A DNA stretch of 62,766 nucleotides, the filler included, from a bacterium (GTDB lineage: Bacteria; JAMORN01), in assembly GCA_027063545.1 (NCBI GenBank). It is 12 parts of 12 records of this genome, joined end to end, with 100 filler letters (N's around TTAATTAATTAA, not from the genome) between each part and the next. Parts side by side here need not be neighbours in the genome. Positions count along the whole stretch, not along the records: positions 1 to 5,449 come from JAMORN010000181.1; 11 more parts are not named here. One strand, written 5' to 3'. Made by a program: the position numbers and the translations under genes. Below the pieces are notes generated by a model. It was not told the DNA's origin and ran no database searches. It worked only from the letters and a program-made list of their open reading frames with translations. Of the stretch, positions 1 through 62,766 are shown piece after piece (within the stretch, counting starts at the first letter, position 1; the number at the start of each line of letters is the position of its first letter).

Positions 1-186
1 AAAACTACCTGCTGCTAAAGCTGATAAAGCAACTATATCAAACTTTTCGGAAAAACCTTGATGTGCAATAACATGTCCCCCTTTATCTATTAATAAGGTA
101 CATATAGCATCTGATTCTTCTCTTAACTCTCTTAGGATATTATTTATCTTTTTTAAATCTTGTTCTCTTATTATATCCAATGACAT
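1..186 (-). CDS. mglB: MglB-type Roadblock/LC7 GTPase-activating protein, 3' end outside the window
   Basis: Not in the ORF track. Hand translation MSLDIIREQDLKKINNILRELREESDAICTLLIDKGGHVIAHQGFSEKFDIVALSALAAGSF matches the MglB pattern (LxDKxG...D..aLaaLxAG). An AAGGGAG RBS lies upstream. Confidence 0.85.
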   Translation of the reverse strand, partial: MSLDIIREQDLKKINNILRELREESDAICTLLIDKGGHVIAHQGFSEKFDIVALSALAAGSF

Positions 187-227
187 TTAGAATCTCCCTT
201 TTTCTTTATTTTAATATATTAAAATAT

Positions 228-1544
228 TTACTTTCCAGATAAAAATCCAAATAATTTTGAAAAAAATCCTTTCTTTTTCTTCTTCTTAGTAATAACAATA
301 TTCCCAGAACTAGTTTTATATTTAGATTTTAATAGATCTTGCTGAGCTGATTGGGTTGATATATCATCTTTTTTCTTTTCTTGAGTAATTTGGGCTTCTT
401 CTTTTAAATTTTGTTTAATATTTGAAATATTATTTTGTAATATTTCTTTATTACTATTACTTAATTCATCTCTAATATCAGCAGAAATATTCTCCATAGA
501 ACTATCTAATTCTATATTATCTACTTTATCAAACACTTTAGTCTCAGATAAACTAACAGATTCTAACTCTAAATCATTCTCTGTTTCCAACGAAATCTCC
601 TCTAACGAATTATTAGATGTAGATAAAGATGTTGATTCAAGATCTAACCCTATTTCCTCTTCTTCACTACCCAATGAGAATTCATCTTGCTGGGTATTAT
701 AAGAATGGGTCTCAAGTTCTATATCCTCTGATGATGTAGAAATTCTCTCTGTTGAATCTGAAGTATTATCCAAATTTATAGTTTCAAGTTCTATAGATTC
801 ATCTATATAAATAGAATTATCTTCATTTTTTATACTAATTTCTTCCATAGAAGCTTCATCTTGAGTATTATTTTTAGAACCGTTTGCTATAGTTGTTTCT
901 TCTACTTTTTCTTCTTCTAACTTTGTATCCTTAGGCGGATTTATAACTTCAACCCCATATTTTTGATGAAGATATTCTATTGTTAATTTGGAAATAACTT
1001 TTAATGTTTTAAAAACACCTTCACCTTTAATAGCTATTGCTTCAAAATCAGGAACCCCCCATAAATTCAAATCCTTTCTCATTTCCTCCACACTCATAAC
1101 ATTTGGTAAATCTCTTTTATTGTATTGAATTACTAACGGAATATCTTTAACAACCTCTAACCCCATTTCTTTTAAATTATCCTGTAAATTCTGTAAACTC
1201 TCTATATTTTCATCCCTTTTGGCAGGATCTGAATCTGCAACAAAAACAACAGCATCAACCCCTTTTAATACTAACTTTCTAGTTGCATTATAATAAACCT
1301 GTCCAGGAACTGTATACAATTGAAACTTTGTTTTAAACCCCTTTATTTCTCCTAAATCTAAAGGTAAAAAATCAAAATATAAGGTTCTATCACCATCTGT
1401 AGATAAAGAAAGCATTTGACCTTTATTAGTGTCAGGTGTTTTATCAAAAATAACTTGAAGATTTGTTGTCTTCCCACTCATTCCAGGACCATAATATACA
1501 ATCTTACAATTAATTGTTTTAGAACCATAATTGATTTGAGCCAT
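228..1544 (-). CDS. mglA: MglA-family Ras-like small GTPase with a ~240-aa acidic C-terminal extension
   Basis: KIVYYGPGMSGKTTN (G1), DRTLYFD (intrinsic Arg finger), LYTVPGQ (G3), NKRD (G4), followed by a D/E/S-rich tail ending KKKKKKGFFSKLFGFLSGK. Confidence 0.92.
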   Translation of the reverse strand: MAQINYGSKTINCKIVYYGPGMSGKTTNLQVIFDKTPDTNKGQMLSLSTDGDRTLYFDFLPLDLGEIKGFKTKFQLYTVPGQVYYNATRKLVLKGVDAVVFVADSDPAKRDENIESLQNLQDNLKEMGLEVVKDIPLVIQYNKRDLPNVMSVEEMRKDLNLWGVPDFEAIAIKGEGVFKTLKVISKLTIEYLHQKYGVEVINPPKDTKLEEEKVEETTIANGSKNNTQDEASMEEISIKNEDNSIYIDESIELETINLDNTSDSTERISTSSEDIELETHSYNTQQDEFSLGSEEEEIGLDLESTSLSTSNNSLEEISLETENDLELESVSLSETKVFDKVDNIELDSSMENISADIRDELSNSNKEILQNNISNIKQNLKEEAQITQEKKKDDISTQSAQQDLLKSKYKTSSGNIVITKKKKKKGFFSKLFGFLSGK

Positions 1545-1558
1545 AGCTATTATCCCTT

Positions 1559-1897
1559 TTATACATTTTCTAATAATTTCATTGCTTTTTTAACCTCTAT
1601 TCTTACAAGCCCCAAATTAACATTTGTCCTTGTAATAACTACTAGAAATCCTACTTTCACTCTTGATATGATTAATAACTTTGTCTCGCCCTCTATAATC
1701 ATCATTTGGAATTTTTCATTTTGAATATCCTGAAATGCCTTGTCTGATATTTCAACAATAGATGCCGATAAAGCCCCTACAAAATCAGAATCAACCTCTG
1801 TAGAAACATCCGAAACAACAAGCATACCTTCTTTGGTTACAATTAAACTTCCTATGATCCCTTTAACCCTATTTAAATTCTGTAATATTTCTTTCAT
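1559..1897 (-). CDS. Roadblock/LC7 domain protein
   Basis: 112 aa with the KGIIGSLIVTKEGMLVVS...VGALSAS...NVNLGLVRIE Roadblock pattern; adjacent to mglA. Confidence 0.85.
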   Translation of the reverse strand: MKEILQNLNRVKGIIGSLIVTKEGMLVVSDVSTEVDSDFVGALSASIVEISDKAFQDIQNEKFQMMIIEGETKLLIISRVKVGFLVVITRTNVNLGLVRIEVKKAMKLLENV

Positions 1898-1909
1898 ATC
1901 ATAAACTCC

Positions 1910-2335
1910 CTATTTTATTATTATATTGACAGCATTATTGAAAGAATTAAATATATCTATATATTTATCCATAATATTTTTCAATCTTAATCTTACCAAC
2001 TCTTCTACATTAGGAGCTGTCTTCATGATAATGATAACATATCCAATTCTTAATATTATAATATCATTATCTTTGAATTTTAATACCATCTCCTGTATCT
2101 CACCTAAATCTAAAATTTCCCCTGATTTTAAATACTCTATACTATATGCTAATAGTTTTTCTTCCTGTTCATTATAACCACTACTTGATATAAATAATCC
2201 TTCATAGGTACCTAATATAACAGTTTTTATAGCATTATAACCCATTAAATTTTCTATTATCTCATCCCATTCGTCTTTCTCTATCTCTTGATTAGCCTTT
2301 TGTTTTCTATCTTCTCCTCCAAAAAAGAATCCCAT
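1910..2335 (-). CDS. Roadblock/LC7 domain protein with N-terminal MGFFFGG extension
   Basis: AIKTVILGTYEGLFISS...LDLGEIQEMVLKF...NVEELVRLRL Roadblock-like pattern; GGAG RBS upstream. Confidence 0.68.
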   Translation of the reverse strand: MGFFFGGEDRKQKANQEIEKDEWDEIIENLMGYNAIKTVILGTYEGLFISSSGYNEQEEKLLAYSIEYLKSGEILDLGEIQEMVLKFKDNDIIILRIGYVIIIMKTAPNVEELVRLRLKNIMDKYIDIFNSFNNAVNIIIK

Positions 2336-2345
2336 CTATAAACTC

Positions 2346-3023
2346 CTATATTTCATCTAAATTTAGTTTTAATTTTAGATAATTAAGATTTAAATGTTGG
2401 GTTCCTACATAATACATGTTTATATTTTTCACACTTCTCACATATAAAATTGTTGTATTTTCATATGTTATTAATAAACTATAAATTTTTCCAATTTTTT
2501 CAACAAGTTTGTTATTAACTGAAGCAAAAAATTTTTGATTAAAATTTTCTATATAATTTTTTAAATTTTCACTTACATTATAACAAGATATTATTCTATT
2601 GGTATCATTAAAAAATACCCATCCCTTTAATATATCTTCTCCATCTACTATTTCTAAGAGTAAATTTTCTATATAAAGCCCTGATAAAATAGCAGAAGAA
2701 TTATAAGTAAGATATTCCTGTTTTAACTTTTCAATCACATCTTTAACCTCATTTGTAAGCTCAACTCCTTCAAATTTTGCTAATACCTCTTTTACTTTTT
2801 CTTTATCTTTTTGTAGTATATAAATTATTAAAAGGGCAATATAAGATATTATAGGTAACATACCTGTTGACAAATTAAATTCTAATTGCTTTATTGCTCT
2901 ATCGTATTTTCCCCTTGCAATAAGATTTTTTGCTATAAATACATTAAAAGCTTCATTTTCTGAAGCATATTTTCTTATAAAGTCATCTGAAAACAATTTT
3001 AGTATTTTTTCTCTTTCTTCCAT
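2346..3023 (-). CDS. TPR-like N-terminus plus degenerate Roadblock-like C-terminal domain
   Basis: IAKNLIARGKYDRAIKQLE is TPR-like; the C-terminal ~110 aa show a helix-strand-helix pattern ending HLNLNYLKLKL, similar to neighbouring Roadblocks. Confidence 0.45.
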   Translation of the reverse strand: MEEREKILKLFSDDFIRKYASENEAFNVFIAKNLIARGKYDRAIKQLEFNLSTGMLPIISYIALLIIYILQKDKEKVKEVLAKFEGVELTNEVKDVIEKLKQEYLTYNSSAILSGLYIENLLLEIVDGEDILKGWVFFNDTNRIISCYNVSENLKNYIENFNQKFFASVNNKLVEKIGKIYSLLITYENTTILYVRSVKNINMYYVGTQHLNLNYLKLKLNLDEI

Positions 3024-4162
3024 ACTTTCTTCACTTTTAATTGTTTTTTATCTAATATGTTCTCTTTTTCTATATCAGAAAATTTTTTCGGATATTTTAA
3101 TTTTTTTATATAAAAAATTTTAAATGCATATTCAAATTGGTCCTCATAAAACTCTTTAACATTTTTATTTAACTGTTTAGCTAAAAAGAAGCTATTATAA
3201 TCCATATTGAATAAGGTAATCTTAATATCAAATAATCTTAAAAGAGTAAGTAAAGAAAATAATACTAAAAATACAGTTGTATAAAGTATAAATATTGTTC
3301 TTTCCTTTAAACTATATACGATTTCATCTTCTAAAGTTCTATCTTCGATATCTTTTTCACCAACAACATTTAAGTAATCTTCTTCTAACAATTCTCTGAG
3401 AATTTCAAGTACTCTATATTCGCTCCAACCAGAAAATTTTATTATTTCATCAACATTATTGAAACCATTTATTTGTAAAATAACATCTCTATAAATATTT
3501 ACACCATCTGTTTCAGCAATTATAGTATCTACGTCTATATTCTCATCTTTTTCTTTATCACTCTCAGAATCATCTGAAGATTTTTTTATCTTTTTTAATA
3601 TAACCTCTTCTCTATTTTTTAATTCAAATACAAGCTTTCTATTGCTAAACATAGTATTTAAAATCTTCTTTGTATCAGAACGTCGAGCTGCTTCCATTAA
3701 AATAAAATCTGTTGAAATCCTTATATGTTCAAATGATTTTATCTCTACTCCAATATCAAATCTATATGTCCCATAATTTCTCATTAAAATCTCACATAAT
3801 AAATCCTCATAAAATCTCCTTATAAGTATAATAACTTCGTCTCTTTCTAAATAATTCCCTGTAAATAAAATCTCCTCAAATGTTGAATCATAACTTTTTG
3901 AAAACTCTTCAATTTCTTCTATAACTCTTTTAGGGAACTTCTTTTTATATAAGAGATAATTCTTTATAAAATTTAAGTTTTCAAAATATTTTCCTTTATA
4001 TCTAACAAAAACTATATCACCATTCTTAAAATGAATCTCTACTTTTTCATCATCTGAATAATCTAAATATAGAATTCCTTCCTTTTTATCTTGAGAGATA
4101 GTTTGTAAAATATTTTCTATAGGAAAATTTTCTAAATTACCACTTATAATTGTCTTAGCCAT
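2999..4162 (-). CDS. DUF4388 (PATAN-like) domain membrane protein
   Basis: ISGNLENFPIENILQTISQDKKEGILYL...IHFKNGDIV...GTYRF...LMEAARRSD; a winged-helix-like segment; one TM helix near aa 290-310. Confidence 0.8.
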   Translation of the reverse strand: MAKTIISGNLENFPIENILQTISQDKKEGILYLDYSDDEKVEIHFKNGDIVFVRYKGKYFENLNFIKNYLLYKKKFPKRVIEEIEEFSKSYDSTFEEILFTGNYLERDEVIILIRRFYEDLLCEILMRNYGTYRFDIGVEIKSFEHIRISTDFILMEAARRSDTKKILNTMFSNRKLVFELKNREEVILKKIKKSSDDSESDKEKDENIDVDTIIAETDGVNIYRDVILQINGFNNVDEIIKFSGWSEYRVLEILRELLEEDYLNVVGEKDIEDRTLEDEIVYSLKERTIFILYTTVFLVLFSLLTLLRLFDIKITLFNMDYNSFFLAKQLNKNVKEFYEDQFEYAFKIFYIKKLKYPKKFSDIEKENILDKKQLKVKKVWKKEKKY

Positions 4163-4176
4163 CTTTTTATTCCTTT

Positions 4177-5449
4177 TTAAAAGCCTATTATTTTTATATA
4201 TTTACGTCTATTTCTTAAATAATTAACTATATACACAACAAGCAATAAAATAATCACAATAAACTTTAACCAAAATTTTAATTCATATATGGGAATATAT
4301 ACACCTGTATATTCAAATCTAAAAGAAAATAATGTCCACAAGAAAACCAAGCCTGCTATCTTTACAAACGTTGTCCATTCTATTATATTCTCCAATAAGT
4401 TATAACTACCTGGTATTAAATACACTATAATTCTTCTTAAAATATACTCTACCCTCTTACTATTTTCTTTTAATTCTAATTTAAGTTTATTTTTCATTAT
4501 ATGACTTTCAACCGCCTCTATTTTTGAACCACAAATAGGGCAAAAACCATCTTCAGTTTTACATTTATAACATACTTCCATACCACAAATTTTACATCTT
4601 GTGATATATTTTTTCTTTGCTGTAAAAATGTATACAATAAACCATATTACTATAATGAGTTTTATAATAGATATAATTTGATCAAACTTTGTTTTTTCTA
4701 AATATTTTTTAAAATCGCTATATATAAAATCTAATATAAGATTCTTTGGTAATGGAATATCAAGCATAGCTGTGGGTTTATCTACACCTAAAAATTTACT
4801 TGTCAAAAAAATATAATTCTTTACAAAACTCTCCATATTTTGAATCTTACTCCAATAAGATTCAAATCCCTCTATATCAATAGACTGAGGATTAAGTTTT
4901 AATTTAGCCATATTATAATATACTTCTGGTATGAATTTTCTATTTAAAGCTTGCTTATATAACTTTTCACTTATTGTATAATTATTCAAAAAGAAATAAT
5001 CATTTGCTTTATTGGCTTCTACTTCTGGTAGTTTTTCTTCTATTGCATTTTCAAATTGATCCCATAATTTTAAAGAAGCAATATAATCTCCTCTTTTTTT
5101 CTCCTGATAAGCTAAAGCAGCCAATAATAAAGGATGTTTACTCTCCTCTAGTTTTTCCTCTATTTTTGCATAAAGATCTTCATCAAATCCGTATTGATAA
5201 CTTCTATAATATAACTGATATACCGAATCTGTTTTTAAGGGTATATAATATATATAAAGAAATTGATATACTAAAATTGTTAATAGTATAAAAATACCTG
5301 TTAATCCTAAAATTATCTTTTCATGAAGAATTATTTTTCTTGCAATTAAAACTCCAAATAAAATTATAATCCCATATATACCTAATAAATAATACAATAT
5401 TCCTAATCCTAATATACTATATATCCTGTGATATCCAATAGAAGCATTT
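4177..5449 (-). CDS. Multi-TM TPR protein with Cys-rich Zn finger, 5' partial (continues from 53595..54402)
   Basis: Frame is open to the contig end (NASIGYHRIYSILGLGIL...). TM segments, TPR-like repeats and RCKICGMEVCYKCKTEDGFCPICG are present. Confidence 0.75.
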
Positions 5450-5549
5450 NNNNNNNNNNNNNNNNNNNNNNNNNNNNNNNNNNNNNNNNNNNNTTAATTA
5501 ATTAANNNNNNNNNNNNNNNNNNNNNNNNNNNNNNNNNNNNNNNNNNNN
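5450..5549. other. Artificial contig linker
   Basis: N44-TTAATTAATTAA-N44 (stops in all six frames). Confidence 0.99.
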
Positions 5550-5892
5550 TAATAAGGAATATATAGTAATTAAAATAATGTCCTGATATATATAGAGATC
5601 GTCTGGTATTTAAAATCTTGTCTATAAAATAAAATTTTCTTATAACCTTATTCTTATTTTTAGAAAATAAATATAAAAAAATAAAAACTATTTCACAGAA
5701 AGAGACTGTAATAACACTATACTTTATAGTTTTTGTATAGATTTCATGATTAAGATTTAATATATACATAAATATCAACCATTCGCTAAAAGTAATTAAT
5801 GTAGGAAATACCATGCCTATAAGAAAAGTTGAAGTAATAGTATCCAATTTAGAATTAATTTTTCTATATAAAGTATTAAATATTCTCTCCAT
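5550..5892 (-). CDS. Hypothetical membrane protein, 3' partial
   Basis: ATG at 5892; two hydrophobic segments; runs into the gap. Confidence 0.5.
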
Positions 5893-5944
5893 AGTATTAT
5901 AATATAATTTTTATTTTCTAAAAGTTTTACTATAATTTTAGCGA

Positions 5945-7210
5945 TTAAGTTTTTAATTTTCTAGTCTTAACAGTTGGGAATAAAATATTATTAAGTATAA
6001 GTCTATATCCTGGAGAATTCTTATGATATTCAAGTCTTGTAGGTGGATCACCAACCTTATGAGCGTAATCCTCTGGATCATGCCCTCCTAAAAATGTAAA
6101 TCTACCCTTTCCAAGTTTTCCATGGAGATAATAAACCTCTCCACTATCGCCCACTCTTCCCAAAATTATTATATTAGACTTTATTACATCTGGATTAAAA
6201 CTTGTTGCTAACCCATAATAACCCTTTATTATCCTTGTATGGTTTTGAACAAGTATTGATGGTATTGGATCATATTTAGCTGAAAACTCAAACAGTTGAA
6301 AATCTCTTGCTGGTTTTCTATGGATTGTATTTACTTGATTATAATCAATATTGCCAAATGATGCCTCGTAAGGATTTAAATTTACCTTAAAATTGGTAAA
6401 AGCAAAAGTAACAGAATAATCCAACTTCTCATTTGCATCAGGATCGTATGGATCACCATCATAAACAGAGCCTGCTATATCCGTATTATGAGAGGCAAGT
6501 GCTATATCAAGTGTAACAGGTGCCAAACACATAGCAAAAAGATATCCGCCATTCTTTACATACTCTCTAATTTTAAAAGCAACTGCTTTTTTTAGATCTG
6601 TAACCTTTTTAAAACCCCATTTTTTTGCCCTCTCTTCATTCTCCTTAACCTGCTCTCTATACCATTTTGTATGGCCAAAAGCAGCATAAAATTTAGAATA
6701 CTGCCCTGTAAAATCTTCATGATGAAGATGAAGCCAATCATAGTGTTTTAATGTATCTGAAAGAATCTCATCATCGTATATCTTATCATAATCAATTCTA
6801 GCATAGGTTAAAGCAAGGGTAACAGCATCATCCCAAGGTCTTTTATCCTTTGGTGTATAAACTGCTATTTTTGGAAGTTTCTCAATCTTAAGTTTTGCCA
6901 TATTAGAGTTTTCTATTATATTCTCTATTTGGTTCTCCTCTTTATCTGAAATATCCTCATAACTAACCCCAAAATCAAGGCATAACATCTTAACCAAAGA
7001 GGCAAATTTATCTTCTACTAAAAAAGAACCTCCTCTATAGTATAAAAGCCAATAACCATATCCTCCATTTTTTAAAAGATTATACATAACCCCATAAGCC
7101 CTAAGATGATCTGTTTGGGATAAATCCATTGGAATTAAAATATAGTTTGAGAATATATTTGAAGAATATATAAATAAAAAGAAACTAATATAAACCAATA
7201 AATGCTGCAT
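5945..7210 (-). CDS. Conserved secreted class-I-GATase-like protein (family often labelled asparagine synthetase B)
   Basis: Signal peptide, then ILIPMD..Q.DHLRAYG, PWDDAVTLALTYA, WLHLHHEDFTGQYSKF, GGYLFAMC, GGHDPEDY, SPGYRLILNNILFP. Start moved to the ATG at 7210. Confidence 0.75.
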   Translation of the reverse strand: MQHLLVYISFFLFIYSSNIFSNYILIPMDLSQTDHLRAYGVMYNLLKNGGYGYWLLYYRGGSFLVEDKFASLVKMLCLDFGVSYEDISDKEENQIENIIENSNMAKLKIEKLPKIAVYTPKDKRPWDDAVTLALTYARIDYDKIYDDEILSDTLKHYDWLHLHHEDFTGQYSKFYAAFGHTKWYREQVKENEERAKKWGFKKVTDLKKAVAFKIREYVKNGGYLFAMCLAPVTLDIALASHNTDIAGSVYDGDPYDPDANEKLDYSVTFAFTNFKVNLNPYEASFGNIDYNQVNTIHRKPARDFQLFEFSAKYDPIPSILVQNHTRIIKGYYGLATSFNPDVIKSNIIILGRVGDSGEVYYLHGKLGKGRFTFLGGHDPEDYAHKVGDPPTRLEYHKNSPGYRLILNNILFPTVKTRKLKT

Positions 7211-7919
7211 TTCTTCCTGTAATCTTATCACGCCTGTAAGAATAAAATTTTTCTTTTTCTTCGTATACATCTTTTATTTTATTATAAATATTTTTATACC
7301 CAAGTTTTTCAAGTTTTTCTAAAATAACCTTATCTAAATGTAAAAATAACTTTCCAGCCTTTTTTTCTAAAAACTTTTTATCAAAAAAATTATAAAATTC
7401 CTCTCCTACCTCATAATTTTTTCCAGTTATCATAGGGCCCACATAAACATTTATATCGGAAATACTATAACCTTTTTTTATAAACAGATCTGTTATATTC
7501 TCAATAATACCTGTGGATGTACCACGCCACCCTGCATGAAGTGCTCCAATAATACTAAAATCCTTATTATAAAAAACTAAATTTCCACAATCTGCAACTG
7601 TAATAAACAAAAGAACCCCTCTTTTTGTTGTAATAATCCCATCATACTCCAATTTAAAATCTATATCTTTGATATTTACATTATTTTTATCTAAATACTC
7701 ATCTAAATCCAAAACTTTAGAAGAGTGAATCTGCTTTAAAAAAAGATAATCTTTATCCCATTTTATATACTCTAAAAAAATTCTAATATTATCAGAAATA
7801 AATGGGTCTTGAGTGTTTCTACCAAGATTTAAAGAAGAAAAACTCCCCCTACTTACCCCTCCCCTTTTTTTTGTAAAACCTGCAATAATTCTGGAGTTTT
7901 TTATATACTCTATATACAT
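7185..7919 (-). CDS. pgeF: PgeF/YfiH laccase-domain purine nucleoside phosphorylase
   Basis: SLNLG, QIHS, DGIIT, VADC, HAGWRG, GPMI, YEVG, FYSYRR. Confidence 0.93.
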   Translation of the reverse strand: MYIEYIKNSRIIAGFTKKRGGVSRGSFSSLNLGRNTQDPFISDNIRIFLEYIKWDKDYLFLKQIHSSKVLDLDEYLDKNNVNIKDIDFKLEYDGIITTKRGVLLFITVADCGNLVFYNKDFSIIGALHAGWRGTSTGIIENITDLFIKKGYSISDINVYVGPMITGKNYEVGEEFYNFFDKKFLEKKAGKLFLHLDKVILEKLEKLGYKNIYNKIKDVYEEKEKFYSYRRDKITGRNAAFIGLY

Positions 7920-7945
7920 CTAAATCTAATTATCTTTACACCTTT

Positions 7946-8875
7946 TTATTCTACATTAAAATTGCCATTTATCAAATAAATCAGAACTGCTTTTTGGGCA
8001 TGAAGTCTACATTCTGCCTCATCAAAAGCAATAGAAAACTCGCTATCTAATACATCATCTGTTATCTCCTCTCCTCTATGTGCTGGAAGACAATGGGATA
8101 CAACCACATCTGGATTTTCTGCCATCTCAACAACCTTCATATTTACCTGATAAGGAGAAAAAATCCTTTTTCTAATTTCTTTTTCCTTTTCCTGCCCCAT
8201 TGAAGCCCAAACATCTGTATATATAGCATCAGCTCCTTTTACTTTTTTAATATCATCTGTTATCTCATACCTAAAATTAGGATTAATACCTAAAGCCTCC
8301 TTTATTATATCTTCTTTTATCTCATATCCTTTTGGTACAATATGAACAAACTGCCAGTTAAAAAAACTTGAAAGCAAAAATAAAGAGTTAGCCACATTGT
8401 TTCCATCACCAACAAAAACAAGTTTAAAATCATCTTTAAGTTTATTATTCATAACAATAGCCTCATAAAAAGCAAGTGCTTGACAAGGATGATATCTATC
8501 TGTTAAAGCATTTATTACAGGAATACTACTATACTTTGCAAACTCCTCAATCCTTTCCTGCCCAAATGTTCTAATCATTACAGCATCAGCCCATCTAGAA
8601 AAATTAAGAGCAGCATCCTTTATAGATTCCCTTTCTCCAAGTTTTATCATATTCACATCCATATTAATAGCATGACCACCTAAATCATTCATTGCTATCT
8701 CAAATGTTGTTCTTGTTCTTAATGAACTCTTTTCAAATATCATTATAAGGTTCTTTCTGTATAAGGTATTTAAAACCTTTCCTTCTTTTTTATAAATTCT
8801 TAGTTTTTCTGCTAACTTTATTATGTTATTTATCTCTTCTTTTGTTAAATCCTTTAATGATAAAAGATGCTTCAT
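7946..8875 (-). CDS. argF: Ornithine carbamoyltransferase
   Basis: FEKSSLRT, NALTDRYHPCQ, GDGNNV, TDVWASMGQE, HCLPAHRGEE. Confidence 0.92.
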   Translation of the reverse strand: MKHLLSLKDLTKEEINNIIKLAEKLRIYKKEGKVLNTLYRKNLIMIFEKSSLRTRTTFEIAMNDLGGHAINMDVNMIKLGERESIKDAALNFSRWADAVMIRTFGQERIEEFAKYSSIPVINALTDRYHPCQALAFYEAIVMNNKLKDDFKLVFVGDGNNVANSLFLLSSFFNWQFVHIVPKGYEIKEDIIKEALGINPNFRYEITDDIKKVKGADAIYTDVWASMGQEKEKEIRKRIFSPYQVNMKVVEMAENPDVVVSHCLPAHRGEEITDDVLDSEFSIAFDEAECRLHAQKAVLIYLINGNFNVE

Positions 8876-8884
8876 AACATCCTC

Positions 8885-10246
8885 CTATAAAATATATTTC
8901 TCTGTTTCTAAGTTAATTGTATCATAAAGTTTATTCAGTCTTTTATGGACTTCTTTTTTATCTATTATAACCTTTTTTTTCTCTTTTAATTCTGAGAACT
9001 CAAACATCTCTATTTCGAGAAGTTTGCTCATAACTGTTTGGAGTCTTCTTGCTCCTATATCTTCAAGTAATTGATTTAGTTTATAAGCAACTTTTGCTAC
9101 TTCTTTAATTGCTCCATCTGTAAATTCAATCTCTATGTTTTCAGTTTCAAGTAATTTTCGATACTGCTTAATTAAAGAATTTTCTGGTATAACTAAAATC
9201 TTCTCAAAATCCTTATCTGTTAAAGATGAAAGTTCTACCCTTATTGGAAATCTTCCTAAAAATTCTGGCATTAAATCTGAAGGCTTTACTGTTGCAAAAG
9301 CACCTGCTGCTATAAATAAAATATGATCAGTAGAAATATATCCATATTTAGTATAAACTGTTGTTCCATCAAGTAAAGGAAGAAAATCCTGCTGAACACC
9401 TTCCTTTGAAACATTATCCGGCCCTTCTTTATATGAGCCAACAATCTTATCTATCTCATCTATAAAAACAATTCCCCTTTCCTCAACAGCCTGCTTTGCC
9501 TCTTTTATTAAACTATCTTTATCAAGAAGTTTATTTTTCTCCTCCTCTATTAAATACTCCCTTGCATCCTTAATACTCATTCTTTTTTTCTTCTTTTGCT
9601 TTGGAAATAAATCTTTTAAAAGTTCCTGAATACCTGAGGTTATATCCTCATTTGATCCATATACCCCGAAAACATCAATTACTGCCCCCTGAACATTTGA
9701 CTCTTTTACGTTTATAAGAATATCCTCATTTTCATATTTACCTTCATAATACTCTTTTCTAATCCTTTCAATTTCATTATCAAGATCACTTTCATTTAAT
9801 ATTTTTCTATCAAAAAACTTATCAATAATCTTATTTATTAAAATCTCATCAACCCGTTGCTTAATCTCTTTTTCTTTCTCTTTTAACCTTTGATTCTTTA
9901 CCTGATTAATAGCGAACTCCATTAAATCCCTTATAATACTTTCTACATCCCTTCCTACATAACCTACCTCTGTATATCGTGTTGCTTCTACCTTAATAAA
10001 GGGAGAATTGGCAATCTTTGCTATTCTTCTTGCAATTTCAGTCTTTCCTACCCCTGTTGGACCTATCATTAAAATATTGCTTGGTGTAATCTCTTTTCTA
10101 AAAAACTCATCCTTTATCTTCATTCTTCTTATTCTGTTTCTCAATGCAATAGCAACAGCCTTTTTTGCTTCTTCTTGTCCAATAATATATCTATCTAAAT
10201 ACTTAACTATATCTTTTGGTGATAATTCTTTATAATCCTTTTTCAT
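8885..10246 (-). CDS. hslU: ATP-dependent protease ATPase subunit HslU
   Basis: IIGQEEAKKAVAIALRNR, GPTGVGKTE, GYVG pore loop, DEIDK, GRFPIRVEL, GARRL, C-terminal YIL. Confidence 0.96.
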   Translation of the reverse strand: MKKDYKELSPKDIVKYLDRYIIGQEEAKKAVAIALRNRIRRMKIKDEFFRKEITPSNILMIGPTGVGKTEIARRIAKIANSPFIKVEATRYTEVGYVGRDVESIIRDLMEFAINQVKNQRLKEKEKEIKQRVDEILINKIIDKFFDRKILNESDLDNEIERIRKEYYEGKYENEDILINVKESNVQGAVIDVFGVYGSNEDITSGIQELLKDLFPKQKKKKRMSIKDAREYLIEEEKNKLLDKDSLIKEAKQAVEERGIVFIDEIDKIVGSYKEGPDNVSKEGVQQDFLPLLDGTTVYTKYGYISTDHILFIAAGAFATVKPSDLMPEFLGRFPIRVELSSLTDKDFEKILVIPENSLIKQYRKLLETENIEIEFTDGAIKEVAKVAYKLNQLLEDIGARRLQTVMSKLLEIEMFEFSELKEKKKVIIDKKEVHKRLNKLYDTINLETEKYIL

Positions 10247-10261
10247 ATCCTAAATCCCCCT

Positions 10262-10990
10262 CTATAGAACTTCAAGTAATTTTTCTATAACATAATCTTG
10301 TTCTTCTTCTTTTAAAGATGGATAAAGAGGTAGTGTTATTGTTCTTTTTGAAATTTTTTCAGCGTTTTTAAAATCACCTTCTTTATATCCATATTTATTT
10401 TTATAATAACTCATTAAATGTACTGGTTTATAATGAACACTCACACCTATATTATTCTTCTGAAGATGCTCTATTATAAAATTCCTTTTCTCCTCTTCAA
10501 CCCATATTGTGAAAAGATGCCAAGATGTTTTTACTTTTTCTGGAATTCTTGGAAATTCAACCTTATCCTTTAAACTTTCAATATATCTATTTGCTAAAAA
10601 ACTTCTTCTCTCAAGAAGCTTTTCAATCCTATCAAGCTGTCCTACTAAAAGTGCAGCCTGAATATCATACATATTATACTTATAACCAACCTCTGGCATA
10701 TCATACCAAGTAAATCTTTTATATCTATCAACAGCAGATTTAGAAAGACCGTGAAGCCTTAATCTATATGTTCTCTCATATATCTCCTCTATATTTGTAA
10801 CCAAAGCTCCTCCCTCGCCTGAAGTGATATTCTTTGTTGCATAAAAACTAAAACAAGCACCCGAGGTTAAACTTCCCGGTGAAATCCCTTCATATCTTGA
10901 TTCTATTGCATGGGCTGCATCCTCTATAACAGGTATGTTATATTTTTCTGAAATCTCATTTAGTCTCTTTACATTAACCATATTACCATA
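10262..10990 (-). CDS. DegT/DnrJ/EryC1/StrS PLP aminotransferase, 5' partial
   Basis: IEDAAHA, FSFYATKNITSGEGG, GYKYNM, LPLYP. Confidence 0.9.
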   Translation of the reverse strand, partial: YGNMVNVKRLNEISEKYNIPVIEDAAHAIESRYEGISPGSLTSGACFSFYATKNITSGEGGALVTNIEEIYERTYRLRLHGLSKSAVDRYKRFTWYDMPEVGYKYNMYDIQAALLVGQLDRIEKLLERRSFLANRYIESLKDKVEFPRIPEKVKTSWHLFTIWVEEEKRNFIIEHLQKNNIGVSVHYKPVHLMSYYKNKYGYKEGDFKNAEKISKRTITLPLYPSLKEEEQDYVIEKLLEVL

Positions 10991-11090
10991 NNNNNNNNNN
11001 NNNNNNNNNNNNNNNNNNNNNNNNNNNNNNNNNNTTAATTAATTAANNNNNNNNNNNNNNNNNNNNNNNNNNNNNNNNNNNNNNNNNNNN
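10991..11090. other. Artificial contig linker
   Basis: N44-TTAATTAATTAA-N44. Confidence 0.99.
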
Positions 11091-11356
11091 TCAATAGATC
11101 CATCTGGAATTATAACTTCATCTATTTTATCCTCAGATTTATACTTAATAAGTGTTTTTTTTAATACTTCCCAATTTTTATTTTTAGAAAAATCAGTCAT
11201 AAATACTACAATTCTCTCTATTCTATCATTAAATTCTTCAACTATCCTTACCTGAACAAATTCAAATTTTTCCTTTTCTAAATGTTTTTTTGTTTCATCA
11301 AAATAATAATAAACTTTTTCATAAACTCCAGCACCTAAAAAAGTTACAAAAATCAT
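11091..11356 (-). CDS. csx1: TM1812/Csx1-type CARF CRISPR ancillary protein, 3' partial
   Basis: MIFVTFLGAGVYEKVYY...FVQ...VVFMTDFSKNKNW...IIPDG is a TIGR02221-like N-terminus; follows the csm operon. Confidence 0.75.
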
Positions 11357-11369
11357 ATTTCAATTTCCT

Positions 11370-12689
11370 TTATTGTAAGTTATTATTTAAATAATTCAAA
11401 GTTGATTCTATTATTTCTACAATTTGAGAAGAACTTAAGTTATTTATTAGTTCCAATTCTTCTTTTGTATAATTACCATTATTATCTAATAATTCTGGAT
11501 GTGCTATTTTATTTCTTATTAAATCTATTAAACGTTCAATTCTGGTATTTTTAGGAATATAATTAGTTATTATATCTAATAATTGATTTCTTAAACCAAT
11601 ATTGTTAATATTCGTATTTATAACCTCTAAATACATATTATTATTTCTTAAATTATCTATAAGCTGAGATAAAAGAATAACCACTTCACCTACTTTAAAT
11701 GTATTAAGATAAACTTCTATTAATTTTAGAGTTGCTCTTATTTTTTCTATATTATAAATGTTTTCATTAACATTTGATAAAAAATTAAATCTATTTTTAA
11801 ACTCGTTAAAAGCAAATTCTAATATCTTAGAATTCACGTTTAAATTTAAGTTTAAAATTCTAGAATAGTTTCTAATAACTAAATCCATTAATCCTAAATT
11901 GATGCTTTTTGAAAATTCATCTATCTTTGAAGTGTTATTATTTTTATTATCTTTTTTTACCTCTTCTATAAATAAACTAGCGTCATTATAATTTAATAAC
12001 TTATCTACTGCTACCATTTGATTTATTATGTCTTCAAATATGGGAAGTTTGACTACAGGTGTGATATTATTTTCATCTCTATACTCATATATTCCATAAA
12101 TAAATTCTATTTCTTTAATCTTTTTAATAGCATTTTTAAAAATCAAAATTATAGGTAAACTAATAGTTGGAAAATGTCTAAAAGAATGAGTTATATCTAC
12201 ATAAATTTTATCCACAGAATTTTGCAAAATTATATCATTTAAAATTTGAGATAAATTATAATAAAATTCTTTTTGTTGAGTTTTATTTAACAATGGTTGC
12301 CCCAAGATAACAGCATATACTTTCTTTTCTTTTAAATAGTTGATTAATTTTTCTTTTATACTCTCTTCTAATTTAGGATTTTTATTATTCCTATTTTTTA
12401 ATATTTGTTCTGAAAGATTACTCCAAAATTCTTCATACTCTCTATTTTCCTCTATCTCATTTTCATATAAATAAAGAAATAATTCATCCCACATTGATCC
12501 ATAAGTACCTATAATAATACTATAGTCAATATTATAAATTTTTTTTAAAGCTTCTGAAAACATAGATGTTTCTATTATTTGATTATTAGAAAATTTATAT
12601 TTTGCTACTTCATATTTTCCTCTGCCCTGAACTCTTTCTCCTTCTCTTGTTAATCTTCCTGTCCCTAAAAAAGAAAGAAGAAGATTCAT
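11370..12689 (-). CDS. csx1: Csx1/Csm6-type CARF-HEPN ribonuclease (DxTHG family)
   Basis: LLSFLGTG, GTYGSMWD, VDITHSFR (DxTH), C-terminal HEPN RNKIAH (RxxxxH). Confidence 0.85.
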   Translation of the reverse strand: MNLLLSFLGTGRLTREGERVQGRGKYEVAKYKFSNNQIIETSMFSEALKKIYNIDYSIIIGTYGSMWDELFLYLYENEIEENREYEEFWSNLSEQILKNRNNKNPKLEESIKEKLINYLKEKKVYAVILGQPLLNKTQQKEFYYNLSQILNDIILQNSVDKIYVDITHSFRHFPTISLPIILIFKNAIKKIKEIEFIYGIYEYRDENNITPVVKLPIFEDIINQMVAVDKLLNYNDASLFIEEVKKDNKNNNTSKIDEFSKSINLGLMDLVIRNYSRILNLNLNVNSKILEFAFNEFKNRFNFLSNVNENIYNIEKIRATLKLIEVYLNTFKVGEVVILLSQLIDNLRNNNMYLEVINTNINNIGLRNQLLDIITNYIPKNTRIERLIDLIRNKIAHPELLDNNGNYTKEELELINNLSSSQIVEIIESTLNYLNNNLQ

Positions 12690-12713
12690 TTTTATTCTCC
12701 TCGCTAATAGTTA

Positions 12714-13835
12714 TTATTGCACTGGGATTAATTTAATAAATCCGAGAAGATCACCATCAACAGTTCTTCTTGATTTTGGAAAAATTGTATAAATATTTCC
12801 TCTTATATCAAAAAAGTTTTTTATATTTTTATCATTATTATTTATTGTTATATTTAATTTTTCACTTAAATAAGTATTAATATCAGTATATTCTAATTCT
12901 CTATTTTTATTTTCAAATAAAGCAATCCATATAGTATGAGATAATAAACCTGTATATTTACCTATTCTAAGATATATCTCTTGTGTATTTGGTGTATTAG
13001 AATTAAAATTTTCAATCTGATTTAAATTAATACCGTTAGTTTCTGCAAAATTTTGTTCTAAAGTATATATCTGACGGGTAAAACGATTTATTGTGTCAAT
13101 ATCTATAAGATTATTAGTATCTAATTTTAAGGTTAGATAGTAGTTATTTCCATTTTCTTCAAACTTTTTTATCGCTTCTATATAAACAGGAAAATTTCTC
13201 ATATTGTGAAAACTTAGTTTATATAATTCTAATAGATCACATGATAAAATTACATCACTGACTTGTATAGAATGAATTTTATCTTTTATTTCATTCTCAA
13301 TATTATTCACTAATTCTTGCACAAAATTAAAAAAACCATTTAATTTTTCATACCACCTTAAATTAGCATCATTTCTTAAATTTTCTAATTTTGTATTTAT
13401 ATCATTAATTCTTTCTCTTAATCTTTGATAAATTATAACAGATCTAATAAAACCTTTTATACTAGAACCTGGTATTATAGGGTTTCCTACTGAAAATATT
13501 GGTTTATCTATTTCTTTAAATATATATCCTAAATCATCATAAAGAACATATTTTAACTCATTATTTTCTAATCTGTGTAGAATATTTTGAGATAAATTTT
13601 CTTCTAAATTATTTGCCTCATTCCTTTGACTTCTATTTCTTCTTATAATATTATACCATCTTTCTATATCTCTTAAAAAATTTTTTATACTATTTTCATT
13701 TTCAAAAGTATTTATTAAATCATCAAAATTGTATATATAAATATTACCATTTATATAAACAAAATTAAAAAACTTTAAATATTTTTCATCACTTCCTATA
13801 AAGGTTGGTGTTAAAACTTTTAGTTTATACTTCAT
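12714..13835 (-). CDS. csm5: Type III-A RAMP Csm5
   Basis: LKVLTPTFIGS, PIIPGSSIKGFIRS, VSD, LRIGKYTG, LLGFIKL; position after csm4. Confidence 0.85.
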   Translation of the reverse strand: MKYKLKVLTPTFIGSDEKYLKFFNFVYINGNIYIYNFDDLINTFENENSIKNFLRDIERWYNIIRRNRSQRNEANNLEENLSQNILHRLENNELKYVLYDDLGYIFKEIDKPIFSVGNPIIPGSSIKGFIRSVIIYQRLRERINDINTKLENLRNDANLRWYEKLNGFFNFVQELVNNIENEIKDKIHSIQVSDVILSCDLLELYKLSFHNMRNFPVYIEAIKKFEENGNNYYLTLKLDTNNLIDIDTINRFTRQIYTLEQNFAETNGINLNQIENFNSNTPNTQEIYLRIGKYTGLLSHTIWIALFENKNRELEYTDINTYLSEKLNITINNNDKNIKNFFDIRGNIYTIFPKSRRTVDGDLLGFIKLIPVQ

Positions 13836-13840
13836 AGTTA

Positions 13841-14920
13841 TTACCCCTCTCCAAATTTTATTGGAAATTCTATTCCGTATTGGTAGATAGTAAAAGCATT
13901 CAATAAAGATGTTTGTTCTAAATAAGTTATATTTGCTGGGATATTATCTTTATATTGCAAAATACTACCCTCAGATAAATAAATATAGGGTGGTTTTATT
14001 AAATTCTTAGGATTGTCATATGAAGACTCTACATAAGAAATATGAGATTCTATATTATAAAAACTCTTTTTTAAATCAAATATCCTTTTAGCGTAATTAT
14101 ACAAAACCGGAGATAAAGTTAAAACTTTTCTTGTATTATCATATTTATATAAATCTTCAAATTTCTGTATTATTTCATTATTTATTTCTTCTAAAATAAA
14201 ATTCCCCCAACCTAAATTTTTATTCTTACCTAATCCATTTTTTATCCCCAATTCAAATACTTTTCTAAAATCTTCTAAACTTATTAAATTATTATTTTCA
14301 TCAAAAAATACAACTACTAAAAAAGATACATTTTCCATAAACACAGGTTCTTCTAAAAATACCCTTTCTGACTTCTGAAATATTCTATTTACATAATTCT
14401 TTGTAATTACTTCTTGCTTTATTCTAAAATCTAAATTTTCTGATAATTCATTAGAAGATATTAAAAAACTTTTATTTACTATTTTATAATTTTCATTATC
14501 AAAAATTTCAATTTCTCTAAAATTATTTATATCTTCTTCAGAAGCATATGCAAAAAGTTCTTCATAAGCCTGTAAAGATAGGTATTTTAATTTTTTTATA
14601 TCTTTCCTTTTACCTAATATTTTTATCTTTTCTTGTAAATCTAATTCATTAGGATCAAACTCTACTTGAGTATTATATCTACGATTTATTAAATCTGAAA
14701 CCCATATAGGTTTAGGCAAAAAAACAATTTTATCTTTTACAAAAAAAAGTGGAGAAGACAATCTAAATATTGGAGTATAACTAAATTGTTGTAAAAAATT
14801 TATTAAATTTTCTTCTCCATATATTAACTTATAAGCCCATGCAAAAGCCCCAAATAGAGTGTAAGAATTGATATTTTTAAAGTATCCATTAGGGGTTAAT
14901 TTATATACTAATATAGTCAT
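13841..14920 (-). CDS. csm4: Type III-A RAMP Csm4
   Basis: SYTLFGAF, LSSP, FLPKP, GLGKNKNLGWGNF G-loop, TLSP, EGS. Confidence 0.87.
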   Translation of the reverse strand: MTILVYKLTPNGYFKNINSYTLFGAFAWAYKLIYGEENLINFLQQFSYTPIFRLSSPLFFVKDKIVFLPKPIWVSDLINRRYNTQVEFDPNELDLQEKIKILGKRKDIKKLKYLSLQAYEELFAYASEEDINNFREIEIFDNENYKIVNKSFLISSNELSENLDFRIKQEVITKNYVNRIFQKSERVFLEEPVFMENVSFLVVVFFDENNNLISLEDFRKVFELGIKNGLGKNKNLGWGNFILEEINNEIIQKFEDLYKYDNTRKVLTLSPVLYNYAKRIFDLKKSFYNIESHISYVESSYDNPKNLIKPPYIYLSEGSILQYKDNIPANITYLEQTSLLNAFTIYQYGIEFPIKFGEG

Positions 14921-14941
14921 ATCTTTTATCCTTTTTAATAA

Positions 14942-15673
14942 TTAATTATCATCTTCTATAGGATAAACTTTTGTAATATTATTAAAATCAAAATTTATCT
15001 CTACTCTTCCATATCCTCTTGAACCATCTCCACCTAAGTAATCACCTTCTAATAGTCTTTTTGCTCTTTTTAGAAGTTCTTTTAATTCATTGGATATTAA
15101 CCCATTTTCATCTTCAACATCACCTGAAAATACTCTTACAATTATCTTACCTTCAAATTCACTTTCAGGAATAACTCTTTCTGTATATCTTGGATTCTTT
15201 GCTTTTGAGGTTATTCTATCAATAGAATTCTCCACTTTCACTTCTATACCATTTTTTATTCCTAATTGCTCCCACTTTTCAATTGTATCTTCATTAGGAT
15301 ATAAATCTTCAAATCTCAATCTAATAGGTTCATTGATATCGACATTTGATGGATAACCAAAATATTTACATATTTTCTTTATTTCATTATTATTGTAATC
15401 TGCGATTTCAAACTCTCCATATTTTTCATTAAACTCTACTCCAGAAGTCAATTCTAAAAGTGATCTTAATTTACCTTTTAAAGAAGAACCCGGTATATAT
15501 GGAATATCATATATTTTCTTTTCTTCGTTTCTTATGTTATAAACTTTACATGGGGCTTTTATAATTTCTCTATCTACTCCTCCTATTTTTATATTGTCAC
15601 TATTTCCTCCAATATGAAGACCTGTTTTTACTTTTATTTTTACTGGTATTGAAACTATATGTTTTAATTTCAT
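14942..15673 (-). CDS. csm3: Type III-A backbone RNase Csm3
   Basis: TGLHIGG, IGGVD (catalytic Asp), PYIPGSSLKGKLRS, KVENSIDR, NPRYTERV, YLGGDGSRGYG. Start set at the ATG at 15673 after AAGGAG. Confidence 0.95.
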   Translation of the reverse strand: MKLKHIVSIPVKIKVKTGLHIGGNSDNIKIGGVDREIIKAPCKVYNIRNEEKKIYDIPYIPGSSLKGKLRSLLELTSGVEFNEKYGEFEIADYNNNEIKKICKYFGYPSNVDINEPIRLRFEDLYPNEDTIEKWEQLGIKNGIEVKVENSIDRITSKAKNPRYTERVIPESEFEGKIIVRVFSGDVEDENGLISNELKELLKRAKRLLEGDYLGGDGSRGYGRVEINFDFNNITKVYPIEDDN

Positions 15674-15708
15674 CTTACAACTCCTTTTTATATAGTTAAA
15701 TTTCACTT

Positions 15709-16101
15709 CTATTTTTGGTATAATTTACGATATGCTATTATAGTTTCAAATATTTCTATTAATAATTCAAAATCTTCTTTATCGTTTACTTTTTCCATTA
15801 ATTTTTTTAAAAATATATAGTCATCATCATTTAATAACTTCCTACCTTTAGAATATGCTAATATTGCGATTATTTTATATAAATCTACTAAATCTAATTC
15901 TCCCTTGCTTTTTACCTTATACTCCAAATTTCTCAATTCATTAAAAAATTTTCTTAATTGATTAGAATTAATTTTAGAGTTTTTTGCAAACTCTTCCAAA
16001 ATACCCCCAGGCTCAAATAAATCTTTTTTGTGATTTCTTATATCATCATACCCAGCGTTTAAATTATTCAAAATATCTGTGTTGAATTCTTGTAAGTTCA
16101 T
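15709..16101 (-). CDS. csm2: Type III-A small subunit Csm2
   Basis: NQLRKFF, LAYSKGR, FETIIAYRK. Confidence 0.92.
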   Translation of the reverse strand: MNLQEFNTDILNNLNAGYDDIRNHKKDLFEPGGILEEFAKNSKINSNQLRKFFNELRNLEYKVKSKGELDLVDLYKIIAILAYSKGRKLLNDDDYIFLKKLMEKVNDKEDFELLIEIFETIIAYRKLYQK

Positions 16102-16116
16102 TCTATTCCTCCTTTT

Positions 16117-16498
16117 TTATTTTCTTATATTTAATAACACATGTTGAATTATTACGTCTAAATAGTACAAATTTAATACCTTTTCTTTATTAAAAAATTT
16201 ATCAATTAAAAATTTTCTTGCCTCAGAATTTTCTTTTGTATTTCTACCAATTAAATAATAAACCATAGGATATAATTTAGGATGAACTTCTATCACTAAA
16301 ATTTCCTTATTATCTCCATCAATATCAAGAGTTAATAATTCAATAACCTTTTTATTACCATTTTGTTGAACATAATTATTATAATCTTCATTTTTATAAA
16401 AGATTTTTAAAGTTACATTATTTTTGTGAAGATCAAGAAGTCTGTATAAAATTGATTTAGATATCTCTCCTTTATTATAAAATTCTATTAATCTCTTT
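16117..16498 (-). CDS. cas10: Cas10/Csm1 C-terminal fragment, 5' partial
   Basis: Not in the ORF track. KRLIEFYNKGEISKSILYRLL...YYLIGRN...LLNIRK* sits immediately upstream of csm2; catalytic motifs are outside the contig. Confidence 0.7.
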
Positions 16499-16598
16499 NN
16501 NNNNNNNNNNNNNNNNNNNNNNNNNNNNNNNNNNNNNNNNNNTTAATTAATTAANNNNNNNNNNNNNNNNNNNNNNNNNNNNNNNNNNNNNNNNNNNN
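16499..16598. other. Artificial contig linker
   Basis: N44-TTAATTAATTAA-N44. Confidence 0.99.
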
Positions 16599-17635
16599 TC
16601 TCTTCTACAGATCCTATTTTGCAAACACTAGAGGAAAGAAAAAAGTTTGAGCAGATTCAAGAGGAATTTTTTGATATAGATAATATTAATAAATATATAA
16701 CTTGGGTATCTTCTAAGGCAGAATTGAGCGTTAAGGTTAAAAAAGATGGCAAAAAAATGAAAAAGGTTATAAAATATGTAAGAGTAAATGTTGGATTATT
16801 AAAACAGGATTTGGTTACTAAAGGAATTATAACATCCAAAGATGAAATTACAGAGGATTTAGGAACCCCATTTATTATGGTGTTACCAGAAGCTCCTAAA
16901 GGAAAATCTCCACTTGATTTATTAAAGAATGATCCAATAGCTAAAGCTGGAGCTACAGTTATACAATCTTATTTGACAGCAAGAGGTTATGATGTTCAAG
17001 TTCCAGAAGCAGAGGATGTTTTAAATCAATTAACATCTCTTCATTCTCAATTAGAAGGTGTGGAAGATGACCCTCATGCTCAAATTGCTCAACTTATAGG
17101 AGCTGATATATATATCACATATTCTATTACTATAGAACAAGGTAGTTTTGGAACAAAAAAAGCTTCAGTAACAGTTAAAGCTTATGAGACTACAACAGGA
17201 AGATTATTGGGGGCAGAAACAGGTTATAGTCCATCTTTAAAGATAAACTCAGAACAGGCTTTAATTGAAAATGCTATAGGAGATGCTATTAATAATGTAT
17301 TATCAAGAGTAATGGCATATTGGAAAAAAGATTTGAAGAAAGGTGTTAGATATAAAATTGTTTTCAAAATTACAGGTATAAATGGGGATAGGGCAGAAGA
17401 TTTAGGGGATATAATTGCTGATGTTGTAGAATCAAATTTTGATAAAACAAAAGAGTTATTATTTACTAACAAGACTATTAGCTATATTGTATGGGCATCA
17501 CCAGATGAATATAGTTCTGGAAGGCAAGTATATAGAGTATTAAGAAGAAAAATAGAGAGAAAGGCTCGAAATGTTAAGGTTTCTAGGATTGTTGTGAATA
17601 AGAAATTTATTTTAATAAAGGTTTCTCCAAGATAA
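16599..17635 (+). CDS. DUF6175-like (CsgG/FlgT-like fold) envelope protein, 5' partial
   Basis: PFIMVLP, GADIYI, KAYETTTGRLLGAETGYS; frame open to the contig start. Confidence 0.55.
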
Positions 17636-17651
17636 AGAACGGAGTTAGAGT

Positions 17652-19373
17652 ATGAAAAGGCTTAATATATTATTGGCTATATTTTTTGTATTGATTTATT
17701 CAAATATTTATTCCCAACCGGAATGGTATATTAATCCGCCATTAAATAGGTATCCATCTGAACTTTATTTTGTTGGGTTGGGTGCTTCCAAGGTAAGTTA
17801 TGATAAAGCGATAGAACAAGCTGTAAGTGATATAGCAAAACAGATAGAATCAAATGTTAGAGCTGTTTCTAAGTATAAAAAATTTTCTGAGAGATGGGGA
17901 GATAAAGAATTAATATCTGATTATTATAGATCTTCATCTCTTATATTCAGTGCTATAGAGATAAAGGGTTATGAAGTTGTAAAGAGAGAGTGTGTTAATA
18001 ATGAATATTATGCTATGGTAGTATTGGAGAAAAGTAAGTTTGTAAAGATATTAAGGGATGAATTAAAGGTTATTAATAATAAAATTAGTTCTTTGCTTTC
18101 TTCCTCTCAATCGTTTTTTAATAAGGGAGAGATCAATATTGCAATGGAAAAAATATTTGAAATAATGGATTTAATATATAAGGGAGAGGATAAAATTGAG
18201 TTGTTAGCCAAATTAGGCAATCTAACAGAAGATGATAAGTTAAATATTAATGAAGGTGAGCTTGAATCTATAATTTTAGAGATGATATCTTCTATAAAAA
18301 TAGAAAAAGTATCAGGAGATAATCAGCAAGCTTATGTAGGAGATAAACTTCAACCTTTTGTTGTTAGAGTTAGTGATAAAAATGGACATCCAATTAAGGG
18401 AGTTATGGTAGGATTTGATTTGGGTTATGGAGAAGATTTAAAGATAAAATACACAGATAAAAATGGCGAGGCTTCATATAGTATGATAGCTCAAAGGACT
18501 TCAGAGGATGGTTATATAATTATAGCAAAGTTAGTTTTACCATTTCCACCAAAGATTTTAAGAAGAATAGAAGATAAAATAGAAGTTGATTTTAAATATA
18601 TTGGAAAGCCGAGAGATTTAGGTAGTTTTAGTTTAGTAATAGATGCACCTTTTTATTTGAAAGAACAGATATATAATAAAATTAGTAATAAGTTAAAAGA
18701 TTTAGGAATTAATATAAAGGATAAATGCCGAAGAAAGATAAAAGTAAAATTTTATGGAAAGGTTAAATCAGAGATTACGTCAATGACTAGATTAGTGTTA
18801 GTGGAGGGTAGTTTAAATATTTCTTTATATAATGGGACTAAAAAGATAAAATCTATAGAGTTAAAGTTTAAAGGATTTGGAAATGGAGAAAAAGATGCTT
18901 TTTCTAAAGCTATAAGTTCTATAAAGTTGAAAGATAATGTATTAATTTCTTTATTTTCCAATTCAAAAAAAATTGAAAAAATCCCTGTTGTGGCTATTGT
19001 AGGATTTGAAAAAAATAATGTATATTATATTAATATAGAAAATATTTTATATGATTATTTAGTAGATGCTCTTTTAAATACAGGAAATGTGGATATTATT
19101 GATAGAGAAAGTATAAATGAAATATTAAAAGATATGGCTCTAGCTCAAGCAGGTGTTTATGATGAATCTACAATAAAAGAGTTAGGAAAGTTTGTTCAGG
19201 CGGATTATTTTATAAAAGGTAATATAAGTTTTATTTCAGATTATTATGTAATAACTGCAAAACTTATAAATGTTGAAACATTAAAAGTAGAAAAGACTGC
19301 TAAAATAAGAATATCATCTTTAGATAGGTTAAGATATGCTATGGAAAAAATAGCAGAACAAATTAGCCCTTAA
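17652..19373 (+). CDS. Secreted LPP20-domain + Ig-like + CsgG/FlgO-like protein
   Basis: Signal peptide; PEWY...YFVGLG...AIEQAVSDIAKQI (LPP20); KVSGDNQ...PFVVRVSD..G.P (Big_1-like); VAIVGF...IIDRESINEIL...LINVET (CsgG-like). Confidence 0.75.
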   Translation: MKRLNILLAIFFVLIYSNIYSQPEWYINPPLNRYPSELYFVGLGASKVSYDKAIEQAVSDIAKQIESNVRAVSKYKKFSERWGDKELISDYYRSSSLIFSAIEIKGYEVVKRECVNNEYYAMVVLEKSKFVKILRDELKVINNKISSLLSSSQSFFNKGEINIAMEKIFEIMDLIYKGEDKIELLAKLGNLTEDDKLNINEGELESIILEMISSIKIEKVSGDNQQAYVGDKLQPFVVRVSDKNGHPIKGVMVGFDLGYGEDLKIKYTDKNGEASYSMIAQRTSEDGYIIIAKLVLPFPPKILRRIEDKIEVDFKYIGKPRDLGSFSLVIDAPFYLKEQIYNKISNKLKDLGINIKDKCRRKIKVKFYGKVKSEITSMTRLVLVEGSLNISLYNGTKKIKSIELKFKGFGNGEKDAFSKAISSIKLKDNVLISLFSNSKKIEKIPVVAIVGFEKNNVYYINIENILYDYLVDALLNTGNVDIIDRESINEILKDMALAQAGVYDESTIKELGKFVQADYFIKGNISFISDYYVITAKLINVETLKVEKTAKIRISSLDRLRYAMEKIAEQISP

Positions 19374-19404
19374 TATTAATTAAACATAAAAAAAGGAGGG
19401 TTTT

Positions 19405-19965
19405 ATGAAAAAATTAGTAATGTTTTCAATGATGCTAGCATTGTTAGTAGTATTTTCAAGTTGTAGTAAAAAAGCAGATTTAGGTGAGGTTGAAGTAAAT
19501 GTGCCATCATGGTTTGCAAATCCGCCATCTGATGAGAATCATATCTATGGAATAGGTATGGGTAAATCTAAAAACATGCAAATAGCTATAAATAAGGCTA
19601 AACAAGAAGCAACAGTTGATATTGCTAAGAAATTAGAACAAAAAGTTATGGCTATGACTAAAAAATTTGCTCAAGAAGTTGGAGATGCTGAAGACCCACA
19701 ACTTTATCAAATGTTTGAAGAAGTATCAAAATCAGTAGTAAGTCAAACATTAAATGGTGTTCAAGTAAAAGAACAAAAGATTATGCAAAATAAGAAAACA
19801 GGAACATTTGTGGTTTACATGTTAATGGAAATGCCTTTAGGAAAATTAAATAAGGCTTTATATTATAAGATTCAACAAATGGAAGCTTTAAAGACAAAAT
19901 TAGAGGCTTCAAAATCTTTTAAGGAATTAGAACAAGAAGTTCAGAAATTAGAATCACAACAATAA
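19405..19965 (+). CDS. LPP20-family lipoprotein
   Basis: Lipobox VFSSC; VPSWF...IYGIGMG...AINKAKQEATVDIAKKL; strong AAGGAGG RBS. Confidence 0.82.
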   Translation: MKKLVMFSMMLALLVVFSSCSKKADLGEVEVNVPSWFANPPSDENHIYGIGMGKSKNMQIAINKAKQEATVDIAKKLEQKVMAMTKKFAQEVGDAEDPQLYQMFEEVSKSVVSQTLNGVQVKEQKIMQNKKTGTFVVYMLMEMPLGKLNKALYYKIQQMEALKTKLEASKSFKELEQEVQKLESQQ

Positions 19966-19975
19966 TAGTATAACT

Positions 19976-21292
19976 ATGAAAAGAAAAGCAAATATATATA
20001 GAGAGGGGTCTATAATAGGCCTCTCTCTATTTATTTTATTATTTATATTAAACATAGCTTATTCTCAGGATATAATAGAGAAGTTTTACAAGCAATATCC
20101 AGCTAAGTTTTTTTATACTTCTGTTGGTATTAGTGATGTTTCTTATGATGATGCTCTGAAGAAAGCTTTATCTAATATTTCAAAGCAGATTCAATCAAAA
20201 GTAGAATCTAAGAGTTATTACATAAAGTCTGATATGAGAGGGGTAATCTCAGATGTTTATTTAGATTTTTCCAAGATAAGTAGTAATCTTTACTTAAAGG
20301 GCTATAAAATTGTGGATAAGAAGAAAATTCAAGGTAATTATTATGTATTCGTAGTAATAGATAAATATGAATTATTGAATAGATTAAAGAAAGAATATCT
20401 AATGTATAAAAATTTAATTGAAAAGTATTATAATTCTGGCTTAGAGTTCTTAAATAATGGAAAACTTGAAATGGGAGTTTTTAATTTATTAGGTGTGAAG
20501 AAATTTTTACCTAATTATTATCAAGTTTTAACTCTTTTATCTGCAATATCATCTCCCCCTTCAGAGAAAGTATATACATGGAATAAAATAGTTAATATAA
20601 TTTTCGATTATGTCAAGGGTATAAAGTTTATATTTCCGAAAGATACAATTTATGCTAAATTAGGTAAAAGTGTAGATTTTAAAGTAAAAATTATAACAAA
20701 AAATAATATACCTGTTAAGAATTTAAAGGTAGTTGTATTGAGAAGTGAAAGTTTTCAACCTATAGGTGAATATATATCAAATGATAAAGGCGAAATAAAA
20801 GTAAATTTTAAAGCATATTACTCTCCGGAAATAGATATTTTAACTTTTTATCCTATAACTAGTTTTGATCTTCCAGATATTAAGTCTTTATTTAAAAATT
20901 TAGAATTTAAAGTTTATTATATAACAAAAGTATCAAAATTTCCTGATTTTTCTATAGAGTTTAAAGAGCTAGATATTGAAAATAAAGTGTATAGACAGGA
21001 AGTAAAACAAACTATTCAGCAACAAATAAATAATTATGGTTTAAATATCACAGAAAAATCACCTTATAAGTTAGAGGTTTATCTGTTGAGAGGGAATAGA
21101 GAGTATAAGAATGGTTTTTACAGGGAAGAGTTTTTACTTACAATAGAGTTACATAAGGATAATAAGAAGGTATATACTTTTTCCAAAAGAATTTATGCAA
21201 TAGGAAGAGACTATAGTTCTCTTTTTAAAAGTCTAAAATCAAAATTATATCTTCCAGAATCTCTTTTTTATGATATAATCAATAATATATAA
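19976..21292 (+). CDS. Secreted LPP20-domain protein, paralog of 17652..19373
   Basis: YPAKFFYTSVGISDVSYDDALKKALSNISKQI aligns with YPSELYFVGLGASKVSYDKAIEQAVSDIAKQI. Confidence 0.72.
   Translation: MKRKANIYREGSIIGLSLFILLFILNIAYSQDIIEKFYKQYPAKFFYTSVGISDVSYDDALKKALSNISKQIQSKVESKSYYIKSDMRGVISDVYLDFSKISSNLYLKGYKIVDKKKIQGNYYVFVVIDKYELLNRLKKEYLMYKNLIEKYYNSGLEFLNNGKLEMGVFNLLGVKKFLPNYYQVLTLLSAISSPPSEKVYTWNKIVNIIFDYVKGIKFIFPKDTIYAKLGKSVDFKVKIITKNNIPVKNLKVVVLRSESFQPIGEYISNDKGEIKVNFKAYYSPEIDILTFYPITSFDLPDIKSLFKNLEFKVYYITKVSKFPDFSIEFKELDIENKVYRQEVKQTIQQQINNYGLNITEKSPYKLEVYLLRGNREYKNGFYREEFLLTIELHKDNKKVYTFSKRIYAIGRDYSSLFKSLKSKLYLPESLFYDIINNI
19998..20040 (+). terminator. Intrinsic terminator/attenuator hairpin after the LPP20 lipoprotein gene
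   Basis: 15-bp stem ATAGAGAGGGGTCTA / TAGGCCTCTCTCTAT (two G-U pairs) followed by TTATTTTATT. Confidence 0.6.
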
Positions 21293-21404
21293 ATTTAAAA
21301 ATTAATAGTTTTTTATCCAAAAGTTTGTCATTATTTATTCATTTTATATAAATTTTTTTATCATTTTTTTGTTTTTTTATATGATATTTTACATTGTATA
21401 TACT

Positions 21405-21550
21405 TACAAAAAAATGTATAGTTCTTTAAAATGATACATTTTTGTATTTTACAAAATAAGAGATAGCACAAAAATGTATAAAAATTATTGATTGATATAA
21501 TTTAATAAAATGATTTAAAATTAGATATAAAAAATGGCTTTAATAATGTT
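21405..21550 (+). promoter_or_regulatory. Putative activator sites and sigma54-like promoter upstream of glnA
   Basis: Palindromes TACA-A6-TGTA (21405), ATACA-T4-TGTAT (21434) and GCACA-A4-TGTAT (21466); imperfect TGGC-N8-TGT at 21535. Confidence 0.4.
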
Positions 21551-21604
21551 TAAAAGATAAATTAAGAACAACTAATATATATAAATAAACAGGAGGAAAA
21601 TAGT

Positions 21605-22002
21605 ATGACACCTAAAGAAGTAATTGAGTTTGCAAAGAAAAATGGTGCAAAAATGGTTGATTTTAAGTTTTCTGATCTTTTAGGAACATGGCAACATTTT
21701 TCACTACCAATTTCAATGTTAGATGAAGATATTTTTGAAGAAGGTTTAGGTTTTGATGGTTCAAGTATCAGAATGTGGCAGGCTATTAATAATAGTGATA
21801 TGATTTTACTACCAGATCCAGATACTGCTTTTATGGATCCATTTACAAAAGAACCAACTTTAAGTTTAATTTGTGATGTTTATGATCCAATCACTAGAAA
21901 ACCTTATTCTAAAGATCCAAGATATATTGCTAAAAAGGCAGAAGAATTTATTAAGAAAGAAGGAATTGCTGATATTGCTTATTTTGGCCCAGAGGCAGAA
22001 TT
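21605..22002 (+). CDS. glnA: Glutamine synthetase type I, 3' partial
   Basis: VDFKFSDLLGTWQH, GFDGSSI, SDM.L.PD, DPR.IA, YFGPEAE; AGGAGG RBS. Confidence 0.96.
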
Positions 22003-22102
22003 NNNNNNNNNNNNNNNNNNNNNNNNNNNNNNNNNNNNNNNNNNNNTTAATTAATTAANNNNNNNNNNNNNNNNNNNNNNNNNNNNNNNNNNNNNNNNNN
22101 NN
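22003..22102. other. Artificial contig linker
   Basis: N44-TTAATTAATTAA-N44. Confidence 0.99.
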
Positions 22103-22425
22103 GAACAATTATAGATTTATTTTTTCATATAAAACTAAAGGAGTTATCTAATATATTAGATTTTAACAACAAAAAAGAAATAATAGAATATATATATAAA
22201 GTAAGTCAACCAATAACCTATAACAACAATCTTATCATAAAAAAAATAAATAGAGTTCTTCCATCAAAAGTTTCTATTCTGAACTTTAATAACTTTGAGT
22301 TATCTGAATATGAATATAAAGTTTCTTTTAAAAATATTGATGAACTATTGTATAAATTAAAAACTTCTATTAATTCTATAGAACATAATTATAAAAATAT
22401 AAGATCTTGGTTTAATGAAAGATGA
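22103..22425 (+). CDS. C-terminal fragment of a hypothetical protein translationally coupled to the SplB-like gene
   Basis: Open frame TIIDLFFHIK...LPSKVSILNFNNFELSEYEYKVSFKNIDEL...NER*; ATGA overlap with the next gene. Confidence 0.6.
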
Positions 22426-23489
22426 AATTTTTTATTGAAGAGACGGTTGATGATAATAATCCTATTTTTATATATATTAAAAAGTTAGGAGTCGAATACC
22501 AGAGAATAAAAACAGAAGAAATAGTTCCGTTGCTTTTTTCAAAGAGTAAAGATGAAACTATTATTCTTAGAAGCATAAAAGAAAAGCGTTATCTAAAAGA
22601 TTGTCCCGGGACAAAATTTTATAGATGTTGCGATTATAAAGTACTACAAATAGGAGATAACTGTCCATTTGAATGTATTTATTGTATATTGAATTCCTAT
22701 TTTGACAATTTAGTTAATATAATTTATGTAGACGTGGATAAAATGGTTGATGAAATCATAGATTTTTTATCTAAAAATAGATTTTTAAGATTAGGTACTG
22801 GAGAATTCACAGATAGTTTAGCTTTAGAACCATATACAAACTTAACTAAAATATTACTGGATAAATTAAAAGAAAAATCTATTGCTTGGGATAGATTTAA
22901 TTTAGAGCTAAAAACAAAGTCTCTTAATATAGAAAACTTTTTAGATTTTGAATATAAAAAATCTCTTCTTTTTAGCTGGAGTCTTAATACTTTTTTTGTA
23001 TGGAAGAATCTAGAATTAAAAACGCCTTCACCAGAGGAAAGATTAAAAAAGGCTAAGCTGGCTGTAGATAATGGATTTAAAGTTTCATTTCATTTTGATC
23101 CTCTTATAGTTTACGATGAATATAAAAAAGACTATAAAGAGATAATAGAACTTATATTTGATTACATTGACCCTAATAAAATAGCTTTTATTAGCTTGGG
23201 TAGTTTTAGATATATACCTTATTTAAAGCATTTTATTTCTAAAAAGTATGGGGATACTTTTCTATTAGAAAACGAATTTATATACGGAAAAGACTCTAAA
23301 TTAAGATATCCATATAAGTTAAGAGTAGAATTATATAAATATATAATTTCTCTTTTAGATCCGTTTAAAAAAAATATTACTATATACTATTGCATGGAAA
23401 GTGAAAGAGTGTGGAGAAACACTTTAGGATATTATCCTGAGAGTAATTTTAGTTTAGGTAAGATTTTATGGGAAAGTATAAAAAAATAA
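22422..23489 (+). CDS. Spore photoproduct lyase (SplB)-like radical SAM protein
   Basis: CPGT...CC, NCPFECIYC (CxxxCxxC), GTGEFTDSL, ELKTK, HFDP, YYCME. Confidence 0.85.
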   Translation: MKFFIEETVDDNNPIFIYIKKLGVEYQRIKTEEIVPLLFSKSKDETIILRSIKEKRYLKDCPGTKFYRCCDYKVLQIGDNCPFECIYCILNSYFDNLVNIIYVDVDKMVDEIIDFLSKNRFLRLGTGEFTDSLALEPYTNLTKILLDKLKEKSIAWDRFNLELKTKSLNIENFLDFEYKKSLLFSWSLNTFFVWKNLELKTPSPEERLKKAKLAVDNGFKVSFHFDPLIVYDEYKKDYKEIIELIFDYIDPNKIAFISLGSFRYIPYLKHFISKKYGDTFLLENEFIYGKDSKLRYPYKLRVELYKYIISLLDPFKKNITIYYCMESERVWRNTLGYYPESNFSLGKILWESIKK

Positions 23490-24055
23490 TTATTACACCT
23501 TTAAAGTGGGAAAAGAATATATTAAAGAAAGTTTTAAAACAATTTAATATGTTAGAATATAATATAATTTCACTAGATGTATTAAGAGATATTAATAAGC
23601 TATTAGAGGTATATAATTATGATAGAGGAGACTTTTTTATAGGAATATCAGCTGGCAATAAAAAGACAAATGTAGAATTGGGCGATTTAGTAATTATAAA
23701 AAAAGTTATTTATTTAAAAAATGAAGAATATAAATATTTTTATTTTAAATATAATCAAAATTTAATAAAGACAAGTCAAAAGATAAAAGAAGCTACATCT
23801 TTATATACAGATACTTTTTTCTATGAGAATGATGAAAAAAAATATAATTTTAATTTTGATATTATAGAAATGGAGTCATATAAGATTTTTAATATATTAG
23901 GAGAAGAAGTTACTTTTTTTAGAGTTATTGTTGATTTTGGAATAAAAAAAAGTAATTTTAATTTATATAACTATAAAAAATCTATAGAGAGATTTTATAT
24001 AAAGGGATTAAAAATATTAATAGAAAATTTAAAAAAAGGGGAGGGGTATGCCTAA
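23468..24055 (+). CDS. Divergent nucleoside phosphorylase/MTA-SAH nucleosidase-family protein
   Basis: FIGISAG, LGDLVI, IIEMES, FRVIVD motifs of the PNP_UDP_1 fold. Confidence 0.6.
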
Positions 24056-24443
24056 AGCTGAGGGGAGAGTTTTTCCTTTTGAAGGTAAGGAAAAAATAAG
24101 AAAAGATTTTTTAGAGGTTATTGATTTTGAAAAAACAGAAGAATATATTAGAACAGAAACAAATGAATTTAGTGCTGTATGTCCTTTTTCAGGACTTCCT
24201 GATTATGGAAAATTAATTATAGAATATTATCCCGATGGAGGAAAAATTGTTGAGTTAAAAAGTTTAAAATATTATGTTATATCATTCAGAAATGTAGGTG
24301 TATATCAAGAGGAAGCAACAAAAATTATTTATGAAGATTTAAAAGAAATATTACAGACAGAACGTTTGAAAGTTACTACTATATATAATACAAGGGGTGG
24401 CTTTGATACTACTTGTGTAATTGGAAGTCTGGAAAAGAAATAA
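24048..24443 (+). CDS. queF: NADPH-dependent preQ0 reductase QueF (unimodular)
   Basis: [15 protein letters not shown], QueF motif [11 protein letters not shown]. Confidence 0.9.
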
Positions 24444-24458
24444 AAGAAGGTTGATAGA

Positions 24459-25409
24459 ATGAAATATTATGAGAGAGAGCCAATACCTATAATATCAACT
24501 CCTACATTGAAGTATTATTATTTAAGAGATGAACTATTAAGTCCTATTGGTATATTGTTAGAATATAATAATAAAAGCTCATACTTAAAAGTAAGAGAAT
24601 ATGTTAGGATTTTAAATTATATAGTAAAAGAATTAGAGATTTTCCATGAATTTAGAATAATAGATTATAATTTAAAAAAAGGAGAGATCTTTTTTGAGTA
24701 TGTAGAAAATATTACCTCTGTAAAAGAAGAGTTGGAAAATTACAAAAATTTTGAAAAGAAATATAATTTAGTTTCTAAAATAATTGAGAAGTGGTGGTTA
24801 ATTATTAATTTAGTAGACCCGGAAGATTATGTATTAGGTAATTTTGAGGATATATTTTTTGAAGATATATTTTTAAGTTTTGTAAATATATTTTTAAAGA
24901 AAATTTTAAAAATAGATGTAGATAGTAAAATATATATAGAATCAGAAGATATATTTATTAATCACTTTAAAGAGATAACAAAAATAAAAACAAGATTTAA
25001 TTTGGGAGGATTAACCTTTAATAATGTAGTAAAGGCAAACAATAATATTGTTATTATAAATTTCAACAAAGCTGCTAAATTACCATTTATATATGATTTG
25101 GCAGTTTTTATATCTCAAGTATCTATTCAAATAGATCCTATTTTTGAGCTTATTTTTATTAGAGATATATATCGTTTATCCCAAAAGGAAGGATTAATAA
25201 AAAATGATTTAACTCTAGATGAATTTACTACTATATATAAAATATTAGAATTACATTATTTATTACATTCACTTATTGTTAATTATAATGATAATATACA
25301 TCAATTTAAATATAATTTAAAAATAATATACGAACATACAAAAAACTATCCTGAAATATTACCATTATGGAACTTTATAAATAGAATATCAAATTATTCT
25401 CTTTTATAA
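24459..25409 (+). CDS. APH/choline kinase-fold protein with degenerate catalytic motifs
   Basis: KKGEIFFEYV hinge; LGGLTFNNV at the HxDxxxxN position; IINFNKA at the DFxD position; YDLA. Confidence 0.5.
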   Translation: MKYYEREPIPIISTPTLKYYYLRDELLSPIGILLEYNNKSSYLKVREYVRILNYIVKELEIFHEFRIIDYNLKKGEIFFEYVENITSVKEELENYKNFEKKYNLVSKIIEKWWLIINLVDPEDYVLGNFEDIFFEDIFLSFVNIFLKKILKIDVDSKIYIESEDIFINHFKEITKIKTRFNLGGLTFNNVVKANNNIVIINFNKAAKLPFIYDLAVFISQVSIQIDPIFELIFIRDIYRLSQKEGLIKNDLTLDEFTTIYKILELHYLLHSLIVNYNDNIHQFKYNLKIIYEHTKNYPEILPLWNFINRISNYSLL

Positions 25410-25438
25410 TTTTTTTTGACTTAAAAATTTTTAATAAA

Positions 25439-26032
25439 TTACTTTCTCTGATACAATCCATAAAACTTGTATTGGGCTATTATATGTCCTTGCATAGCTC
25501 TTTCAACATCAGCTTTAGTAAATTCACCATCAAGATTTAAAAAAGTATCTAAAGCATATATTTTAAAAAAATACCTATGAGGACTACCTGGAGGAGGACA
25601 AGGTCCACCATATCCAATTCTTTTAAAATCATTAATACCTTGTTTTGCTCCATTAAGTACTTCTTGAGTTTTAGGAATATTTCTCGGAATAATAACTTTA
25701 GAAGAATCTACTTTTATATTTATTATAACCCAGTGTACCCAAGTTCCAACTGGTGCATCTGGATCATCACATATTAAAGCTATAGATTTTGTATTCTCTG
25801 GTATGTTTTCTATTATAATTTCTGGAGATATATCTTCACTCTGACAGGTATAATTTATAGGAATAAAACCTTCAGTTTTAAAATCAGGAGAATATGCTTT
25901 CATAGATATATCTCCTTTTTGGGTATTTAAAGAATCGTTTGAAGAATAAGAAGGCTGGGAGCTTCTACATTGATAGAAACTTCCCAGCCCCAAAATAATA
26001 AATATTAAAATTATTACAAATTTTTTTATCAT
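25439..26032 (-). CDS. YbhB/YbcL PEBP-family protein with signal peptide
   Basis: DDPDAP, WVHW, GYGGPCPP, HRYFF; start moved to MIKKF at 26032. Confidence 0.92.
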   Translation of the reverse strand: MIKKFVIILIFIILGLGSFYQCRSSQPSYSSNDSLNTQKGDISMKAYSPDFKTEGFIPINYTCQSEDISPEIIIENIPENTKSIALICDDPDAPVGTWVHWVIINIKVDSSKVIIPRNIPKTQEVLNGAKQGINDFKRIGYGGPCPPPGSPHRYFFKIYALDTFLNLDGEFTKADVERAMQGHIIAQYKFYGLYQRK

Positions 26033-26036
26033 AAAT

Positions 26037-27230
26037 TTATTTAATATATTTGATAGCTTTATGTATTTCTTTACCAGTTGGAGCATCTTTATCAGGTCTT
26101 TCCATATAATACATTAAAGCTACGATATCAGCCTTCTTTGGAATATTATAAAAATAGAGTTTTCCTCTCTCTTCCCATTCTGTATCAAGTATTTTAGAAG
26201 GAATTTCATCCTTTCTATTTGTTCTTTTTGCTTGATATTTATTTCCATCCTTATCTACTAAATAGAATACTTCTGGTCTTATTTCTATAGGATTATATGA
26301 GTTATTATATATACTAACCTCTACAACAGCACTTTTTCCTCTTCTTTTAAAATCAACAACCGCTAATAACACATTATTATTATTGATATCATCATCAATC
26401 TCTTCAGGCTCAAGCCCTGCAACATCAATAAGTCTTATATAAGCAGAATAAATACCAGCCATAGCTGGGCGAATCTTTTTTAACATTTCTTTAGCTTCTT
26501 TGTTATTGGGATCATATTTTAATGTTAATAAAGTAAAATATTCTGCAGCAATTGCATCATCTGGGTCAGGATCTTTCCAATCAATAGCCTCATAATATTC
26601 TTTTGCTCTTTCTAATGCATCTTGAGCTAACTCTTTATACCACTTCTTCATTTCAGATTTCACAATACTATTAGTACTATCAATTAATTGAGCATATTTT
26701 AAATATTTAAATCCTTCTCTTACACTTTCATAATTTTTAATAGTATCGGCAATAGCTACTAAAAACTCAGCATATTTAGAGTATACTTCTGGTGGTAAAT
26801 CTCTTATTTTTGTTTCCTTAATTTTTGTTTTTACATTTCCATTTTTATCTTTATACTTAATTGTATCTCTAACATATTTGAATAAATAATTATTGATATC
26901 TTCATAAAATGCGTAAATTTTTTCTTTAATAGAAGTATCTGCAGCATAATTCTTCAATATATTTTTTCCTAAGTCAATATTAATTAATATATATTTTGCT
27001 CTTACCTTTACAGTTGGAGAATCCTTTTGCATATATCTTAATAACGTTTTTAAGGCCCTATTTGAATAAACTAAATAGGTTCTTTGTTTTCCTTCTTTTA
27101 ACGCCTCAGTTGCTTTTTTGTAATAATCATCAGCTTTTGATATAGCTTGTTCTTCTGGTGATTTAGAACAATAGAGTAAGCTACTTACAATAAATAAAGC
27201 TAACATAAACGTTCTAATAAATTTTTTCAC
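26037..27230 (-). CDS. Hypothetical lipoprotein, helical/TPR-like with C-terminal Ig-like (DUF4352-like) domain
   Basis: GTG start, lipobox-like LLYC, C-terminal FYLVDKDGNKY...GKLYF. Confidence 0.55.
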   Translation of the reverse strand: MKKFIRTFMLALFIVSSLLYCSKSPEEQAISKADDYYKKATEALKEGKQRTYLVYSNRALKTLLRYMQKDSPTVKVRAKYILINIDLGKNILKNYAADTSIKEKIYAFYEDINNYLFKYVRDTIKYKDKNGNVKTKIKETKIRDLPPEVYSKYAEFLVAIADTIKNYESVREGFKYLKYAQLIDSTNSIVKSEMKKWYKELAQDALERAKEYYEAIDWKDPDPDDAIAAEYFTLLTLKYDPNNKEAKEMLKKIRPAMAGIYSAYIRLIDVAGLEPEEIDDDINNNNVLLAVVDFKRRGKSAVVEVSIYNNSYNPIEIRPEVFYLVDKDGNKYQAKRTNRKDEIPSKILDTEWEERGKLYFYNIPKKADIVALMYYMERPDKDAPTGKEIHKAIKYIK

Positions 27231-27363
27231 CTTTTTTCCTCCCTGTTTATATGATTTTAATTTAAGTTAATATATAACCCTTATATTCTTTAATCGTTTA
27301 ATTTAAAAATAAATAAAAGATTTTTTAAAATCAACTTAATAAATAATTATTTTTACATACATT

Positions 27364-27488
27364 ATGGAACTTCTAGCTCCAGCAAGAAGATTAGAAGCAG
27401 CTATTAGAGCTTTTAAGGCGGGTGCTGATGCAGTATATATTGGTTATCCCGGTTTTAATGCCAGAAGAATGGCTTCATCCGAGGTTTC
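27364..27488 (+). CDS. Peptidase U32-family (RlhA/TrhP-like) protein, N-terminal fragment
   Basis: Not in the ORF track. MELLAPARRLEAAIRAFKAGADAVYIGYPGFNARR. Confidence 0.88.
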
Positions 27489-27588
27489 NNNNNNNNNNNN
27501 NNNNNNNNNNNNNNNNNNNNNNNNNNNNNNNNTTAATTAATTAANNNNNNNNNNNNNNNNNNNNNNNNNNNNNNNNNNNNNNNNNNNN
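27489..27588. other. Artificial contig linker
   Basis: N44-TTAATTAATTAA-N44. Confidence 0.99.
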
Positions 27589-28723
27589 AGAACCTGAAGT
27601 TTTATTAGAAAAATTTAAGTATATAAAAAGAAATTTAAGATCTAAAAGAATAAAAGTTTCATATAGAGATCCTTATATAAGTCTTTTAGAAACTATTTTG
27701 GTTAGAGGAGATAGTAAGATTTCTAAATTAATAGAAGAGGCTTGGAGACATAATTTAATTCTTCAGGGTTGGGATGAATATATAGATAAATTTAAGTGGT
27801 TAGAAATAATAGATAATTTAGATATTAATTATAAAGAAATAATAAAAGAAAAGGACTTTTCAGAAAATTTACCATGGGATTTTATTAGTTTTAGATATAC
27901 AAAAGATTTTTTTAAAAGAGATTATGAAAAAGCAAAAAATCAAGAAGTTTTACCAGATTGTAAATATAACAAATGTTATTATTGTGGTGTATGTAATAGA
28001 AATGTAAAAAATATAGAAGCATCAGAAGATGATTTAGATATAAGCTTATATTTGAAAAAGTATGGTATATTAGATATAAATAGAACAAATAAAAATTTAT
28101 TTTATAATAGATTAATATATAAATATTCAGGAATTTATTCTCTTTTAAGTAATAAGGATATTCATGATAAAATAGAAAAAGCCTTAAGAAGGAGTTTAAT
28201 CCCTTTAAAATATACTGAAGGCTTTAATAAAAGGTTGGATATCAGTTTTTCTCCACCCCCTCCAGTAGGGATAGAAAGTTCGTATGAGATTGTAGATTTT
28301 TATAGTTATTCCCCTTTATCAGAAAATTTTTTAGATATAATAAATGATTTTCTTCCAGATGGGATAGAAATCTTAGATTTTTTATCTTCTGATAATAAAA
28401 TATTTCCTAAGATCTCAGATTTTAATGGAGCTATTTATAAAATAGTTTTTAAGGAAGAAGGATTAAAAGATATTTTTTTTAAACAAATAAAAAATAATAA
28501 CTTTGTTTATACAAAAGTAAATAAAAAAGGTAACGAGAGAAGAATTAATGTAAATAAAGTGATAAATATTTTATCGGATGAAAAAAATAAAGTAGAAATT
28601 GAAACTTATATATTAGGTGAAAATAGTATTCGAATAGATAAATTAATAGAAGTTATTTTTAAAAGTCGATGGTACGAATTAACCTCTATAAAAAAGAAGA
28701 GATTAACTATATTGAAAAACTAA
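27589..28723 (+). CDS. TIGR03960-type radical SAM C-terminus fused to TIGR03936/DUF2344 domain, 5' partial
   Basis: RGD, WDE, LPWDFI, DC...CYYCGVC, then RRSLIPLKYTEGFN...PVGIES..E..D, LPDGI. Confidence 0.82.
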
Positions 28724-28776
28724 TAATTTTAAATTATTTTACTTGAAAGAAAAATATAAACATACGAGGTTAAAAT

Positions 28777-30306
28777 ATGGGAAAGAAAGCTGTGTTTTTG
28801 AATCCACCATTTAAATATCGTTATTCAAGGGAAATGCGTTCACCAGCTGTAACTAAAAGTGGTACTCTTTATTATCCAATGTGGCTTGCTTATGCAGCTG
28901 GGTATACTCAAGATGCGGGTATAGAAATTGATTTGATTGATGCTCCTCCAAAGGGATTGTACGGAGAGGAATTATATAATAAAATAAAAAATGATGATCC
29001 TTTTTTACTTGTAATGGAAACTTCTACTCCAGCTATAGATTTTGAAGCAAAGGTTGCAAAGGAAATAAAAGATTATATTGGTGATGATCTTTTTGTGATA
29101 TTAGTGGGTACCCATGTAACAGCATTACCTAACGAAGTAATGAATAAATATCCTTGGGTAGATGCTGTGGCTGTTGGGGAGTATGATGAAACTATAAGGG
29201 AATTAGCTTTAGCACTAAAAGAAGGTAAGGATCCTGTTTCTGTAAAAGGAATGGTTTTAAGACAGGAAGATGGTACTTTAAAACATACAGGTGTTAGACC
29301 TTTAATAGAGGATCTAGATAAATTACCATGGGTAAGTAAGATATACAAACAATTTTTAGATTATAAAGATTACTTCTATTCCCATTCTAGACATCCAATT
29401 GTAACTATAGTTACAGGTAGAGGATGCCCTTATCAATGTACTTATTGTGTTCTTCCTCAAACAATGATGGGACATAAATATAGAGTAAGAAGTATTGATG
29501 ATGTTGTGGGAGAGTTGTTGTGGATTCAGGAAAATTTTCCAGATGTAGAAGAAATAATGATAGAAGATGATACTTTAACAGTAAATAAGAAAAGGGTTAT
29601 TGAATTATCGAAAAAATTAATAGAAGCAGGTTTTAAAATACCATGGAGTGCTAACTCTAGAGCTGATGTAGATGAAGAGGCTTTAATATGGATGAGAAAA
29701 GCTGGATGTAGATTATTATGTGTAGGATTTGAAAGTGCAGATCAAAAAATATTAGACAATATAAAAAAGAATATAAAAGTTGAACAATATTTTAAGTTTA
29801 GAGAAGCTACTAAGAAAGCAGGAATAATGGTACATGGATGTTTTATGGTTGGTAATAAAGGTGAGACAAAGGAAACATTGAGAAAAACTTTAGAATTAGC
29901 TAAAAAATTAAATACTGATACTGTTCAATTTTTTCCTATAATGGTATATCCGGGAACAGAGGCTTATGAATGGGCTAAACAAAATAATTATTTAGATACC
30001 ACAGATTTTAGTGAATGGTTAACAGAAGAAGGATGGCATAAATGTGTGGTTTCTACAGAGGAAGTTACAAGTGAAGAGTTAGTAGAGTTTTGTGATCAAG
30101 CAAGAATAGAATATTATTTAAGACCAGCATATATATGGTATAAATTAGTCCAGTCAATAAAAAATCCAGAAGAAGGAAAGAGAAATTTAAAGTCATTTAA
30201 GACTTTTTTCAAGTATTTGATAAAAGCTATATTAGGTGTTAGATTTAGATTAAAACCTTTTAGACCTAGATATGAAGTAAAAAAAGAGGTGAAGAAGGCA
30301 TCTTAA
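28777..30306 (+). CDS. Cobalamin-dependent radical SAM protein (HpnJ-like)
   Basis: YYPMWLAYAA, LVGTHVT, GEYD, TGRGCPYQCTYC, EDDT, VGFES, YPGT. Confidence 0.85.
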   Translation: MGKKAVFLNPPFKYRYSREMRSPAVTKSGTLYYPMWLAYAAGYTQDAGIEIDLIDAPPKGLYGEELYNKIKNDDPFLLVMETSTPAIDFEAKVAKEIKDYIGDDLFVILVGTHVTALPNEVMNKYPWVDAVAVGEYDETIRELALALKEGKDPVSVKGMVLRQEDGTLKHTGVRPLIEDLDKLPWVSKIYKQFLDYKDYFYSHSRHPIVTIVTGRGCPYQCTYCVLPQTMMGHKYRVRSIDDVVGELLWIQENFPDVEEIMIEDDTLTVNKKRVIELSKKLIEAGFKIPWSANSRADVDEEALIWMRKAGCRLLCVGFESADQKILDNIKKNIKVEQYFKFREATKKAGIMVHGCFMVGNKGETKETLRKTLELAKKLNTDTVQFFPIMVYPGTEAYEWAKQNNYLDTTDFSEWLTEEGWHKCVVSTEEVTSEELVEFCDQARIEYYLRPAYIWYKLVQSIKNPEEGKRNLKSFKTFFKYLIKAILGVRFRLKPFRPRYEVKKEVKKAS

Positions 30307-30308
30307 AT

Positions 30309-31172
30309 ATGAGAATTTTATATTTTTGTTTACTTTTTATTATTGGTAGCTTTTTTTTATTGAAAGCAGAAAGCTTAGGCTTTTATTCTTTTGGGACAAA
30401 TTTATTTAATGGGAGAGAGAATTTTTATTTTTATTATGATAATTTGATGGTAAATTATATAGAAAATAATCTTTTTTTAACATTGAACTATAATGGTTTT
30501 ATTATTTCTTCTGAAAATATCCCTATTAATACATTAAGTTTATACTACGTAAACAAAAATTCTTTTATAGGATTTAAATTTGTTAATAATAATATATCTA
30601 ATCTAGAATATAGGGATAGTGTTGCATTATATGAACCAATAACAAAATTTAATGTATATAAAGATTTATTTTCAATAAATTATTATAAAAAATTTCCATT
30701 AGATTTTTTTGATATAGGGTTATTATATGATTTTTATTATATTAGAACTCAGGTAATAGAAGAAACAGATAATTCAAAAGGTACATCTATTTATTTGAAT
30801 TTGAAAAAGAATTGGGCAAGAAATTCTTTTATTATATATACTGGTATATATAATTATAATTTTGACGATACTATTATTTATCCTTTAATTTCTTTAGAAT
30901 TAAATACCCATATTATATATAAAGATAAGATTAAGATTGTTTTTATAAATGAGGAACTATCAAAAGTAAATATAAGAGATCTTTTTGTTAATTACTATAT
31001 AATTATTGATTTTTTAGGTTTGACATTAAGTATGGGTAAAAATATAAAAGATAAAGAAGATATTATAAATACAAATTTTTACTTTTCTTTTAATAATATA
31101 TTATTTAATTTTGGAACAGAAATTTACAAGGATTATAAATTATTGGAAATAGGTTTAACCTTTGGAATATAA
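30309..31172 (+). CDS. Hypothetical secreted/outer-membrane beta-barrel protein
   Basis: Signal peptide, alternating aromatic beta strands, C-terminal IGLTFGI. Confidence 0.45.
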
Positions 31173-31186
31173 AGAGGGATAGTATC

Positions 31187-32032
31187 ATGAATTTTAATGA
31201 TATTATAATGAATCTAAATAAATTCTGGGCTTCTAAAGGGTGTGTAATATTACAACCTATAGATTCTCAGGTTGGGGCTGGAACATTTCATCCAGCTACT
31301 TTTTTAAGAACTTTGGATAAAAAATCTTGGAATGTGGCTTATGTACAACCTTCTCGTAGACCAAAAGATGGAAGATATGGAGAGAACCCTAATAGATGGC
31401 AACATTATTTTCAATATCAAGTTATAATGCAACCATCACCAGATAATATACAAGATTTATATATAGAGAGTTTAGAATCATTGGGTTTAAATATGAGAGA
31501 ACATGATATTAGGTTTGTAGAAGATGATTGGGAATCACCAACCTTAGGGGCTTGGGGGTTAGGATGGGAAGTTTGGCTTGATGGAATGGAAATTACTCAA
31601 TTTACATATTTTCAACAGGTTGGAGGAATAGAACTTGAGGTTATTCCTGTAGAAATAACATATGGTTTGGAAAGAATAGCCATGTATTTACAAGATGTTG
31701 ATGATATAAAGGAGATTGAATGGACAGATGGAGTAAAATATAAAGATATTTTTTTAGATCATGAAGTTGAGTATTCTATTTATAATTTTGAAAAAGCAAA
31801 TATTGAAATTTTATTTGAAGAGTTTAATATTCATGAGCAAGAATGTAAGAGATTAATAGAAGAGGATTTAGTGTATCCAGCTTATGAGCATGTAATGTCT
31901 GCTTCTCATATTTTTAATATTTTAGATGCTAGGGGTGCAATTTCAGTAACTGAAAGGGTTTCTTATATTGCGAGGGTGAGAGAGATAGCTTCTTTATGTG
32001 CAAAAAAATATAAGAAAAAGTATGATTTATAA
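31187..32032 (+). CDS. glyQ: Glycine-tRNA ligase alpha subunit
   Basis: [43 protein letters not shown]. Confidence 0.98.
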
Positions 32033-32570
32033 TAATAAAAAATTTATACTCATTTTCTTATTTTTATGGATAAATTTTATATCAAAATCATACTCTAAGG
32101 TAATAGGGAATGGTATAGGTTTCACCTTAGGGGTAAATACACCTAAATATATAACATATAGAATCATAACATCAGATAAAGATATTGTGGATATATGTGG
32201 ATTATTTTATTTCGAAAATTCAGAATACAAAAAAGATGGGTATATTTTTATCGACTGGGGAGTAGGATACAAAAAGAAATTAGGTCAATATTTATACTCA
32301 GGATTGGAATTTAGAAGTTATAATTATAGTAATTTAAGATATTTACTCTATAAAATTAATGATGATGTTGAGAAGAAAAAAGAATATGATACAATTATTT
32401 CTTTTTTATTGGAGTATAATATAAAAAATAAACTATTAAAAAATTTTTGGTTTGTAACAGGCTTAAGTAATGGTTTTGAATATAATTATAGAGATGGAGA
32501 AAAAAAAATCGGTTTTATATATGGTTTTAAAGTAAGTTTGATATATATCTTATATAAATATGAAAAGTAA
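32022..32570 (+). CDS. Hypothetical secreted/outer-membrane protein
   Basis: Signal peptide from the ATG at 32022; beta-strand-rich. Confidence 0.45.
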
Positions 32571-32966
32571 AGTAGCTTTTATATTATTGTTTATTTTGGT
32601 TATTACAGGATTAATAAGAGCTCAAAACAATGCAAATAGTATTTCTAATAGTAATAATTTTAGTATATTAGATACATTAATAAGTTTTGAATCTTATTAT
32701 AATCTAGATAAAAGTAGGGGTGTTGGTCTTTGGGGAGGAGAATCCTTTTTTATCTTCTCAAATGCCTTTTCTAGTTTTATGCAATATGGATTTAGTTATA
32801 TTAAAAGAGATTTAGTTTCTAATGATTTAAGTTTATTAGCATTTGGTGCTTATGGATACGTCAAAGGGGGAGAAGAGCCTTTTGCCATGAATGCTTTTAT
32901 AGGTTATGGAAGTTATTTGACAACATTTTTTAATATGAATATTTATGTAGATAAAAGTTTTTTAAT
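32560..32966 (+). CDS. Hypothetical secreted protein, 3' partial
   Basis: Signal peptide [21 protein letters not shown]; runs into the gap. Confidence 0.5.
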
Positions 32967-33066
32967 NNNNNNNNNNNNNNNNNNNNNNNNNNNNNNNNNN
33001 NNNNNNNNNNTTAATTAATTAANNNNNNNNNNNNNNNNNNNNNNNNNNNNNNNNNNNNNNNNNNNN
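32967..33066. other. Artificial contig linker
   Basis: N44-TTAATTAATTAA-N44. Confidence 0.99.
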
Positions 33067-34218
33067 GCATTGCTTAAAAATATAGACAATCCAGATTTTA
33101 TGAGAGAATATTATCGTCAAATAGCATGGGTTGCTGATAAATCAAAGGGTTTAAAACCAATCTTTGTAATAGAACCAGATACATGGGGATATTTTCTAAA
33201 GGCAAAATTTCACGATGATTCTATAAAGTACAATGAAGCAACAGTGCATGCACATGTTAACGATTTAGGAGAAGGTTATGAGTATCTTTCTGATTTACCC
33301 AATAATCTCCAAGGAGTTGCAAGAGGAATTATAAGAACTATTAGAAAGTATGCTCCAGATGCTTATGTAGGATTTCATGTTAATACATGGGCTGTCTGGG
33401 TTGGGGGACTTATTAGTGGAATTTATGATTCTGATAATGCTAATGGCTTAGTATATTGGGATTCTTTAGATATAGCTTACAGTGCTCAAATAAATGCAAA
33501 GTTTTACAAATCTCTTTTAGGAGATGAAGATAGAGGAGATTTTATAGTAGTAGAAAAATATGGTCTTGATGCAGGAGTTGCTGGAGAAGCTTACTACTGG
33601 GGCGACAAAGAGATGGAAAAATATTTGTATTGGTGTAGTATTCTTTCAGATAGTTTAGATTTGCCATTATTAGGTTGGCAAATTCCTATAGGTCATTTAG
33701 GACTTCCAAACACAACAGATAGTTATGAAGATACTTTTATGCCATATTTTTTTAATCATGTAAATGATTTTATAAAAGTGGGTTTTATTGGAATTTTAGC
33801 GGGTCAGGGACTTCCTGCAGGTACTGACTATTCAACTTCCCCAGAATGGGGGGATCAAGGATGGCTTTTTTCTAAATTAGTTGAATTTGATAAGGGAAGA
33901 CCTTATTTGAGGGCATTATCTATTAATAAACAACAAGCAACATTCTCCATTTCAAAGAATATTAATATTGATATATATCCAAATCCATTTAATCCTCAAA
34001 CAACAATATATTTAAATAATTTAAAATTAGGAGGAAAAATATTTGTAGCTATATATGATATAAAAGGAAAGCTTTTACAGAGACTATATAAGGGGAAGAT
34101 TAACAGCAAAGATTTAAAATTAACTTGGAATGGAGAAAGTTTTTCCTCAGGAGTATATTTTGTAAAAGTAAAATATAATGGTAATGATATATCCAAAAAA
34201 ATGGTTTTAATTAAATAA
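33067..34218 (+). CDS. Putative glycoside hydrolase-like protein with T9SS type A sorting domain, 5' partial
   Basis: VIEPDTWGY, EKYGLDAG, GWQIP.G, YEDTF; CTD IYPNPFNP...IYDIKG...WNG...SGVYF...KMVLIK. Confidence 0.7.
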   Translation, partial: ALLKNIDNPDFMREYYRQIAWVADKSKGLKPIFVIEPDTWGYFLKAKFHDDSIKYNEATVHAHVNDLGEGYEYLSDLPNNLQGVARGIIRTIRKYAPDAYVGFHVNTWAVWVGGLISGIYDSDNANGLVYWDSLDIAYSAQINAKFYKSLLGDEDRGDFIVVEKYGLDAGVAGEAYYWGDKEMEKYLYWCSILSDSLDLPLLGWQIPIGHLGLPNTTDSYEDTFMPYFFNHVNDFIKVGFIGILAGQGLPAGTDYSTSPEWGDQGWLFSKLVEFDKGRPYLRALSINKQQATFSISKNINIDIYPNPFNPQTTIYLNNLKLGGKIFVAIYDIKGKLLQRLYKGKINSKDLKLTWNGESFSSGVYFVKVKYNGNDISKKMVLIK

Positions 34219-35984
34219 AAAGGAGAGGAAATATGAGAGAAAAATTTAAACAATTATTAATTATTATGGTCATATTATTATTAATTAATACTTATAGTTA
34301 TTCACAAACATCAAAGAATTTAACAAAAGAAGTATGTGGATATTTTGTATATTGGGGACCTGATAACAATTCATTTAAATCTCTTCAAGAAAATCAAGAT
34401 GTATTAACACAAATTTCAATAGGTATATATAGACTTATGCCTGATGGAGTAACATTAGGATATCAAGAATATATTTCTGATAGTGTTATAAATGAAGTAT
34501 TAAAAATGGCTAGAGAATATAATATTAAAACATTTGCTATGTTACAAAACTATAATCCAGATATTCAAAATTCAATAAATCCAGAAATTCAAGGTGATTT
34601 TGATAGTAAAGCTTTACAAACATTAGTAAGTAGTGCTCAAAATAGAACAGAACATATAAAACAAATAATGGCAGAAGTAAGAAAATGGGATTATGATGGC
34701 ATTGAAGTAGATTATGAACAGATGGCTTTGGATGTGAATACTGGAGAGCAGTATAAAGATGATTTTACAGCATTTGTTAGAGAACTTGCTGATTCTTTAC
34801 ATGCTATAGGAAAAGAAATAGCTATAGCAGTACATCCAAAATTTAAAGATGAGGCAACATGGGGAGGTCCAGCAGCACAGGATTATGCTGTTTTATATGA
34901 GATTGTTGATCATTTTAGAATAATGACATATGATTTTAGTTGGTCTATTTCAGCACCAGGAGCAATAGCTCCTTATAGATTTGTTAAAGATGTGTTAAGT
35001 TATACAGTATTAACAGGTACTTATCCAAATCATAGAGAGGAATTTAATATTACCCATGATGGACAAGAGTATTCATGTTTAGGATTAGGGGGAGATAAAG
35101 TATATATGGGAGTAGCTTTTTATGGTTATGATTGGTATAAGTGGGATCCTGGACTTTATGTTGGAGATCCTGATCATGACCCATGGTGGGGAGATGGTGT
35201 TTGTAAAGCTTATCCTTATGATGCTTCTAAAAATACAGGAAGGAGTGATGCTAGAACATGGGAGGAAATCCAAGAAATACTAAATACTTATAATATAACA
35301 CCTGTTTATGAACTTCCAGCTAGAGAACTTCATAAATACTATTGGGGAGATTATGGAAATATGTTAAATTCTGATCCAACTTATGGATATGCTGCTGGTG
35401 GTATTGATTATATAGGAAAAGTAGGGTATTTTGTGTATCCATGTGATACAGGAACGGTTCACTATGATTGGAAATCTTCCCAATATTATAATCCTAAATA
35501 TCCAGATCCTTTTGAAGAGTTTGCTAATCAAAAAGTAAGAAAGGTTTACTTTGAAGATCATATAACAATAGCTCAAAAATTAGCACTTGTAGATACATTT
35601 AATATAAGAGGTATTTCTATTTGGAGATTAGGAGGAGAAGATCCAGAAAATTGGAATACTATTTGGAATTATTTTGGTGTTGGTGAAAGACAACAACAAG
35701 TTAAAAATAATAAAATAGAAAAAAATATTTCCATAAATATATATCCAAATCCATTTAATCCAGTTTCTAATATAGATATAAAAGGTATAGATATAAATAA
35801 AAATTTAAAAGTCTCAGTTTATGATATAAACGGAAAGATGATTTCACAATTATATAATGGTATTATTAAAAGTAAAAATATTAGATTTTCATGGAATGGA
35901 GAGAAATTTTCATCAGGTGTCTATTTTGTAAAGGTAATAAATGGAAATAATATAATAACTAAGAAAATGATTTTAATGAAATAA
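33972..35984 (+). repeat. Two closely related T9SS CTD-coding cassettes (about 33972-34218 and 35737-35984)
   Basis: Shared ATATATCCAAATCCATTTAATCC and TGGAATGGAGA...TCAGG.GT.TATTTTGTAAA.GTA. Confidence 0.6.
34233..35984 (+). CDS. GH18 chitinase-like hydrolase with T9SS type A sorting domain
   Basis: Signal peptide, YDGIEVDYE, IMTYD, FYGYDW, VYFED, GISIWRLG; CTD YPNPFNP...KMILMK. Confidence 0.88.
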   Translation: MREKFKQLLIIMVILLLINTYSYSQTSKNLTKEVCGYFVYWGPDNNSFKSLQENQDVLTQISIGIYRLMPDGVTLGYQEYISDSVINEVLKMAREYNIKTFAMLQNYNPDIQNSINPEIQGDFDSKALQTLVSSAQNRTEHIKQIMAEVRKWDYDGIEVDYEQMALDVNTGEQYKDDFTAFVRELADSLHAIGKEIAIAVHPKFKDEATWGGPAAQDYAVLYEIVDHFRIMTYDFSWSISAPGAIAPYRFVKDVLSYTVLTGTYPNHREEFNITHDGQEYSCLGLGGDKVYMGVAFYGYDWYKWDPGLYVGDPDHDPWWGDGVCKAYPYDASKNTGRSDARTWEEIQEILNTYNITPVYELPARELHKYYWGDYGNMLNSDPTYGYAAGGIDYIGKVGYFVYPCDTGTVHYDWKSSQYYNPKYPDPFEEFANQKVRKVYFEDHITIAQKLALVDTFNIRGISIWRLGGEDPENWNTIWNYFGVGERQQQVKNNKIEKNISINIYPNPFNPVSNIDIKGIDINKNLKVSVYDINGKMISQLYNGIIKSKNIRFSWNGEKFSSGVYFVKVINGNNIITKKMILMK

Positions 35985-36029
35985 TAATTTTATATCCCCT
36001 CCTTATTCATTGTTTACAGACTCTCTATT

Positions 36030-36062
36030 GCCCTCCAAATTCTTGGAGGGTTATTTTTTTTT
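36030..36062 (+). terminator. Rho-independent terminator
   Basis: CCCTCCAA-ATTC-TTGGAGGG followed by TTATTTTTTTTT. Confidence 0.85.
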
Positions 36063-36081
36063 GTTTTTACTCGATTTGTTA

Positions 36082-36696
36082 ATGGGATATAATAAAGAAA
36101 CAGCAGATATCACAATTTATTATCTTGAAACAAAAGATTATGAAATTTTTGTATTTAATGGGTATGCAAATTTAACTTTACCAAGCTCAGTATAGTATGA
36201 AAATAAAATAATATTTTCTTCTTCAAAATATCCTTACGATGAAATTTATTATAAGGATTATGAGACTCTAGAAGAATATCAACTTACTAACAGAAAAGAG
36301 TATATGGCTTATGAGCCTTCATGGTCACCAGATTGTAATAGATCAAGAGGATAATGGTGTGATTATATATTCCATTGACAGATCCTAATGATGATTGATG
36401 GGTTATGGATAAAAGTGGCGAGAATAAAAGAAAGATTACAACAGGGATAGGAGATAAAATATATAGTTAATATTGAAATTTTTATTTATATAATAACCTT
36501 AAGTTGGTATTTATGATATAAATGGAACATTTGTAAAAAAATTATATGATAATAAAGTTATAAAAAGAGATATTAAATTAGTCTATAACAGTAAAGATTT
36601 ACCATCAGGTTTATATATACTTAAAATAAAGAAACATAACAGAAGAATTATTTTCAAGAGATTACTATTATTAAAGATTACTATTATTAAAATAAT
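36082..36696 (+). pseudogene. Decayed TolB/PD40-repeat T9SS cargo gene
   Basis: Fragments YEPSWSPD, WVMDKSGENKRKIT and VGIYDINGTFVKKL...LPSGLYILK...KRLLLLK are interrupted by stops and frameshifts. Confidence 0.7.
36659..36690 (+). repeat. 16-bp tandem duplication
   Basis: AGATTACTATTATTAA twice. Confidence 0.9.
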
Positions 36697-36699
36697 TTT

Positions 36700-37077
36700 T
36701 TATGAAATTGATTCTATAATATTTTTCATAACCTCTTGATCTATAGGTTTTACAATATATAAGGTTGCACCTGCTAAAAAGCCTTTTTTTCTATCAGTTT
36801 CTGAATTTAAAGTAGTAACAAAAACAATAGGTGTAAGTTTATAATTTTCATAACTTCTTAATTTTTTTACAAATTCATATCCATCCATAACAGGCATGTT
36901 AATATCAGATAATATTAGATCATACTGCTTTTTTAAACATTTTTCCAAAGCTTCCATTCCATTTTCTGCCATGTCTACATCAAATCCAAAACTTCTAAGA
37001 AGTGATGAATGATATATTCTTATAGTTAATGAATCATCAACAACAAGAGCTTGTTTTTTTCTTTTAGAAGAACTCAT
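36700..37077 (-). CDS. cheY: CheY-like single-domain response regulator
   Basis: LVVDD, SDINMPVMDG, VTT, YIVKP; start moved to 37077. Confidence 0.82.
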   Translation of the reverse strand: MSSSKRKKQALVVDDSLTIRIYHSSLLRSFGFDVDMAENGMEALEKCLKKQYDLILSDINMPVMDGYEFVKKLRSYENYKLTPIVFVTTLNSETDRKKGFLAGATLYIVKPIDQEVMKNIIESIS

Positions 37078-37882
37078 CTTCTTCCTCCTTAATAGGTTTT
37101 TTATACACAATAGCATCATTTATTTTTACAGGTTCAAATAAAGAAGAAATTCCACTTAAACTTTCAGCATGTCCTAAAAATAAATAGCCTCCACCTACTA
37201 AAATATCGTATAAATTATTAACAGCTTTAATTTTTGCTGGTCTATCAAAATATATAAGGAGATTTTTGCAAAATATATACTGAAACTTTCCTAAAGATTT
37301 TATAAATCTCTCATCTAAAATATTTCCTTCATAAAATTTCACATATTTTTTTATATTATCTTTTATTTTGAATGTGTTATTATCTATAATGTCAAAATAT
37401 TTATTAAGATATGCTTCAGGAAGTTTAGAGACACTTCTATAATTATATAAACCTTCTTTTGCCTTTTTTAGAGCATTAATATCTATATCTACAGCTGTAA
37501 TAGAAAAAGGTCTAAATCCTAATACCTCTTTTAATACAATAGCTATAGAATAAGGTTCTTCTCCTGTAGAAGATGGTATGCTTAATACTCTAATAGGAGA
37601 TCCTAAATTTTCAGTTTGTACTAAATATGCTAAAGCTTTAAGATGAAAAAATTCTCTATAAAAATATGTTTCATTAACAGTTACTTTAGATATAAATTCT
37701 TTTAAAACCATCTTATCTGTTTTTAACATAACTAAATAATCTTTTAGAGAATCTATACCTAACTCCAGCATATGTTCCTTTATTCTAATCTCTAAAAAAT
37801 ATTTTTTATTGTCAGGAATAGTAATTCCTGTATTATCATATACTATTTTTTTAAATTGTTCAAAGTAGTAATTTGTTAGCAT
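37064..37882 (-). CDS. cheR: Chemotaxis methyltransferase CheR
   Basis: TVNETYFYRE, SSTGEEPYSIA, DID, IFCKNLLIYFD, GYLFLGHAES. Confidence 0.93.
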   Translation of the reverse strand: MLTNYYFEQFKKIVYDNTGITIPDNKKYFLEIRIKEHMLELGIDSLKDYLVMLKTDKMVLKEFISKVTVNETYFYREFFHLKALAYLVQTENLGSPIRVLSIPSSTGEEPYSIAIVLKEVLGFRPFSITAVDIDINALKKAKEGLYNYRSVSKLPEAYLNKYFDIIDNNTFKIKDNIKKYVKFYEGNILDERFIKSLGKFQYIFCKNLLIYFDRPAKIKAVNNLYDILVGGGYLFLGHAESLSGISSLFEPVKINDAIVYKKPIKEEEDEFF

Positions 37883-37887
37883 ATAGA

Positions 37888-38355
37888 CTATCCTTGTCTA
37901 TTTTTTAATTCTTGTGCTATTTTCAAATCATCTTCTACAACTTTTTCATTCATACCTATTTTTCTTGCATTTTCTTTTGCCTCTTCAATTATACTCTTAT
38001 CACCTAAATAAATTAATATTTTATAAATCCAGTATTTAATATTTTCATCTTTAATACTTTTTAATTTTTCTTTTAATATAAATATAAATTTATTATCAAA
38101 TAAATTGCCATAAATAATTAAAGATGCAATGGTAGATACAGCATATAAACTTTTAAATTCTTCTTTTTCTAGAACATTTTTTAATATATCAATTACTTTT
38201 TCTCTATATTTAGAGAAATTAGATAAATATTCAATAGCAGAATATTTTACATTAGGATTTTCATCATTAATAAGTTTTTTTAAAGCCTCTAAAGCCTTTT
38301 CTGTTTTTATTTCTTTTAATATATCCAGTCCATACTTTCTAATATTAAAATCTTC
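37888..38355 (-). CDS. HEAT-repeat protein, 5' partial
   Basis: Not in the ORF track. EDFNIRKYGLDIL...ALKKLINDENPNVKYSAIEYL...QG*. Confidence 0.78.
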   Translation of the reverse strand, partial: EDFNIRKYGLDILKEIKTEKALEALKKLINDENPNVKYSAIEYLSNFSKYREKVIDILKNVLEKEEFKSLYAVSTIASLIIYGNLFDNKFIFILKEKLKSIKDENIKYWIYKILIYLGDKSIIEEAKENARKIGMNEKVVEDDLKIAQELKNRQG

Positions 38356-38455
38356 NNNNNNNNNNNNNNNNNNNNNNNNNNNNNNNNNNNNNNNNNNNNT
38401 TAATTAATTAANNNNNNNNNNNNNNNNNNNNNNNNNNNNNNNNNNNNNNNNNNNN
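38356..38455. other. Artificial contig linker
   Basis: N44-TTAATTAATTAA-N44. Confidence 0.99.
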
Positions 38456-38515
38456 CTCATCCTCTACCCTTGGCAAAGACAAACTATCTCCCAACACAAC
38501 AACATTATATCTCAT
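38456..38515 (-). CDS. SGNH/GDSL hydrolase N-terminal fragment
   Basis: MRYNVVVLGDSLSLPRVEDE; ATGA overlap with the neuB stop. Confidence 0.62.
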
Positions 38516-39519
38516 AACTCAATTACCTCATCCTTTTTAAAATCACGTTTTGCAACCTTTCCAATAACCTCTTTCCATCTCATAGGAGAAATTCCTGTTC
38601 CTGGTCTTTTTACTGTTAAATTCTCTTCTGTAAATACCTCTCCTTTTTTTATCTCTCTGGCCGCAACAATACTCTTTCTTGCCACTTTAATATTTTTTAC
38701 TTCACTTTTTGAAGGCTTTTTAATTCCATTGCCTAACGCCTTTTCTATCTTTCTTATAGCCTCCACCATAGCCTTAAGTTCATGTGGCTCTAAAGAGGCT
38801 TTATGATCAGGCCCAGGCATGTTTTTATCTAATGTAAAATGCTTCTCAATAGCAACAGCTCCAATTGCCACAGCTGCTATAGGAACTTCTATACCTAAAG
38901 TATGATCACTATACCCAACTCTAACTTTAAAAGCCTCTTTTATTGTAAGCATTGCTTTTAAATTTACATCCTCAACAGGTGTTGGATATTCAGTATTTGC
39001 ATGAAGAACTATAATATTTTCTCTTTTTGTTCCAAATCTTTCAAGAACGTCTATCGCATCTTCAATCTCTCCTAAATTAGCCATTCCTGTTGATAATATT
39101 ATAGGTTTTTTATATGAGCCTATTTCTTTAAGTAATGGATAATTAGTAATCTCGCCAGAAGGTATCTTAAAAACCTCCATTCCTAAATCATATAAAAATC
39201 TTGCACTATCTATATCAAAAGGTGTTGACATGAATAGAATTCCTTTTTCCTTACAATAATTAAATAACTCTTCAAAATTTTCATAAGATAACTCTAATTT
39301 TTTTATCATCTCAAGTTGAGATTCATCTGAGCCTGTTGTCTTCTTTTGATATTCTGCTTTTTGAGCATATTTAGAAACAATCTTCTCTGCTTTAAAAGTT
39401 TGAAACTTAACTGCCGTAGCACCTGATTCTTTTGCTACATCAACCATTTTCTTTGCAAGTTCAAGACTTCCATTATGATTTACACCAGCCTCTGCGATTA
39501 TAAATACCTTTTCAAACAT
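38512..39519 (-). CDS. neuB: Nonulosonate synthase NeuB/LegI
   Basis: IIAEAGVNHNG, KFQTF, STPFD, KIPSGE, GYSDHT, IEKHFTLD, C-terminal SAF domain. Confidence 0.95.
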   Translation of the reverse strand: MFEKVFIIAEAGVNHNGSLELAKKMVDVAKESGATAVKFQTFKAEKIVSKYAQKAEYQKKTTGSDESQLEMIKKLELSYENFEELFNYCKEKGILFMSTPFDIDSARFLYDLGMEVFKIPSGEITNYPLLKEIGSYKKPIILSTGMANLGEIEDAIDVLERFGTKRENIIVLHANTEYPTPVEDVNLKAMLTIKEAFKVRVGYSDHTLGIEVPIAAVAIGAVAIEKHFTLDKNMPGPDHKASLEPHELKAMVEAIRKIEKALGNGIKKPSKSEVKNIKVARKSIVAAREIKKGEVFTEENLTVKRPGTGISPMRWKEVIGKVAKRDFKKDEVIEL

Positions 39520-39532
39520 CTCTTTAACTCCT

Positions 39533-40120
39533 TTATTTTACAAGACTTCCAGCCTTTATAAAACTTTTCTCAGGAATTTCTATATACTGCTTTGTAACAG
39601 CATTACTACCTATAAAAGAATAATTTCCAACTTTTACTCCACCATTTATAACAGCACCTGTTGAAATATGACAATGATCACCAATAATAGCATCATGCTC
39701 AACTAAAGCCTTTGTATTTATAATACAATTGCTTCCTATGATAGCAGAAGCATTAACAGCAGCATGGTGCATCACAACAGTACCTTCCCCAATTTTAGCA
39801 TATTTGGAAACATAAGCATAAGGGGAAATAATAACAGGAAGATTATATCCTATTTCTTTTAATAAATTATATAATTTAATCCTTGGTTCTACATTATATA
39901 TATGGCCTATTGTAATTATAGCATTTTTAACCTCATTAAATAACTTAGGCAAATCTTCATCAGTTCCAATTATTTCATATCCTAAAACCTTTTTACCTAC
40001 ATTCTCTTTTAAATCAATTAAACCATAAATATTAAATCTTCCCTCTGTTTCTATTACATCAATAACCGCTTTTGCATGACCTCCTGCACCTATCAAAATT
40101 ATATTCTCTTTTTTCTCCAT
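39533..40120 (-). CDS. neuD: NeuD/PglD-family sugar acetyltransferase
   Basis: IGAGGHA, hexapeptide repeats, EHD, HIS. Confidence 0.88.
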   Translation of the reverse strand: MEKKENIILIGAGGHAKAVIDVIETEGRFNIYGLIDLKENVGKKVLGYEIIGTDEDLPKLFNEVKNAIITIGHIYNVEPRIKLYNLLKEIGYNLPVIISPYAYVSKYAKIGEGTVVMHHAAVNASAIIGSNCIINTKALVEHDAIIGDHCHISTGAVINGGVKVGNYSFIGSNAVTKQYIEIPEKSFIKAGSLVK

Positions 40121-41275
40121 TTACACCCTCACACTACTAGGTATATTCACAATCCTTTCTTCTAAATAAATAGCATTGTTAAGTTCTCCCTTAGGACAAT
40201 CTTTATACATATCAAGTTTATTCATAAGCCTCCAAATTGGTCGTGTCATAACGCCATTATTATTTGAATACTCTAAAAACTCATCCCTTTCCTTTAATGA
40301 ATCAAACATTATTGCATTAAGCCAATAATTACTTCTTGCACCTTTTGGCTCTTCTATAAACTTAACACCTATTTCATTAAAAAATTTTTTATAAATTTTT
40401 GCCAACTCTCTTTTGTTTTCAATAAAAAATTTTAAATTCTCCATTTGTCCTACAAGGAGTGCTGCATTTATATTTGGCATTCTATAATTATAAGCAATCA
40501 TATCATGAACATACTCCCAAGGATGAGGAAGTTTTGCTGTGGTAGTAAGATGTTTGGCTAATTTGGCTAAATCTTCATCATCTGTAACAATAACTCCTCC
40601 TCCGCCTGAGGTTATAATTTTGTTCCCATTAAATGAAAATATTCCCAATTTCCCAAATGTCCCTGTATGTTTTCCTTTATATAAACTTCCCAAAGATTCT
40701 GCTGCATCCTCAACCACTATTAAATTAAACTCTTCAGCAATCTCTAGTATTTCATCTATCTTTACAGGATGACCAAAAGTATGCATAGGAACAACTGCTT
40801 TTATAACTTTAGAAGTTTTTTTATTAATACACTTACCCTCTTTTAAAATACAATTATCCTCTAGAAATTTTCTTAAAGCAGTAGGAGATAAGCCTAATGT
40901 ATCTAAATCTACATCAACAAATACGGGTGTTGCGCCAGCATGGGATATAGCATTACAAGTAGCAACAAAGGTTAAAGGCTGAGTAATAACCTCATCTCCT
41001 TCCTTTACCCCTGCAACAATCAAAGCAATATGCAAAGCTGCTGTCCCATTTACTGTTGCTACAGCAAATTTTGCCCCAACAAACTCCGCCAATTTTTTTT
41101 CAAATTCATTCACATACTTCCCCACACTTGAAACAAAAGTGGAATCTATGGTATCAAGCACATACTCCCTTTCTTTTCCTATAAATTTAGGTTCATGAAG
41201 AGGAATAAACTCCTTATTACCAAAAAGATCTTTAATAAAATTTATAATTTTATCATAAAATTCTTTCTTCTCCAT
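40121..41275 (-). CDS. legC: LegC-family aminotransferase
   Basis: IPLHEP, FVSSVG, NGTAALH, MHTFGHP, EDAAESLGS, SFNGNKIITSGGGG, YNYRMPN. Confidence 0.9.
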   Translation of the reverse strand: MEKKEFYDKIINFIKDLFGNKEFIPLHEPKFIGKEREYVLDTIDSTFVSSVGKYVNEFEKKLAEFVGAKFAVATVNGTAALHIALIVAGVKEGDEVITQPLTFVATCNAISHAGATPVFVDVDLDTLGLSPTALRKFLEDNCILKEGKCINKKTSKVIKAVVPMHTFGHPVKIDEILEIAEEFNLIVVEDAAESLGSLYKGKHTGTFGKLGIFSFNGNKIITSGGGGVIVTDDEDLAKLAKHLTTTAKLPHPWEYVHDMIAYNYRMPNINAALLVGQMENLKFFIENKRELAKIYKKFFNEIGVKFIEEPKGARSNYWLNAIMFDSLKERDEFLEYSNNNGVMTRPIWRLMNKLDMYKDCPKGELNNAIYLEERIVNIPSSVRV

Positions 41276-41303
41276 AATAGAAACCTTTTAGTATATTATT
41301 TTT

Positions 41304-42296
41304 TTAGAGGTTATATATATCAACTTTATATTTATTTAAATTTTCCTCTTTAGTAAACCATTCAATTGTCTCTTTTAATCCTTCCTCTAATGTATAATCT
41401 GGTTCAAAACCTGTTAATTCCTTTATTTTTGTATTATCTCCCCATAATCTGAAAACTTCTGATTTTTGAGGTCTAAGTCTAATTTCTTCTGTTTCCACCT
41501 CTGCATTAGAGTTCATTAATTTTTTTATTAAATTAAATAACTCACCTATTGAAATCTCATAATTAGAACTAATATTTACCACCTCTCCTATACATTTATC
41601 ACATTTAGCTAAATATATAAAACCCTTTACTGTATCCTTAACATAATTAAAATCTCTTGTTGGCCTTAAATCACCTAATTTAATCCTTTTCTTCCCTGCA
41701 GCCATCTGTGTTATTATTGTAGGAATAACCGCACGGGCTGATTGTCTTGGCCCATATGTATTAAAAGGTCTTGCAACAACTAAAGGCAGCTCAAAAGCAT
41801 GATAAAAACTTAAAGCAATAGCATCTGCTCCTATTTTTGTAGCACTATAAGGAGATTGAGGCTGAAGTGGATGTTTCTCATCAATTGGGACATATTTAGC
41901 AGTACCATAAACCTCACTTGTTGAAGTATGAATAACTTTCTCTATTCCAAATTCTAATGCTGCCTGACATATATTTAAAGTACCTTTTATATTTGTATCA
42001 ACATAACTATCTGGTGCTTTATAGGAATATGGAATAGCAATAAGGGCTGCTAAATGAAATACCACATCCACATCTTTTACTATGTCTTTACAAAAATGGG
42101 GATCTCTAACATCACCAGTAACAATTTCTATATCATCTTTACACTCAACGTCTTCAAGCCATCCCCAATAATTAAATGAATTATAATAAGATAAAGCCCT
42201 AACCTCTGCTCCTTCTTTATATAAACCCTCAACTAAATGAGAACCTATAAATCCATCTGCTCCTGTAACTAATACTTTTTTTCCATTTAATTCCAT
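41304..42296 (-). CDS. legB: NAD-dependent 4,6-dehydratase LegB
   Basis: TGADGFIGS, YNSFNYWGWL, LIAIPYSY, QSPYSATK, RPFNTYGPRQS. Confidence 0.9.
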   Translation of the reverse strand: MELNGKKVLVTGADGFIGSHLVEGLYKEGAEVRALSYYNSFNYWGWLEDVECKDDIEIVTGDVRDPHFCKDIVKDVDVVFHLAALIAIPYSYKAPDSYVDTNIKGTLNICQAALEFGIEKVIHTSTSEVYGTAKYVPIDEKHPLQPQSPYSATKIGADAIALSFYHAFELPLVVARPFNTYGPRQSARAVIPTIITQMAAGKKRIKLGDLRPTRDFNYVKDTVKGFIYLAKCDKCIGEVVNISSNYEISIGELFNLIKKLMNSNAEVETEEIRLRPQKSEVFRLWGDNTKIKELTGFEPDYTLEEGLKETIEWFTKEENLNKYKVDIYNL

Positions 42297-42394
42297 ATAA
42301 AGCTCCTTTAATTAGATTTAGAATTCTTCTATTTTTTGTTTAATTTTTGTATTTTATTAAAATATAAAAAAATTGCTTTATTTATCAATAAAAT

Positions 42395-43699
42395 ATGATT
42401 AGTACAATTAAAGAATTAACTAATTACTTTTGGGAATTAGAGGAAAAACTTGACTTAGTTAATTTTAATATAGATAATACTAAACCTTATTTATTAATAA
42501 GACAACCTCTTTTTATTGACGTTGCTGTTAAACTTGGCCTTTTTAATTCACCTCCTCATAAAAGACTTTCTAAAAAAGAAAAGTTTTTAAAGGGATTTAA
42601 TCTGTTGTTTAATAGTATGTTCCATAATACATTTATAGAAAGCTATAAAGCAGATATTTTAATACATCCTCATGAAAGAGTAAAGAAAATAGATGGAGAA
42701 TATGTAGACATTTATACTCATTATTTTGAAAAAGAATTAATAGAAAAAAATGTTAATTTTATAGAATTAGAGAAACCATTTTTAGGAAAACATTATAAAA
42801 TAAAAACAAAATATAGAATATATGAAGATTTTTTAATATTATTACGATATTTAATAAAAATATTTATCAAGGTTAAATTTTCAAAAAAACAATTAGAAAA
42901 AATTAAAGAAATTGAAAAATTTTTAAAAAAAGATTTAAATGTGGAAATCGATCTCGTTGATAAAATTAAAGATGCTATTAAAACTTTTAAAGCAGATTAT
43001 GTGCTTTATAAAATTATTCTGAAAAAAATTAATCCTCAAAAAGTCTATTTAGTTGTTTCCTACGGTAAACAAGCGTTAATAAAAGCATGTAAAGATTTAA
43101 ATATAGAAGTTATAGAATTCCAACATGGAACAATTTTTTCTTATCATATGGGATATAACTTCCCTTATTTAATTAAAAATAATAATATTATTACCCCTGA
43201 ATATTTTCCAGATAAAATTCTTATATGGAGTGAATTCTGGAAAAAAGTCACTTTTATACCTATCCCCGAAGAGAAAATTGAAATTTTTCCATTTTTATTT
43301 CTTAATAGATATAAGGACAAGTATAAACATCTAAAAAAAGATGCTAAAAATTTAATTGTTATTTCCCAAGGCACAATAACTGATGAGATTGCATCTAAAA
43401 TTATTGATAATTGGGACTACTTCAAAAATTTTAATATTTTATATAAACTCCATCCTGGAGAATATGAAAAATGGCAAAATTCAAAAAATTTATTAAAATT
43501 ATCTAAATATGGAAATGTAAATATATTAAAAGATGAAGATTTATATAAACTATTTTCTATTAGTAAATACGTGGTAGGAGTATATTCTACTGCTATATTT
43601 GAAGCTTTAGAATTTAATTGTGAAATTATACTATTAAATGTTTCTGGTATTGAGTATATGGAAGATTTTATCAAAATCTATAATCCTAAAATTTTTTAA
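42395..43699 (+). CDS. GT-B glycosyltransferase, putative nonulosonate transferase
   Basis: EFQHG, ISQ, KLHPGE, YSTAIFEA; divergent from the leg operon. Confidence 0.6.
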   Translation: MISTIKELTNYFWELEEKLDLVNFNIDNTKPYLLIRQPLFIDVAVKLGLFNSPPHKRLSKKEKFLKGFNLLFNSMFHNTFIESYKADILIHPHERVKKIDGEYVDIYTHYFEKELIEKNVNFIELEKPFLGKHYKIKTKYRIYEDFLILLRYLIKIFIKVKFSKKQLEKIKEIEKFLKKDLNVEIDLVDKIKDAIKTFKADYVLYKIILKKINPQKVYLVVSYGKQALIKACKDLNIEVIEFQHGTIFSYHMGYNFPYLIKNNNIITPEYFPDKILIWSEFWKKVTFIPIPEEKIEIFPFLFLNRYKDKYKHLKKDAKNLIVISQGTITDEIASKIIDNWDYFKNFNILYKLHPGEYEKWQNSKNLLKLSKYGNVNILKDEDLYKLFSISKYVVGVYSTAIFEALEFNCEIILLNVSGIEYMEDFIKIYNPKIF

Positions 43700-43714
43700 C
43701 TTTTTTTTTTGTAG

Positions 43715-43814
43715 NNNNNNNNNNNNNNNNNNNNNNNNNNNNNNNNNNNNNNNNNNNNTTAATTAATTAANNNNNNNNNNNNNNNNNNNNNNNNNNNNNN
43801 NNNNNNNNNNNNNN
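43715..43814. other. Artificial contig linker
   Basis: N44-TTAATTAATTAA-N44. Confidence 0.99.
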
Positions 43815-44124
43815 AATCATCAGATATTGCATTTGCTGCCTTTGCAATATAGTTAGCACTAGCAGGAGCAACTATTAAAAGATCAGCCCATTTACTTAAA
43901 GAAATATGCCTTGTAAAATCCCTTTCTTTATCCTCAAATAACTCTTTTATTACTTTATTCTCTGAAAGAGTTGATAAAGTCCATTCACCAATAAACTTTA
44001 AAGCATTTTCTGTAACAATTGTAACAACATTATAACCCTTTTTTCTTAATTCTCTTATAATTAAAACTGCCTTATATGCTGCTATTGAACCTGTTATTCC
44101 TAGTACTATATTTTTATTCTTCAT
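43815..44124 (-). CDS. coaBC: CoaBC, 3' partial
   Basis: LGITGSIAAYK, HISLSKWAD, APASAN. Confidence 0.92.
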
Positions 44125-44344
44125 CTTGTTTATAAATGTATTTTACCTTTCCTTCAATTAAATTTCTCATTGCTCTGGTTGTTACTTTTTCATTTAATTT
44201 TATTTTACCATCTATTCTTTCTTGATTTATTCTTTTTGCCTCTTCTGCCAAAATCCTAACAAGTTCATAATCATTTAAGTTTAATTTTCTTAATTCTTCT
44301 ACCAATTTAATATTTTCATACGGATCTCTTCTCCTCATAAACAC
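44114..44344 (-). CDS. rpoZ: RNA polymerase omega subunit
   Basis: YELVRILAEEAKRINQ...KVTTRAM...GKV; lies between yicC and coaBC. Confidence 0.72.
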   Translation of the reverse strand: MFMRRRDPYENIKLVEELRKLNLNDYELVRILAEEAKRINQERIDGKIKLNEKVTTRAMRNLIEGKVKYIYKQDEE

Positions 44345-44353
44345 CTCTCCTTT

Positions 44354-45229
44354 TTATTCTATATTTTGCATCTGTTCTTTTATTTTTTCAATTTCTTCTT
44401 TAATATCAATAACTATTTTATTTATATCATACAAAACTGACTTAGATGCTATAGTATTAGTTTCTCTATTCATCTCCTGTAATATAAAAGAAGCTTTTTT
44501 TCCAACCTCTCCACCTTTATCCAATAAAGACTCTAATTCTTGGGTATGCTTTCTTAACCTAACAATCTCTTCTGTTATATCAACTTTGTTTAAAATAAAT
44601 CCTATCTCATGTAGTATTAGGTTATTATCTATTTGTTTATCATCTAAAACAAGTGAAATATTTTCTTTTAATTTCTTTATTATATTATCCTTTTGTGTTT
44701 CTATAAGTTCCTCTATTTTATTGGTATATTCACTAATCTTAGAAATTCTATTTTTTATATCTTTATAAAGAACGTCACCTTCTTTTCTTCTTGAAGCAAG
44801 AAATTCTTCTATTAATGTGTTTAAAAATGACTCTATTATTTTAAATACCTCATCAATATCTAAATCTTTATATTTATATGTTATTACATTAGGAAGTGTA
44901 AGTAATGTATCTATAGATGGTTTTTCGTTTACCCCTAAAACAATTAAAGAATCTTTTATTTTATTATAATAATTTAAAAATAAATCATCATTAAAATTCA
45001 CTTCTATATATGGATTGTTATCTATGAAAAAAAGAGAAAATGTAATAGTTCCCCTTCTTACTTTTGAGGCTATAAACTCCCTTATCAATAATTCTAACTC
45101 AGATAAGAACCCTGGTAATTTTACTTTCAAATCCAAAGATCTACTATTAACAGACTTTATCTCCATTACAAATTCTTTATCTTCAATAAAACCATGAACT
45201 TTTGCAAAACCAGTCATTGAGTATATCAT
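44354..45229 (-). CDS. yicC: YicC/YloC endoribonuclease
   Basis: SMTGF, KSVNSR, DITEEIVRL, GKK..F..QEMNRETNT, KEQMQNIE. Confidence 0.93.
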   Translation of the reverse strand: MIYSMTGFAKVHGFIEDKEFVMEIKSVNSRSLDLKVKLPGFLSELELLIREFIASKVRRGTITFSLFFIDNNPYIEVNFNDDLFLNYYNKIKDSLIVLGVNEKPSIDTLLTLPNVITYKYKDLDIDEVFKIIESFLNTLIEEFLASRRKEGDVLYKDIKNRISKISEYTNKIEELIETQKDNIIKKLKENISLVLDDKQIDNNLILHEIGFILNKVDITEEIVRLRKHTQELESLLDKGGEVGKKASFILQEMNRETNTIASKSVLYDINKIVIDIKEEIEKIKEQMQNIE

Positions 45230-45268
45230 AACATTTAAAAATAATTATGTTTAGAAAAAAATCAAGTA

Positions 45269-46222
45269 CTATTTATAAAAAACTAAAGAAGCAGAATAAT
45301 TTGTATAAGAAGCAAAATCTTTAAATATAACTAGATTGATCTCTATAGAGTTATTATCTTTTTTATTTGGAAGTATTATTTTAATACCTGTTGAATATTT
45401 CCCTTTTAGATCTGTACCTGCATATATATTAAAATAATTGTTTATAAGGAATTTTAGGCCTATATTATTTGTAATTGTAGTATCTGTAATATTAAAATCA
45501 ACTCCATCAGATATTTTTATATATTTAAATTTGTATGAATATGCAATAGAACATATTAGACGTTGTTCTTCTTCGTATTCTTCAGAATTTAAAGAATTAT
45601 CTTGAGTATTTTCAACAAGTGATATATTCCATTTGATTTCGGAAAAAATATTATTTAAACCTATAGAAAATTCCTGTCTATTATTATAGATTAAAAGCCC
45701 TGTTGTAATCCCATTAAATAGATTATTGTTGAAAGCGCCTTCTACAGAAGTCTCTTTTGGTACTTTTATATATATCTTTAATAATTTAAGCCCCATTCCA
45801 AATATTAGGGTATAATTTTTATAAAATTTTCTTTTCATAAAACCTATAGAAGGTACAAACAAATAAGCAACCTCATAACTTTGACCTATTATATTTTCGT
45901 TTATATCATATACATCAAAAGATTCTATCCCTCTTGTAAAAAAACTTATCTGACCTAATAGTTTTTTTCCTTTTATTTTTATTAAAAATCCATTATCATA
46001 TCTTCCTAAACTATAATTTGTTAGATATATACTTGCTTTATATGATTTAAAATTCTCTTCAAAGGCTGCAGGATTATATAAATTTATTCCTTCTGAGAGT
46101 GTTCCTATAAAACCATTGAGTATAATAGAGGTATAAAACTTTTCATCTAATAAACTATTTGCTTCAATATTGGAAAAAGTTATTATCAACATTACAAACA
46201 ATGTAATAAGTCTTTTACTCAT
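45269..46222 (-). CDS. Hypothetical PorV/FadL-like outer-membrane beta-barrel
   Basis: Signal peptide, LYNPAA, FGMGLK, IGLNNI, beta-strand pattern. Confidence 0.45.
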   Translation of the reverse strand: MSKRLITLFVMLIITFSNIEANSLLDEKFYTSIILNGFIGTLSEGINLYNPAAFEENFKSYKASIYLTNYSLGRYDNGFLIKIKGKKLLGQISFFTRGIESFDVYDINENIIGQSYEVAYLFVPSIGFMKRKFYKNYTLIFGMGLKLLKIYIKVPKETSVEGAFNNNLFNGITTGLLIYNNRQEFSIGLNNIFSEIKWNISLVENTQDNSLNSEEYEEEQRLICSIAYSYKFKYIKISDGVDFNITDTTITNNIGLKFLINNYFNIYAGTDLKGKYSTGIKIILPNKKDNNSIEINLVIFKDFASYTNYSASLVFYK

Positions 46223-47514
46223 TCTTTCTTCCTTAATACAACAATTTTGCCATAGTTAATAAGACCAGACTTTGTTTTTATTACAAATATATAAATTCCC
46301 GGAGGTACTATATTCCCATTTGAATCTGTTCCATCCCACCAATCTTCATCATAGTTTGTTGATTTTGTATTTGAAGCATATCTTAGTTTGTTTTTTATTA
46401 TTGTTTTTATTTTTCTTCCAGAGAATGTTCTTATTTCTATTGTAACATAATCATCTTTTGACAATCTATAAGCAAAAAATGCTTTTGGTGTTTTTGTCGT
46501 TATAACAGTTGGAAACGCATATACCTGTTTTAAATCATAAAGAACACTTTTTTCTATATAAATCTCTTTATACAAAGTATCATTTATTTTTTTATAGAAT
46601 ATTCCTTTATTTGTACCTATAACTAATAAACTATCAATATTTTTAATAGCATTGATCTTATAATCTTTTATCTGGTCAATATCTATGTTTGAAATATATA
46701 AATTTGAAGGGTTAAAACTTCCCCAATACAAACTATCTCCTGTAAAAAAAGTGAATATAGAATCATATAAAGATAAAAAAATAACCTCTGATGTTGTCTT
46801 TTTTATCTCTTTTTCGCTATTTAAACTTAAAGAGTTTATAAATATTCCATTTTGATTTGAATTTTGTATATCATATACATAGTATATAAAATTTGTGTCA
46901 AAAATATCATAATAGAGAATAATTCTATTAGTATCCCAAGAAGTTTTTTTAAAAATTAAAGGACTTTTTGTAACATACAAACCATTTAAACTAGATAAAT
47001 AAAGAAGAGTATCATTAAATTTTATAAAAGAAAACGCTTTTATATTATCTGTACTATCTATATAAATAGATTTTACAAAATTTTTCTCATAATAATACAC
47101 TCCTTTAGGATAAAGGATAAAAATGGGTATGTTCTCTATTTTTTCAAAATCATATAAATATACATATGAGACTGCTATATTTTTCTCTTCTATAATATTT
47201 AGATCCCTATCATATAATCTATAAAAACTTATATATCCATTTGGATCTGTAAATGAAACAAAAATATTATTATCAACAATTTTTACTAAAGAATTTTCAT
47301 TTATAGGATAATCAAACTTTGTGGATTTAAAAAAAATTAAAGAGTCCTTTTTTCTATCATAAGTATATAAACATATACCACTATCTAAAACAGCAATTAA
47401 TGTATCTCCTATATTTTCTATACTAATAACTTTGTTTGAGATAATTTGGGTATAACTATTAGAAATTAAAATAAACAGAGTTATAATTATAAAGAAAAAT
47501 CTATTTCTTAACAA
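46219..47514 (-). CDS. Secreted beta-propeller protein with FlgD-Ig/T9SS-like C-terminal domain
   Basis: TTG start with GGAG RBS; IGTNKG; C-terminal YAFP...WDGTDSNGNIVPPGIYIF...GKIVVLR. Confidence 0.7.
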   Translation of the reverse strand: MLRNRFFFIIITLFILISNSYTQIISNKVISIENIGDTLIAVLDSGICLYTYDRKKDSLIFFKSTKFDYPINENSLVKIVDNNIFVSFTDPNGYISFYRLYDRDLNIIEEKNIAVSYVYLYDFEKIENIPIFILYPKGVYYYEKNFVKSIYIDSTDNIKAFSFIKFNDTLLYLSSLNGLYVTKSPLIFKKTSWDTNRIILYYDIFDTNFIYYVYDIQNSNQNGIFINSLSLNSEKEIKKTTSEVIFLSLYDSIFTFFTGDSLYWGSFNPSNLYISNIDIDQIKDYKINAIKNIDSLLVIGTNKGIFYKKINDTLYKEIYIEKSVLYDLKQVYAFPTVITTKTPKAFFAYRLSKDDYVTIEIRTFSGRKIKTIIKNKLRYASNTKSTNYDEDWWDGTDSNGNIVPPGIYIFVIKTKSGLINYGKIVVLRKKE

Positions 47515-47527
47515 AGTTTCTCCTTCT

Positions 47528-48160
47528 CTATTTTGTTAAATCAATAACTTCGTAATCTTTAGGAAAGGATAAATTAAAAATTTTATCGTCTATCTTTTTA
47601 TTCATTTCTATATAAGTTATGGTATAAATGTTTATATTACCATTTATATCCTTAAAAACTACCTGTGTAGGCATTAAATCTTTTTTTCTTATATTAAATT
47701 GTACATATCTTATATATGAATTATCATTCTTTGCGGAATAACTAAATATAAACTCTTTTTTATTCTCTTCAAAATCTAATAGTTTATACTCATTTATAAT
47801 TTTCTTATAGTATTTTTTGAGAGAAAATAATATATTAGAAGAGTCAAGTTTATTTATAACAATTTGTTTAGCAATATTATTTATTTTATAAACCTTGACA
47901 CCTCTTGAGATTATTTTCATATTACCATAATCAAGATAGTAGAGAGAAGGAATCTTAAAAAGAAACTTTCCTTTTAATTTACGACCCCCTCCTAAAAGAG
48001 AATCTTTGTATTCATTGATAAATAACACCTTAAGAGTAAAAATATTATCTACTTTCTTTGTTAATTTAGAGACTACTTGATTTGCTTTTTTTATATTAAA
48101 AGCATAGCTATTAGTAACTAAAATTAATATAGAAAATAATAATAGAAAAATTTTTCTCAC
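47528..48160 (-). CDS. lolA: LolA-family lipoprotein carrier
   Basis: Signal peptide; GKFLFKIP, KQIVI, DINGN, F..P..YEVIDL. Confidence 0.72.
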   Translation of the reverse strand: MRKIFLLLFSILILVTNSYAFNIKKANQVVSKLTKKVDNIFTLKVLFINEYKDSLLGGGRKLKGKFLFKIPSLYYLDYGNMKIISRGVKVYKINNIAKQIVINKLDSSNILFSLKKYYKKIINEYKLLDFEENKKEFIFSYSAKNDNSYIRYVQFNIRKKDLMPTQVVFKDINGNINIYTITYIEMNKKIDDKIFNLSFPKDYEVIDLTK

Positions 48161-48621
48161 TATTTTGTTTTCTCCTTACTTAACTTTTCTAGTTCTTTCA
48201 TAAATTCTTCTGTATCTTTAAATCTTTTATATACAGAAGCAAATCTAACATAAGCTACTTCATCTAATTTGTATAACTCTTCCATAACAAATTCGCCAAT
48301 AAATTTGGTTTGAATTTCTTTTTCTCCTAATGAATAAATTTTCTCTTCTATTTTTGCTACAATTTCATCTATCTTTTCTATTGATACAGGTCTCTTTTTA
48401 CAGGCTATTTCTATCCCTGCTTTTATCTTTTCTCGCTGAAATGGTTCTCTTCTACCATCTGACTTTATAACATAAATAGGTGTCTTTTCTACATATTCAT
48501 AAGTAGTAAAACGTCTTTTGCAATCTTCACACTCTCTTCTTCTTCTAATAACCAACCCATCTTTAGTTACTCTAGAATCTAAAACTTTATGTCTAAATGA
48601 TCCACAATAAGGGCATTTCAT
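48160..48621 (-). CDS. nrdR: Transcriptional repressor NrdR
   Basis: MKCPYC, VLDSR, RRRREC..C..RFTTYE, ATP cone, AYVRFASVY. Confidence 0.97.
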   Translation of the reverse strand: MKCPYCGSFRHKVLDSRVTKDGLVIRRRRECEDCKRRFTTYEYVEKTPIYVIKSDGRREPFQREKIKAGIEIACKKRPVSIEKIDEIVAKIEEKIYSLGEKEIQTKFIGEFVMEELYKLDEVAYVRFASVYKRFKDTEEFMKELEKLSKEKTK

Positions 48622-48628
48622 ATATTAT

Positions 48629-49062
48629 TTACTCTTTCTTCCCTATAAAATAAAATTTTGTCTTAAAGTTTTTCTCTTCTATATCCCCTTCAGGTGTTCT
48701 ATAGAGTACTTTAAAATATATTATATAAACTCCTGAATTTATTGGTAAGCCATAATTATTAGTACCATCCCAATTATCACATATAAACTCTTTTACTATA
48801 TTAGTAGAATCTACAGTTTGATTGGTATAATCTGTAATATCTTTAAAATCTCCACCTAATCCTATACCTTTAAAAGTTCTCACCAGATTTCCATTTATAT
48901 CATATATAGAAGCTTCTATGTCAGTAATATCACCTTTATCAGTCAAATAAATTTTTGGATACATCTCTCCATTTGGATCTTGATATACTACAGCAGGGTT
49001 TGGATATATACCATAATTTATTTTGTCAATAGTTCTTATATAGAAATATAGTAAAATCCCAT
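48629..49062 (-). CDS. Secreted protein C-terminus with FlgD-Ig/T9SS-like domain, 5' partial
   Basis: Frame open to the contig end: IYPNPA...IYDINGNLVRT...WDGTNNYG..INSGVYI. Confidence 0.72.
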
Positions 49063-49162
49063 NNNNNNNNNNNNNNNNNNNNNNNNNNNNNNNNNNNNNN
49101 NNNNNNTTAATTAATTAANNNNNNNNNNNNNNNNNNNNNNNNNNNNNNNNNNNNNNNNNNNN
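49063..49162. other. Artificial contig linker
   Basis: N44-TTAATTAATTAA-N44. Confidence 0.99.
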
Positions 49163-49730
49163 CTTCTAGAATTCCAGGAGATATCATATTTATATTGTAA
49201 TTAAACTCCATATAGAGCCTTGAAGCGATTTTTTTTATAAACAAAAGAAGATTATATTTAGCCAGATGATAAAAAAATATTTCTTCATTTATCTTACTTT
49301 TATCGATATTTGAATATCCAAAAACAATAATACTTCCTCCATTATTGCTATTTAATAGATTATTATTTATAATTTCATTTAACATCTTATATATATAAAA
49401 GAAATTAGAATAGAATAAATAATTTATCTCTTCAAAGCTAACATTTAATATATTACTATGCTTTAATATATTCCCTATAGTAAAAATAACTATATCAACA
49501 TAACCTAGGTTATCTTTTATTTTTTTGATGAATTCTTTATAATTTTCAGAAAATATATCGAACTTTATAAAAAATAGTTTTTTACATTCTATATAGTTTT
49601 TATAAATTTCTCTAACATTTTTATTTTTATAAAATGTAGCTAAAATTTTTACATCATTTTCCTTTAAATACTCTTTAACCAAAAAATTACCGATTTTTGA
49701 AGATCCACTTATTATTAATATATTTTTCAT
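49163..49730 (-). CDS. SDR oxidoreductase (FolM/pteridine reductase-like), 3' partial
   Basis: [19 protein letters not shown] (YxxxK), INMISPG; ATGA overlap with the folE stop. Confidence 0.65.
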
Positions 49731-50281
49731 CTTTTTATCAACTCTAAAAATTCCATCCTGGTTGATTGACTTGTTTGAAATATTCCCAACATAGCTGAAG
49801 TTTGCATAACAGAATTTTGTTTTTCTACCCCTCTCATCATCATACATAAATGTTGAGCTTCAATTACAACAGCAACTCCTAATGGATTTAGTATATCCCA
49901 TATTGCCTTTGCTATTTGATGGGTAAGTCTTTCTTGAATTTGAAGTCTTCTGGCATACATATCAACTATTCTTGCTAATTTGGAAACACCAATAATTTTT
50001 TTATCTGGAATATAGCCAATATGAGCTTTACCAAAAAATGGTAACATATGATGTTCGCATAAGGAATATAACTCAATATTTTTGAGGATAACCATGTCTT
50101 TGCTTTCAGCTTCAAAAATAGCGTTATTAACTATTTCATCAAGAGTTTGATTATAACCTTTTGTTAAAAATCTAAAAGCATTAGCACTTCTTTTAGGAGT
50201 TTTTACAAGGCCTTCTCTAGTAGGGTCTTCCCCAATTTCTTTTAATAACTCTAAAAATATTTGTTCTAGTTTATCACTCAT
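49727..50281 (-). CDS. folE: GTP cyclohydrolase I
   Basis: [29 protein letters not shown]. Confidence 0.97.
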
Positions 50282-50334
50282 TTTTTTCTCCTTTTTTAAT
50301 AAATTTTTTTAAATTAAAATTAAAAAATAATTTT

Positions 50335-50363
50335 TTGACTTATTGTTATCTAATTTTTATTTT
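50335..50363 (+). promoter_or_regulatory. Putative sigma70 promoter of rpsT
   Basis: TTGACT-N17-TATTTT; GGAGG RBS downstream. Confidence 0.45.
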
Positions 50364-50412
50364 TCTAAAACAAAATTTAACTAAAGAAAAATAAATAAAA
50401 CGGAGGAGATAA

Positions 50413-50691
50413 ATGCCACATACTAAGTCAGCAAAAAAGAGATTAAGACAGCAGCAAAAGAGAAGATTAAGAAATAGAGCAGTAAAACATAGAGTAAAGA
50501 CATTAGTAAAGAAAGCTAAAAAGTTATTAGATGAAGGAAAAATAGAAGAAGCAAAAATAGCATTTAATGAAGCTTATTCTGCTATTGATAAAGCTGTAAA
50601 ATATGGAGTTTTCCATAAAAATAAAGCTTCTAATTATAAATCTAAATTAGCAAATTACTTCAATAAAAAACTTTCAAAAATAAATTCTTAG
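50413..50691 (+). CDS. rpsT: 30S ribosomal protein S20
   Basis: KSAKKR, IDKAVKYGVFHKNKA. Confidence 0.97.
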   Translation: MPHTKSAKKRLRQQQKRRLRNRAVKHRVKTLVKKAKKLLDEGKIEEAKIAFNEAYSAIDKAVKYGVFHKNKASNYKSKLANYFNKKLSKINS

Positions 50692-50734
50692 TATAATCTA
50701 TATATTTAGATATTTTTTTCAAATTTTTAGATTA

Positions 50735-50785
50735 AAACTCCCTTCTTTTTTTAATAAAAGAAGGGGGTTTGACTTTATTTATTTC
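50735..50785 (+). terminator. Terminator-like hairpin after rpsT
   Basis: AAACTCCCTTCTTTT / AAAAGAAGGGGGTTT inverted repeat with a T-rich tail. Confidence 0.65.
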
Positions 50786-50823
50786 AGAAAGAAAATTATT
50801 TTTATCAAAAAAAAGGAGGTTTT

Positions 50824-52074
50824 ATGTTAAATTCGTTTATTTATTATAAAGATGGAAATTTATTTGTAGAGAATGTAAAAGTAGAAGATATTGTGAAAGA
50901 GTATGGGACACCTATTTATATATATTCAGCAAATTCATTTAAGAATAGATTTAATAATATAAAAGGAGTTTTACCTGCAGATGCTCTTATTGCTTATTCT
51001 ATAAAATCTAATTCCAATGTAAATATTATTAAATTGTTAAAAGAAGAAGGTGCAGGAGCAGATATAGTTTCTAGGGGTGAATTATATAGAGCTAAACTTG
51101 CAGGTATAGATGGAAGTAAAATTGTTTTTTCTGGAGTTGGAAAAAGTTATGATGATATAAAAGATGCTTTGGAATATGATATCTTAATGTTTAATATAGA
51201 ATCTCTACCTGAGGCAGAATTAATTAATAAAATAGCTTCATCTATGAATAAAAAAGCTAGAGTTTCTATAAGAGTAAATCCTGATGTAGACGCAGATACC
51301 CATCACCATATAACAACTGGAAAGAAAGAAAACAAATTTGGAATAAGTTATGAAGATGCAGTTAATGTGTATAAATATATAAGAGATAATTTAAAGAATT
51401 TAGAAATAATAGGAATAGATACTCATATAGGTTCTTCTATTTTAAAGGTAAATCCTTATAAGGAAGCTATAGGAAAACTAGTTAATTTAATAGAAGATTT
51501 AAAAAAAGAGGGTATAAAGCTAGAATATTTTGATATAGGAGGTGGACTTGGAATAAGATATAGAGAAGAGGATAAAGATATAGATATGAAAGAATGGGGA
51601 AAAACAATAACAGATTTAGTGGGAACTTATAATTTAAAATTAATTGTGGAACCAGGACGTTATATAAGTGGTAATTCTGGTATTTTTGTAAGTAAGGTTT
51701 TATATATGAAGAAAACTGCTCATAAAAATTTTATAATAGTAGATGGAGCTATGAATGATTTGGTTAGGCCTGCTTTTTATGATGCTTATCATAAAATAGA
51801 TTATATTACTATAAAAGATAGAAAAAATATAATTGCAGATGTGGTAGGACCGATTTGTGAAAGTGGTGACTATTTTGCTAAGGAAAGAAATATAGGAGAG
51901 CCTGTAGATGATAATGAATATATTGTTATATTTTCTGCAGGTGCTTATGGTTATGTTATGAGTAGTAATTATAATTCCAGACCAAAATCTCCGGAGGTTT
52001 TGGTTGAAGGAGATAGTGTTAAATTAGTAAAAAGAAGAGAAACATTAGAGGATTTAATAAGAGATGAGTTATAA
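50824..52074 (+). CDS. lysA: Diaminopimelate decarboxylase
   Basis: YGTPIYIY, YSIKSN, KFG, HIGS, DIGGG, EPGR, VGPICESGD, GAYG. Confidence 0.96.
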   Translation: MLNSFIYYKDGNLFVENVKVEDIVKEYGTPIYIYSANSFKNRFNNIKGVLPADALIAYSIKSNSNVNIIKLLKEEGAGADIVSRGELYRAKLAGIDGSKIVFSGVGKSYDDIKDALEYDILMFNIESLPEAELINKIASSMNKKARVSIRVNPDVDADTHHHITTGKKENKFGISYEDAVNVYKYIRDNLKNLEIIGIDTHIGSSILKVNPYKEAIGKLVNLIEDLKKEGIKLEYFDIGGGLGIRYREEDKDIDMKEWGKTITDLVGTYNLKLIVEPGRYISGNSGIFVSKVLYMKKTAHKNFIIVDGAMNDLVRPAFYDAYHKIDYITIKDRKNIIADVVGPICESGDYFAKERNIGEPVDDNEYIVIFSAGAYGYVMSSNYNSRPKSPEVLVEGDSVKLVKRRETLEDLIRDEL

Positions 52075-53608
52075 AATAGCAATTATAGATGATGAAGTTT
52101 CTATTTGTGAGATGTTAAAGTATTTTTTTGAGAAAAGAGGATATGAAGTAGATACATATAATAGTGGAGTTGAGTTTTTAGATATTTTTAAAAAAGAGCC
52201 AAAAAAATATTCTCTTGTTATTTTGGATTTAATGTTGCCTAGAGAAAATGGATTAGATATTCTTCAGAAGATAAAACAAAAAAATCAAGATTTAAATGTA
52301 ATTATAATAACAGCTTATGGAACGATTGAAAATGTAAAAGAGGCTTTAAAATTAGGAGCTTTTGATTTTATAGAAAAGCCGTTTGATATGGAGATATTTG
52401 CATCTGTTGTAGATAAAGCAATAATTAAAGAGGAAAAAAATAGGAATTATAAAAAGATAAAAAGAGATATAGAAGAAACTTTAACAGAAGAAGACATAGA
52501 AAGAAGTTTAATTATAGGTAAAAATGAAAAAATTTTAGAAGCCATAGAAACAGCTATTAAAGTAGCTAAATCTGATATAACTATATTAATAACTGGAGAG
52601 TCGGGGACAGGAAAAGAATTAATAGCTAATTTAATTTATAAAAATTCAAATAGAAAGGATAAACCTTTTTTAAAGGTAAATTGTGCTGCTTTACCTGAAA
52701 CTCTTCTTGAAAGTGAATTTTTTGGACATGTAAAGGGGGCTTTTACAGGAGCTATAAAAGATAGAGAAGGATTGGTAAAAGTTGCCTATGGGGGTACATT
52801 ATTTTTGGATGAGATTTCATCAACAAGTTTAAATTTTCAATCTAAACTTTTACGTTTTATCCAATATAAGGAATATTCTCCTGTAGGTGATAGTAATGTG
52901 TATACATCTGATGTTAGAATAATCGCAGCCACTAATGAAGACTTAAAACAACTGGTAAGAGAAGGTAGATTTAGAGAGGACTTATATTATAGGCTAAATG
53001 TTGTAAATATTTATTTACCTCCTTTAAGAGAGAGGCTTGATGATTTAGAAGATCTTGTAAATTATTTTTTAAAAAAGTATGCTAAAAAATATAATAAAGA
53101 AGAGAAAATTATTTCAAAGGATGTATGGAAGATTTTATATTCTTATTACTGGCCAGGCAATATAAGAGAGTTAGAAAACCTAATAGAAAGATTTTATATT
53201 ATTTCTGATAAGGAAGTAAAGGCAGAAGATTTACCTATAGAAATACTAGAAAGTACGGGGGTTAGAAAATCCAATAAAAATTTAAAACTTCCAAGTTGGC
53301 AAGAAATAGAAAAGGCTTATATTTATTATGTATTATCATCAACAGGTTGGAATAAAAGTGAGGCATCAAGAATTTTGGGAATTGATCCTGCAACGTTATA
53401 TAGAAAGTTAAGTAAATATAATTTTAACAAAGATGATATATCAAAAGAAGAATTTTTGTCATTAAGAGCAAATTTACAATTTGTAGAAAAGGCAATATTG
53501 TTTTATTTTATTAAAGAGAAGCATTTAAATTTAACAGAGATATCTGAAATTATGGGGATAGATATACACATATTAAAGGAGAAGTTAAAGGCTTATGAGA
53601 TACTATAA
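52064..53608 (+). CDS. Sigma54-dependent NtrC/AtoC-family response regulator with two Fis-type HTH segments
   Basis: REC (IIDDE, DLMLP, KP), GESGTGKE, GAFTGA, LFLDE, FREDLYYRLNV, WPGNIREL, HTH. Confidence 0.93.
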   Translation: MSYKIAIIDDEVSICEMLKYFFEKRGYEVDTYNSGVEFLDIFKKEPKKYSLVILDLMLPRENGLDILQKIKQKNQDLNVIIITAYGTIENVKEALKLGAFDFIEKPFDMEIFASVVDKAIIKEEKNRNYKKIKRDIEETLTEEDIERSLIIGKNEKILEAIETAIKVAKSDITILITGESGTGKELIANLIYKNSNRKDKPFLKVNCAALPETLLESEFFGHVKGAFTGAIKDREGLVKVAYGGTLFLDEISSTSLNFQSKLLRFIQYKEYSPVGDSNVYTSDVRIIAATNEDLKQLVREGRFREDLYYRLNVVNIYLPPLRERLDDLEDLVNYFLKKYAKKYNKEEKIISKDVWKILYSYYWPGNIRELENLIERFYIISDKEVKAEDLPIEILESTGVRKSNKNLKLPSWQEIEKAYIYYVLSSTGWNKSEASRILGIDPATLYRKLSKYNFNKDDISKEEFLSLRANLQFVEKAILFYFIKEKHLNLTEISEIMGIDIHILKEKLKAYEIL

Positions 53609-54402
53609 TATATTAAAATATTTTATATTATTAACTATTTTTATCGGGGGTTATAGTATTTCTATTTATTCTACAGAGTTAACAGATCAGCTCTATTATA
53701 TTACTAAACAGATAGATAAAGAAGCTAATAAATATTCAATACTAAAGTCTTATTTAAATAAAAGCTCATTATCAAAAGATGAAAGGAATATTATATTAAA
53801 AATAATAGGGGATACAGCTTTATATAAAAATAAGGATTATAATACCTTAGTTTTATTTTCGATTCTAGCCAATAAAACCAAAAGTGATATTTTAGTAAAT
53901 TACTATTTAGATAAAGCGTTTAGCAAAGCCAAAACTTTTGAAGAGAGACTATATATTTTTTTAAGAGCACTTCAGTTTGGTGCTGAAAATATTGAAAAGT
54001 ATTATAATTATATTCAAGTTTATAGATTAACAAATGATTATAATAATGTTATTGGATTAGGCGATTTAATTTTTTTATTTTCAAATGATAATCAGATAGA
54101 AGAGAAATCTGAATATGTTATATCTTTGGATGAGTCTAGGCTTGGTTATATTATTTATAAGTTTATAACTGATATATTTAAAGTTAGGGTATCTAGTATA
54201 AAATCTGATTTAGTCGATATTTCTTATTTATTAAAAAATGATTTCTTAGCTTATTCTGTATTTGTTATTAATAGTGTTAATTTTATATTTTTTTATGTAA
54301 ATTTACTTTTAATAGTATTATCGTTTATAATATTTTTTAAACATAGAAAAGAAATTTATCATTCATTTCTTCACTATCTTCCTAGAAATGCTTCTATTGA
54401 AT
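53595..54402 (+). CDS. N-terminal part of the TPR/Zn-finger membrane protein (continues at 5449..4177 on the minus strand)
   Basis: Signal peptide, helical repeats, TM helix; ends ...LPRNASI, overlapping the contig 1 end in frame. Confidence 0.7.
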
Positions 54403-54502
54403 NNNNNNNNNNNNNNNNNNNNNNNNNNNNNNNNNNNNNNNNNNNNTTAATTAATTAANNNNNNNNNNNNNNNNNNNNNNNNNNNNNNNNNNNNNNNNNN
54501 NN
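54403..54502. other. Artificial contig linker
   Basis: N44-TTAATTAATTAA-N44. Confidence 0.99.
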
Positions 54503-54857
54503 AGAAGATTTAACTTTATATCTTTCAAAAGATTTAAATATTATTTTTGTTGATTCTAAAACTATTAGAGAATTAAATAGAGAATATAGAAATATAGATA
54601 GAACAACAGATGTATTGTCTTTTTATTATAATGATGAAGATTTAAATCTATGGGGAGAACTTTATATAAATCCTTATCAGGTGGAAAAACAGAGAAAGAG
54701 GTATAATGTATCGTTTAAAGAAGAATTATCAAGAATAATAATTCATGGGATCCTTCATCTCTTGGGATATGATCATCAAACTCCAAAAGAAAGAGATGAA
54801 ATGTTTGCACTTCAGGAAAAAATATTAAATGATTTAAAAAGGAAAGGGGTAATATGA
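54503..54857 (+). CDS. ybeY: rRNA maturation RNase YbeY, 5' partial
   Basis: LNREYRNIDRTTDVLSF, IHGILHLLGYDH. Confidence 0.95.
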
Positions 54858-56146
54858 TAGAGGGGCAGGTTGCTACGTTGAGTGTTGCAATATTATCATC
54901 TTTAGTTTTTGTTATAGTAACCCTATTTAAATATTCTTTAGTTACAAGTTTAATAACTTTAAAGGATGAAGATTATGATGAATCTAACTTTTTCTACAGA
55001 AGATTAAAAGAGTTGAAAGAAAAATCTCAAAGCTTAAAGTCTAGTTTTTATGTATTATCTATTATTTCAAGTATAGTATCTATAATAAGTTTCTGGAAAT
55101 GGCTCTCCTCTACCTATGGTGATGTGGAATCTTTGTTTTTAATACTGGTTATATTTTTTATTCTTCATTTTATTTTATATGCTATTTCTATAACATATCC
55201 TATCTTAGTGTTTTCAATTGTTTATTACTTTTATCAAAGTATAGAAAAAATATTTTTTCCAATTATTTTTATTTATAAATTAATTGAAACATTTTTATTT
55301 AAGCTTTTACATACTACAGATAAGTATATATATCTAACCCCAGAGGAAAGAAATATTATTTTATCATTAGATGAGAATATTGCTTTAGCCTCTAGTGAAT
55401 CATCATTAGATAAAGATGAAATAAAAATGATTCATTCTATTTTTGAATTCAAAGATACTATAGTAAAAGAAATAATGGTTCCAAGAATTGATATCAAGGC
55501 TTTATCAATAGATCTCAGTTTTGATCAAGTTTTAAAAAGCTTAAAAGATATTCAACATTCAAGAATCCCTATATATCAAGATAATATAGATAATATAAAA
55601 GGAATACTATATGTAAAAGATCTAATAAAATTACTTAATGGAAATATAGAAAACAATGCCAGTTTAAATGAAATAAAATGGCAAGAAATTATAAGAGAAC
55701 CATATTTTATTCCATTAAGTAAAAAAATTGATGATTTATTAAAAGAATTTAAATTAAAAAAGATTCATATTGCTGTAGTTGTTGATGAATTCGGAGGAAC
55801 TGCTGGTATTGTTACTTTAGAAGATATTCTCGAGGAAATAGTTGGTGATATAGAAGATGAATTTGATAAAGAGGAGCAAGAGGTAACAAAAATAAATCAA
55901 AATACTTATATTGTAGAAGGAGATATACATTTAAGTGATCTTGAAGATGAAACATCAATAAAATTACATATACCTGAGGACTCTCCTTATGATACTCTCT
56001 CTGGTTTTATTTTAGAATATACAGATACTGTTCCTGAAGAAGGATTTGAATTTGAAAAAGATGGTTATAGATTCAAAATTATAAAAAGAGAAGGTCCTAA
56101 AATACAAAAAGTTAGAATAGAAAAATTAGAAGATAATCAGGAGTAA
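54854..56146 (+). CDS. Hemolysin/CorC-family CNNM-CBS transporter-associated protein
   Basis: TM N-terminus, EIMVPR, HSRIP, VVDEFGGTAGIVTLEDILEEIVG, CorC_HlyC C-terminus. Confidence 0.92.
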   Translation: MIEGQVATLSVAILSSLVFVIVTLFKYSLVTSLITLKDEDYDESNFFYRRLKELKEKSQSLKSSFYVLSIISSIVSIISFWKWLSSTYGDVESLFLILVIFFILHFILYAISITYPILVFSIVYYFYQSIEKIFFPIIFIYKLIETFLFKLLHTTDKYIYLTPEERNIILSLDENIALASSESSLDKDEIKMIHSIFEFKDTIVKEIMVPRIDIKALSIDLSFDQVLKSLKDIQHSRIPIYQDNIDNIKGILYVKDLIKLLNGNIENNASLNEIKWQEIIREPYFIPLSKKIDDLLKEFKLKKIHIAVVVDEFGGTAGIVTLEDILEEIVGDIEDEFDKEEQEVTKINQNTYIVEGDIHLSDLEDETSIKLHIPEDSPYDTLSGFILEYTDTVPEEGFEFEKDGYRFKIIKREGPKIQKVRIEKLEDNQE

Positions 56147-56149
56147 TAT

Positions 56150-57103
56150 ATGGAAACAGTTGTTATTACAGGAGCTGCAGGGTTTATAGGTTCTCATTTA
56201 TGTGATAGATTTTTACAAGAAGGTTTTTATGTTATTGGAATTGATAATTTAATTACTGGAAATATAGAAAATATAGAACATTTAATTGGACATGAGAGAT
56301 TTAGGTTTATTAAATATGATATAACAAATTATATTCATGTTCCAGGTAATGTAGATTATATTTTACATTTTGCATCTCCTGCAAGTCCTATAGACTATCT
56401 TCAACTGCCTATACAAACTCTTAAAGTAGGAAGTATAGGGACTTATCATATTTTAGGATTAGCAAAAGAAAAAAAAGCAAGAATTCTTATAGCCTCTACC
56501 AGTGAAGTGTATGGAGATCCTTTAGAACACCCTCAAAAGGAATCTTATTGGGGAAATGTTAATCCCATAGGTCCCAGAGGTGTTTACGATGAAGCTAAGA
56601 GATTTGCAGAAGCAATTACTATGGCATACCATAGATATCATGGAGTTGATACAAGAATTGTAAGAATCTTTAATACATATGGCCCTAGAATGAGAGTCAA
56701 TGATGGAAGGGTTGTTCCTAATTTTATAAGACAGGCTCTACTAGAAGAAGATATAACTGTATATGGAGATGGTAGTCAGACAAGAAGTTTTTGTTATGTA
56801 AGTGATTTAGTGGAAGGAATTTTTAGAACATTATTTTCTGATGAAATATATCCTATAAATCTAGGTAATCCTGATGAATGGAAAATTATAGATTTTGCTA
56901 AAAAAATAATAGAATTAACCGGGACCACATCAAAAATTGTATATAAACCTCTTCCTCAAGATGATCCTAAGGTTAGAAAGCCTGATATATCAAAAGCAAA
57001 AAGTATTTTAAATTGGGAGCCTAAAGTTTCACTTGAAGAAGGATTAAAAAAGACAATAAGGTATTTTAGAGAATATTTACAAAAACATGGTAATTTGGAT
57101 TAA
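56150..57103 (+). CDS. UDP-glucuronate decarboxylase (UDP-xylose synthase family)
   Basis: [40 protein letters not shown]. Confidence 0.93.
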
Positions 57104-57109
57104 GGATTT

Positions 57110-57961
57110 ATGATTTTCTTTAAAAATAAAAGACCAAAATTTGCTGTTGTTTTAGGAAGTGGGGGTGCTAAAGGTATTTCTCATATAGGAGTATTAAAAG
57201 CATTAGAAAATAACAATATTCCTATTGACATAATTACTGGTACAAGCATAGGGGCTTTAATAGGTGCTATTTATGCATCTGGAAATTTGGAAAAATTAAT
57301 AAATTTTTTAACAGATTTTAAGAAAAAAAATTTATTGGAGTATTTAGATTTTAATATTATTCCTAAAAAAGGTTTTATAAAAGGGAAAAAAATAATACAG
57401 TTATTATATGAATTTATTTCTCTAAAAGATTTAAAAGATTCTAATATAAAATTAGGTTTTGTTGCCACTGATTTAACTAAAGGTGAACCTTATTATTTTA
57501 CAGAAGGCGATGTGATATCTGCTGTTAGAAGTAGTATATCTATACCAGGTATATTTGATCCATATCGTTATAATAATAAAATACTTGTAGATGGTGCTGT
57601 TGTAGATCCACTTCCGGTAAAATTAGCAAAAAAATTAGGCGCTGATATTATTTTAGCTGTTGACTTAAGTTATTATAATGTAGAAGCAAAACATAAAGAA
57701 TTTTCAAAAAATAAAGATTATGATAGTTTAGATTTTAATATATTTGAAGTTTTGATTCTAAGTTTAGAATCTCTTGAACGACAAATAGCTCAAGAAATTA
57801 TAAAAAACAATAAGATTGATTTCTTAATACGACCAGAGGTAGGACATATCCATACATTTGATTTTCATAAAGGTTCATATATGATAGAAAATGGCTACAA
57901 AAAGACTAAACCAATAATTCCATTTTTAAAAACAAAATTATTTCTAAAAAAATATATATAG
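57110..57961 (+). CDS. Patatin-like phospholipase (RssA-like)
   Basis: GSGGAKG, GTSIG, SIPG, DGA. Confidence 0.9.
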   Translation: MIFFKNKRPKFAVVLGSGGAKGISHIGVLKALENNNIPIDIITGTSIGALIGAIYASGNLEKLINFLTDFKKKNLLEYLDFNIIPKKGFIKGKKIIQLLYEFISLKDLKDSNIKLGFVATDLTKGEPYYFTEGDVISAVRSSISIPGIFDPYRYNNKILVDGAVVDPLPVKLAKKLGADIILAVDLSYYNVEAKHKEFSKNKDYDSLDFNIFEVLILSLESLERQIAQEIIKNNKIDFLIRPEVGHIHTFDFHKGSYMIENGYKKTKPIIPFLKTKLFLKKYI

Positions 57962-57970
57962 CTATCCCAT

Positions 57971-58783
57971 CTACACTAAACTTTTTTTCACAATAAAATA
58001 ATAAACTTCATAATCTATTAAAATCTCATTATATTTATTCATGTATTTTTTATTTAATTGATAAAAATCTTTTAAAGTAAAACTATAACTATTTTTATTT
58101 ATGTTTATAGTTCCTAAGGACTTTTGATATTTAAAAAAATCTCTTAAGGAATTAAAGGATTGATAAATCAATTCTTTATCTGAATATATTATGTTAAAAT
58201 TTGTTTCTTTTAATTTTTGTATAAGAGATTTATAATCAATGATAGTTTTTGTAATTTTATATTGAGGATTTATTTCATACATAAATTTTTTTAAAGTATA
58301 AAATGTATTTTCTCCAAACATTGAAAATATAAGATAGCCATTAGGTTTTAGTATATTATATATGTTTTTCAAAGCTTTATCCCAGTTTAAGAACCATTGA
58401 AATGTAGAAGCTGAATATATGATATCTATAGAATTATCCTTAAAAGAGGGTTCTTCTCCATCTATAGCTATTATATTAATATTCCAGTTATATTTTTCTC
58501 TAAATTTTTTTAGCATTTCTTTGGATATATCTGAAAAAATAATGGTATTAGTATTAGAATGTAATTTAAAAATATATTTAGAAAATTCTCCTGTTCCTGT
58601 TCCTAGTTCTAAAATAATAGAGTTATCAGAAAAAATAAGATTATTATTTACTACTATATTAAATAAGTTTTTTGCAACTTTTTGTTGAACTATTGAATAA
58701 TTATCGTAGGTTGAGGAGGCTTTGGAAAAATTTTCTATTATCTTATTTTTTAAGCTGTTGTTGGAGGAATTTATTAATTTCAT
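57971..58783 (-). CDS. bioC: Malonyl-ACP O-methyltransferase BioC
   Basis: FSKASSTYD...VQ, LELGTGTG, FQW, in a bio operon. Confidence 0.82.
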   Translation of the reverse strand: MKLINSSNNSLKNKIIENFSKASSTYDNYSIVQQKVAKNLFNIVVNNNLIFSDNSIILELGTGTGEFSKYIFKLHSNTNTIIFSDISKEMLKKFREKYNWNINIIAIDGEEPSFKDNSIDIIYSASTFQWFLNWDKALKNIYNILKPNGYLIFSMFGENTFYTLKKFMYEINPQYKITKTIIDYKSLIQKLKETNFNIIYSDKELIYQSFNSLRDFFKYQKSLGTININKNSYSFTLKDFYQLNKKYMNKYNEILIDYEVYYFIVKKSLV

Positions 58784-59354
58784 TTTTATAATCTAAAACA
58801 AAATGGGATTTATTCTCAAAAATAAATTTTTTCTCTATAGTTTCTAAATTTTTAATATCAAAAATGATATCTTTATTAGACCCTAAAAATATAGCATCTA
58901 TTTGTTTTAATTTATCATTTGGTATATTGATTGCTAATAAATACTCAAGTCCCTCTATTAAACACTCAGGAGAATATACAGAATTTTTTATTAATATTTT
59001 TAAGATTTTTAGATTATTCATATTAGGATAAACTACTTGTCGATAAAATTGTTTTAAAACCTTTTCCACATTACCTTCTTTAATATTTACTATCATATCT
59101 TTTATTAAGTTAATATTTGTATCTGTTGTGAACTTAGCTCCTGCAGATATAATTATATAAAAATTATTTTCCCCTCTAATTTTATCTAAAGCTAAAAATC
59201 CTCCTATTGACCATCCTATTATAATAGAATTTTCTATATATATACTCTTTTTTAATAAATTACACCAATCAATATATTCATATTTATATTCTATTATGTT
59301 TTTATATATATCCCCAAAAGCCCATCCGGAAATAGCCATTATTTTTTTACTCAT
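58743..59354 (-). CDS. BioH/BioG-like pimeloyl-ACP methyl ester esterase
   Basis: SGW, GWSIG nucleophile elbow, D and H triad candidates; between bioF and bioC. Confidence 0.65.
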   Translation of the reverse strand: MSKKIMAISGWAFGDIYKNIIEYKYEYIDWCNLLKKSIYIENSIIIGWSIGGFLALDKIRGENNFYIIISAGAKFTTDTNINLIKDMIVNIKEGNVEKVLKQFYRQVVYPNMNNLKILKILIKNSVYSPECLIEGLEYLLAINIPNDKLKQIDAIFLGSNKDIIFDIKNLETIEKKFIFENKSHFVLDYKNEINKFLQQQLKK

Positions 59355-59739
59355 AATTTATTATACATATCCTTTAAAACATTAATTACATATTTTAAAT
59401 CATTGTAGTTTAATAAATTGGTTAAAGATAATCTTATTCTAGAGGTATTAGGTGCAACTGTTGGAGGGCGAATAGCTACAGAATATATATGATTATCCAA
59501 TAAATATTGAGATAATTTGATTGTTGATAGATTATCACCTAGTATTATAGGTACTATAGGACTATCTGAATCTATAGTAGTAAATCCAATTTTTTTAAAT
59601 TCATTTCTAAAAAAGCTTATCTTTTTTTTAAATTCATCTACAATATTTGAATTTTTTATAATCTCTAAAGATTTTTTTAGTCCTAAGAGTATAATTGGCG
59701 AAATACCTGTAGTGTATATAAAACTTCTAGAATAATTTA
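59351..59739 (-). CDS. bioF: 8-amino-7-oxononanoate synthase BioF, 5' partial
   Basis: Not in the ORF track. SRSFIYTT, SPIVPIILG, AIRPPTV, RIRLS. Confidence 0.88.
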
Positions 59740-59839
59740 NNNNNNNNNNNNNNNNNNNNNNNNNNNNNNNNNNNNNNNNNNNNTTAATTAATTAANNNNN
59801 NNNNNNNNNNNNNNNNNNNNNNNNNNNNNNNNNNNNNNN
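59740..59839. other. Artificial contig linker
   Basis: N44-TTAATTAATTAA-N44. Confidence 0.99.
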
Positions 59840-59933
59840 GGATACTGTAGAAGAGAATTTTGCATTTAAAAGGCAATCATTTTTAGTTATGCAGGGATAT
59901 AAATACGAAATATATAGAGAGGATCAAATATGA
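59840..59933 (+). CDS. Bacterial XPB/Rad25 helicase C-terminal fragment
   Basis: DTVEENFAFKRQSFLVMQGYKYEI matches the DT.E..FA..RQ.FL..QGY.Y signature; ATGA overlap with the next gene. Confidence 0.8.
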
Positions 59934-61672
59934 GGTTAGTTGAGTATATTGAGGGTTTGGATATAAAAGACATTAATATAGATTTAAATATCTTAAAAAA
60001 GTTTTCCCTTTCTCCTTTAACCAAACAAAAGTTGAAAAAATTTTTTTCTGATGAACAAAATATCTATAATTTTTTTTATACTTTATTTTCTTCTTATAAT
60101 CAAATTCAAAAAGATGAACTTCTTTCATTATTTTTTAGATTTTTTTTTAAAGAAGAGTCTATAGAAATAGAAGAAAATAATATTTTTTTAATTAAACATT
60201 TATGGATATATAATAATCTTAATAGTATTCCAAGAGCAGTTTTTTTTGATGATGTAAAAAGATTTTTCACTAAGTATTTTAGGAAAGAGTTCTGTATTAA
60301 TAAGAAAGTTCATATAGAGAATGATTTTTTTTCTAGTGTATTTCAGGTAATAGAAAAAAGTATTATTTTAATTGAAAGTAGAGAATACAAAAATATAAAA
60401 AGCTCATTTTCTAAAAAACTTATATATGATTTAAAAAATGTTAATAGTAATGAGGATATAATACTTTTTAGTTTAAAATTTTTGGAGAATATAAGTATAA
60501 TAGATAAAGAGAGAGAAATACTTTCTATAAATTATTCCTATTTAAAAGTTTACAATTCATTGAATATTTCAAAAAAGAAGAGTTTAATATTTGATTTTTT
60601 GATCTATAAGTATTTTCCTATAGTTTTTTATAAATATACTGAAAAGATAGGATTTTTTTTGACATTTTTAACTCTTAGTAAGATTAAAGTTTTTGATATG
60701 GAAAAAGTAATGGAATATATAAAAGATACCTTTATTATAGAAGATAAAAAACTTAATTCAATATATAATAGATATAAAGAAGTTATTAGCTCTTTAGGTA
60801 TATATAGACAAGAAGGTAATGAATTTTTTATTAATATGATTTTTGAAGATGAAAATAAAAATGAAGAAGAAATAGAAGATAATTTCTTTTATGTAATGGA
60901 TAATTTTGAGATTTTAGTTTCCTCTAAATATCCAAATGATAAGTTAGCATTTCTAGGAAGATTTACAAATTTAAAGAAAGAAGATAATGTATTAATATAT
61001 GAGATTAATAAAAAAAGTATTATAAAAGGGATAAATCGAGGACTTAGTATAGATAATATTATAAATTTTTTAAAGGAAAATTCTTTAAATCCAATACCTC
61101 AAAATATTATTCATAGTATTTATGAATGGGGAAATTATGTTAATCTTGTAAGTATAGAAGAAGGAAAGTTTTTGGTTATAAAGGATAGAATGATATATGA
61201 AAAAATTATTTCTTTATTAGAGTCTTCATCTATTGAAGATTTTTCTAACTTTTTTATTTTAAAAATAAAGAAAGATGATGTATTAAGAAAATTGGAGAAG
61301 GCAGAATTAATATTTATAGAAAAAGAGAACAAAATAAACGAAGATAATATAGATATTCAAATAAAAAAAGAAGAAGATACATTTTTAAAAAAGTTTTATA
61401 ATACCAATAGGTTATTTAAGTTTTCAATTCAGGATAAGATAAAAATATTGAAGTATGCATATTATAATAACTTAGATTTAGAGATAATGATTTCAACAAC
61501 TATATCAAAGAAATTGAAGGATAAAAAAATAAAGGTTATGGTAGTTGATTTTGAAGGGGATTGGATTTCTCCGGATATTACATTTTATATATACGAATTG
61601 AAGAGAGAGTATACAATAAATATAAATGAAATAGAACGCCTTAGGATTATTTTTGATAATTCAAATACCTAA
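59930..61672 (+). CDS. XPB-partner protein with Helicase_C_3 (XPB-NTD/p52-like) domain
   Basis: VMDNFEILV...YEINKKSIIKGINRG...IINFLKENS..PIPQNI...IYEW. Confidence 0.78.
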   Translation: MRLVEYIEGLDIKDINIDLNILKKFSLSPLTKQKLKKFFSDEQNIYNFFYTLFSSYNQIQKDELLSLFFRFFFKEESIEIEENNIFLIKHLWIYNNLNSIPRAVFFDDVKRFFTKYFRKEFCINKKVHIENDFFSSVFQVIEKSIILIESREYKNIKSSFSKKLIYDLKNVNSNEDIILFSLKFLENISIIDKEREILSINYSYLKVYNSLNISKKKSLIFDFLIYKYFPIVFYKYTEKIGFFLTFLTLSKIKVFDMEKVMEYIKDTFIIEDKKLNSIYNRYKEVISSLGIYRQEGNEFFINMIFEDENKNEEEIEDNFFYVMDNFEILVSSKYPNDKLAFLGRFTNLKKEDNVLIYEINKKSIIKGINRGLSIDNIINFLKENSLNPIPQNIIHSIYEWGNYVNLVSIEEGKFLVIKDRMIYEKIISLLESSSIEDFSNFFILKIKKDDVLRKLEKAELIFIEKENKINEDNIDIQIKKEEDTFLKKFYNTNRLFKFSIQDKIKILKYAYYNNLDLEIMISTTISKKLKDKKIKVMVVDFEGDWISPDITFYIYELKREYTININEIERLRIIFDNSNT

Positions 61673-61689
61673 CTACTGGAGATATCATT

Positions 61690-62766
61690 ATGGGTGAGTT
61701 TATACATTTACATAATCACTCTATTTATTCTATTCTAGATGGAGTGGCTAGGATTTCTGATTTAGTTAACAAAGCAAAAGAATATGGGATGAGGTCTTTA
61801 GCTTTAACTGATCATGGAAATATGTTTGGTATAATGGAGTTTGTTCAGACTGCAAAGGCAGCAGGAATTAAGCCTATAATAGGTAGTGAAATATATGTCT
61901 CTCCAGGCAAGATGGAGGATAAAACAAAATCGCAGGAAAATTATTATCATTTAGTTCTTTTAGTGAAAGATGAAAAGGGTTATGATAATCTAAAAAAAAT
62001 ATCTTCCTTAGGCTATACAAAGGGATTTTATTATAAACCAAGAGTAGATAAAGATACATTAAGAAGATATTCAGAGGGATTAATTGCTTTATCTGCATGT
62101 ATCGCAGGAGAACCCCAGAGATATATTTTAAGAGGTGATATTGAAACAGCAAAGAAAAAAATTATAGAATATAAGGAGATTTTTGGAGATAATTACTATT
62201 TAGAGATTCAAAATCACGGGCTAGAAGAGGAAAAAATAGTGAGAGAAGCTTTTGTAAAATTATCAAAAGAGTTAAATGTCCCTCTGGTAGCAACTAATGA
62301 TATTCATTATATAGATTCATTTCACGCTATTATTCAAGATATAATGTTTGCAACTGAAGATGGTAAAACAATCTCGGATAAAGATAGACGTACATACCCA
62401 ACAAACCAAATATACTTTAAATCCAGTGATGAAATGATAGAACTGTTTAAGGAGTATCCTGAAGCTATAGAAAATACCTTAAAAATAGCAGAAGAATGTA
62501 ATTTTAATGAAATAGAAAAAGATGTTATTCTTCCTAGATTTGAAATTCCAGAGGGTTATGAAAGTGATTTTGAGTATTTAAAAGCTTTAGTATATCAGGG
62601 ATTAGAGAAAAGATATTCTAATTTGACAAATGATATTATAGAAAGGGCAGAGTATGAGCTTAGTGTTATAAAGAATATGGGATTTGTAGGTTATTTTTTA
62701 ATTGTTCAAGATGTAATTAATTCTGCAAGAAAGAATGGAGTTCCTGTAGGACCTGGTAGAGGATCT
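61690..62766 (+). CDS. dnaE: DNA polymerase III alpha subunit, 3' end outside the window
   Basis: Not in the ORF track. FIHLHNHSIYSILDG, ALTDHGN, KPIIG.E, GFYYKPR, ATND.HY, VGPGRGS. Confidence 0.97.
   Translation, partial: MGEFIHLHNHSIYSILDGVARISDLVNKAKEYGMRSLALTDHGNMFGIMEFVQTAKAAGIKPIIGSEIYVSPGKMEDKTKSQENYYHLVLLVKDEKGYDNLKKISSLGYTKGFYYKPRVDKDTLRRYSEGLIALSACIAGEPQRYILRGDIETAKKKIIEYKEIFGDNYYLEIQNHGLEEEKIVREAFVKLSKELNVPLVATNDIHYIDSFHAIIQDIMFATEDGKTISDKDRRTYPTNQIYFKSSDEMIELFKEYPEAIENTLKIAEECNFNEIEKDVILPRFEIPEGYESDFEYLKALVYQGLEKRYSNLTNDIIERAEYELSVIKNMGFVGYFLIVQDVINSARKNGVPVGPGRGS

Follow-up and report, generated by a model that had tools for sequence, protein, structure and literature searches.

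A conserved variant of the MglA/MglB polarity system with additional Roadblock proteins and a predicted membrane tether on MglA

The polarity module of Myxococcus xanthus and Thermus thermophilus is built on MglA and MglB, to which Myxococcus adds MglC, RomR/RomX, RomY, and the effector SgmX. Positions 1-5449 of the window (the whole stretch of DNA that was analysed, 62,766 nucleotides including filler) carry seven ORFs, g1 to g7, in which genes for MglA and MglB are accompanied by further Roadblock genes and genes for membrane proteins, raising the question how this cluster relates to known GTPase switches and what it may control. The cluster is a conserved, unstudied variant of the known MglA/MglB polarity system, and probably works at the cell membrane. 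No paper on a membrane-tethered, multi-Roadblock form of MglA was found in the literature, and neighbourhoods of PATAN genes with MglA/MglB have already been published. With moderate confidence, the cluster is read here as a membrane-tethered MglA switch with an MglB GAP, Roadblock adaptors, a PATAN anchor, and an output to type IV pili.

The window consists of contigs chained by N44-TTAATTAATTAA-N44 spacers in descending lengths (5449, 5441, 5408, and so on), and region 1-5449 is therefore a single complete contig of the concatenated assembly, a point that is new here. Consequently, the contig end truncates g7, and genes past 5550 are unlinked to the module. All seven ORFs lie co-oriented on the minus strand, with spacings from g1 to g7 of 14, -25 (an overlap), 10, 12, 14, and 41 bp, which bears out the tight gene run with gaps of at most 41 bp described in an earlier note. 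Purine-rich stretches of the GGA/GGAG type, read here as putative ribosome-binding sites, precede g2 and g4 to g7. The parts list of that note also stood, except for the proposed Roadblock half of g3, which is a structural lead.

The GTPase gene g6 (1544..228) encodes a protein of 438 aa, of which residues 1-195 (960..1544) form the GTPase domain as judged by the match to M. xanthus MglA. Residues 1-191 align with the M. xanthus protein (6hjh_A) at E 3.5e-77, and the alignment displays the stretches yygpgmsgktt, dgdrtlyfdflp, ytvpgq, and ynkrdl, which we take to be the P-loop, the switch-I arginine, the TxxGQ motif, and the NKxD motif. On these sequence features, g6 is assigned as a bona fide MglA. 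The tail of the protein comprises 243 residues with a net charge of -29, contains an acidic, Glu/Ser-rich, low-complexity linker (288..959, by composition), and displays five [IL][ED]L[ED][ST] motifs at a spacing of about 25 residues. Following this acidic tail, the protein terminates in KKKKKKGFFSKLFGFLSGK; the C-terminal end (231..287) combines KKKKKK with GFFSKLFGFLSGK, has a hydrophobic moment of 0.46, and is predicted to be polybasic and amphipathic, its 13-residue amphipathic end being the predicted membrane-binding element. An MglA with a 243-aa acidic tail that ends in KKKKKK and an amphipathic helix is new here; the earlier note had overlooked the predicted membrane tether carried by MglA itself.

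Among the 120 best-scoring long homologues of MglA (240-767 aa), the tail ends in a TM helix in 97, in a polybasic/hydrophobic segment in 10, and in neither in 7, with 6 homologues shorter than 260 aa left unclassed. The polybasic/hydrophobic set includes the three closest MglA homologues (72-78% identity), and the g6-type polybasic end is shared by the closest relatives, P0007, P0008, and P0010. The tail of g6 is acidic (-29), whereas the five relatives compared with it have basic tails (+9 to +21). A Zixibacteria MglA carries a tail of the same kind as g6, and another, unlinked contig of the assembly encodes a Por_Secre_tail protein (type IX secretion cargo; E 2.3e-11); with these two observations, the assignment to a probable FCB bacterium is plausible and no firmer.

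The g7 reading frame (1..186, open-ended) covers the N-terminal 62 residues of a Roadblock protein of the MglB type, identified by HMM and phmmer searches, and the fragment ends before the C-terminal helix. It matches a local Roadblock/MglB HMM with 51.5 bits and the 160-aa MglB of metagenome loci L040 and L026 with a phmmer E of 5e-14; the match to NCBIfam MglB is weak (E 0.006). The suggestion that g7 might begin a second mglBA pair was unsupported, as the conserved place of the cognate mglB is directly downstream of the long mglA. Related loci each contain one MglA gene only (20/20, about 8 kb either side), and the second mglA proposed near the module was found in none of them within that distance; in L040, mglB is followed by pilB. 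Ordinary metagenome loci differ in that mglB lies upstream of mglA in 64 of 80.

Upstream of g6, g5 (1559..1897) encodes a short Roadblock/LC7 protein of 112 aa (PF03259, Robl_LC7, E 8.4e-14), for which Asgard Roadblock proteins are the closest PDB entries by sequence (E 1e-10), MglB matching only at E 0.014. The adjacent g4 (1910..2335) encodes a divergent protein of 141 aa with an MGFFF N-terminus, for which the Pfam match is sub-threshold (E 0.16) and hhalign profile-profile comparison with Roadblock/MglB gives 94.2% probability (E 1.1e-7). Its AF2 model (pLDDT 72.8) has the order a-b-b-a-b-b-b-a, and in Foldseek it matches Roadblock, MglB, and LAMTOR chains (including LAMTOR2/3), with 7f8m_B on top (E 7e-5); by profile and predicted fold, g4 is classed as a Roadblock protein. 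In contrast with these firm assignments, g3 (2346..3023; 225 aa), which overlaps g2 by 25 nt, appears in the AF2 model as a helical-repeat (TPR/PPR-like) N-terminal half joined to an alpha/beta C-terminal half. Residues 1-110 are all helical with a pLDDT of about 90; residues 108-225 have a pLDDT below 50 and the order E-E-E-H-E-E-E-E. Foldseek returned weak PPR/TPR-like rows and nothing stronger, sequence searches detected no similarity of g3 to the Roadblock or TPR-Roadblock family, and a word search gave no relative. Support for a Roadblock half comes from the Atlas model only, in which residues 108-225 reach TM 0.62-0.72 to small Roadblock/DUF6659 clusters; g3 sits where related loci carry the TPR-Roadblock gene, and its C-terminal half may be Roadblock-like.

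The Roadblock heterodimer that the earlier note had anticipated was found in prediction: the g4-g5 pair passed the complex test with an ipSAE of 0.76 against 0.00 for the best control, in a comparison of the heterodimer with controls alone. Of the solved complexes, 58 of 80 reach the mark applied, as do 2 of 110 mismatched pairs. At least 95% of the contacts agree between runs, the partner pLDDT is at least 80, and each chain contributes helix 2 and strand 3 to the interface. Roadblock dimers have already been solved, and the pass may reflect likeness to these.

The two remaining genes encode membrane proteins. The 387-aa product of g2 (2999..4162) is a PATAN/DUF4388 protein (PF14332) with one C-proximal TM helix. 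Its PATAN domain (3668..4144) contains an insertion, 159 residues covering a 122-position profile, and residues 7-165 match PF14332 (DUF4388) at E 1.8e-18; our own PATAN HMM gave E 3e-19. The TM-like segment spans residues 287-318 (3209..3304; Kyte-Doolittle 19-mer maximum 2.54), and a Pfam scan of residues 170-387 returned no match. The product of g1 (4177..5397) is a 406-aa polytopic membrane protein in which a TPR-like region is accompanied by four or five hydrophobic segments (residues 1-54, holding two, 236-265, and 366-397). A Cys-rich, zinc-ribbon-like motif, CxxC-x4-CxxC-x6-CxxC (about residues 262-293; 4519..4614), was seen in the translation; its three CxxC pairs are preceded by a K-rich stretch, and the positive-inside rule suggests a cytoplasmic location. 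Pfam matches of g1 are weak (Zn_ribbon_NOB1 E 0.009, TPR_1 E 0.14, and Zn-ribbon E 0.0018 on part of the protein), and its Atlas feature score to TPR clusters is 0.95, with 224 of 256 features shared.

Conservation was assessed in 20 related loci fetched from the phylum of genome G001 (recorded as Planctomycetota). In 15 of these, the genes run PATAN, TPR-Roadblock, Roadblock, long MglA, MglB, as in the window; this recurrence is new here, and the gene order on which the earlier note had staked its proposal is kept in relatives. Counted as same-strand families, MglA occurs in 20 loci, PATAN and the short Roadblock in 19 each, and TPR-Roadblock and MglB in 18 each. The g5 position, directly upstream of the long-tailed mglA, is kept in 19/20 and is also seen in metagenome loci L026, L032, L040, L041, and L049, the core of the same module being present in 5 of 80 metagenome loci. 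A 345-aa tail-anchored MglA was matched in 67 of 101 sampled genomes of the phylum, and the MglA of related loci has a TM-like segment at the tail end in 18/20. The middle gene of these loci encodes TPR plus Roadblock (hhalign 95.9%, E 6.3e-9; Pfam TPR). Their PATAN proteins are roughly 1,100 aa and combine, in the four scanned, PATAN with TPR and a C-terminal PQQ-like beta-propeller, whereas g2 is far shorter and has neither TPR nor propeller. They are probably membrane-spanning too, since 11 of 15 contain a TM-like segment, which in 10 of these lies at about residue 455-553. A counterpart of g1 was found in none of the 20 related loci.

Like the M. xanthus/T. thermophilus module, the cluster combines an aligning MglA G domain with an adjoining MglB-type Roadblock gene, and its extra Roadblock paralogues recall MglC of Myxococcus, with a TPR protein nearby; the contig shows no RomR/RomX. 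It differs from that module in that mglB follows mglA, in the long MglA tail with its predicted membrane-binding end, and in an operon that also holds a PATAN membrane protein and two or three further Roadblock genes. The accessible text of Wuichet and Sogaard-Andersen 2014 (PMC4316618) states the PATAN-MglA/MglB neighbourhood, with PATAN (DUF4388) genes adjoining mglB/mglA of Group 1 and 5 MglA (citing Makarova et al. 2006), and already notes two MglB per MglA. As in those loci, a PATAN gene is clustered here with MglA and Roadblock genes; the tethered MglA, the TPR-Roadblock fusion, and the fixed five-gene order set the present module apart from the loci in that text, of which table S2 may list such cases. 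According to the same text, the actinobacterial conservon (CvnA-D) likewise combines in one operon a membrane sensor with a Roadblock protein and a GTPase of the MglA family; unlike it, the present cluster lacks both a histidine kinase and CvnC/DUF742, and the G domain of g6 is close to M. xanthus/T. thermophilus MglA, placed there in Group 1, and not to the conservon GTPases of Group 2. Cyanobacterial PatA-type response regulators (PixE, PixG, LsiR) share the PATAN domain, whereas g2 lacks a receiver domain, would be anchored through a TM helix of its own, and shares its operon with a GTPase switch.

In the proposed mechanism, the long disordered tail of MglA would itself hold the protein at the cytoplasmic membrane, in g6 through the polybasic amphipathic helix at its end, and MglB, the conserved downstream gene product, would by homology be the GAP that switches MglA off. 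The g5 and g4 proteins, probably together with the C-terminal half of g3, would pair through the usual Roadblock dimer interface and serve as adaptors or co-regulators, like MglC and RomY in Myxococcus. The membrane-spanning g2 would hold the assembly at a site on the membrane and link it to the output, perhaps helped by the membrane TPR/zinc-ribbon protein g1. The output would most likely be the type IV pilus extension motor. In L040, pilB (T2SSE E 6.6e-95) directly follows mglB, and the available part of 10.1101/2021.06.11.447907 describes PATAN genes as often neighboured by MglA/MglB genes and PATAN domains as binding PilB and PilC in Synechocystis; in the PatA-type regulators of cyanobacteria the domain binds PilB1 and PilC and localises to the membrane. 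Within about 8 kb on each side, none of the 20 related loci has a T2SSE ORF, so the pilus output draws on one metagenome contig and the literature; pilus genes were found neither on the contig nor elsewhere in the window.

That absence of T2SSE would fit the same module acting on another target, such as gliding/type IX secretion machinery, division or budding, or envelope growth, with periplasmic PATAN/TPR parts as sensors. This is unlikely given pilB behind the module in L040 and the binding of PilB/PilC by cyanobacterial PATAN, even though the propellers of the four scanned PATAN proteins, probably periplasmic where a TM-like segment precedes them, suggest envelope sensing, a Por_Secre_tail cargo is encoded in the assembly, and M. 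xanthus MglA controls gliding as well.

The earlier note had favoured a Ragulator-like platform. On such a reading, four Roadblock domains would form two dimers on g1/g2 and hold and activate MglA in a GEF-like manner instead of serving as GAP accessories. The analogy is plausible: Ragulator-Rag (LAMTOR1-5 with RagA/C) likewise has several Roadblock-fold proteins, dimers at the membrane, and a bound small GTPase, and the operon offers three firm Roadblock domains plus one possible, two membrane proteins, a g4 model that matches LAMTOR2/3 as well as MglB, and the passing g4-g5 pair. Rag GTPases dock on Ragulator through a Roadblock C-terminal domain, which MglA lacks; MglA would need no anchor because it carries its own predicted tether; no lipidated, LAMTOR1-like wrapping protein was identified in the cluster; MglB, itself one of the Roadblock partners, is by homology a GAP; and the conserved core of related loci has just two non-MglB Roadblock domains. 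A true Ragulator-like activator is accordingly given a small chance. It is very improbable that the extra Roadblocks are decaying or redundant mglB paralogues of no distinct role, the cluster being mglA-mglB plus passengers. The strong divergence of g4 and g3, both missed by Pfam, would agree with decay, as would g3 being without relatives in the word search and g4 having one real relative (P0005, 31% identity) among 1.84 billion representatives. Against it stand the conserved positions of the short Roadblock and TPR-Roadblock genes, the intact state of every ORF with GGA/GGAG-type stretches before g2 and g4-g7, and the confident predicted folding of g4 as a Roadblock. Finally, P0005 and the closest MglA relative, P0007, both list a longest contig of 48,513 bases, which hints at one shared contig.

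The seven genes of region 1-5449 are a compact version of the MglA/MglB system and belong to a conserved, so far unstudied variant that is predicted to be membrane-tethered and has several Roadblock proteins. For Ras-like polarity control in bacteria the model system is MglA/MglB, whose characterised proteins are soluble and approximately 195 aa in length. The same switch appears here with its own predicted membrane anchor, in one operon with a membrane protein of the PATAN type and with two to three additional Roadblock proteins, and the core layout recurs in most of the sampled genomes of the phylum (recorded as Planctomycetota) of G001, a 5.5 Mb genome that carries the MglA locus L001.

The earlier note had claimed a run of seven co-oriented genes, which was confirmed as minus-strand ORFs separated by -25 to 41 bp (14, -25, 10, 12, 14, and 41 bp in order, from ORF coordinates). 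These encode a membrane protein with TPR-like and zinc-ribbon-like features (g1, 5397..4177, 406 aa), a PATAN/DUF4388 protein (g2, 4162..2999, 387 aa), a helical-repeat (TPR/PPR-like) protein with a possible Roadblock domain (g3, 3023..2346, 225 aa, overlapping g2), two Roadblock proteins (g4, 2335..1910, 141 aa, and g5, 1897..1559, 112 aa), MglA (g6, 1544..228, 438 aa), and the first 62 aa of MglB (g7, 186..1, running off the contig end). Purine-rich stretches of the GGA/GGAG type are found upstream of g2 and g4 to g7 and are read as ribosome-binding sites, and the G+C content of the DNA is about 25%. The window is split by N44-TTAATTAATTAA-N44 spacers, located at 5450-5549 and then every ~5.4 kb (10991-11090, 16499-16598), which carry stop codons in all six frames, and the pieces between them measure 5449, 5441, 5408, 5404, 5386, 5378, 5289, 5259, 5248, 5240, and 5237 bases, after which comes a truncated final piece. 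The pieces are contigs of a draft assembly in falling length order, and the module region is exactly one contig; therefore, the end of the contig truncates g7, and the sequence past 5550 is unlinked to the module. Elsewhere in the window no PilB, second MglA, or further Roadblock or PATAN ORF was present, and neither Rfam nor tRNA features were detected in it. Promoter-like sites were not in excess (40 versus 39.8 in shuffled sequences) and the two terminator-like rows, with 0.8 expected by chance, represent both strands of one hairpin, so that the scan marks no operon boundaries. The hairpin itself, with a 6-bp stem and a T-rich tail, is located at 2950-2966, inside the 5' part of g3 and past the stop codon of g2, and is probably not meaningful.

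Residues 1-191 of g6 aligned to MglA of Myxococcus xanthus (6hjh_A) at E 3.5e-77, and the G domain aligned to MglA of Thermus thermophilus (3t12_A) at E 3.1e-70. The stretches ygpgmsgktt, gdrtlyfdf, ytvpgq, and ynkrd were identical or conservative in the alignment to characterised MglA, and we take these to be the P-loop GxxxxGKT, the switch-I intrinsic arginine, TxxGQ in place of DxxGQ, and NKxD of the MglA feature list, respectively. For MglA, Thr78 is given in PMC3000849. Judged by its sequence, g6 is a true MglA, a small GTPase of the Group 1 type. At 438 aa, of which 243 form a tail, it departs from the single-domain, ~195-aa description of MglA, and this tail is a variant feature that is common to thousands of long MglA homologues.

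The 243 residues past the G domain are enriched in Glu, Ser, Lys, Ile, Asn, and Leu and have a net charge of -29; the C-terminal end of g6 reads KKKKKKGFFSKLFGFLSGK, and a hydrophobic moment of 0.46 was computed for its last 13 residues. A search for long MglA homologues (240-767 aa, E <= 1e-20) yielded at least 8,000 candidates, and among the best 120 of these, for which the ends were classed, 97 had a C-terminal TM helix and 10 a polybasic and hydrophobic end, while 7 had neither and 6 of less than 260 aa were left unclassed. The polybasic type includes the three closest relatives among the matches listed (P0007, P0008, and P0010, with 78%, 75%, and 72% identity), as well as a protein named as from candidate division Zixibacteria. 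The occurrence of this tail subtype in a Zixibacteria MAG, and a type IX secretion cargo on another contig of the assembly, give a lead that the organism of the window may be of a zixibacterial kind. Because 97 TM and 10 polybasic ends were encountered among the best 120, a long tail with a membrane-directed end is considered a family trait, of which g6 represents the polybasic-amphipathic subtype, and the g6 tail is predicted to bind the membrane. The tail (residues 196-438, window 231-959) also contains five [IL][ED]L[ED][ST] motifs spaced by approximately 25 residues (IELET at residue 251, IELET at 275, LDLES at 300, LELES at 325, and IELDS at 344). The tails of five compared relatives are basic and Ala/Pro-rich; that of g6 is acidic.

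The genomic setting of the relatives was determined in metagenomes and in the phylum of G001. A metagenome scan with the G domain as query returned 80 loci at 57-67% identity, of which 64 were of the ordinary type, in which a ~195-aa mglA is immediately preceded by a single MglB-type ORF; no Roadblock ORF was detected in 11 of the 80, a count in which contig-edge loci are not separated out. In five loci (L026, L032, L040, L041, and L049) a short Roadblock gene is followed by a 326-372-aa MglA and, contig permitting, by MglB, and these MglA proteins end in a TM helix or in an Arg/Phe/Trp-rich amphipathic stretch; in L032 a TPR protein is encoded just upstream of this module. A contig scan with full-length g6 returned one locus, L001 of G001, encoding a solitary 193-aa MglA without a Roadblock or PATAN neighbour. 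The G001 genome harbours 32 DUF4388/PATAN matches and 11 MglA-type matches, an unusually large set.

As named relatives indicated Planctomycetota, a 345-aa tail-anchored MglA was searched against 101 genomes from the G001 phylum, which gave a match at E <= 1e-30 in 67 genomes, and regions of ~18 kb surrounding 20 of the top matches were annotated with custom HMMs. As phmmer with the PATAN domain of g2 missed the PATAN proteins of G001, a PATAN HMM was built from 13 PATAN segments of G001, which as a control recovered g2 at E 3e-19. The same-strand ORF families in the 20 loci comprise MglA (20), a PATAN protein of ~1,100 aa (19), a short Roadblock protein (19), a ~380-aa middle gene (18), and MglB (18), and any further same-strand family recurs in at most 6 of these loci. 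In 15 of the 20 the genes follow the order PATAN, middle gene, Roadblock, MglA, MglB, which bears out the conserved synteny that the earlier note had proposed to look for; the PATAN gene follows mglB in four loci (L131, L134, L136, and L138), and L132 has none in range. The middle gene encodes a TPR protein with a C-terminal domain that matches Roadblock (hhalign probability 95.9%, E 6.3e-9). MglA ends in a TM-like segment in 18 of the 20 loci, the segment being absent in L134 and masked in L135. All four large PATAN proteins that were scanned (from L123, L128, L126, and L134; e.g., L123:3926-7060) combine the PATAN domain with TPR repeats and a PQQ/BamB-like beta-propeller, and a TM-like segment is present in 11 of 15 upstream large PATAN proteins, in 10 of those at about residue 455-553. 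This domain order points to a PATAN domain on the cytoplasmic side that is linked to a sensor in the periplasm.

Gene for gene, g2, g3, g5, g6, and g7 match this five-gene module, on the same strand and in the same order. Compared to the related loci, the window has a g3 without detectable sequence similarity to the TPR-Roadblock proteins, a g2 that is reduced to PATAN and a TM helix, an additional Roadblock protein in g4, and a g1 without counterpart. The PATAN assignment of g2 is based on a match to PF14332 at E 1.8e-18 (67.2 bits, cut-off 25) over profile positions 1-121 of 122, and a TM-like segment is located downstream of this domain at residues 287-318. The g1 protein has four or five hydrophobic segments and three CxxC pairs after a Lys-rich stretch; its Pfam zinc-ribbon and TPR matches are weak, and its Atlas feature score to TPR-protein clusters is 0.95.

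Among the Roadblock proteins, g5 matched Roadblock/LC7 (PF03259) at E 8.4e-14 (51.5 bits, cut-off 23); its closer sequence matches are short archaeal Roadblock proteins (E 1e-10), with MglB more distant at E 0.014. The 62 residues of g7 present before the contig end, encoded 41 bp downstream of g6, scored 51.5 bits with a custom Roadblock/MglB HMM and matched the 160-aa MglB of L040/L026 at E 5e-14, by which g7 is identified as the start of an MglB-type protein. The g4 protein reached only E 0.16 against Pfam Roadblock, and its profile, built from three sequences (g4, its relative P0005, and a partial ORF of L026), matched a 24-sequence Roadblock/MglB profile over 112 columns with an hhalign probability of 94.2% (E 1.1e-7). 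Moreover, the AlphaFold model of g4 (pLDDT 72.8) shows its secondary-structure elements in the order a-b-b-a-b-b-b-a; in the PDB it matched Roadblock, MglB, and LAMTOR chains best, and 25 matches reached E <= 0.001. By profile and predicted fold, g4 is thus assigned to the Roadblock proteins. An exhaustive search with g4 gave P0005 as the one real relative; a second match, a long protein with 8 stretches on g4 residues 92-139, was set aside as probably low-complexity. For both P0005 and P0007 the longest contig on record is 48,513 bases in length, which hints that the nearest relative keeps g4 beside mglA.

The N-termini of g4 and P0005 read MGFFF and MGMFF, respectively (g4 N-terminus, window 2294-2335), and a hydrophobic-then-basic amphipathic N-terminal stretch is found in all 15 TPR-Roadblock proteins of an alignment of related loci (columns ~50-80; e.g., L130:7379-7430). 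This stretch in g4 and the TPR-Roadblock proteins may serve as a further motif for binding a membrane or a partner. The heptapeptide FFSKLFG is common to the start of the L130 TPR-Roadblock protein (MSFFSKLFG) and the C-terminal end of g6.

In structure prediction of a g4-g5 complex the heterodimer was compared with controls and scored 0.76 versus 0.00 for the best of these; the same mark is attained by 58 of 80 solved complexes and by 2 of 110 mismatched pairs. Contacts agreed to at least 95% across three runs, the partner pLDDT was at least 80, and each chain contributes its helix 2 and strand 3 to the predicted interface. The Roadblock heterodimer sought on the suggestion of the earlier note was thereby found in prediction, and the extra Roadblock proteins most likely pair up; because Roadblock dimers have been solved, this pass may mirror likeness to known dimers.

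The position of g3 corresponds to that of the TPR-Roadblock middle gene, and agreement with that family is limited to position and predicted architecture (hhalign probability 0.6%). Residues 1-110 were modelled confidently as a helical repeat with weak PPR/TPR resemblance in Foldseek, which returned nothing at E <= 0.001 for the g3 model, and residues 108-225 have a pLDDT below 50. Pfam and hhalign gave no sequence or profile match of g3 to Roadblock, hhalign with g3 and with the L032 protein as single sequences was likewise weak, and word-index searches with g3 and with g2 returned the window's own proteins only. In the protein database, sequences identical to g2, g3, and g6 are recorded on a contig of 19,682 bases. 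In the Atlas's own model residues 108-225 have TM scores of 0.62-0.72 to small Roadblock/DUF6659 clusters, with feature scores of 0.83, and together with the secondary-structure order, its one other support, this model provides a lead that the C-terminal half of g3 could be Roadblock-like. It was considered whether g3 and g4 are the halves of a split TPR-Roadblock gene, as their 225 and 141 aa together come close to the 362-425 aa of the related TPR-Roadblock genes; the two are in different frames, and a GGAG stretch precedes g4. The hhalign probability between the g4 family and the TPR-Roadblock family was 7.6%. A run of 16 residues rich in Ile, Leu, and Tyr in g3 (window 2853-2924, residues 34-57, with the hydrophobic run at residues 49-72; Kyte-Doolittle 2.05) could form a helix buried in the repeat or else a short segment in the membrane, and the model places it in the helical bundle.

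In the proposed mechanism, MglA would act as the GTP/GDP switch and the adjacent MglB, by homology, as its GAP, roles that have been described for Myxococcus and Thermus (PMC4316618). The g6 tail would keep MglA on the inner face of the membrane, and the PATAN protein, anchored by its own helix, would be the best candidate link to the output. In Synechocystis, PATAN domains bind the N-terminal domain of PilB as well as PilC (10.1101/2021.06.11.447907), and according to the same preprint MglA/MglB genes often neighbour PATAN genes. The most likely output is the type IV pilus extension motor. A PilB-type ATPase (T2SSE and MshEN; T2SSE E 6.6e-95) is encoded at L040:1991-3203, starting 98 bp after mglB, and is the sole pilus gene adjoining any module copy in the data analysed; against a pilus output, no T2SSE gene is present in any of the 20 related loci or in the window. 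The zinc ribbon of g1 is a candidate contact of MglB, because the zinc-ribbon domain of the M. xanthus membrane protein GltJ has been reported to recruit MglB (PMC11135422).

The likeness to the eukaryotic Ragulator, from which the earlier note had drawn an analogy, lies in the presence of a set of Roadblock dimers together with a small GTPase at a membrane. Unlike in Ragulator, the g6 MglA is without a Roadblock domain, no protein was identified as a candidate wrapper, and one of the Roadblock partners is by homology a GAP; Ragulator has a lipid-anchored wrapper and two heterodimers docking Rag-type Roadblock domains, and g4-g5 is the sole dimer predicted here. The parts list of the earlier note, apart from the Roadblock half of g3, and its gene order stood, and its analogy did not hold at the defining parts, namely the wrapper and the GTPase Roadblock domain. 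A wider reading appears unlikely to us: that a bacterial small GTPase, independently of eukaryotes, came to be held on the membrane via a hypervariable linker and a C-terminal anchor (polybasic-amphipathic or TM) and serviced by a paired-Roadblock platform nucleated by membrane-spanning PATAN/TPR scaffolds, as an analogue of Ras/Rho tails and a Ragulator-type platform that would be widespread in the phylum of G001, with tail variants in a Zixibacteria MAG and in this AT-rich lineage.

PATAN genes beside mglB/mglA are known for Group 1 and 5 MglA (PMC4316618, citing Makarova et al. 2006), and two MglB per MglA have been described in the same paper. In the literature covered, no description of a membrane-anchoring MglA tail, a TPR-Roadblock fusion, or the fixed five-gene order was found, and Table S2 of Wuichet and Sogaard-Andersen 2014 may list such loci; a paper on Asgard GTPases (PMC10933270) states that the prokaryotic Rab-like proteins under study there lack C-terminal membrane extensions of this kind. 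If the tail binds the membrane, the system would allow a direct test of tethering and Roadblock platforms in small-GTPase signalling outside eukaryotes, for which the window offers the most compact, AT-rich copy, with small proteins suited to biochemistry. On an unlinked contig of the window (34233-35984, plus strand), a family 18 glycosyl hydrolase that carries a Por_Secre_tail sorting domain (E 2.3e-11) is encoded; it is a type IX secretion cargo and hints at an organism of the FCB group.

Follow-up and report, generated by a model that had tools for sequence, protein, structure and literature searches.

The gene at 228..1544 of the window, which is the whole stretch of 62,766 nucleotides analysed here, encodes a long form of the Ras-like GTPase MglA (P0001). 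Its C-terminus consists of a hexalysine run and an amphipathic segment, and this tail is likely to target the protein to the membrane, as a built-in membrane-targeting sequence (MTS) similar to that of MinD. The gene and its parts are the following, with the basis of each assignment in parentheses.

228..1544, strand −: long MglA (P0001), whole gene, 438 aa (single open frame).
960..1544, strand −: G domain, aa 1-195, group-1 MglA Ras-like GTPase (phmmer against the PDB).
288..959, strand −: acidic linker rich in Ser, Glu and Asp, aa 196-419, probably disordered (charge, low identity, AF2).
378..455, strand −: low-confidence helix inside the linker, aa 364-389 (AF2 DSSP, pLDDT of the block 43-58).
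270..287, strand −: hexalysine run, aa 420-425 (six consecutive Lys, read from the sequence).
231..269, strand −: amphipathic hydrophobic tail GFFSKLFGFLSGK, aa 426-438, a putative membrane-targeting helix (helical wheel, hydrophobic moment, subfamily consensus, likeness to the MinD MTS).

Nucleotides 228-287 are exactly the stop codon and the last 19 codons of P0001. These 19 residues, KKKKKKGFFSKLFGFLSGK, are directly followed by the stop codon TAA, and a longer portion of the C-terminal end reads ...NIVITKKKKKKGFFSKLFGFLSGK before the stop. The three nearest homologues, P0002 to P0004, with lengths of 426-470 aa, possess the same architecture.

The identity of the protein follows from residues 1-193, which matched the solved MglA structures of M. 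xanthus (5ymx, 6h17 and 6hjh) with an E value of 4e-76 and that of T. thermophilus (3t12) with 5e-69 in the phmmer search of the PDB. This agrees with the preliminary description, which had named the protein MglA. Arf and Sar1 structures matched the G domain far more weakly in the PDB search (E 1e-6 or worse), and Pfam returned only the general Arf, Gtr1 and Roc models for P0001. The P-loop GPGMSGKT (aa 19-26, pattern GxxxxGK[ST]) aligned to that of M. xanthus MglA; the segments DRTLYFDF and YTVPGQ, with R53-T54 and TVPGQ82, matched 5ymx_A residue for residue; and the G4 motif NKxD is present as NKRD142-145. R53 is the intrinsic arginine finger, T54 the switch-I threonine and Q82 the catalytic glutamine of the G3 motif. 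All four elements, GPGMSGKT, R53-T54, TVPGQ82 and NKRD142-145, were invariant in an alignment of 13 sequences (A1). The G domain is 72-78% identical to those of P0002 to P0004 and 65-68% identical to the canonical MglAs in the databases, which have 194-195 aa and are devoid of such a tail, in agreement with the earlier statement of about 195 aa for the canonical protein. All catalytic and synteny criteria, including Roadblock genes as MglB-type neighbours on both sides, assign the G domain to group 1 of the MglAs, while the whole protein is oversize, with 438 aa compared to the single domain of about 195 aa and the limit of 240 aa used in a published survey.

P0001 has in common with the MglA proteins of M. 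xanthus and T. thermophilus the G domain, the P-loop, Arg53/Thr54, TVPGQ82, NKRD and an adjacent Roadblock gene. Canonical MglA, however, consists of one soluble domain of 194-195 aa and has one Roadblock gene next to it, whereas P0001 adds an acidic linker of about 224 aa plus a basic amphipathic tail of 19 aa and is flanked by three Roadblock-type genes. The linker is rich in Glu, Ser, Asp, Ile and Asn, has a net charge of −36 to −38 and contains seven motifs of the "IELE" type ([ILV][DES][ILV][DES]). It is conserved neither in sequence nor in length in the alignment of the homologues, with 20-28% identity to P0002 to P0004 and 65-83 gap columns. The AF2 model, built on only 13 sequences and with a mean pLDDT of 47.6 that left even the G domain poorly scored, gave a pLDDT below 50 and no secondary structure for aa 197-369. 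A long flexible tether had been proposed before for this region, and the missing conservation as well as the model are in line with it.

On a 100-degree helical wheel, F427, F428, L431, F432, F434 and L435 of the tail are located in one arc between 80 and 240 degrees, and G, S and K form the opposite face. The window KGFFSKLFGFL reached a hydrophobic moment of 0.62 at a mean hydrophobicity of 0.78 on the Fauchere-Pliska scale, the third-highest rank among the 11-residue windows of P0001, and the moment of the tail ranged from 0.46 to 0.62. The observed moment was also reached by 722 of 20,000 shuffles (3.6%) of the 12-mer and by 2,395 of 20,000 (12%) of the 13-mer. The preliminary reading of the C-terminus as a hexalysine run (aa 420-425) plus a MinD-like amphipathic segment (aa 426-438) was confirmed. 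Compared with shuffles of its own residues, the amphipathicity of the tail is modestly unusual and alone weak evidence. The case for more than chance therefore has to be made by conservation. The AF2 model, again from the shallow alignment of 13 sequences, showed no helix for aa 426-438 (pLDDT about 43-50); amphipathic membrane-targeting sequences usually fold only on membranes. The Wimley-White interfacial sum of the 13-mer was −3.4 kcal/mol, and that of one MinD motif, calculated by hand on the same scale, about −0.6 kcal/mol.

The closest sequence analogue of the P0001 tail is the amphipathic helix of the MinD type. In a preprint (bioRxiv 10.64898/2026.10.05.756812), the MTS of E. coli MinD is printed as ...KGFLKRLFGG. 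Set against the consensus KKKKGF[FL][SG][KR]LF[GN]K of the long MglAs, this end upholds the resemblance to the MinD MTS claimed earlier, and tails such as that of P0213, KKKKGFFKRLFGLK, are nearly identical to it. Both elements occupy the extreme C-terminus and contain basic residues, a Gly and then PhiPhi-xx-PhiPhi-G. The MinD MTS is joined directly to an ATPase of the ParA/MinD family, whereas the tail of P0001 is connected to a Ras-like GTPase by a linker of 220 aa. The latter, as a putative anchor, also possesses one extra hydrophobic turn (FL) and six lysines, and it is not known to gain avidity through dimerisation.

With K-Ras4B, P0001 shares the layout: a Ras-fold G domain is followed by a flexible stretch of variable sequence, a run of six lysines and, at the very end, a hydrophobic anchor. 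The anchor of K-Ras4B is a farnesylated CaaX box, whereas that of P0001 would be a peptide tail without Cys or CaaX, and the linker of P0001 is about 10 times longer and strongly acidic. No Cys was found in the last 100 residues of P0001, and the tail ends with ...FLSGK, which is not a CaaX box. Since neither Cys nor CaaX is present in the tail, prenylation is not possible, and the comparison with K-Ras is an analogy, not a homology. The preliminary description had proposed K-Ras-like membrane targeting without prenylation; the likeness stood as one of architecture only, with six lysines next to the hydrophobic segment.

Conservation of the tail was evaluated in two samples of long MglAs. Despite their diverged linkers, P0002 to P0004 possess a run of 4-5 basic residues followed by an amphipathic end, and all 13 sequences of alignment A1 end in a basic run and a short hydrophobic segment. 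The first sample contained the best 120 homologues, with lengths of 240-767 aa. A C-terminal hydrophobic transmembrane segment was present in 95 of them, a basic amphipathic-type tail in 13 (9 by rule and 4 by eye) and a SurA_N-like end in 3. The last nine were P0005, P0087 and seven proteins with Pro/Ala-rich ends; these seven ends are probably truncated, three being labelled partial at source. The second sample comprised the 150 best hits of a HMMER search of 1.84 billion cluster representatives. All 150 were long (255-717 aa), one reason being that clustering at 50% identity merges the short MglAs into a small number of clusters.

A strict rule was used to score the tails, which demanded PhiPhi-xx-PhiPhi in the last 25 residues, at least three Lys or Arg, a net charge of at least +2 and no transmembrane segment. 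Such an amphipathic tail was found in 39 of the 150 representatives, a transmembrane tail anchor in 31, an internal transmembrane segment in 2, and 78 were sorted into "other," about 10 of which look like near misses by eye. The same rule returned 2 of 120 HslU homologues, 1 of 120 short MglAs, 1 of 48 other open reading frames of the window with at least 150 aa, and 37 of 8,001 internal linker windows (0.5%). It misses P0002 and P0004, the tails of which read PhiPhi-xx-Phi-xx-PhiPhi. A broader tail rule proved unspecific, as it also accepted 20 of 120 short MglAs, and was dropped; the counts given here therefore hinge on the strict one. The consensus of 40 motif-anchored tails was KKKK-G-F-[FL]-[SG]-[KR]-[LF]-F-[GNK]-[KR], with Lys as the most frequent residue at positions −5 to −2 and a median of 4.5 residues behind the PhiPhi-xx-PhiPhi core. 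P0001, itself one of the 40, agrees with the commonest residue at every one of the 12 positions between −5 and +6. The tail is thus kept among long MglA homologues, and the lack of conservation that had been named as grounds for rejecting the membrane-targeting proposal was not found. The convergence on K-Ras claimed with it holds as an analogy of layout but not as a one-off event, owing to the large amphipathic-tailed MglA subfamily.

Another large clade of long MglAs uses a transmembrane tail anchor instead. In a quick IQ-TREE tree of 91 hand-picked G domains of the 372 available, the transmembrane clade (19 transmembrane-tailed and 2 short proteins) had a support of 98 and a clade with a beta-rich C-terminal domain a support of 81, while 34 amphipathic-tailed and 7 acidic-motif proteins formed a cluster with a weak backbone. 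P0001 to P0004 formed a clade with a support of 98, which was placed outside the main amphipathic cluster on a polytomy with a support of 25. A tree with these four proteins constrained to the main amphipathic cluster was 18.3 lnL better than the free search, with a p-AU of 0.785. A single amphipathic-tailed subfamily including P0001, with shared homology of the tail, is allowed by the AU test, and FastTree gave the same block structure for 194 rows. The tail-anchored long MglAs of the Planctomycetota type resemble P0001 in their plan, with a G domain, a linker that is not conserved, a membrane element at the C-terminus and a Roadblock gene immediately downstream. They differ in the anchor, a hydrophobic segment of about 20 residues compared to a putative surface helix, in their net basic linkers, and in the absence of pilB downstream in four of four loci with more than 4 kb of sequence. 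That sister clades carry two different membrane anchors in this position speaks for membrane attachment as the selected property.

The genes next to P0001 in the window, all of them on the same strand, are listed here in the direction of transcription.

4177..5397, strand −: multi-hydrophobic protein, 406 aa, at the start of the run, containing a Cys-rich stretch that resembles a zinc ribbon (translation).
2999..4162, strand −: PATAN (DUF4388) protein, 387 aa (Pfam DUF4388, E 2e-18).
2346..3023, strand −: gene of 225 aa, in the place that a TPR+Roadblock gene occupies in related loci (position only).
1910..2335, strand −: divergent Roadblock-like gene, 141 aa (27% identity to the 112-aa Roadblock protein, pairwise E 1e-4).
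1559..1897, strand −: Roadblock/LC7 (MglB-like) gene, 112 aa, directly upstream of MglA (Pfam Robl_LC7, E 8e-14).
1..186, strand −: start of a third Roadblock-type gene directly downstream, 62 aa seen, cut by the window edge (tblastn in related loci).

The 406-aa protein gave a weak match to Zn_ribbon_NOB1 (E 0.009) and has a homologue upstream in locus L005 (E 5e-12). The translated PATAN protein contains a hydrophobic stretch, ...TIFILYTTVFLVLFSLLTLLRLF..., near its C-terminal third, and PATAN genes are located upstream of MglA in L005, L018 and L006. MglA/MglB homologues are regularly encoded next to PATAN proteins according to the available text of a preprint (bioRxiv 10.1101/2021.06.11.447907). 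The 225-aa gene matched no Pfam family above the cut-off and showed no significant sequence match to the TPR-Roadblock gene L006:4068-4898 (BLASTP E 0.09), with which it agrees in position alone. The 141-aa gene reached only E 0.16 with Pfam Robl_LC7; its comparison with the 135-aa Robl gene of L006 was likewise not significant (E 2.2), and again the position alone corresponds. Within the window, there was no further MglA or Roadblock paralogue away from the MglA locus, and Rfam gave no match anywhere in the window.

The comparison was extended to 81 related loci, the MglA of which was short in 56, transmembrane-tailed in 7, amphipathic-tailed in 7, "other" in 8 and cut in 3; L005 and L006 are "other" by the strict rule, and L006 is amphipathic by eye. 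The one locus obtained from a scan of genome contigs, from Planctomycetota, was uninformative, its MglA being short. Homologues of the 112-aa Roadblock gene were located directly upstream of MglA in L005, L006, L012, L018, L023, L024 and L042 (E 4e-16 to 1e-20). In the loci that are amphipathic by the strict rule, a Roadblock gene was found upstream in 5 of 7 and immediately downstream in 6 of 7, and Roadblock matches flank MglA on both sides in L005 and L006. By tblastn, a homologue of the gene at 1..186 follows immediately downstream in 15 of the 22 loci with a complete long MglA, which are all 7 transmembrane-tailed loci, 6 of the 7 strict amphipathic ones (E 3e-11 to 3e-15), L005 and L006. 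The matching downstream genes of 162 aa were recognised as Robl_LC7 with E values of 7e-14 (L018) and 2e-13 (L006).

The gene order in L018 and L006 is ComEC, PATAN, a small open reading frame, TPR+Roadblock, (Roadblock), Roadblock, long MglA, Roadblock, PilB, PilT, PilC. PilB was found downstream in five of five amphipathic-type loci with at least 880 bp of downstream sequence (L006, L018, L023, L042 and L059); three further amphipathic-tailed loci had 604 bp or less, too short for pilB. No PilB was present downstream in the 7 transmembrane-type loci, 4 of them with more than 4 kb of downstream sequence, in the 8 "other" loci and in the 59 short or cut loci. Up to its edge, the window follows the gene order of the amphipathic-type loci. 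This edge lies 227 bp beyond the stop codon of MglA, and a link to the pilus genes in the organism of the window would therefore be carried over from these loci.

These data can be combined into a possible mode of action, in which P0001 probably works leashed to the inner membrane. By its motifs, its G domain is a catalytically intact MglA switch GTPase. The hexalysine run may draw the protein to the anionic phospholipids of a membrane rich in PG and cardiolipin, where GFFSKLFGFL would fold on the bilayer as a surface helix and bury four Phe and two Leu in a MinD-like manner. The acidic linker of about 220 residues, repelled by the anionic membrane surface, would act as a flexible spacer and allow the G domain to roam tens of nanometres from the inner membrane while being kept in two dimensions. 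The flanking Roadblock (MglB-type) proteins probably cycle P0001 and, by synteny in related loci, P0001 probably acts on the membrane-bound PATAN protein and on PilB, PilT and PilC. The data show the identity as MglA, the sequence and conservation of the tail and the synteny; lipid binding, disorder of the linker, regulation by Roadblock proteins and the pilus link of the window are what we infer. Monomeric and constitutive membrane binding of P0001 is plausible because the interfacial sum of the 13-mer is lower than that of one MinD motif (−3.4 versus about −0.6 kcal/mol).

Evaluation of this mode of action needs to consider that the tail may have another function or none. Tail and linker might be neutral, functionless low-complexity sequence of a genome with about 25% GC, in which Lys is encoded by AAA and Phe by TTT. 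The GC content of the genome is 23-28%, and the DNA of the hexalysine run and tail is rich in AAG/AAA and TTT/TTA codons, as expected for this case, but homologues from GC-rich organisms (P0193, L018) exhibit the same motif with Arg replacing Lys. The tail is therefore not a by-product of a GC content of 25%. Moreover, only one of the 48 other open reading frames of the window passes the strict rule, and the motif sits at the extreme C-terminus of 39 of the 150 representatives versus 0.5% of the internal linker windows, which makes neutrality extremely improbable. Alternatively, the tail could be a linear motif that docks to a protein partner, such as the MshEN domain of PilB, a Roadblock dimer or the PATAN protein, instead of to lipids. 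The tight synteny of amphipathic-tailed MglAs with pilB and Roadblock genes would fit, and so would the peptide-like ends of other clades of long MglAs, an acidic ...DSPFIDLQPFRGVD and ...ELRPYIPKG; these acidic and peptide ends nest inside the amphipathic cluster, so the evolution of peptide motifs at the C-terminus does occur among these proteins. In a sister clade, however, this place is taken by a genuine transmembrane segment, which is hard to reconcile with such a docking function, and with a motif that is nearly the lipid-binding sequence of MinD and with basic flanks throughout the family, docking is quite unlikely.

Binding to the membrane may also be conditional, the tail being masked by the acidic linker or the G domain and set free in one nucleotide- or partner-bound state. 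Of the 42 linkers in the amphipathic class, 32 carry a net negative charge, and those of the P0001 clade, with −26 to −53, are the most acidic, whereas the linkers of the transmembrane class have a median of +8 and are net negative in 7 of 33 cases. This difference between the classes hints that the charges of linker and tail are related, perhaps through a masking, for which MinD would be a precedent, since MinD binds only as the ATP dimer. No structural coupling of the G domain and the tail was seen, neither the sequence nor the length of the linker is conserved, and the tail, which contains four Phe and eight Lys, exceeds one MinD MTS in both hydrophobicity and basic charge, which favours constitutive binding. 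Masking of the tail is unlikely on this account, and membrane targeting by a MinD-like tail stays the preferred explanation.

A further-reaching model would assign MglA, the 3-4 Roadblock paralogues, the TPR-Roadblock protein and the membrane PATAN protein to a membrane-resident GTPase scaffold on the cytoplasmic side of the type IV pilus machinery, which would choose between PilB and PilT, with the linker as a charge-repelled spacer or mask. It may be likened to Rag-Ragulator or to Ras nanoclusters, as a prokaryotic counterpart. This scaffold is rather doubtful; if it existed, membrane-anchored small-GTPase signalling would have arisen widely in bacteria and independently of prenylation.

MglA is the model of a bacterial Ras-like switch, treated as soluble and reaching the cell pole via protein partners, whereas eukaryotic Ras, Rho, Arf and Rab proteins signal on the membrane surface. 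A broad set of self-anchored MglAs, if true, would change the picture of the soluble MglA and would mean that bacteria, too, run small-GTPase signalling on a membrane surface, with a peptide anchor replacing the lipid modification. No description of a membrane-anchored MglA was found in a full-text search of the main texts of openly accessible papers, and the putatively membrane-tethered MglA variant is widespread and apparently undescribed. The survey of MglA proteins by Wuichet and Sogaard-Andersen left out sequences longer than 240 aa, and this cut-off may explain why the long forms went unnoticed. The linkage of amphipathic-tailed MglAs to pilB-pilT-pilC provides a concrete, testable output, and the compact tail might be of use in synthetic biology as a membrane tag.

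The MglA clusters nearest to P0001 came from Zixibacteria, Fibrobacterota and Acidobacteriota. As far as can be judged from the sequence, P0001 belongs to a widespread MglA variant with a putative membrane tether, in which it branches deeply and stands out by its unusually strong charge. Concerning the source of the DNA, T9SS sorting domains are present in the window, which suggests a lineage of the FCB type. The best named relatives of the HslU protein of the window were 49-54% identical and spread over many phyla.

Among the long MglA homologues, the C terminus takes forms other than the basic, MinD-like amphipathic tail, which is the putative membrane anchor. A separate clade (support 81) carries a beta-strand-like terminal module, ...VVLKLRI.V... 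followed by ...RRAA, in 14 of the 14 proteins sampled, and the anchor was absent from the C termini of these 14; members are P0087, P0125, P0144, P0161, P0166, P0227, P0233, and others. Acidic peptide motifs (...DSPFIDLQPFRGVD and ...ELRPYIPKG) terminate the long MglAs P0194, P0199, P0219, P0250, P0253, P0259, P0223, and P0261. Since these acidic-ended proteins are nested inside the amphipathic cluster, their position suggests that a protein-docking motif took the place of the anchor.

A large amphipathic-tailed clade has in common a conserved module, ...FFTSVNTDR...[KR]P[VI]NPK..., located about 15 to 25 residues ahead of the amphipathic end and carried by P0086, P0124, P0136, P0151, P0155, P0167, P0183, P0232, P0238, and others. 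This module is missing from P0001, the 438-aa MglA of the window. The acidic linker of P0001 (window 288-959, minus strand) contains seven spaced [ILV][DES][ILV][DES] motifs between aa 251 and 347, in the forms IELE, LDLE, ISLE, LELE, VSLS, and IELD, and similar DLEIE/DIDID strings were found in its three nearest homologues, P0002 to P0004. Instead of plain disorder, such stretches may represent short motifs that bind partners or favour beta structure.

A fusion of TPR repeats to a Roadblock/LC7 domain, 277 to 290 aa in length, is kept upstream of the amphipathic-tailed MglA in related loci, with E values of 2e-42 and 1e-58 for the similarity between loci:
L018, 3809-4681, TPR-Roadblock fusion gene
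L006, 4068-4901, TPR-Roadblock fusion gene

The MglA gene cluster of the window is preceded, some 100 bp upstream, by a probable scaffold gap: the translated ORF 5494-5892 (minus strand) contains 15 X in succession, which correspond to an N run in the DNA.

Other genes of the window are as follows:
11370-15706, minus strand, two RAMP-superfamily proteins (Pfam E values 2e-8 and 2e-19) and unassigned neighbours
16619-21292, plus strand, lipoprotein-like gene cluster: DUF6175, LPP20 plus LpoB/CsgG-like, and a 438-aa LPP20 protein
33070-35984, plus strand, two proteins with a T9SS C-terminal sorting domain (Por_Secre_tail)
37064-42296, minus strand, CheR methyltransferase adjoining NeuB, DegT aminotransferase, and dehydratase

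The T9SS sorting domains, present in two proteins, one of them a GH18 chitinase-like enzyme, are a hint that the organism is a member of the FCB group. The first region, with its two RAMP-superfamily proteins and unassigned neighbours, resembles a portion of a type III CRISPR-Cas effector cluster. The genes beside CheR represent a pathway for nonulosonic-acid-type sugars, which are frequently used in flagellin or pilin glycosylation. The 438-aa LPP20 protein equals MglA in length by coincidence, and the two proteins are unrelated.
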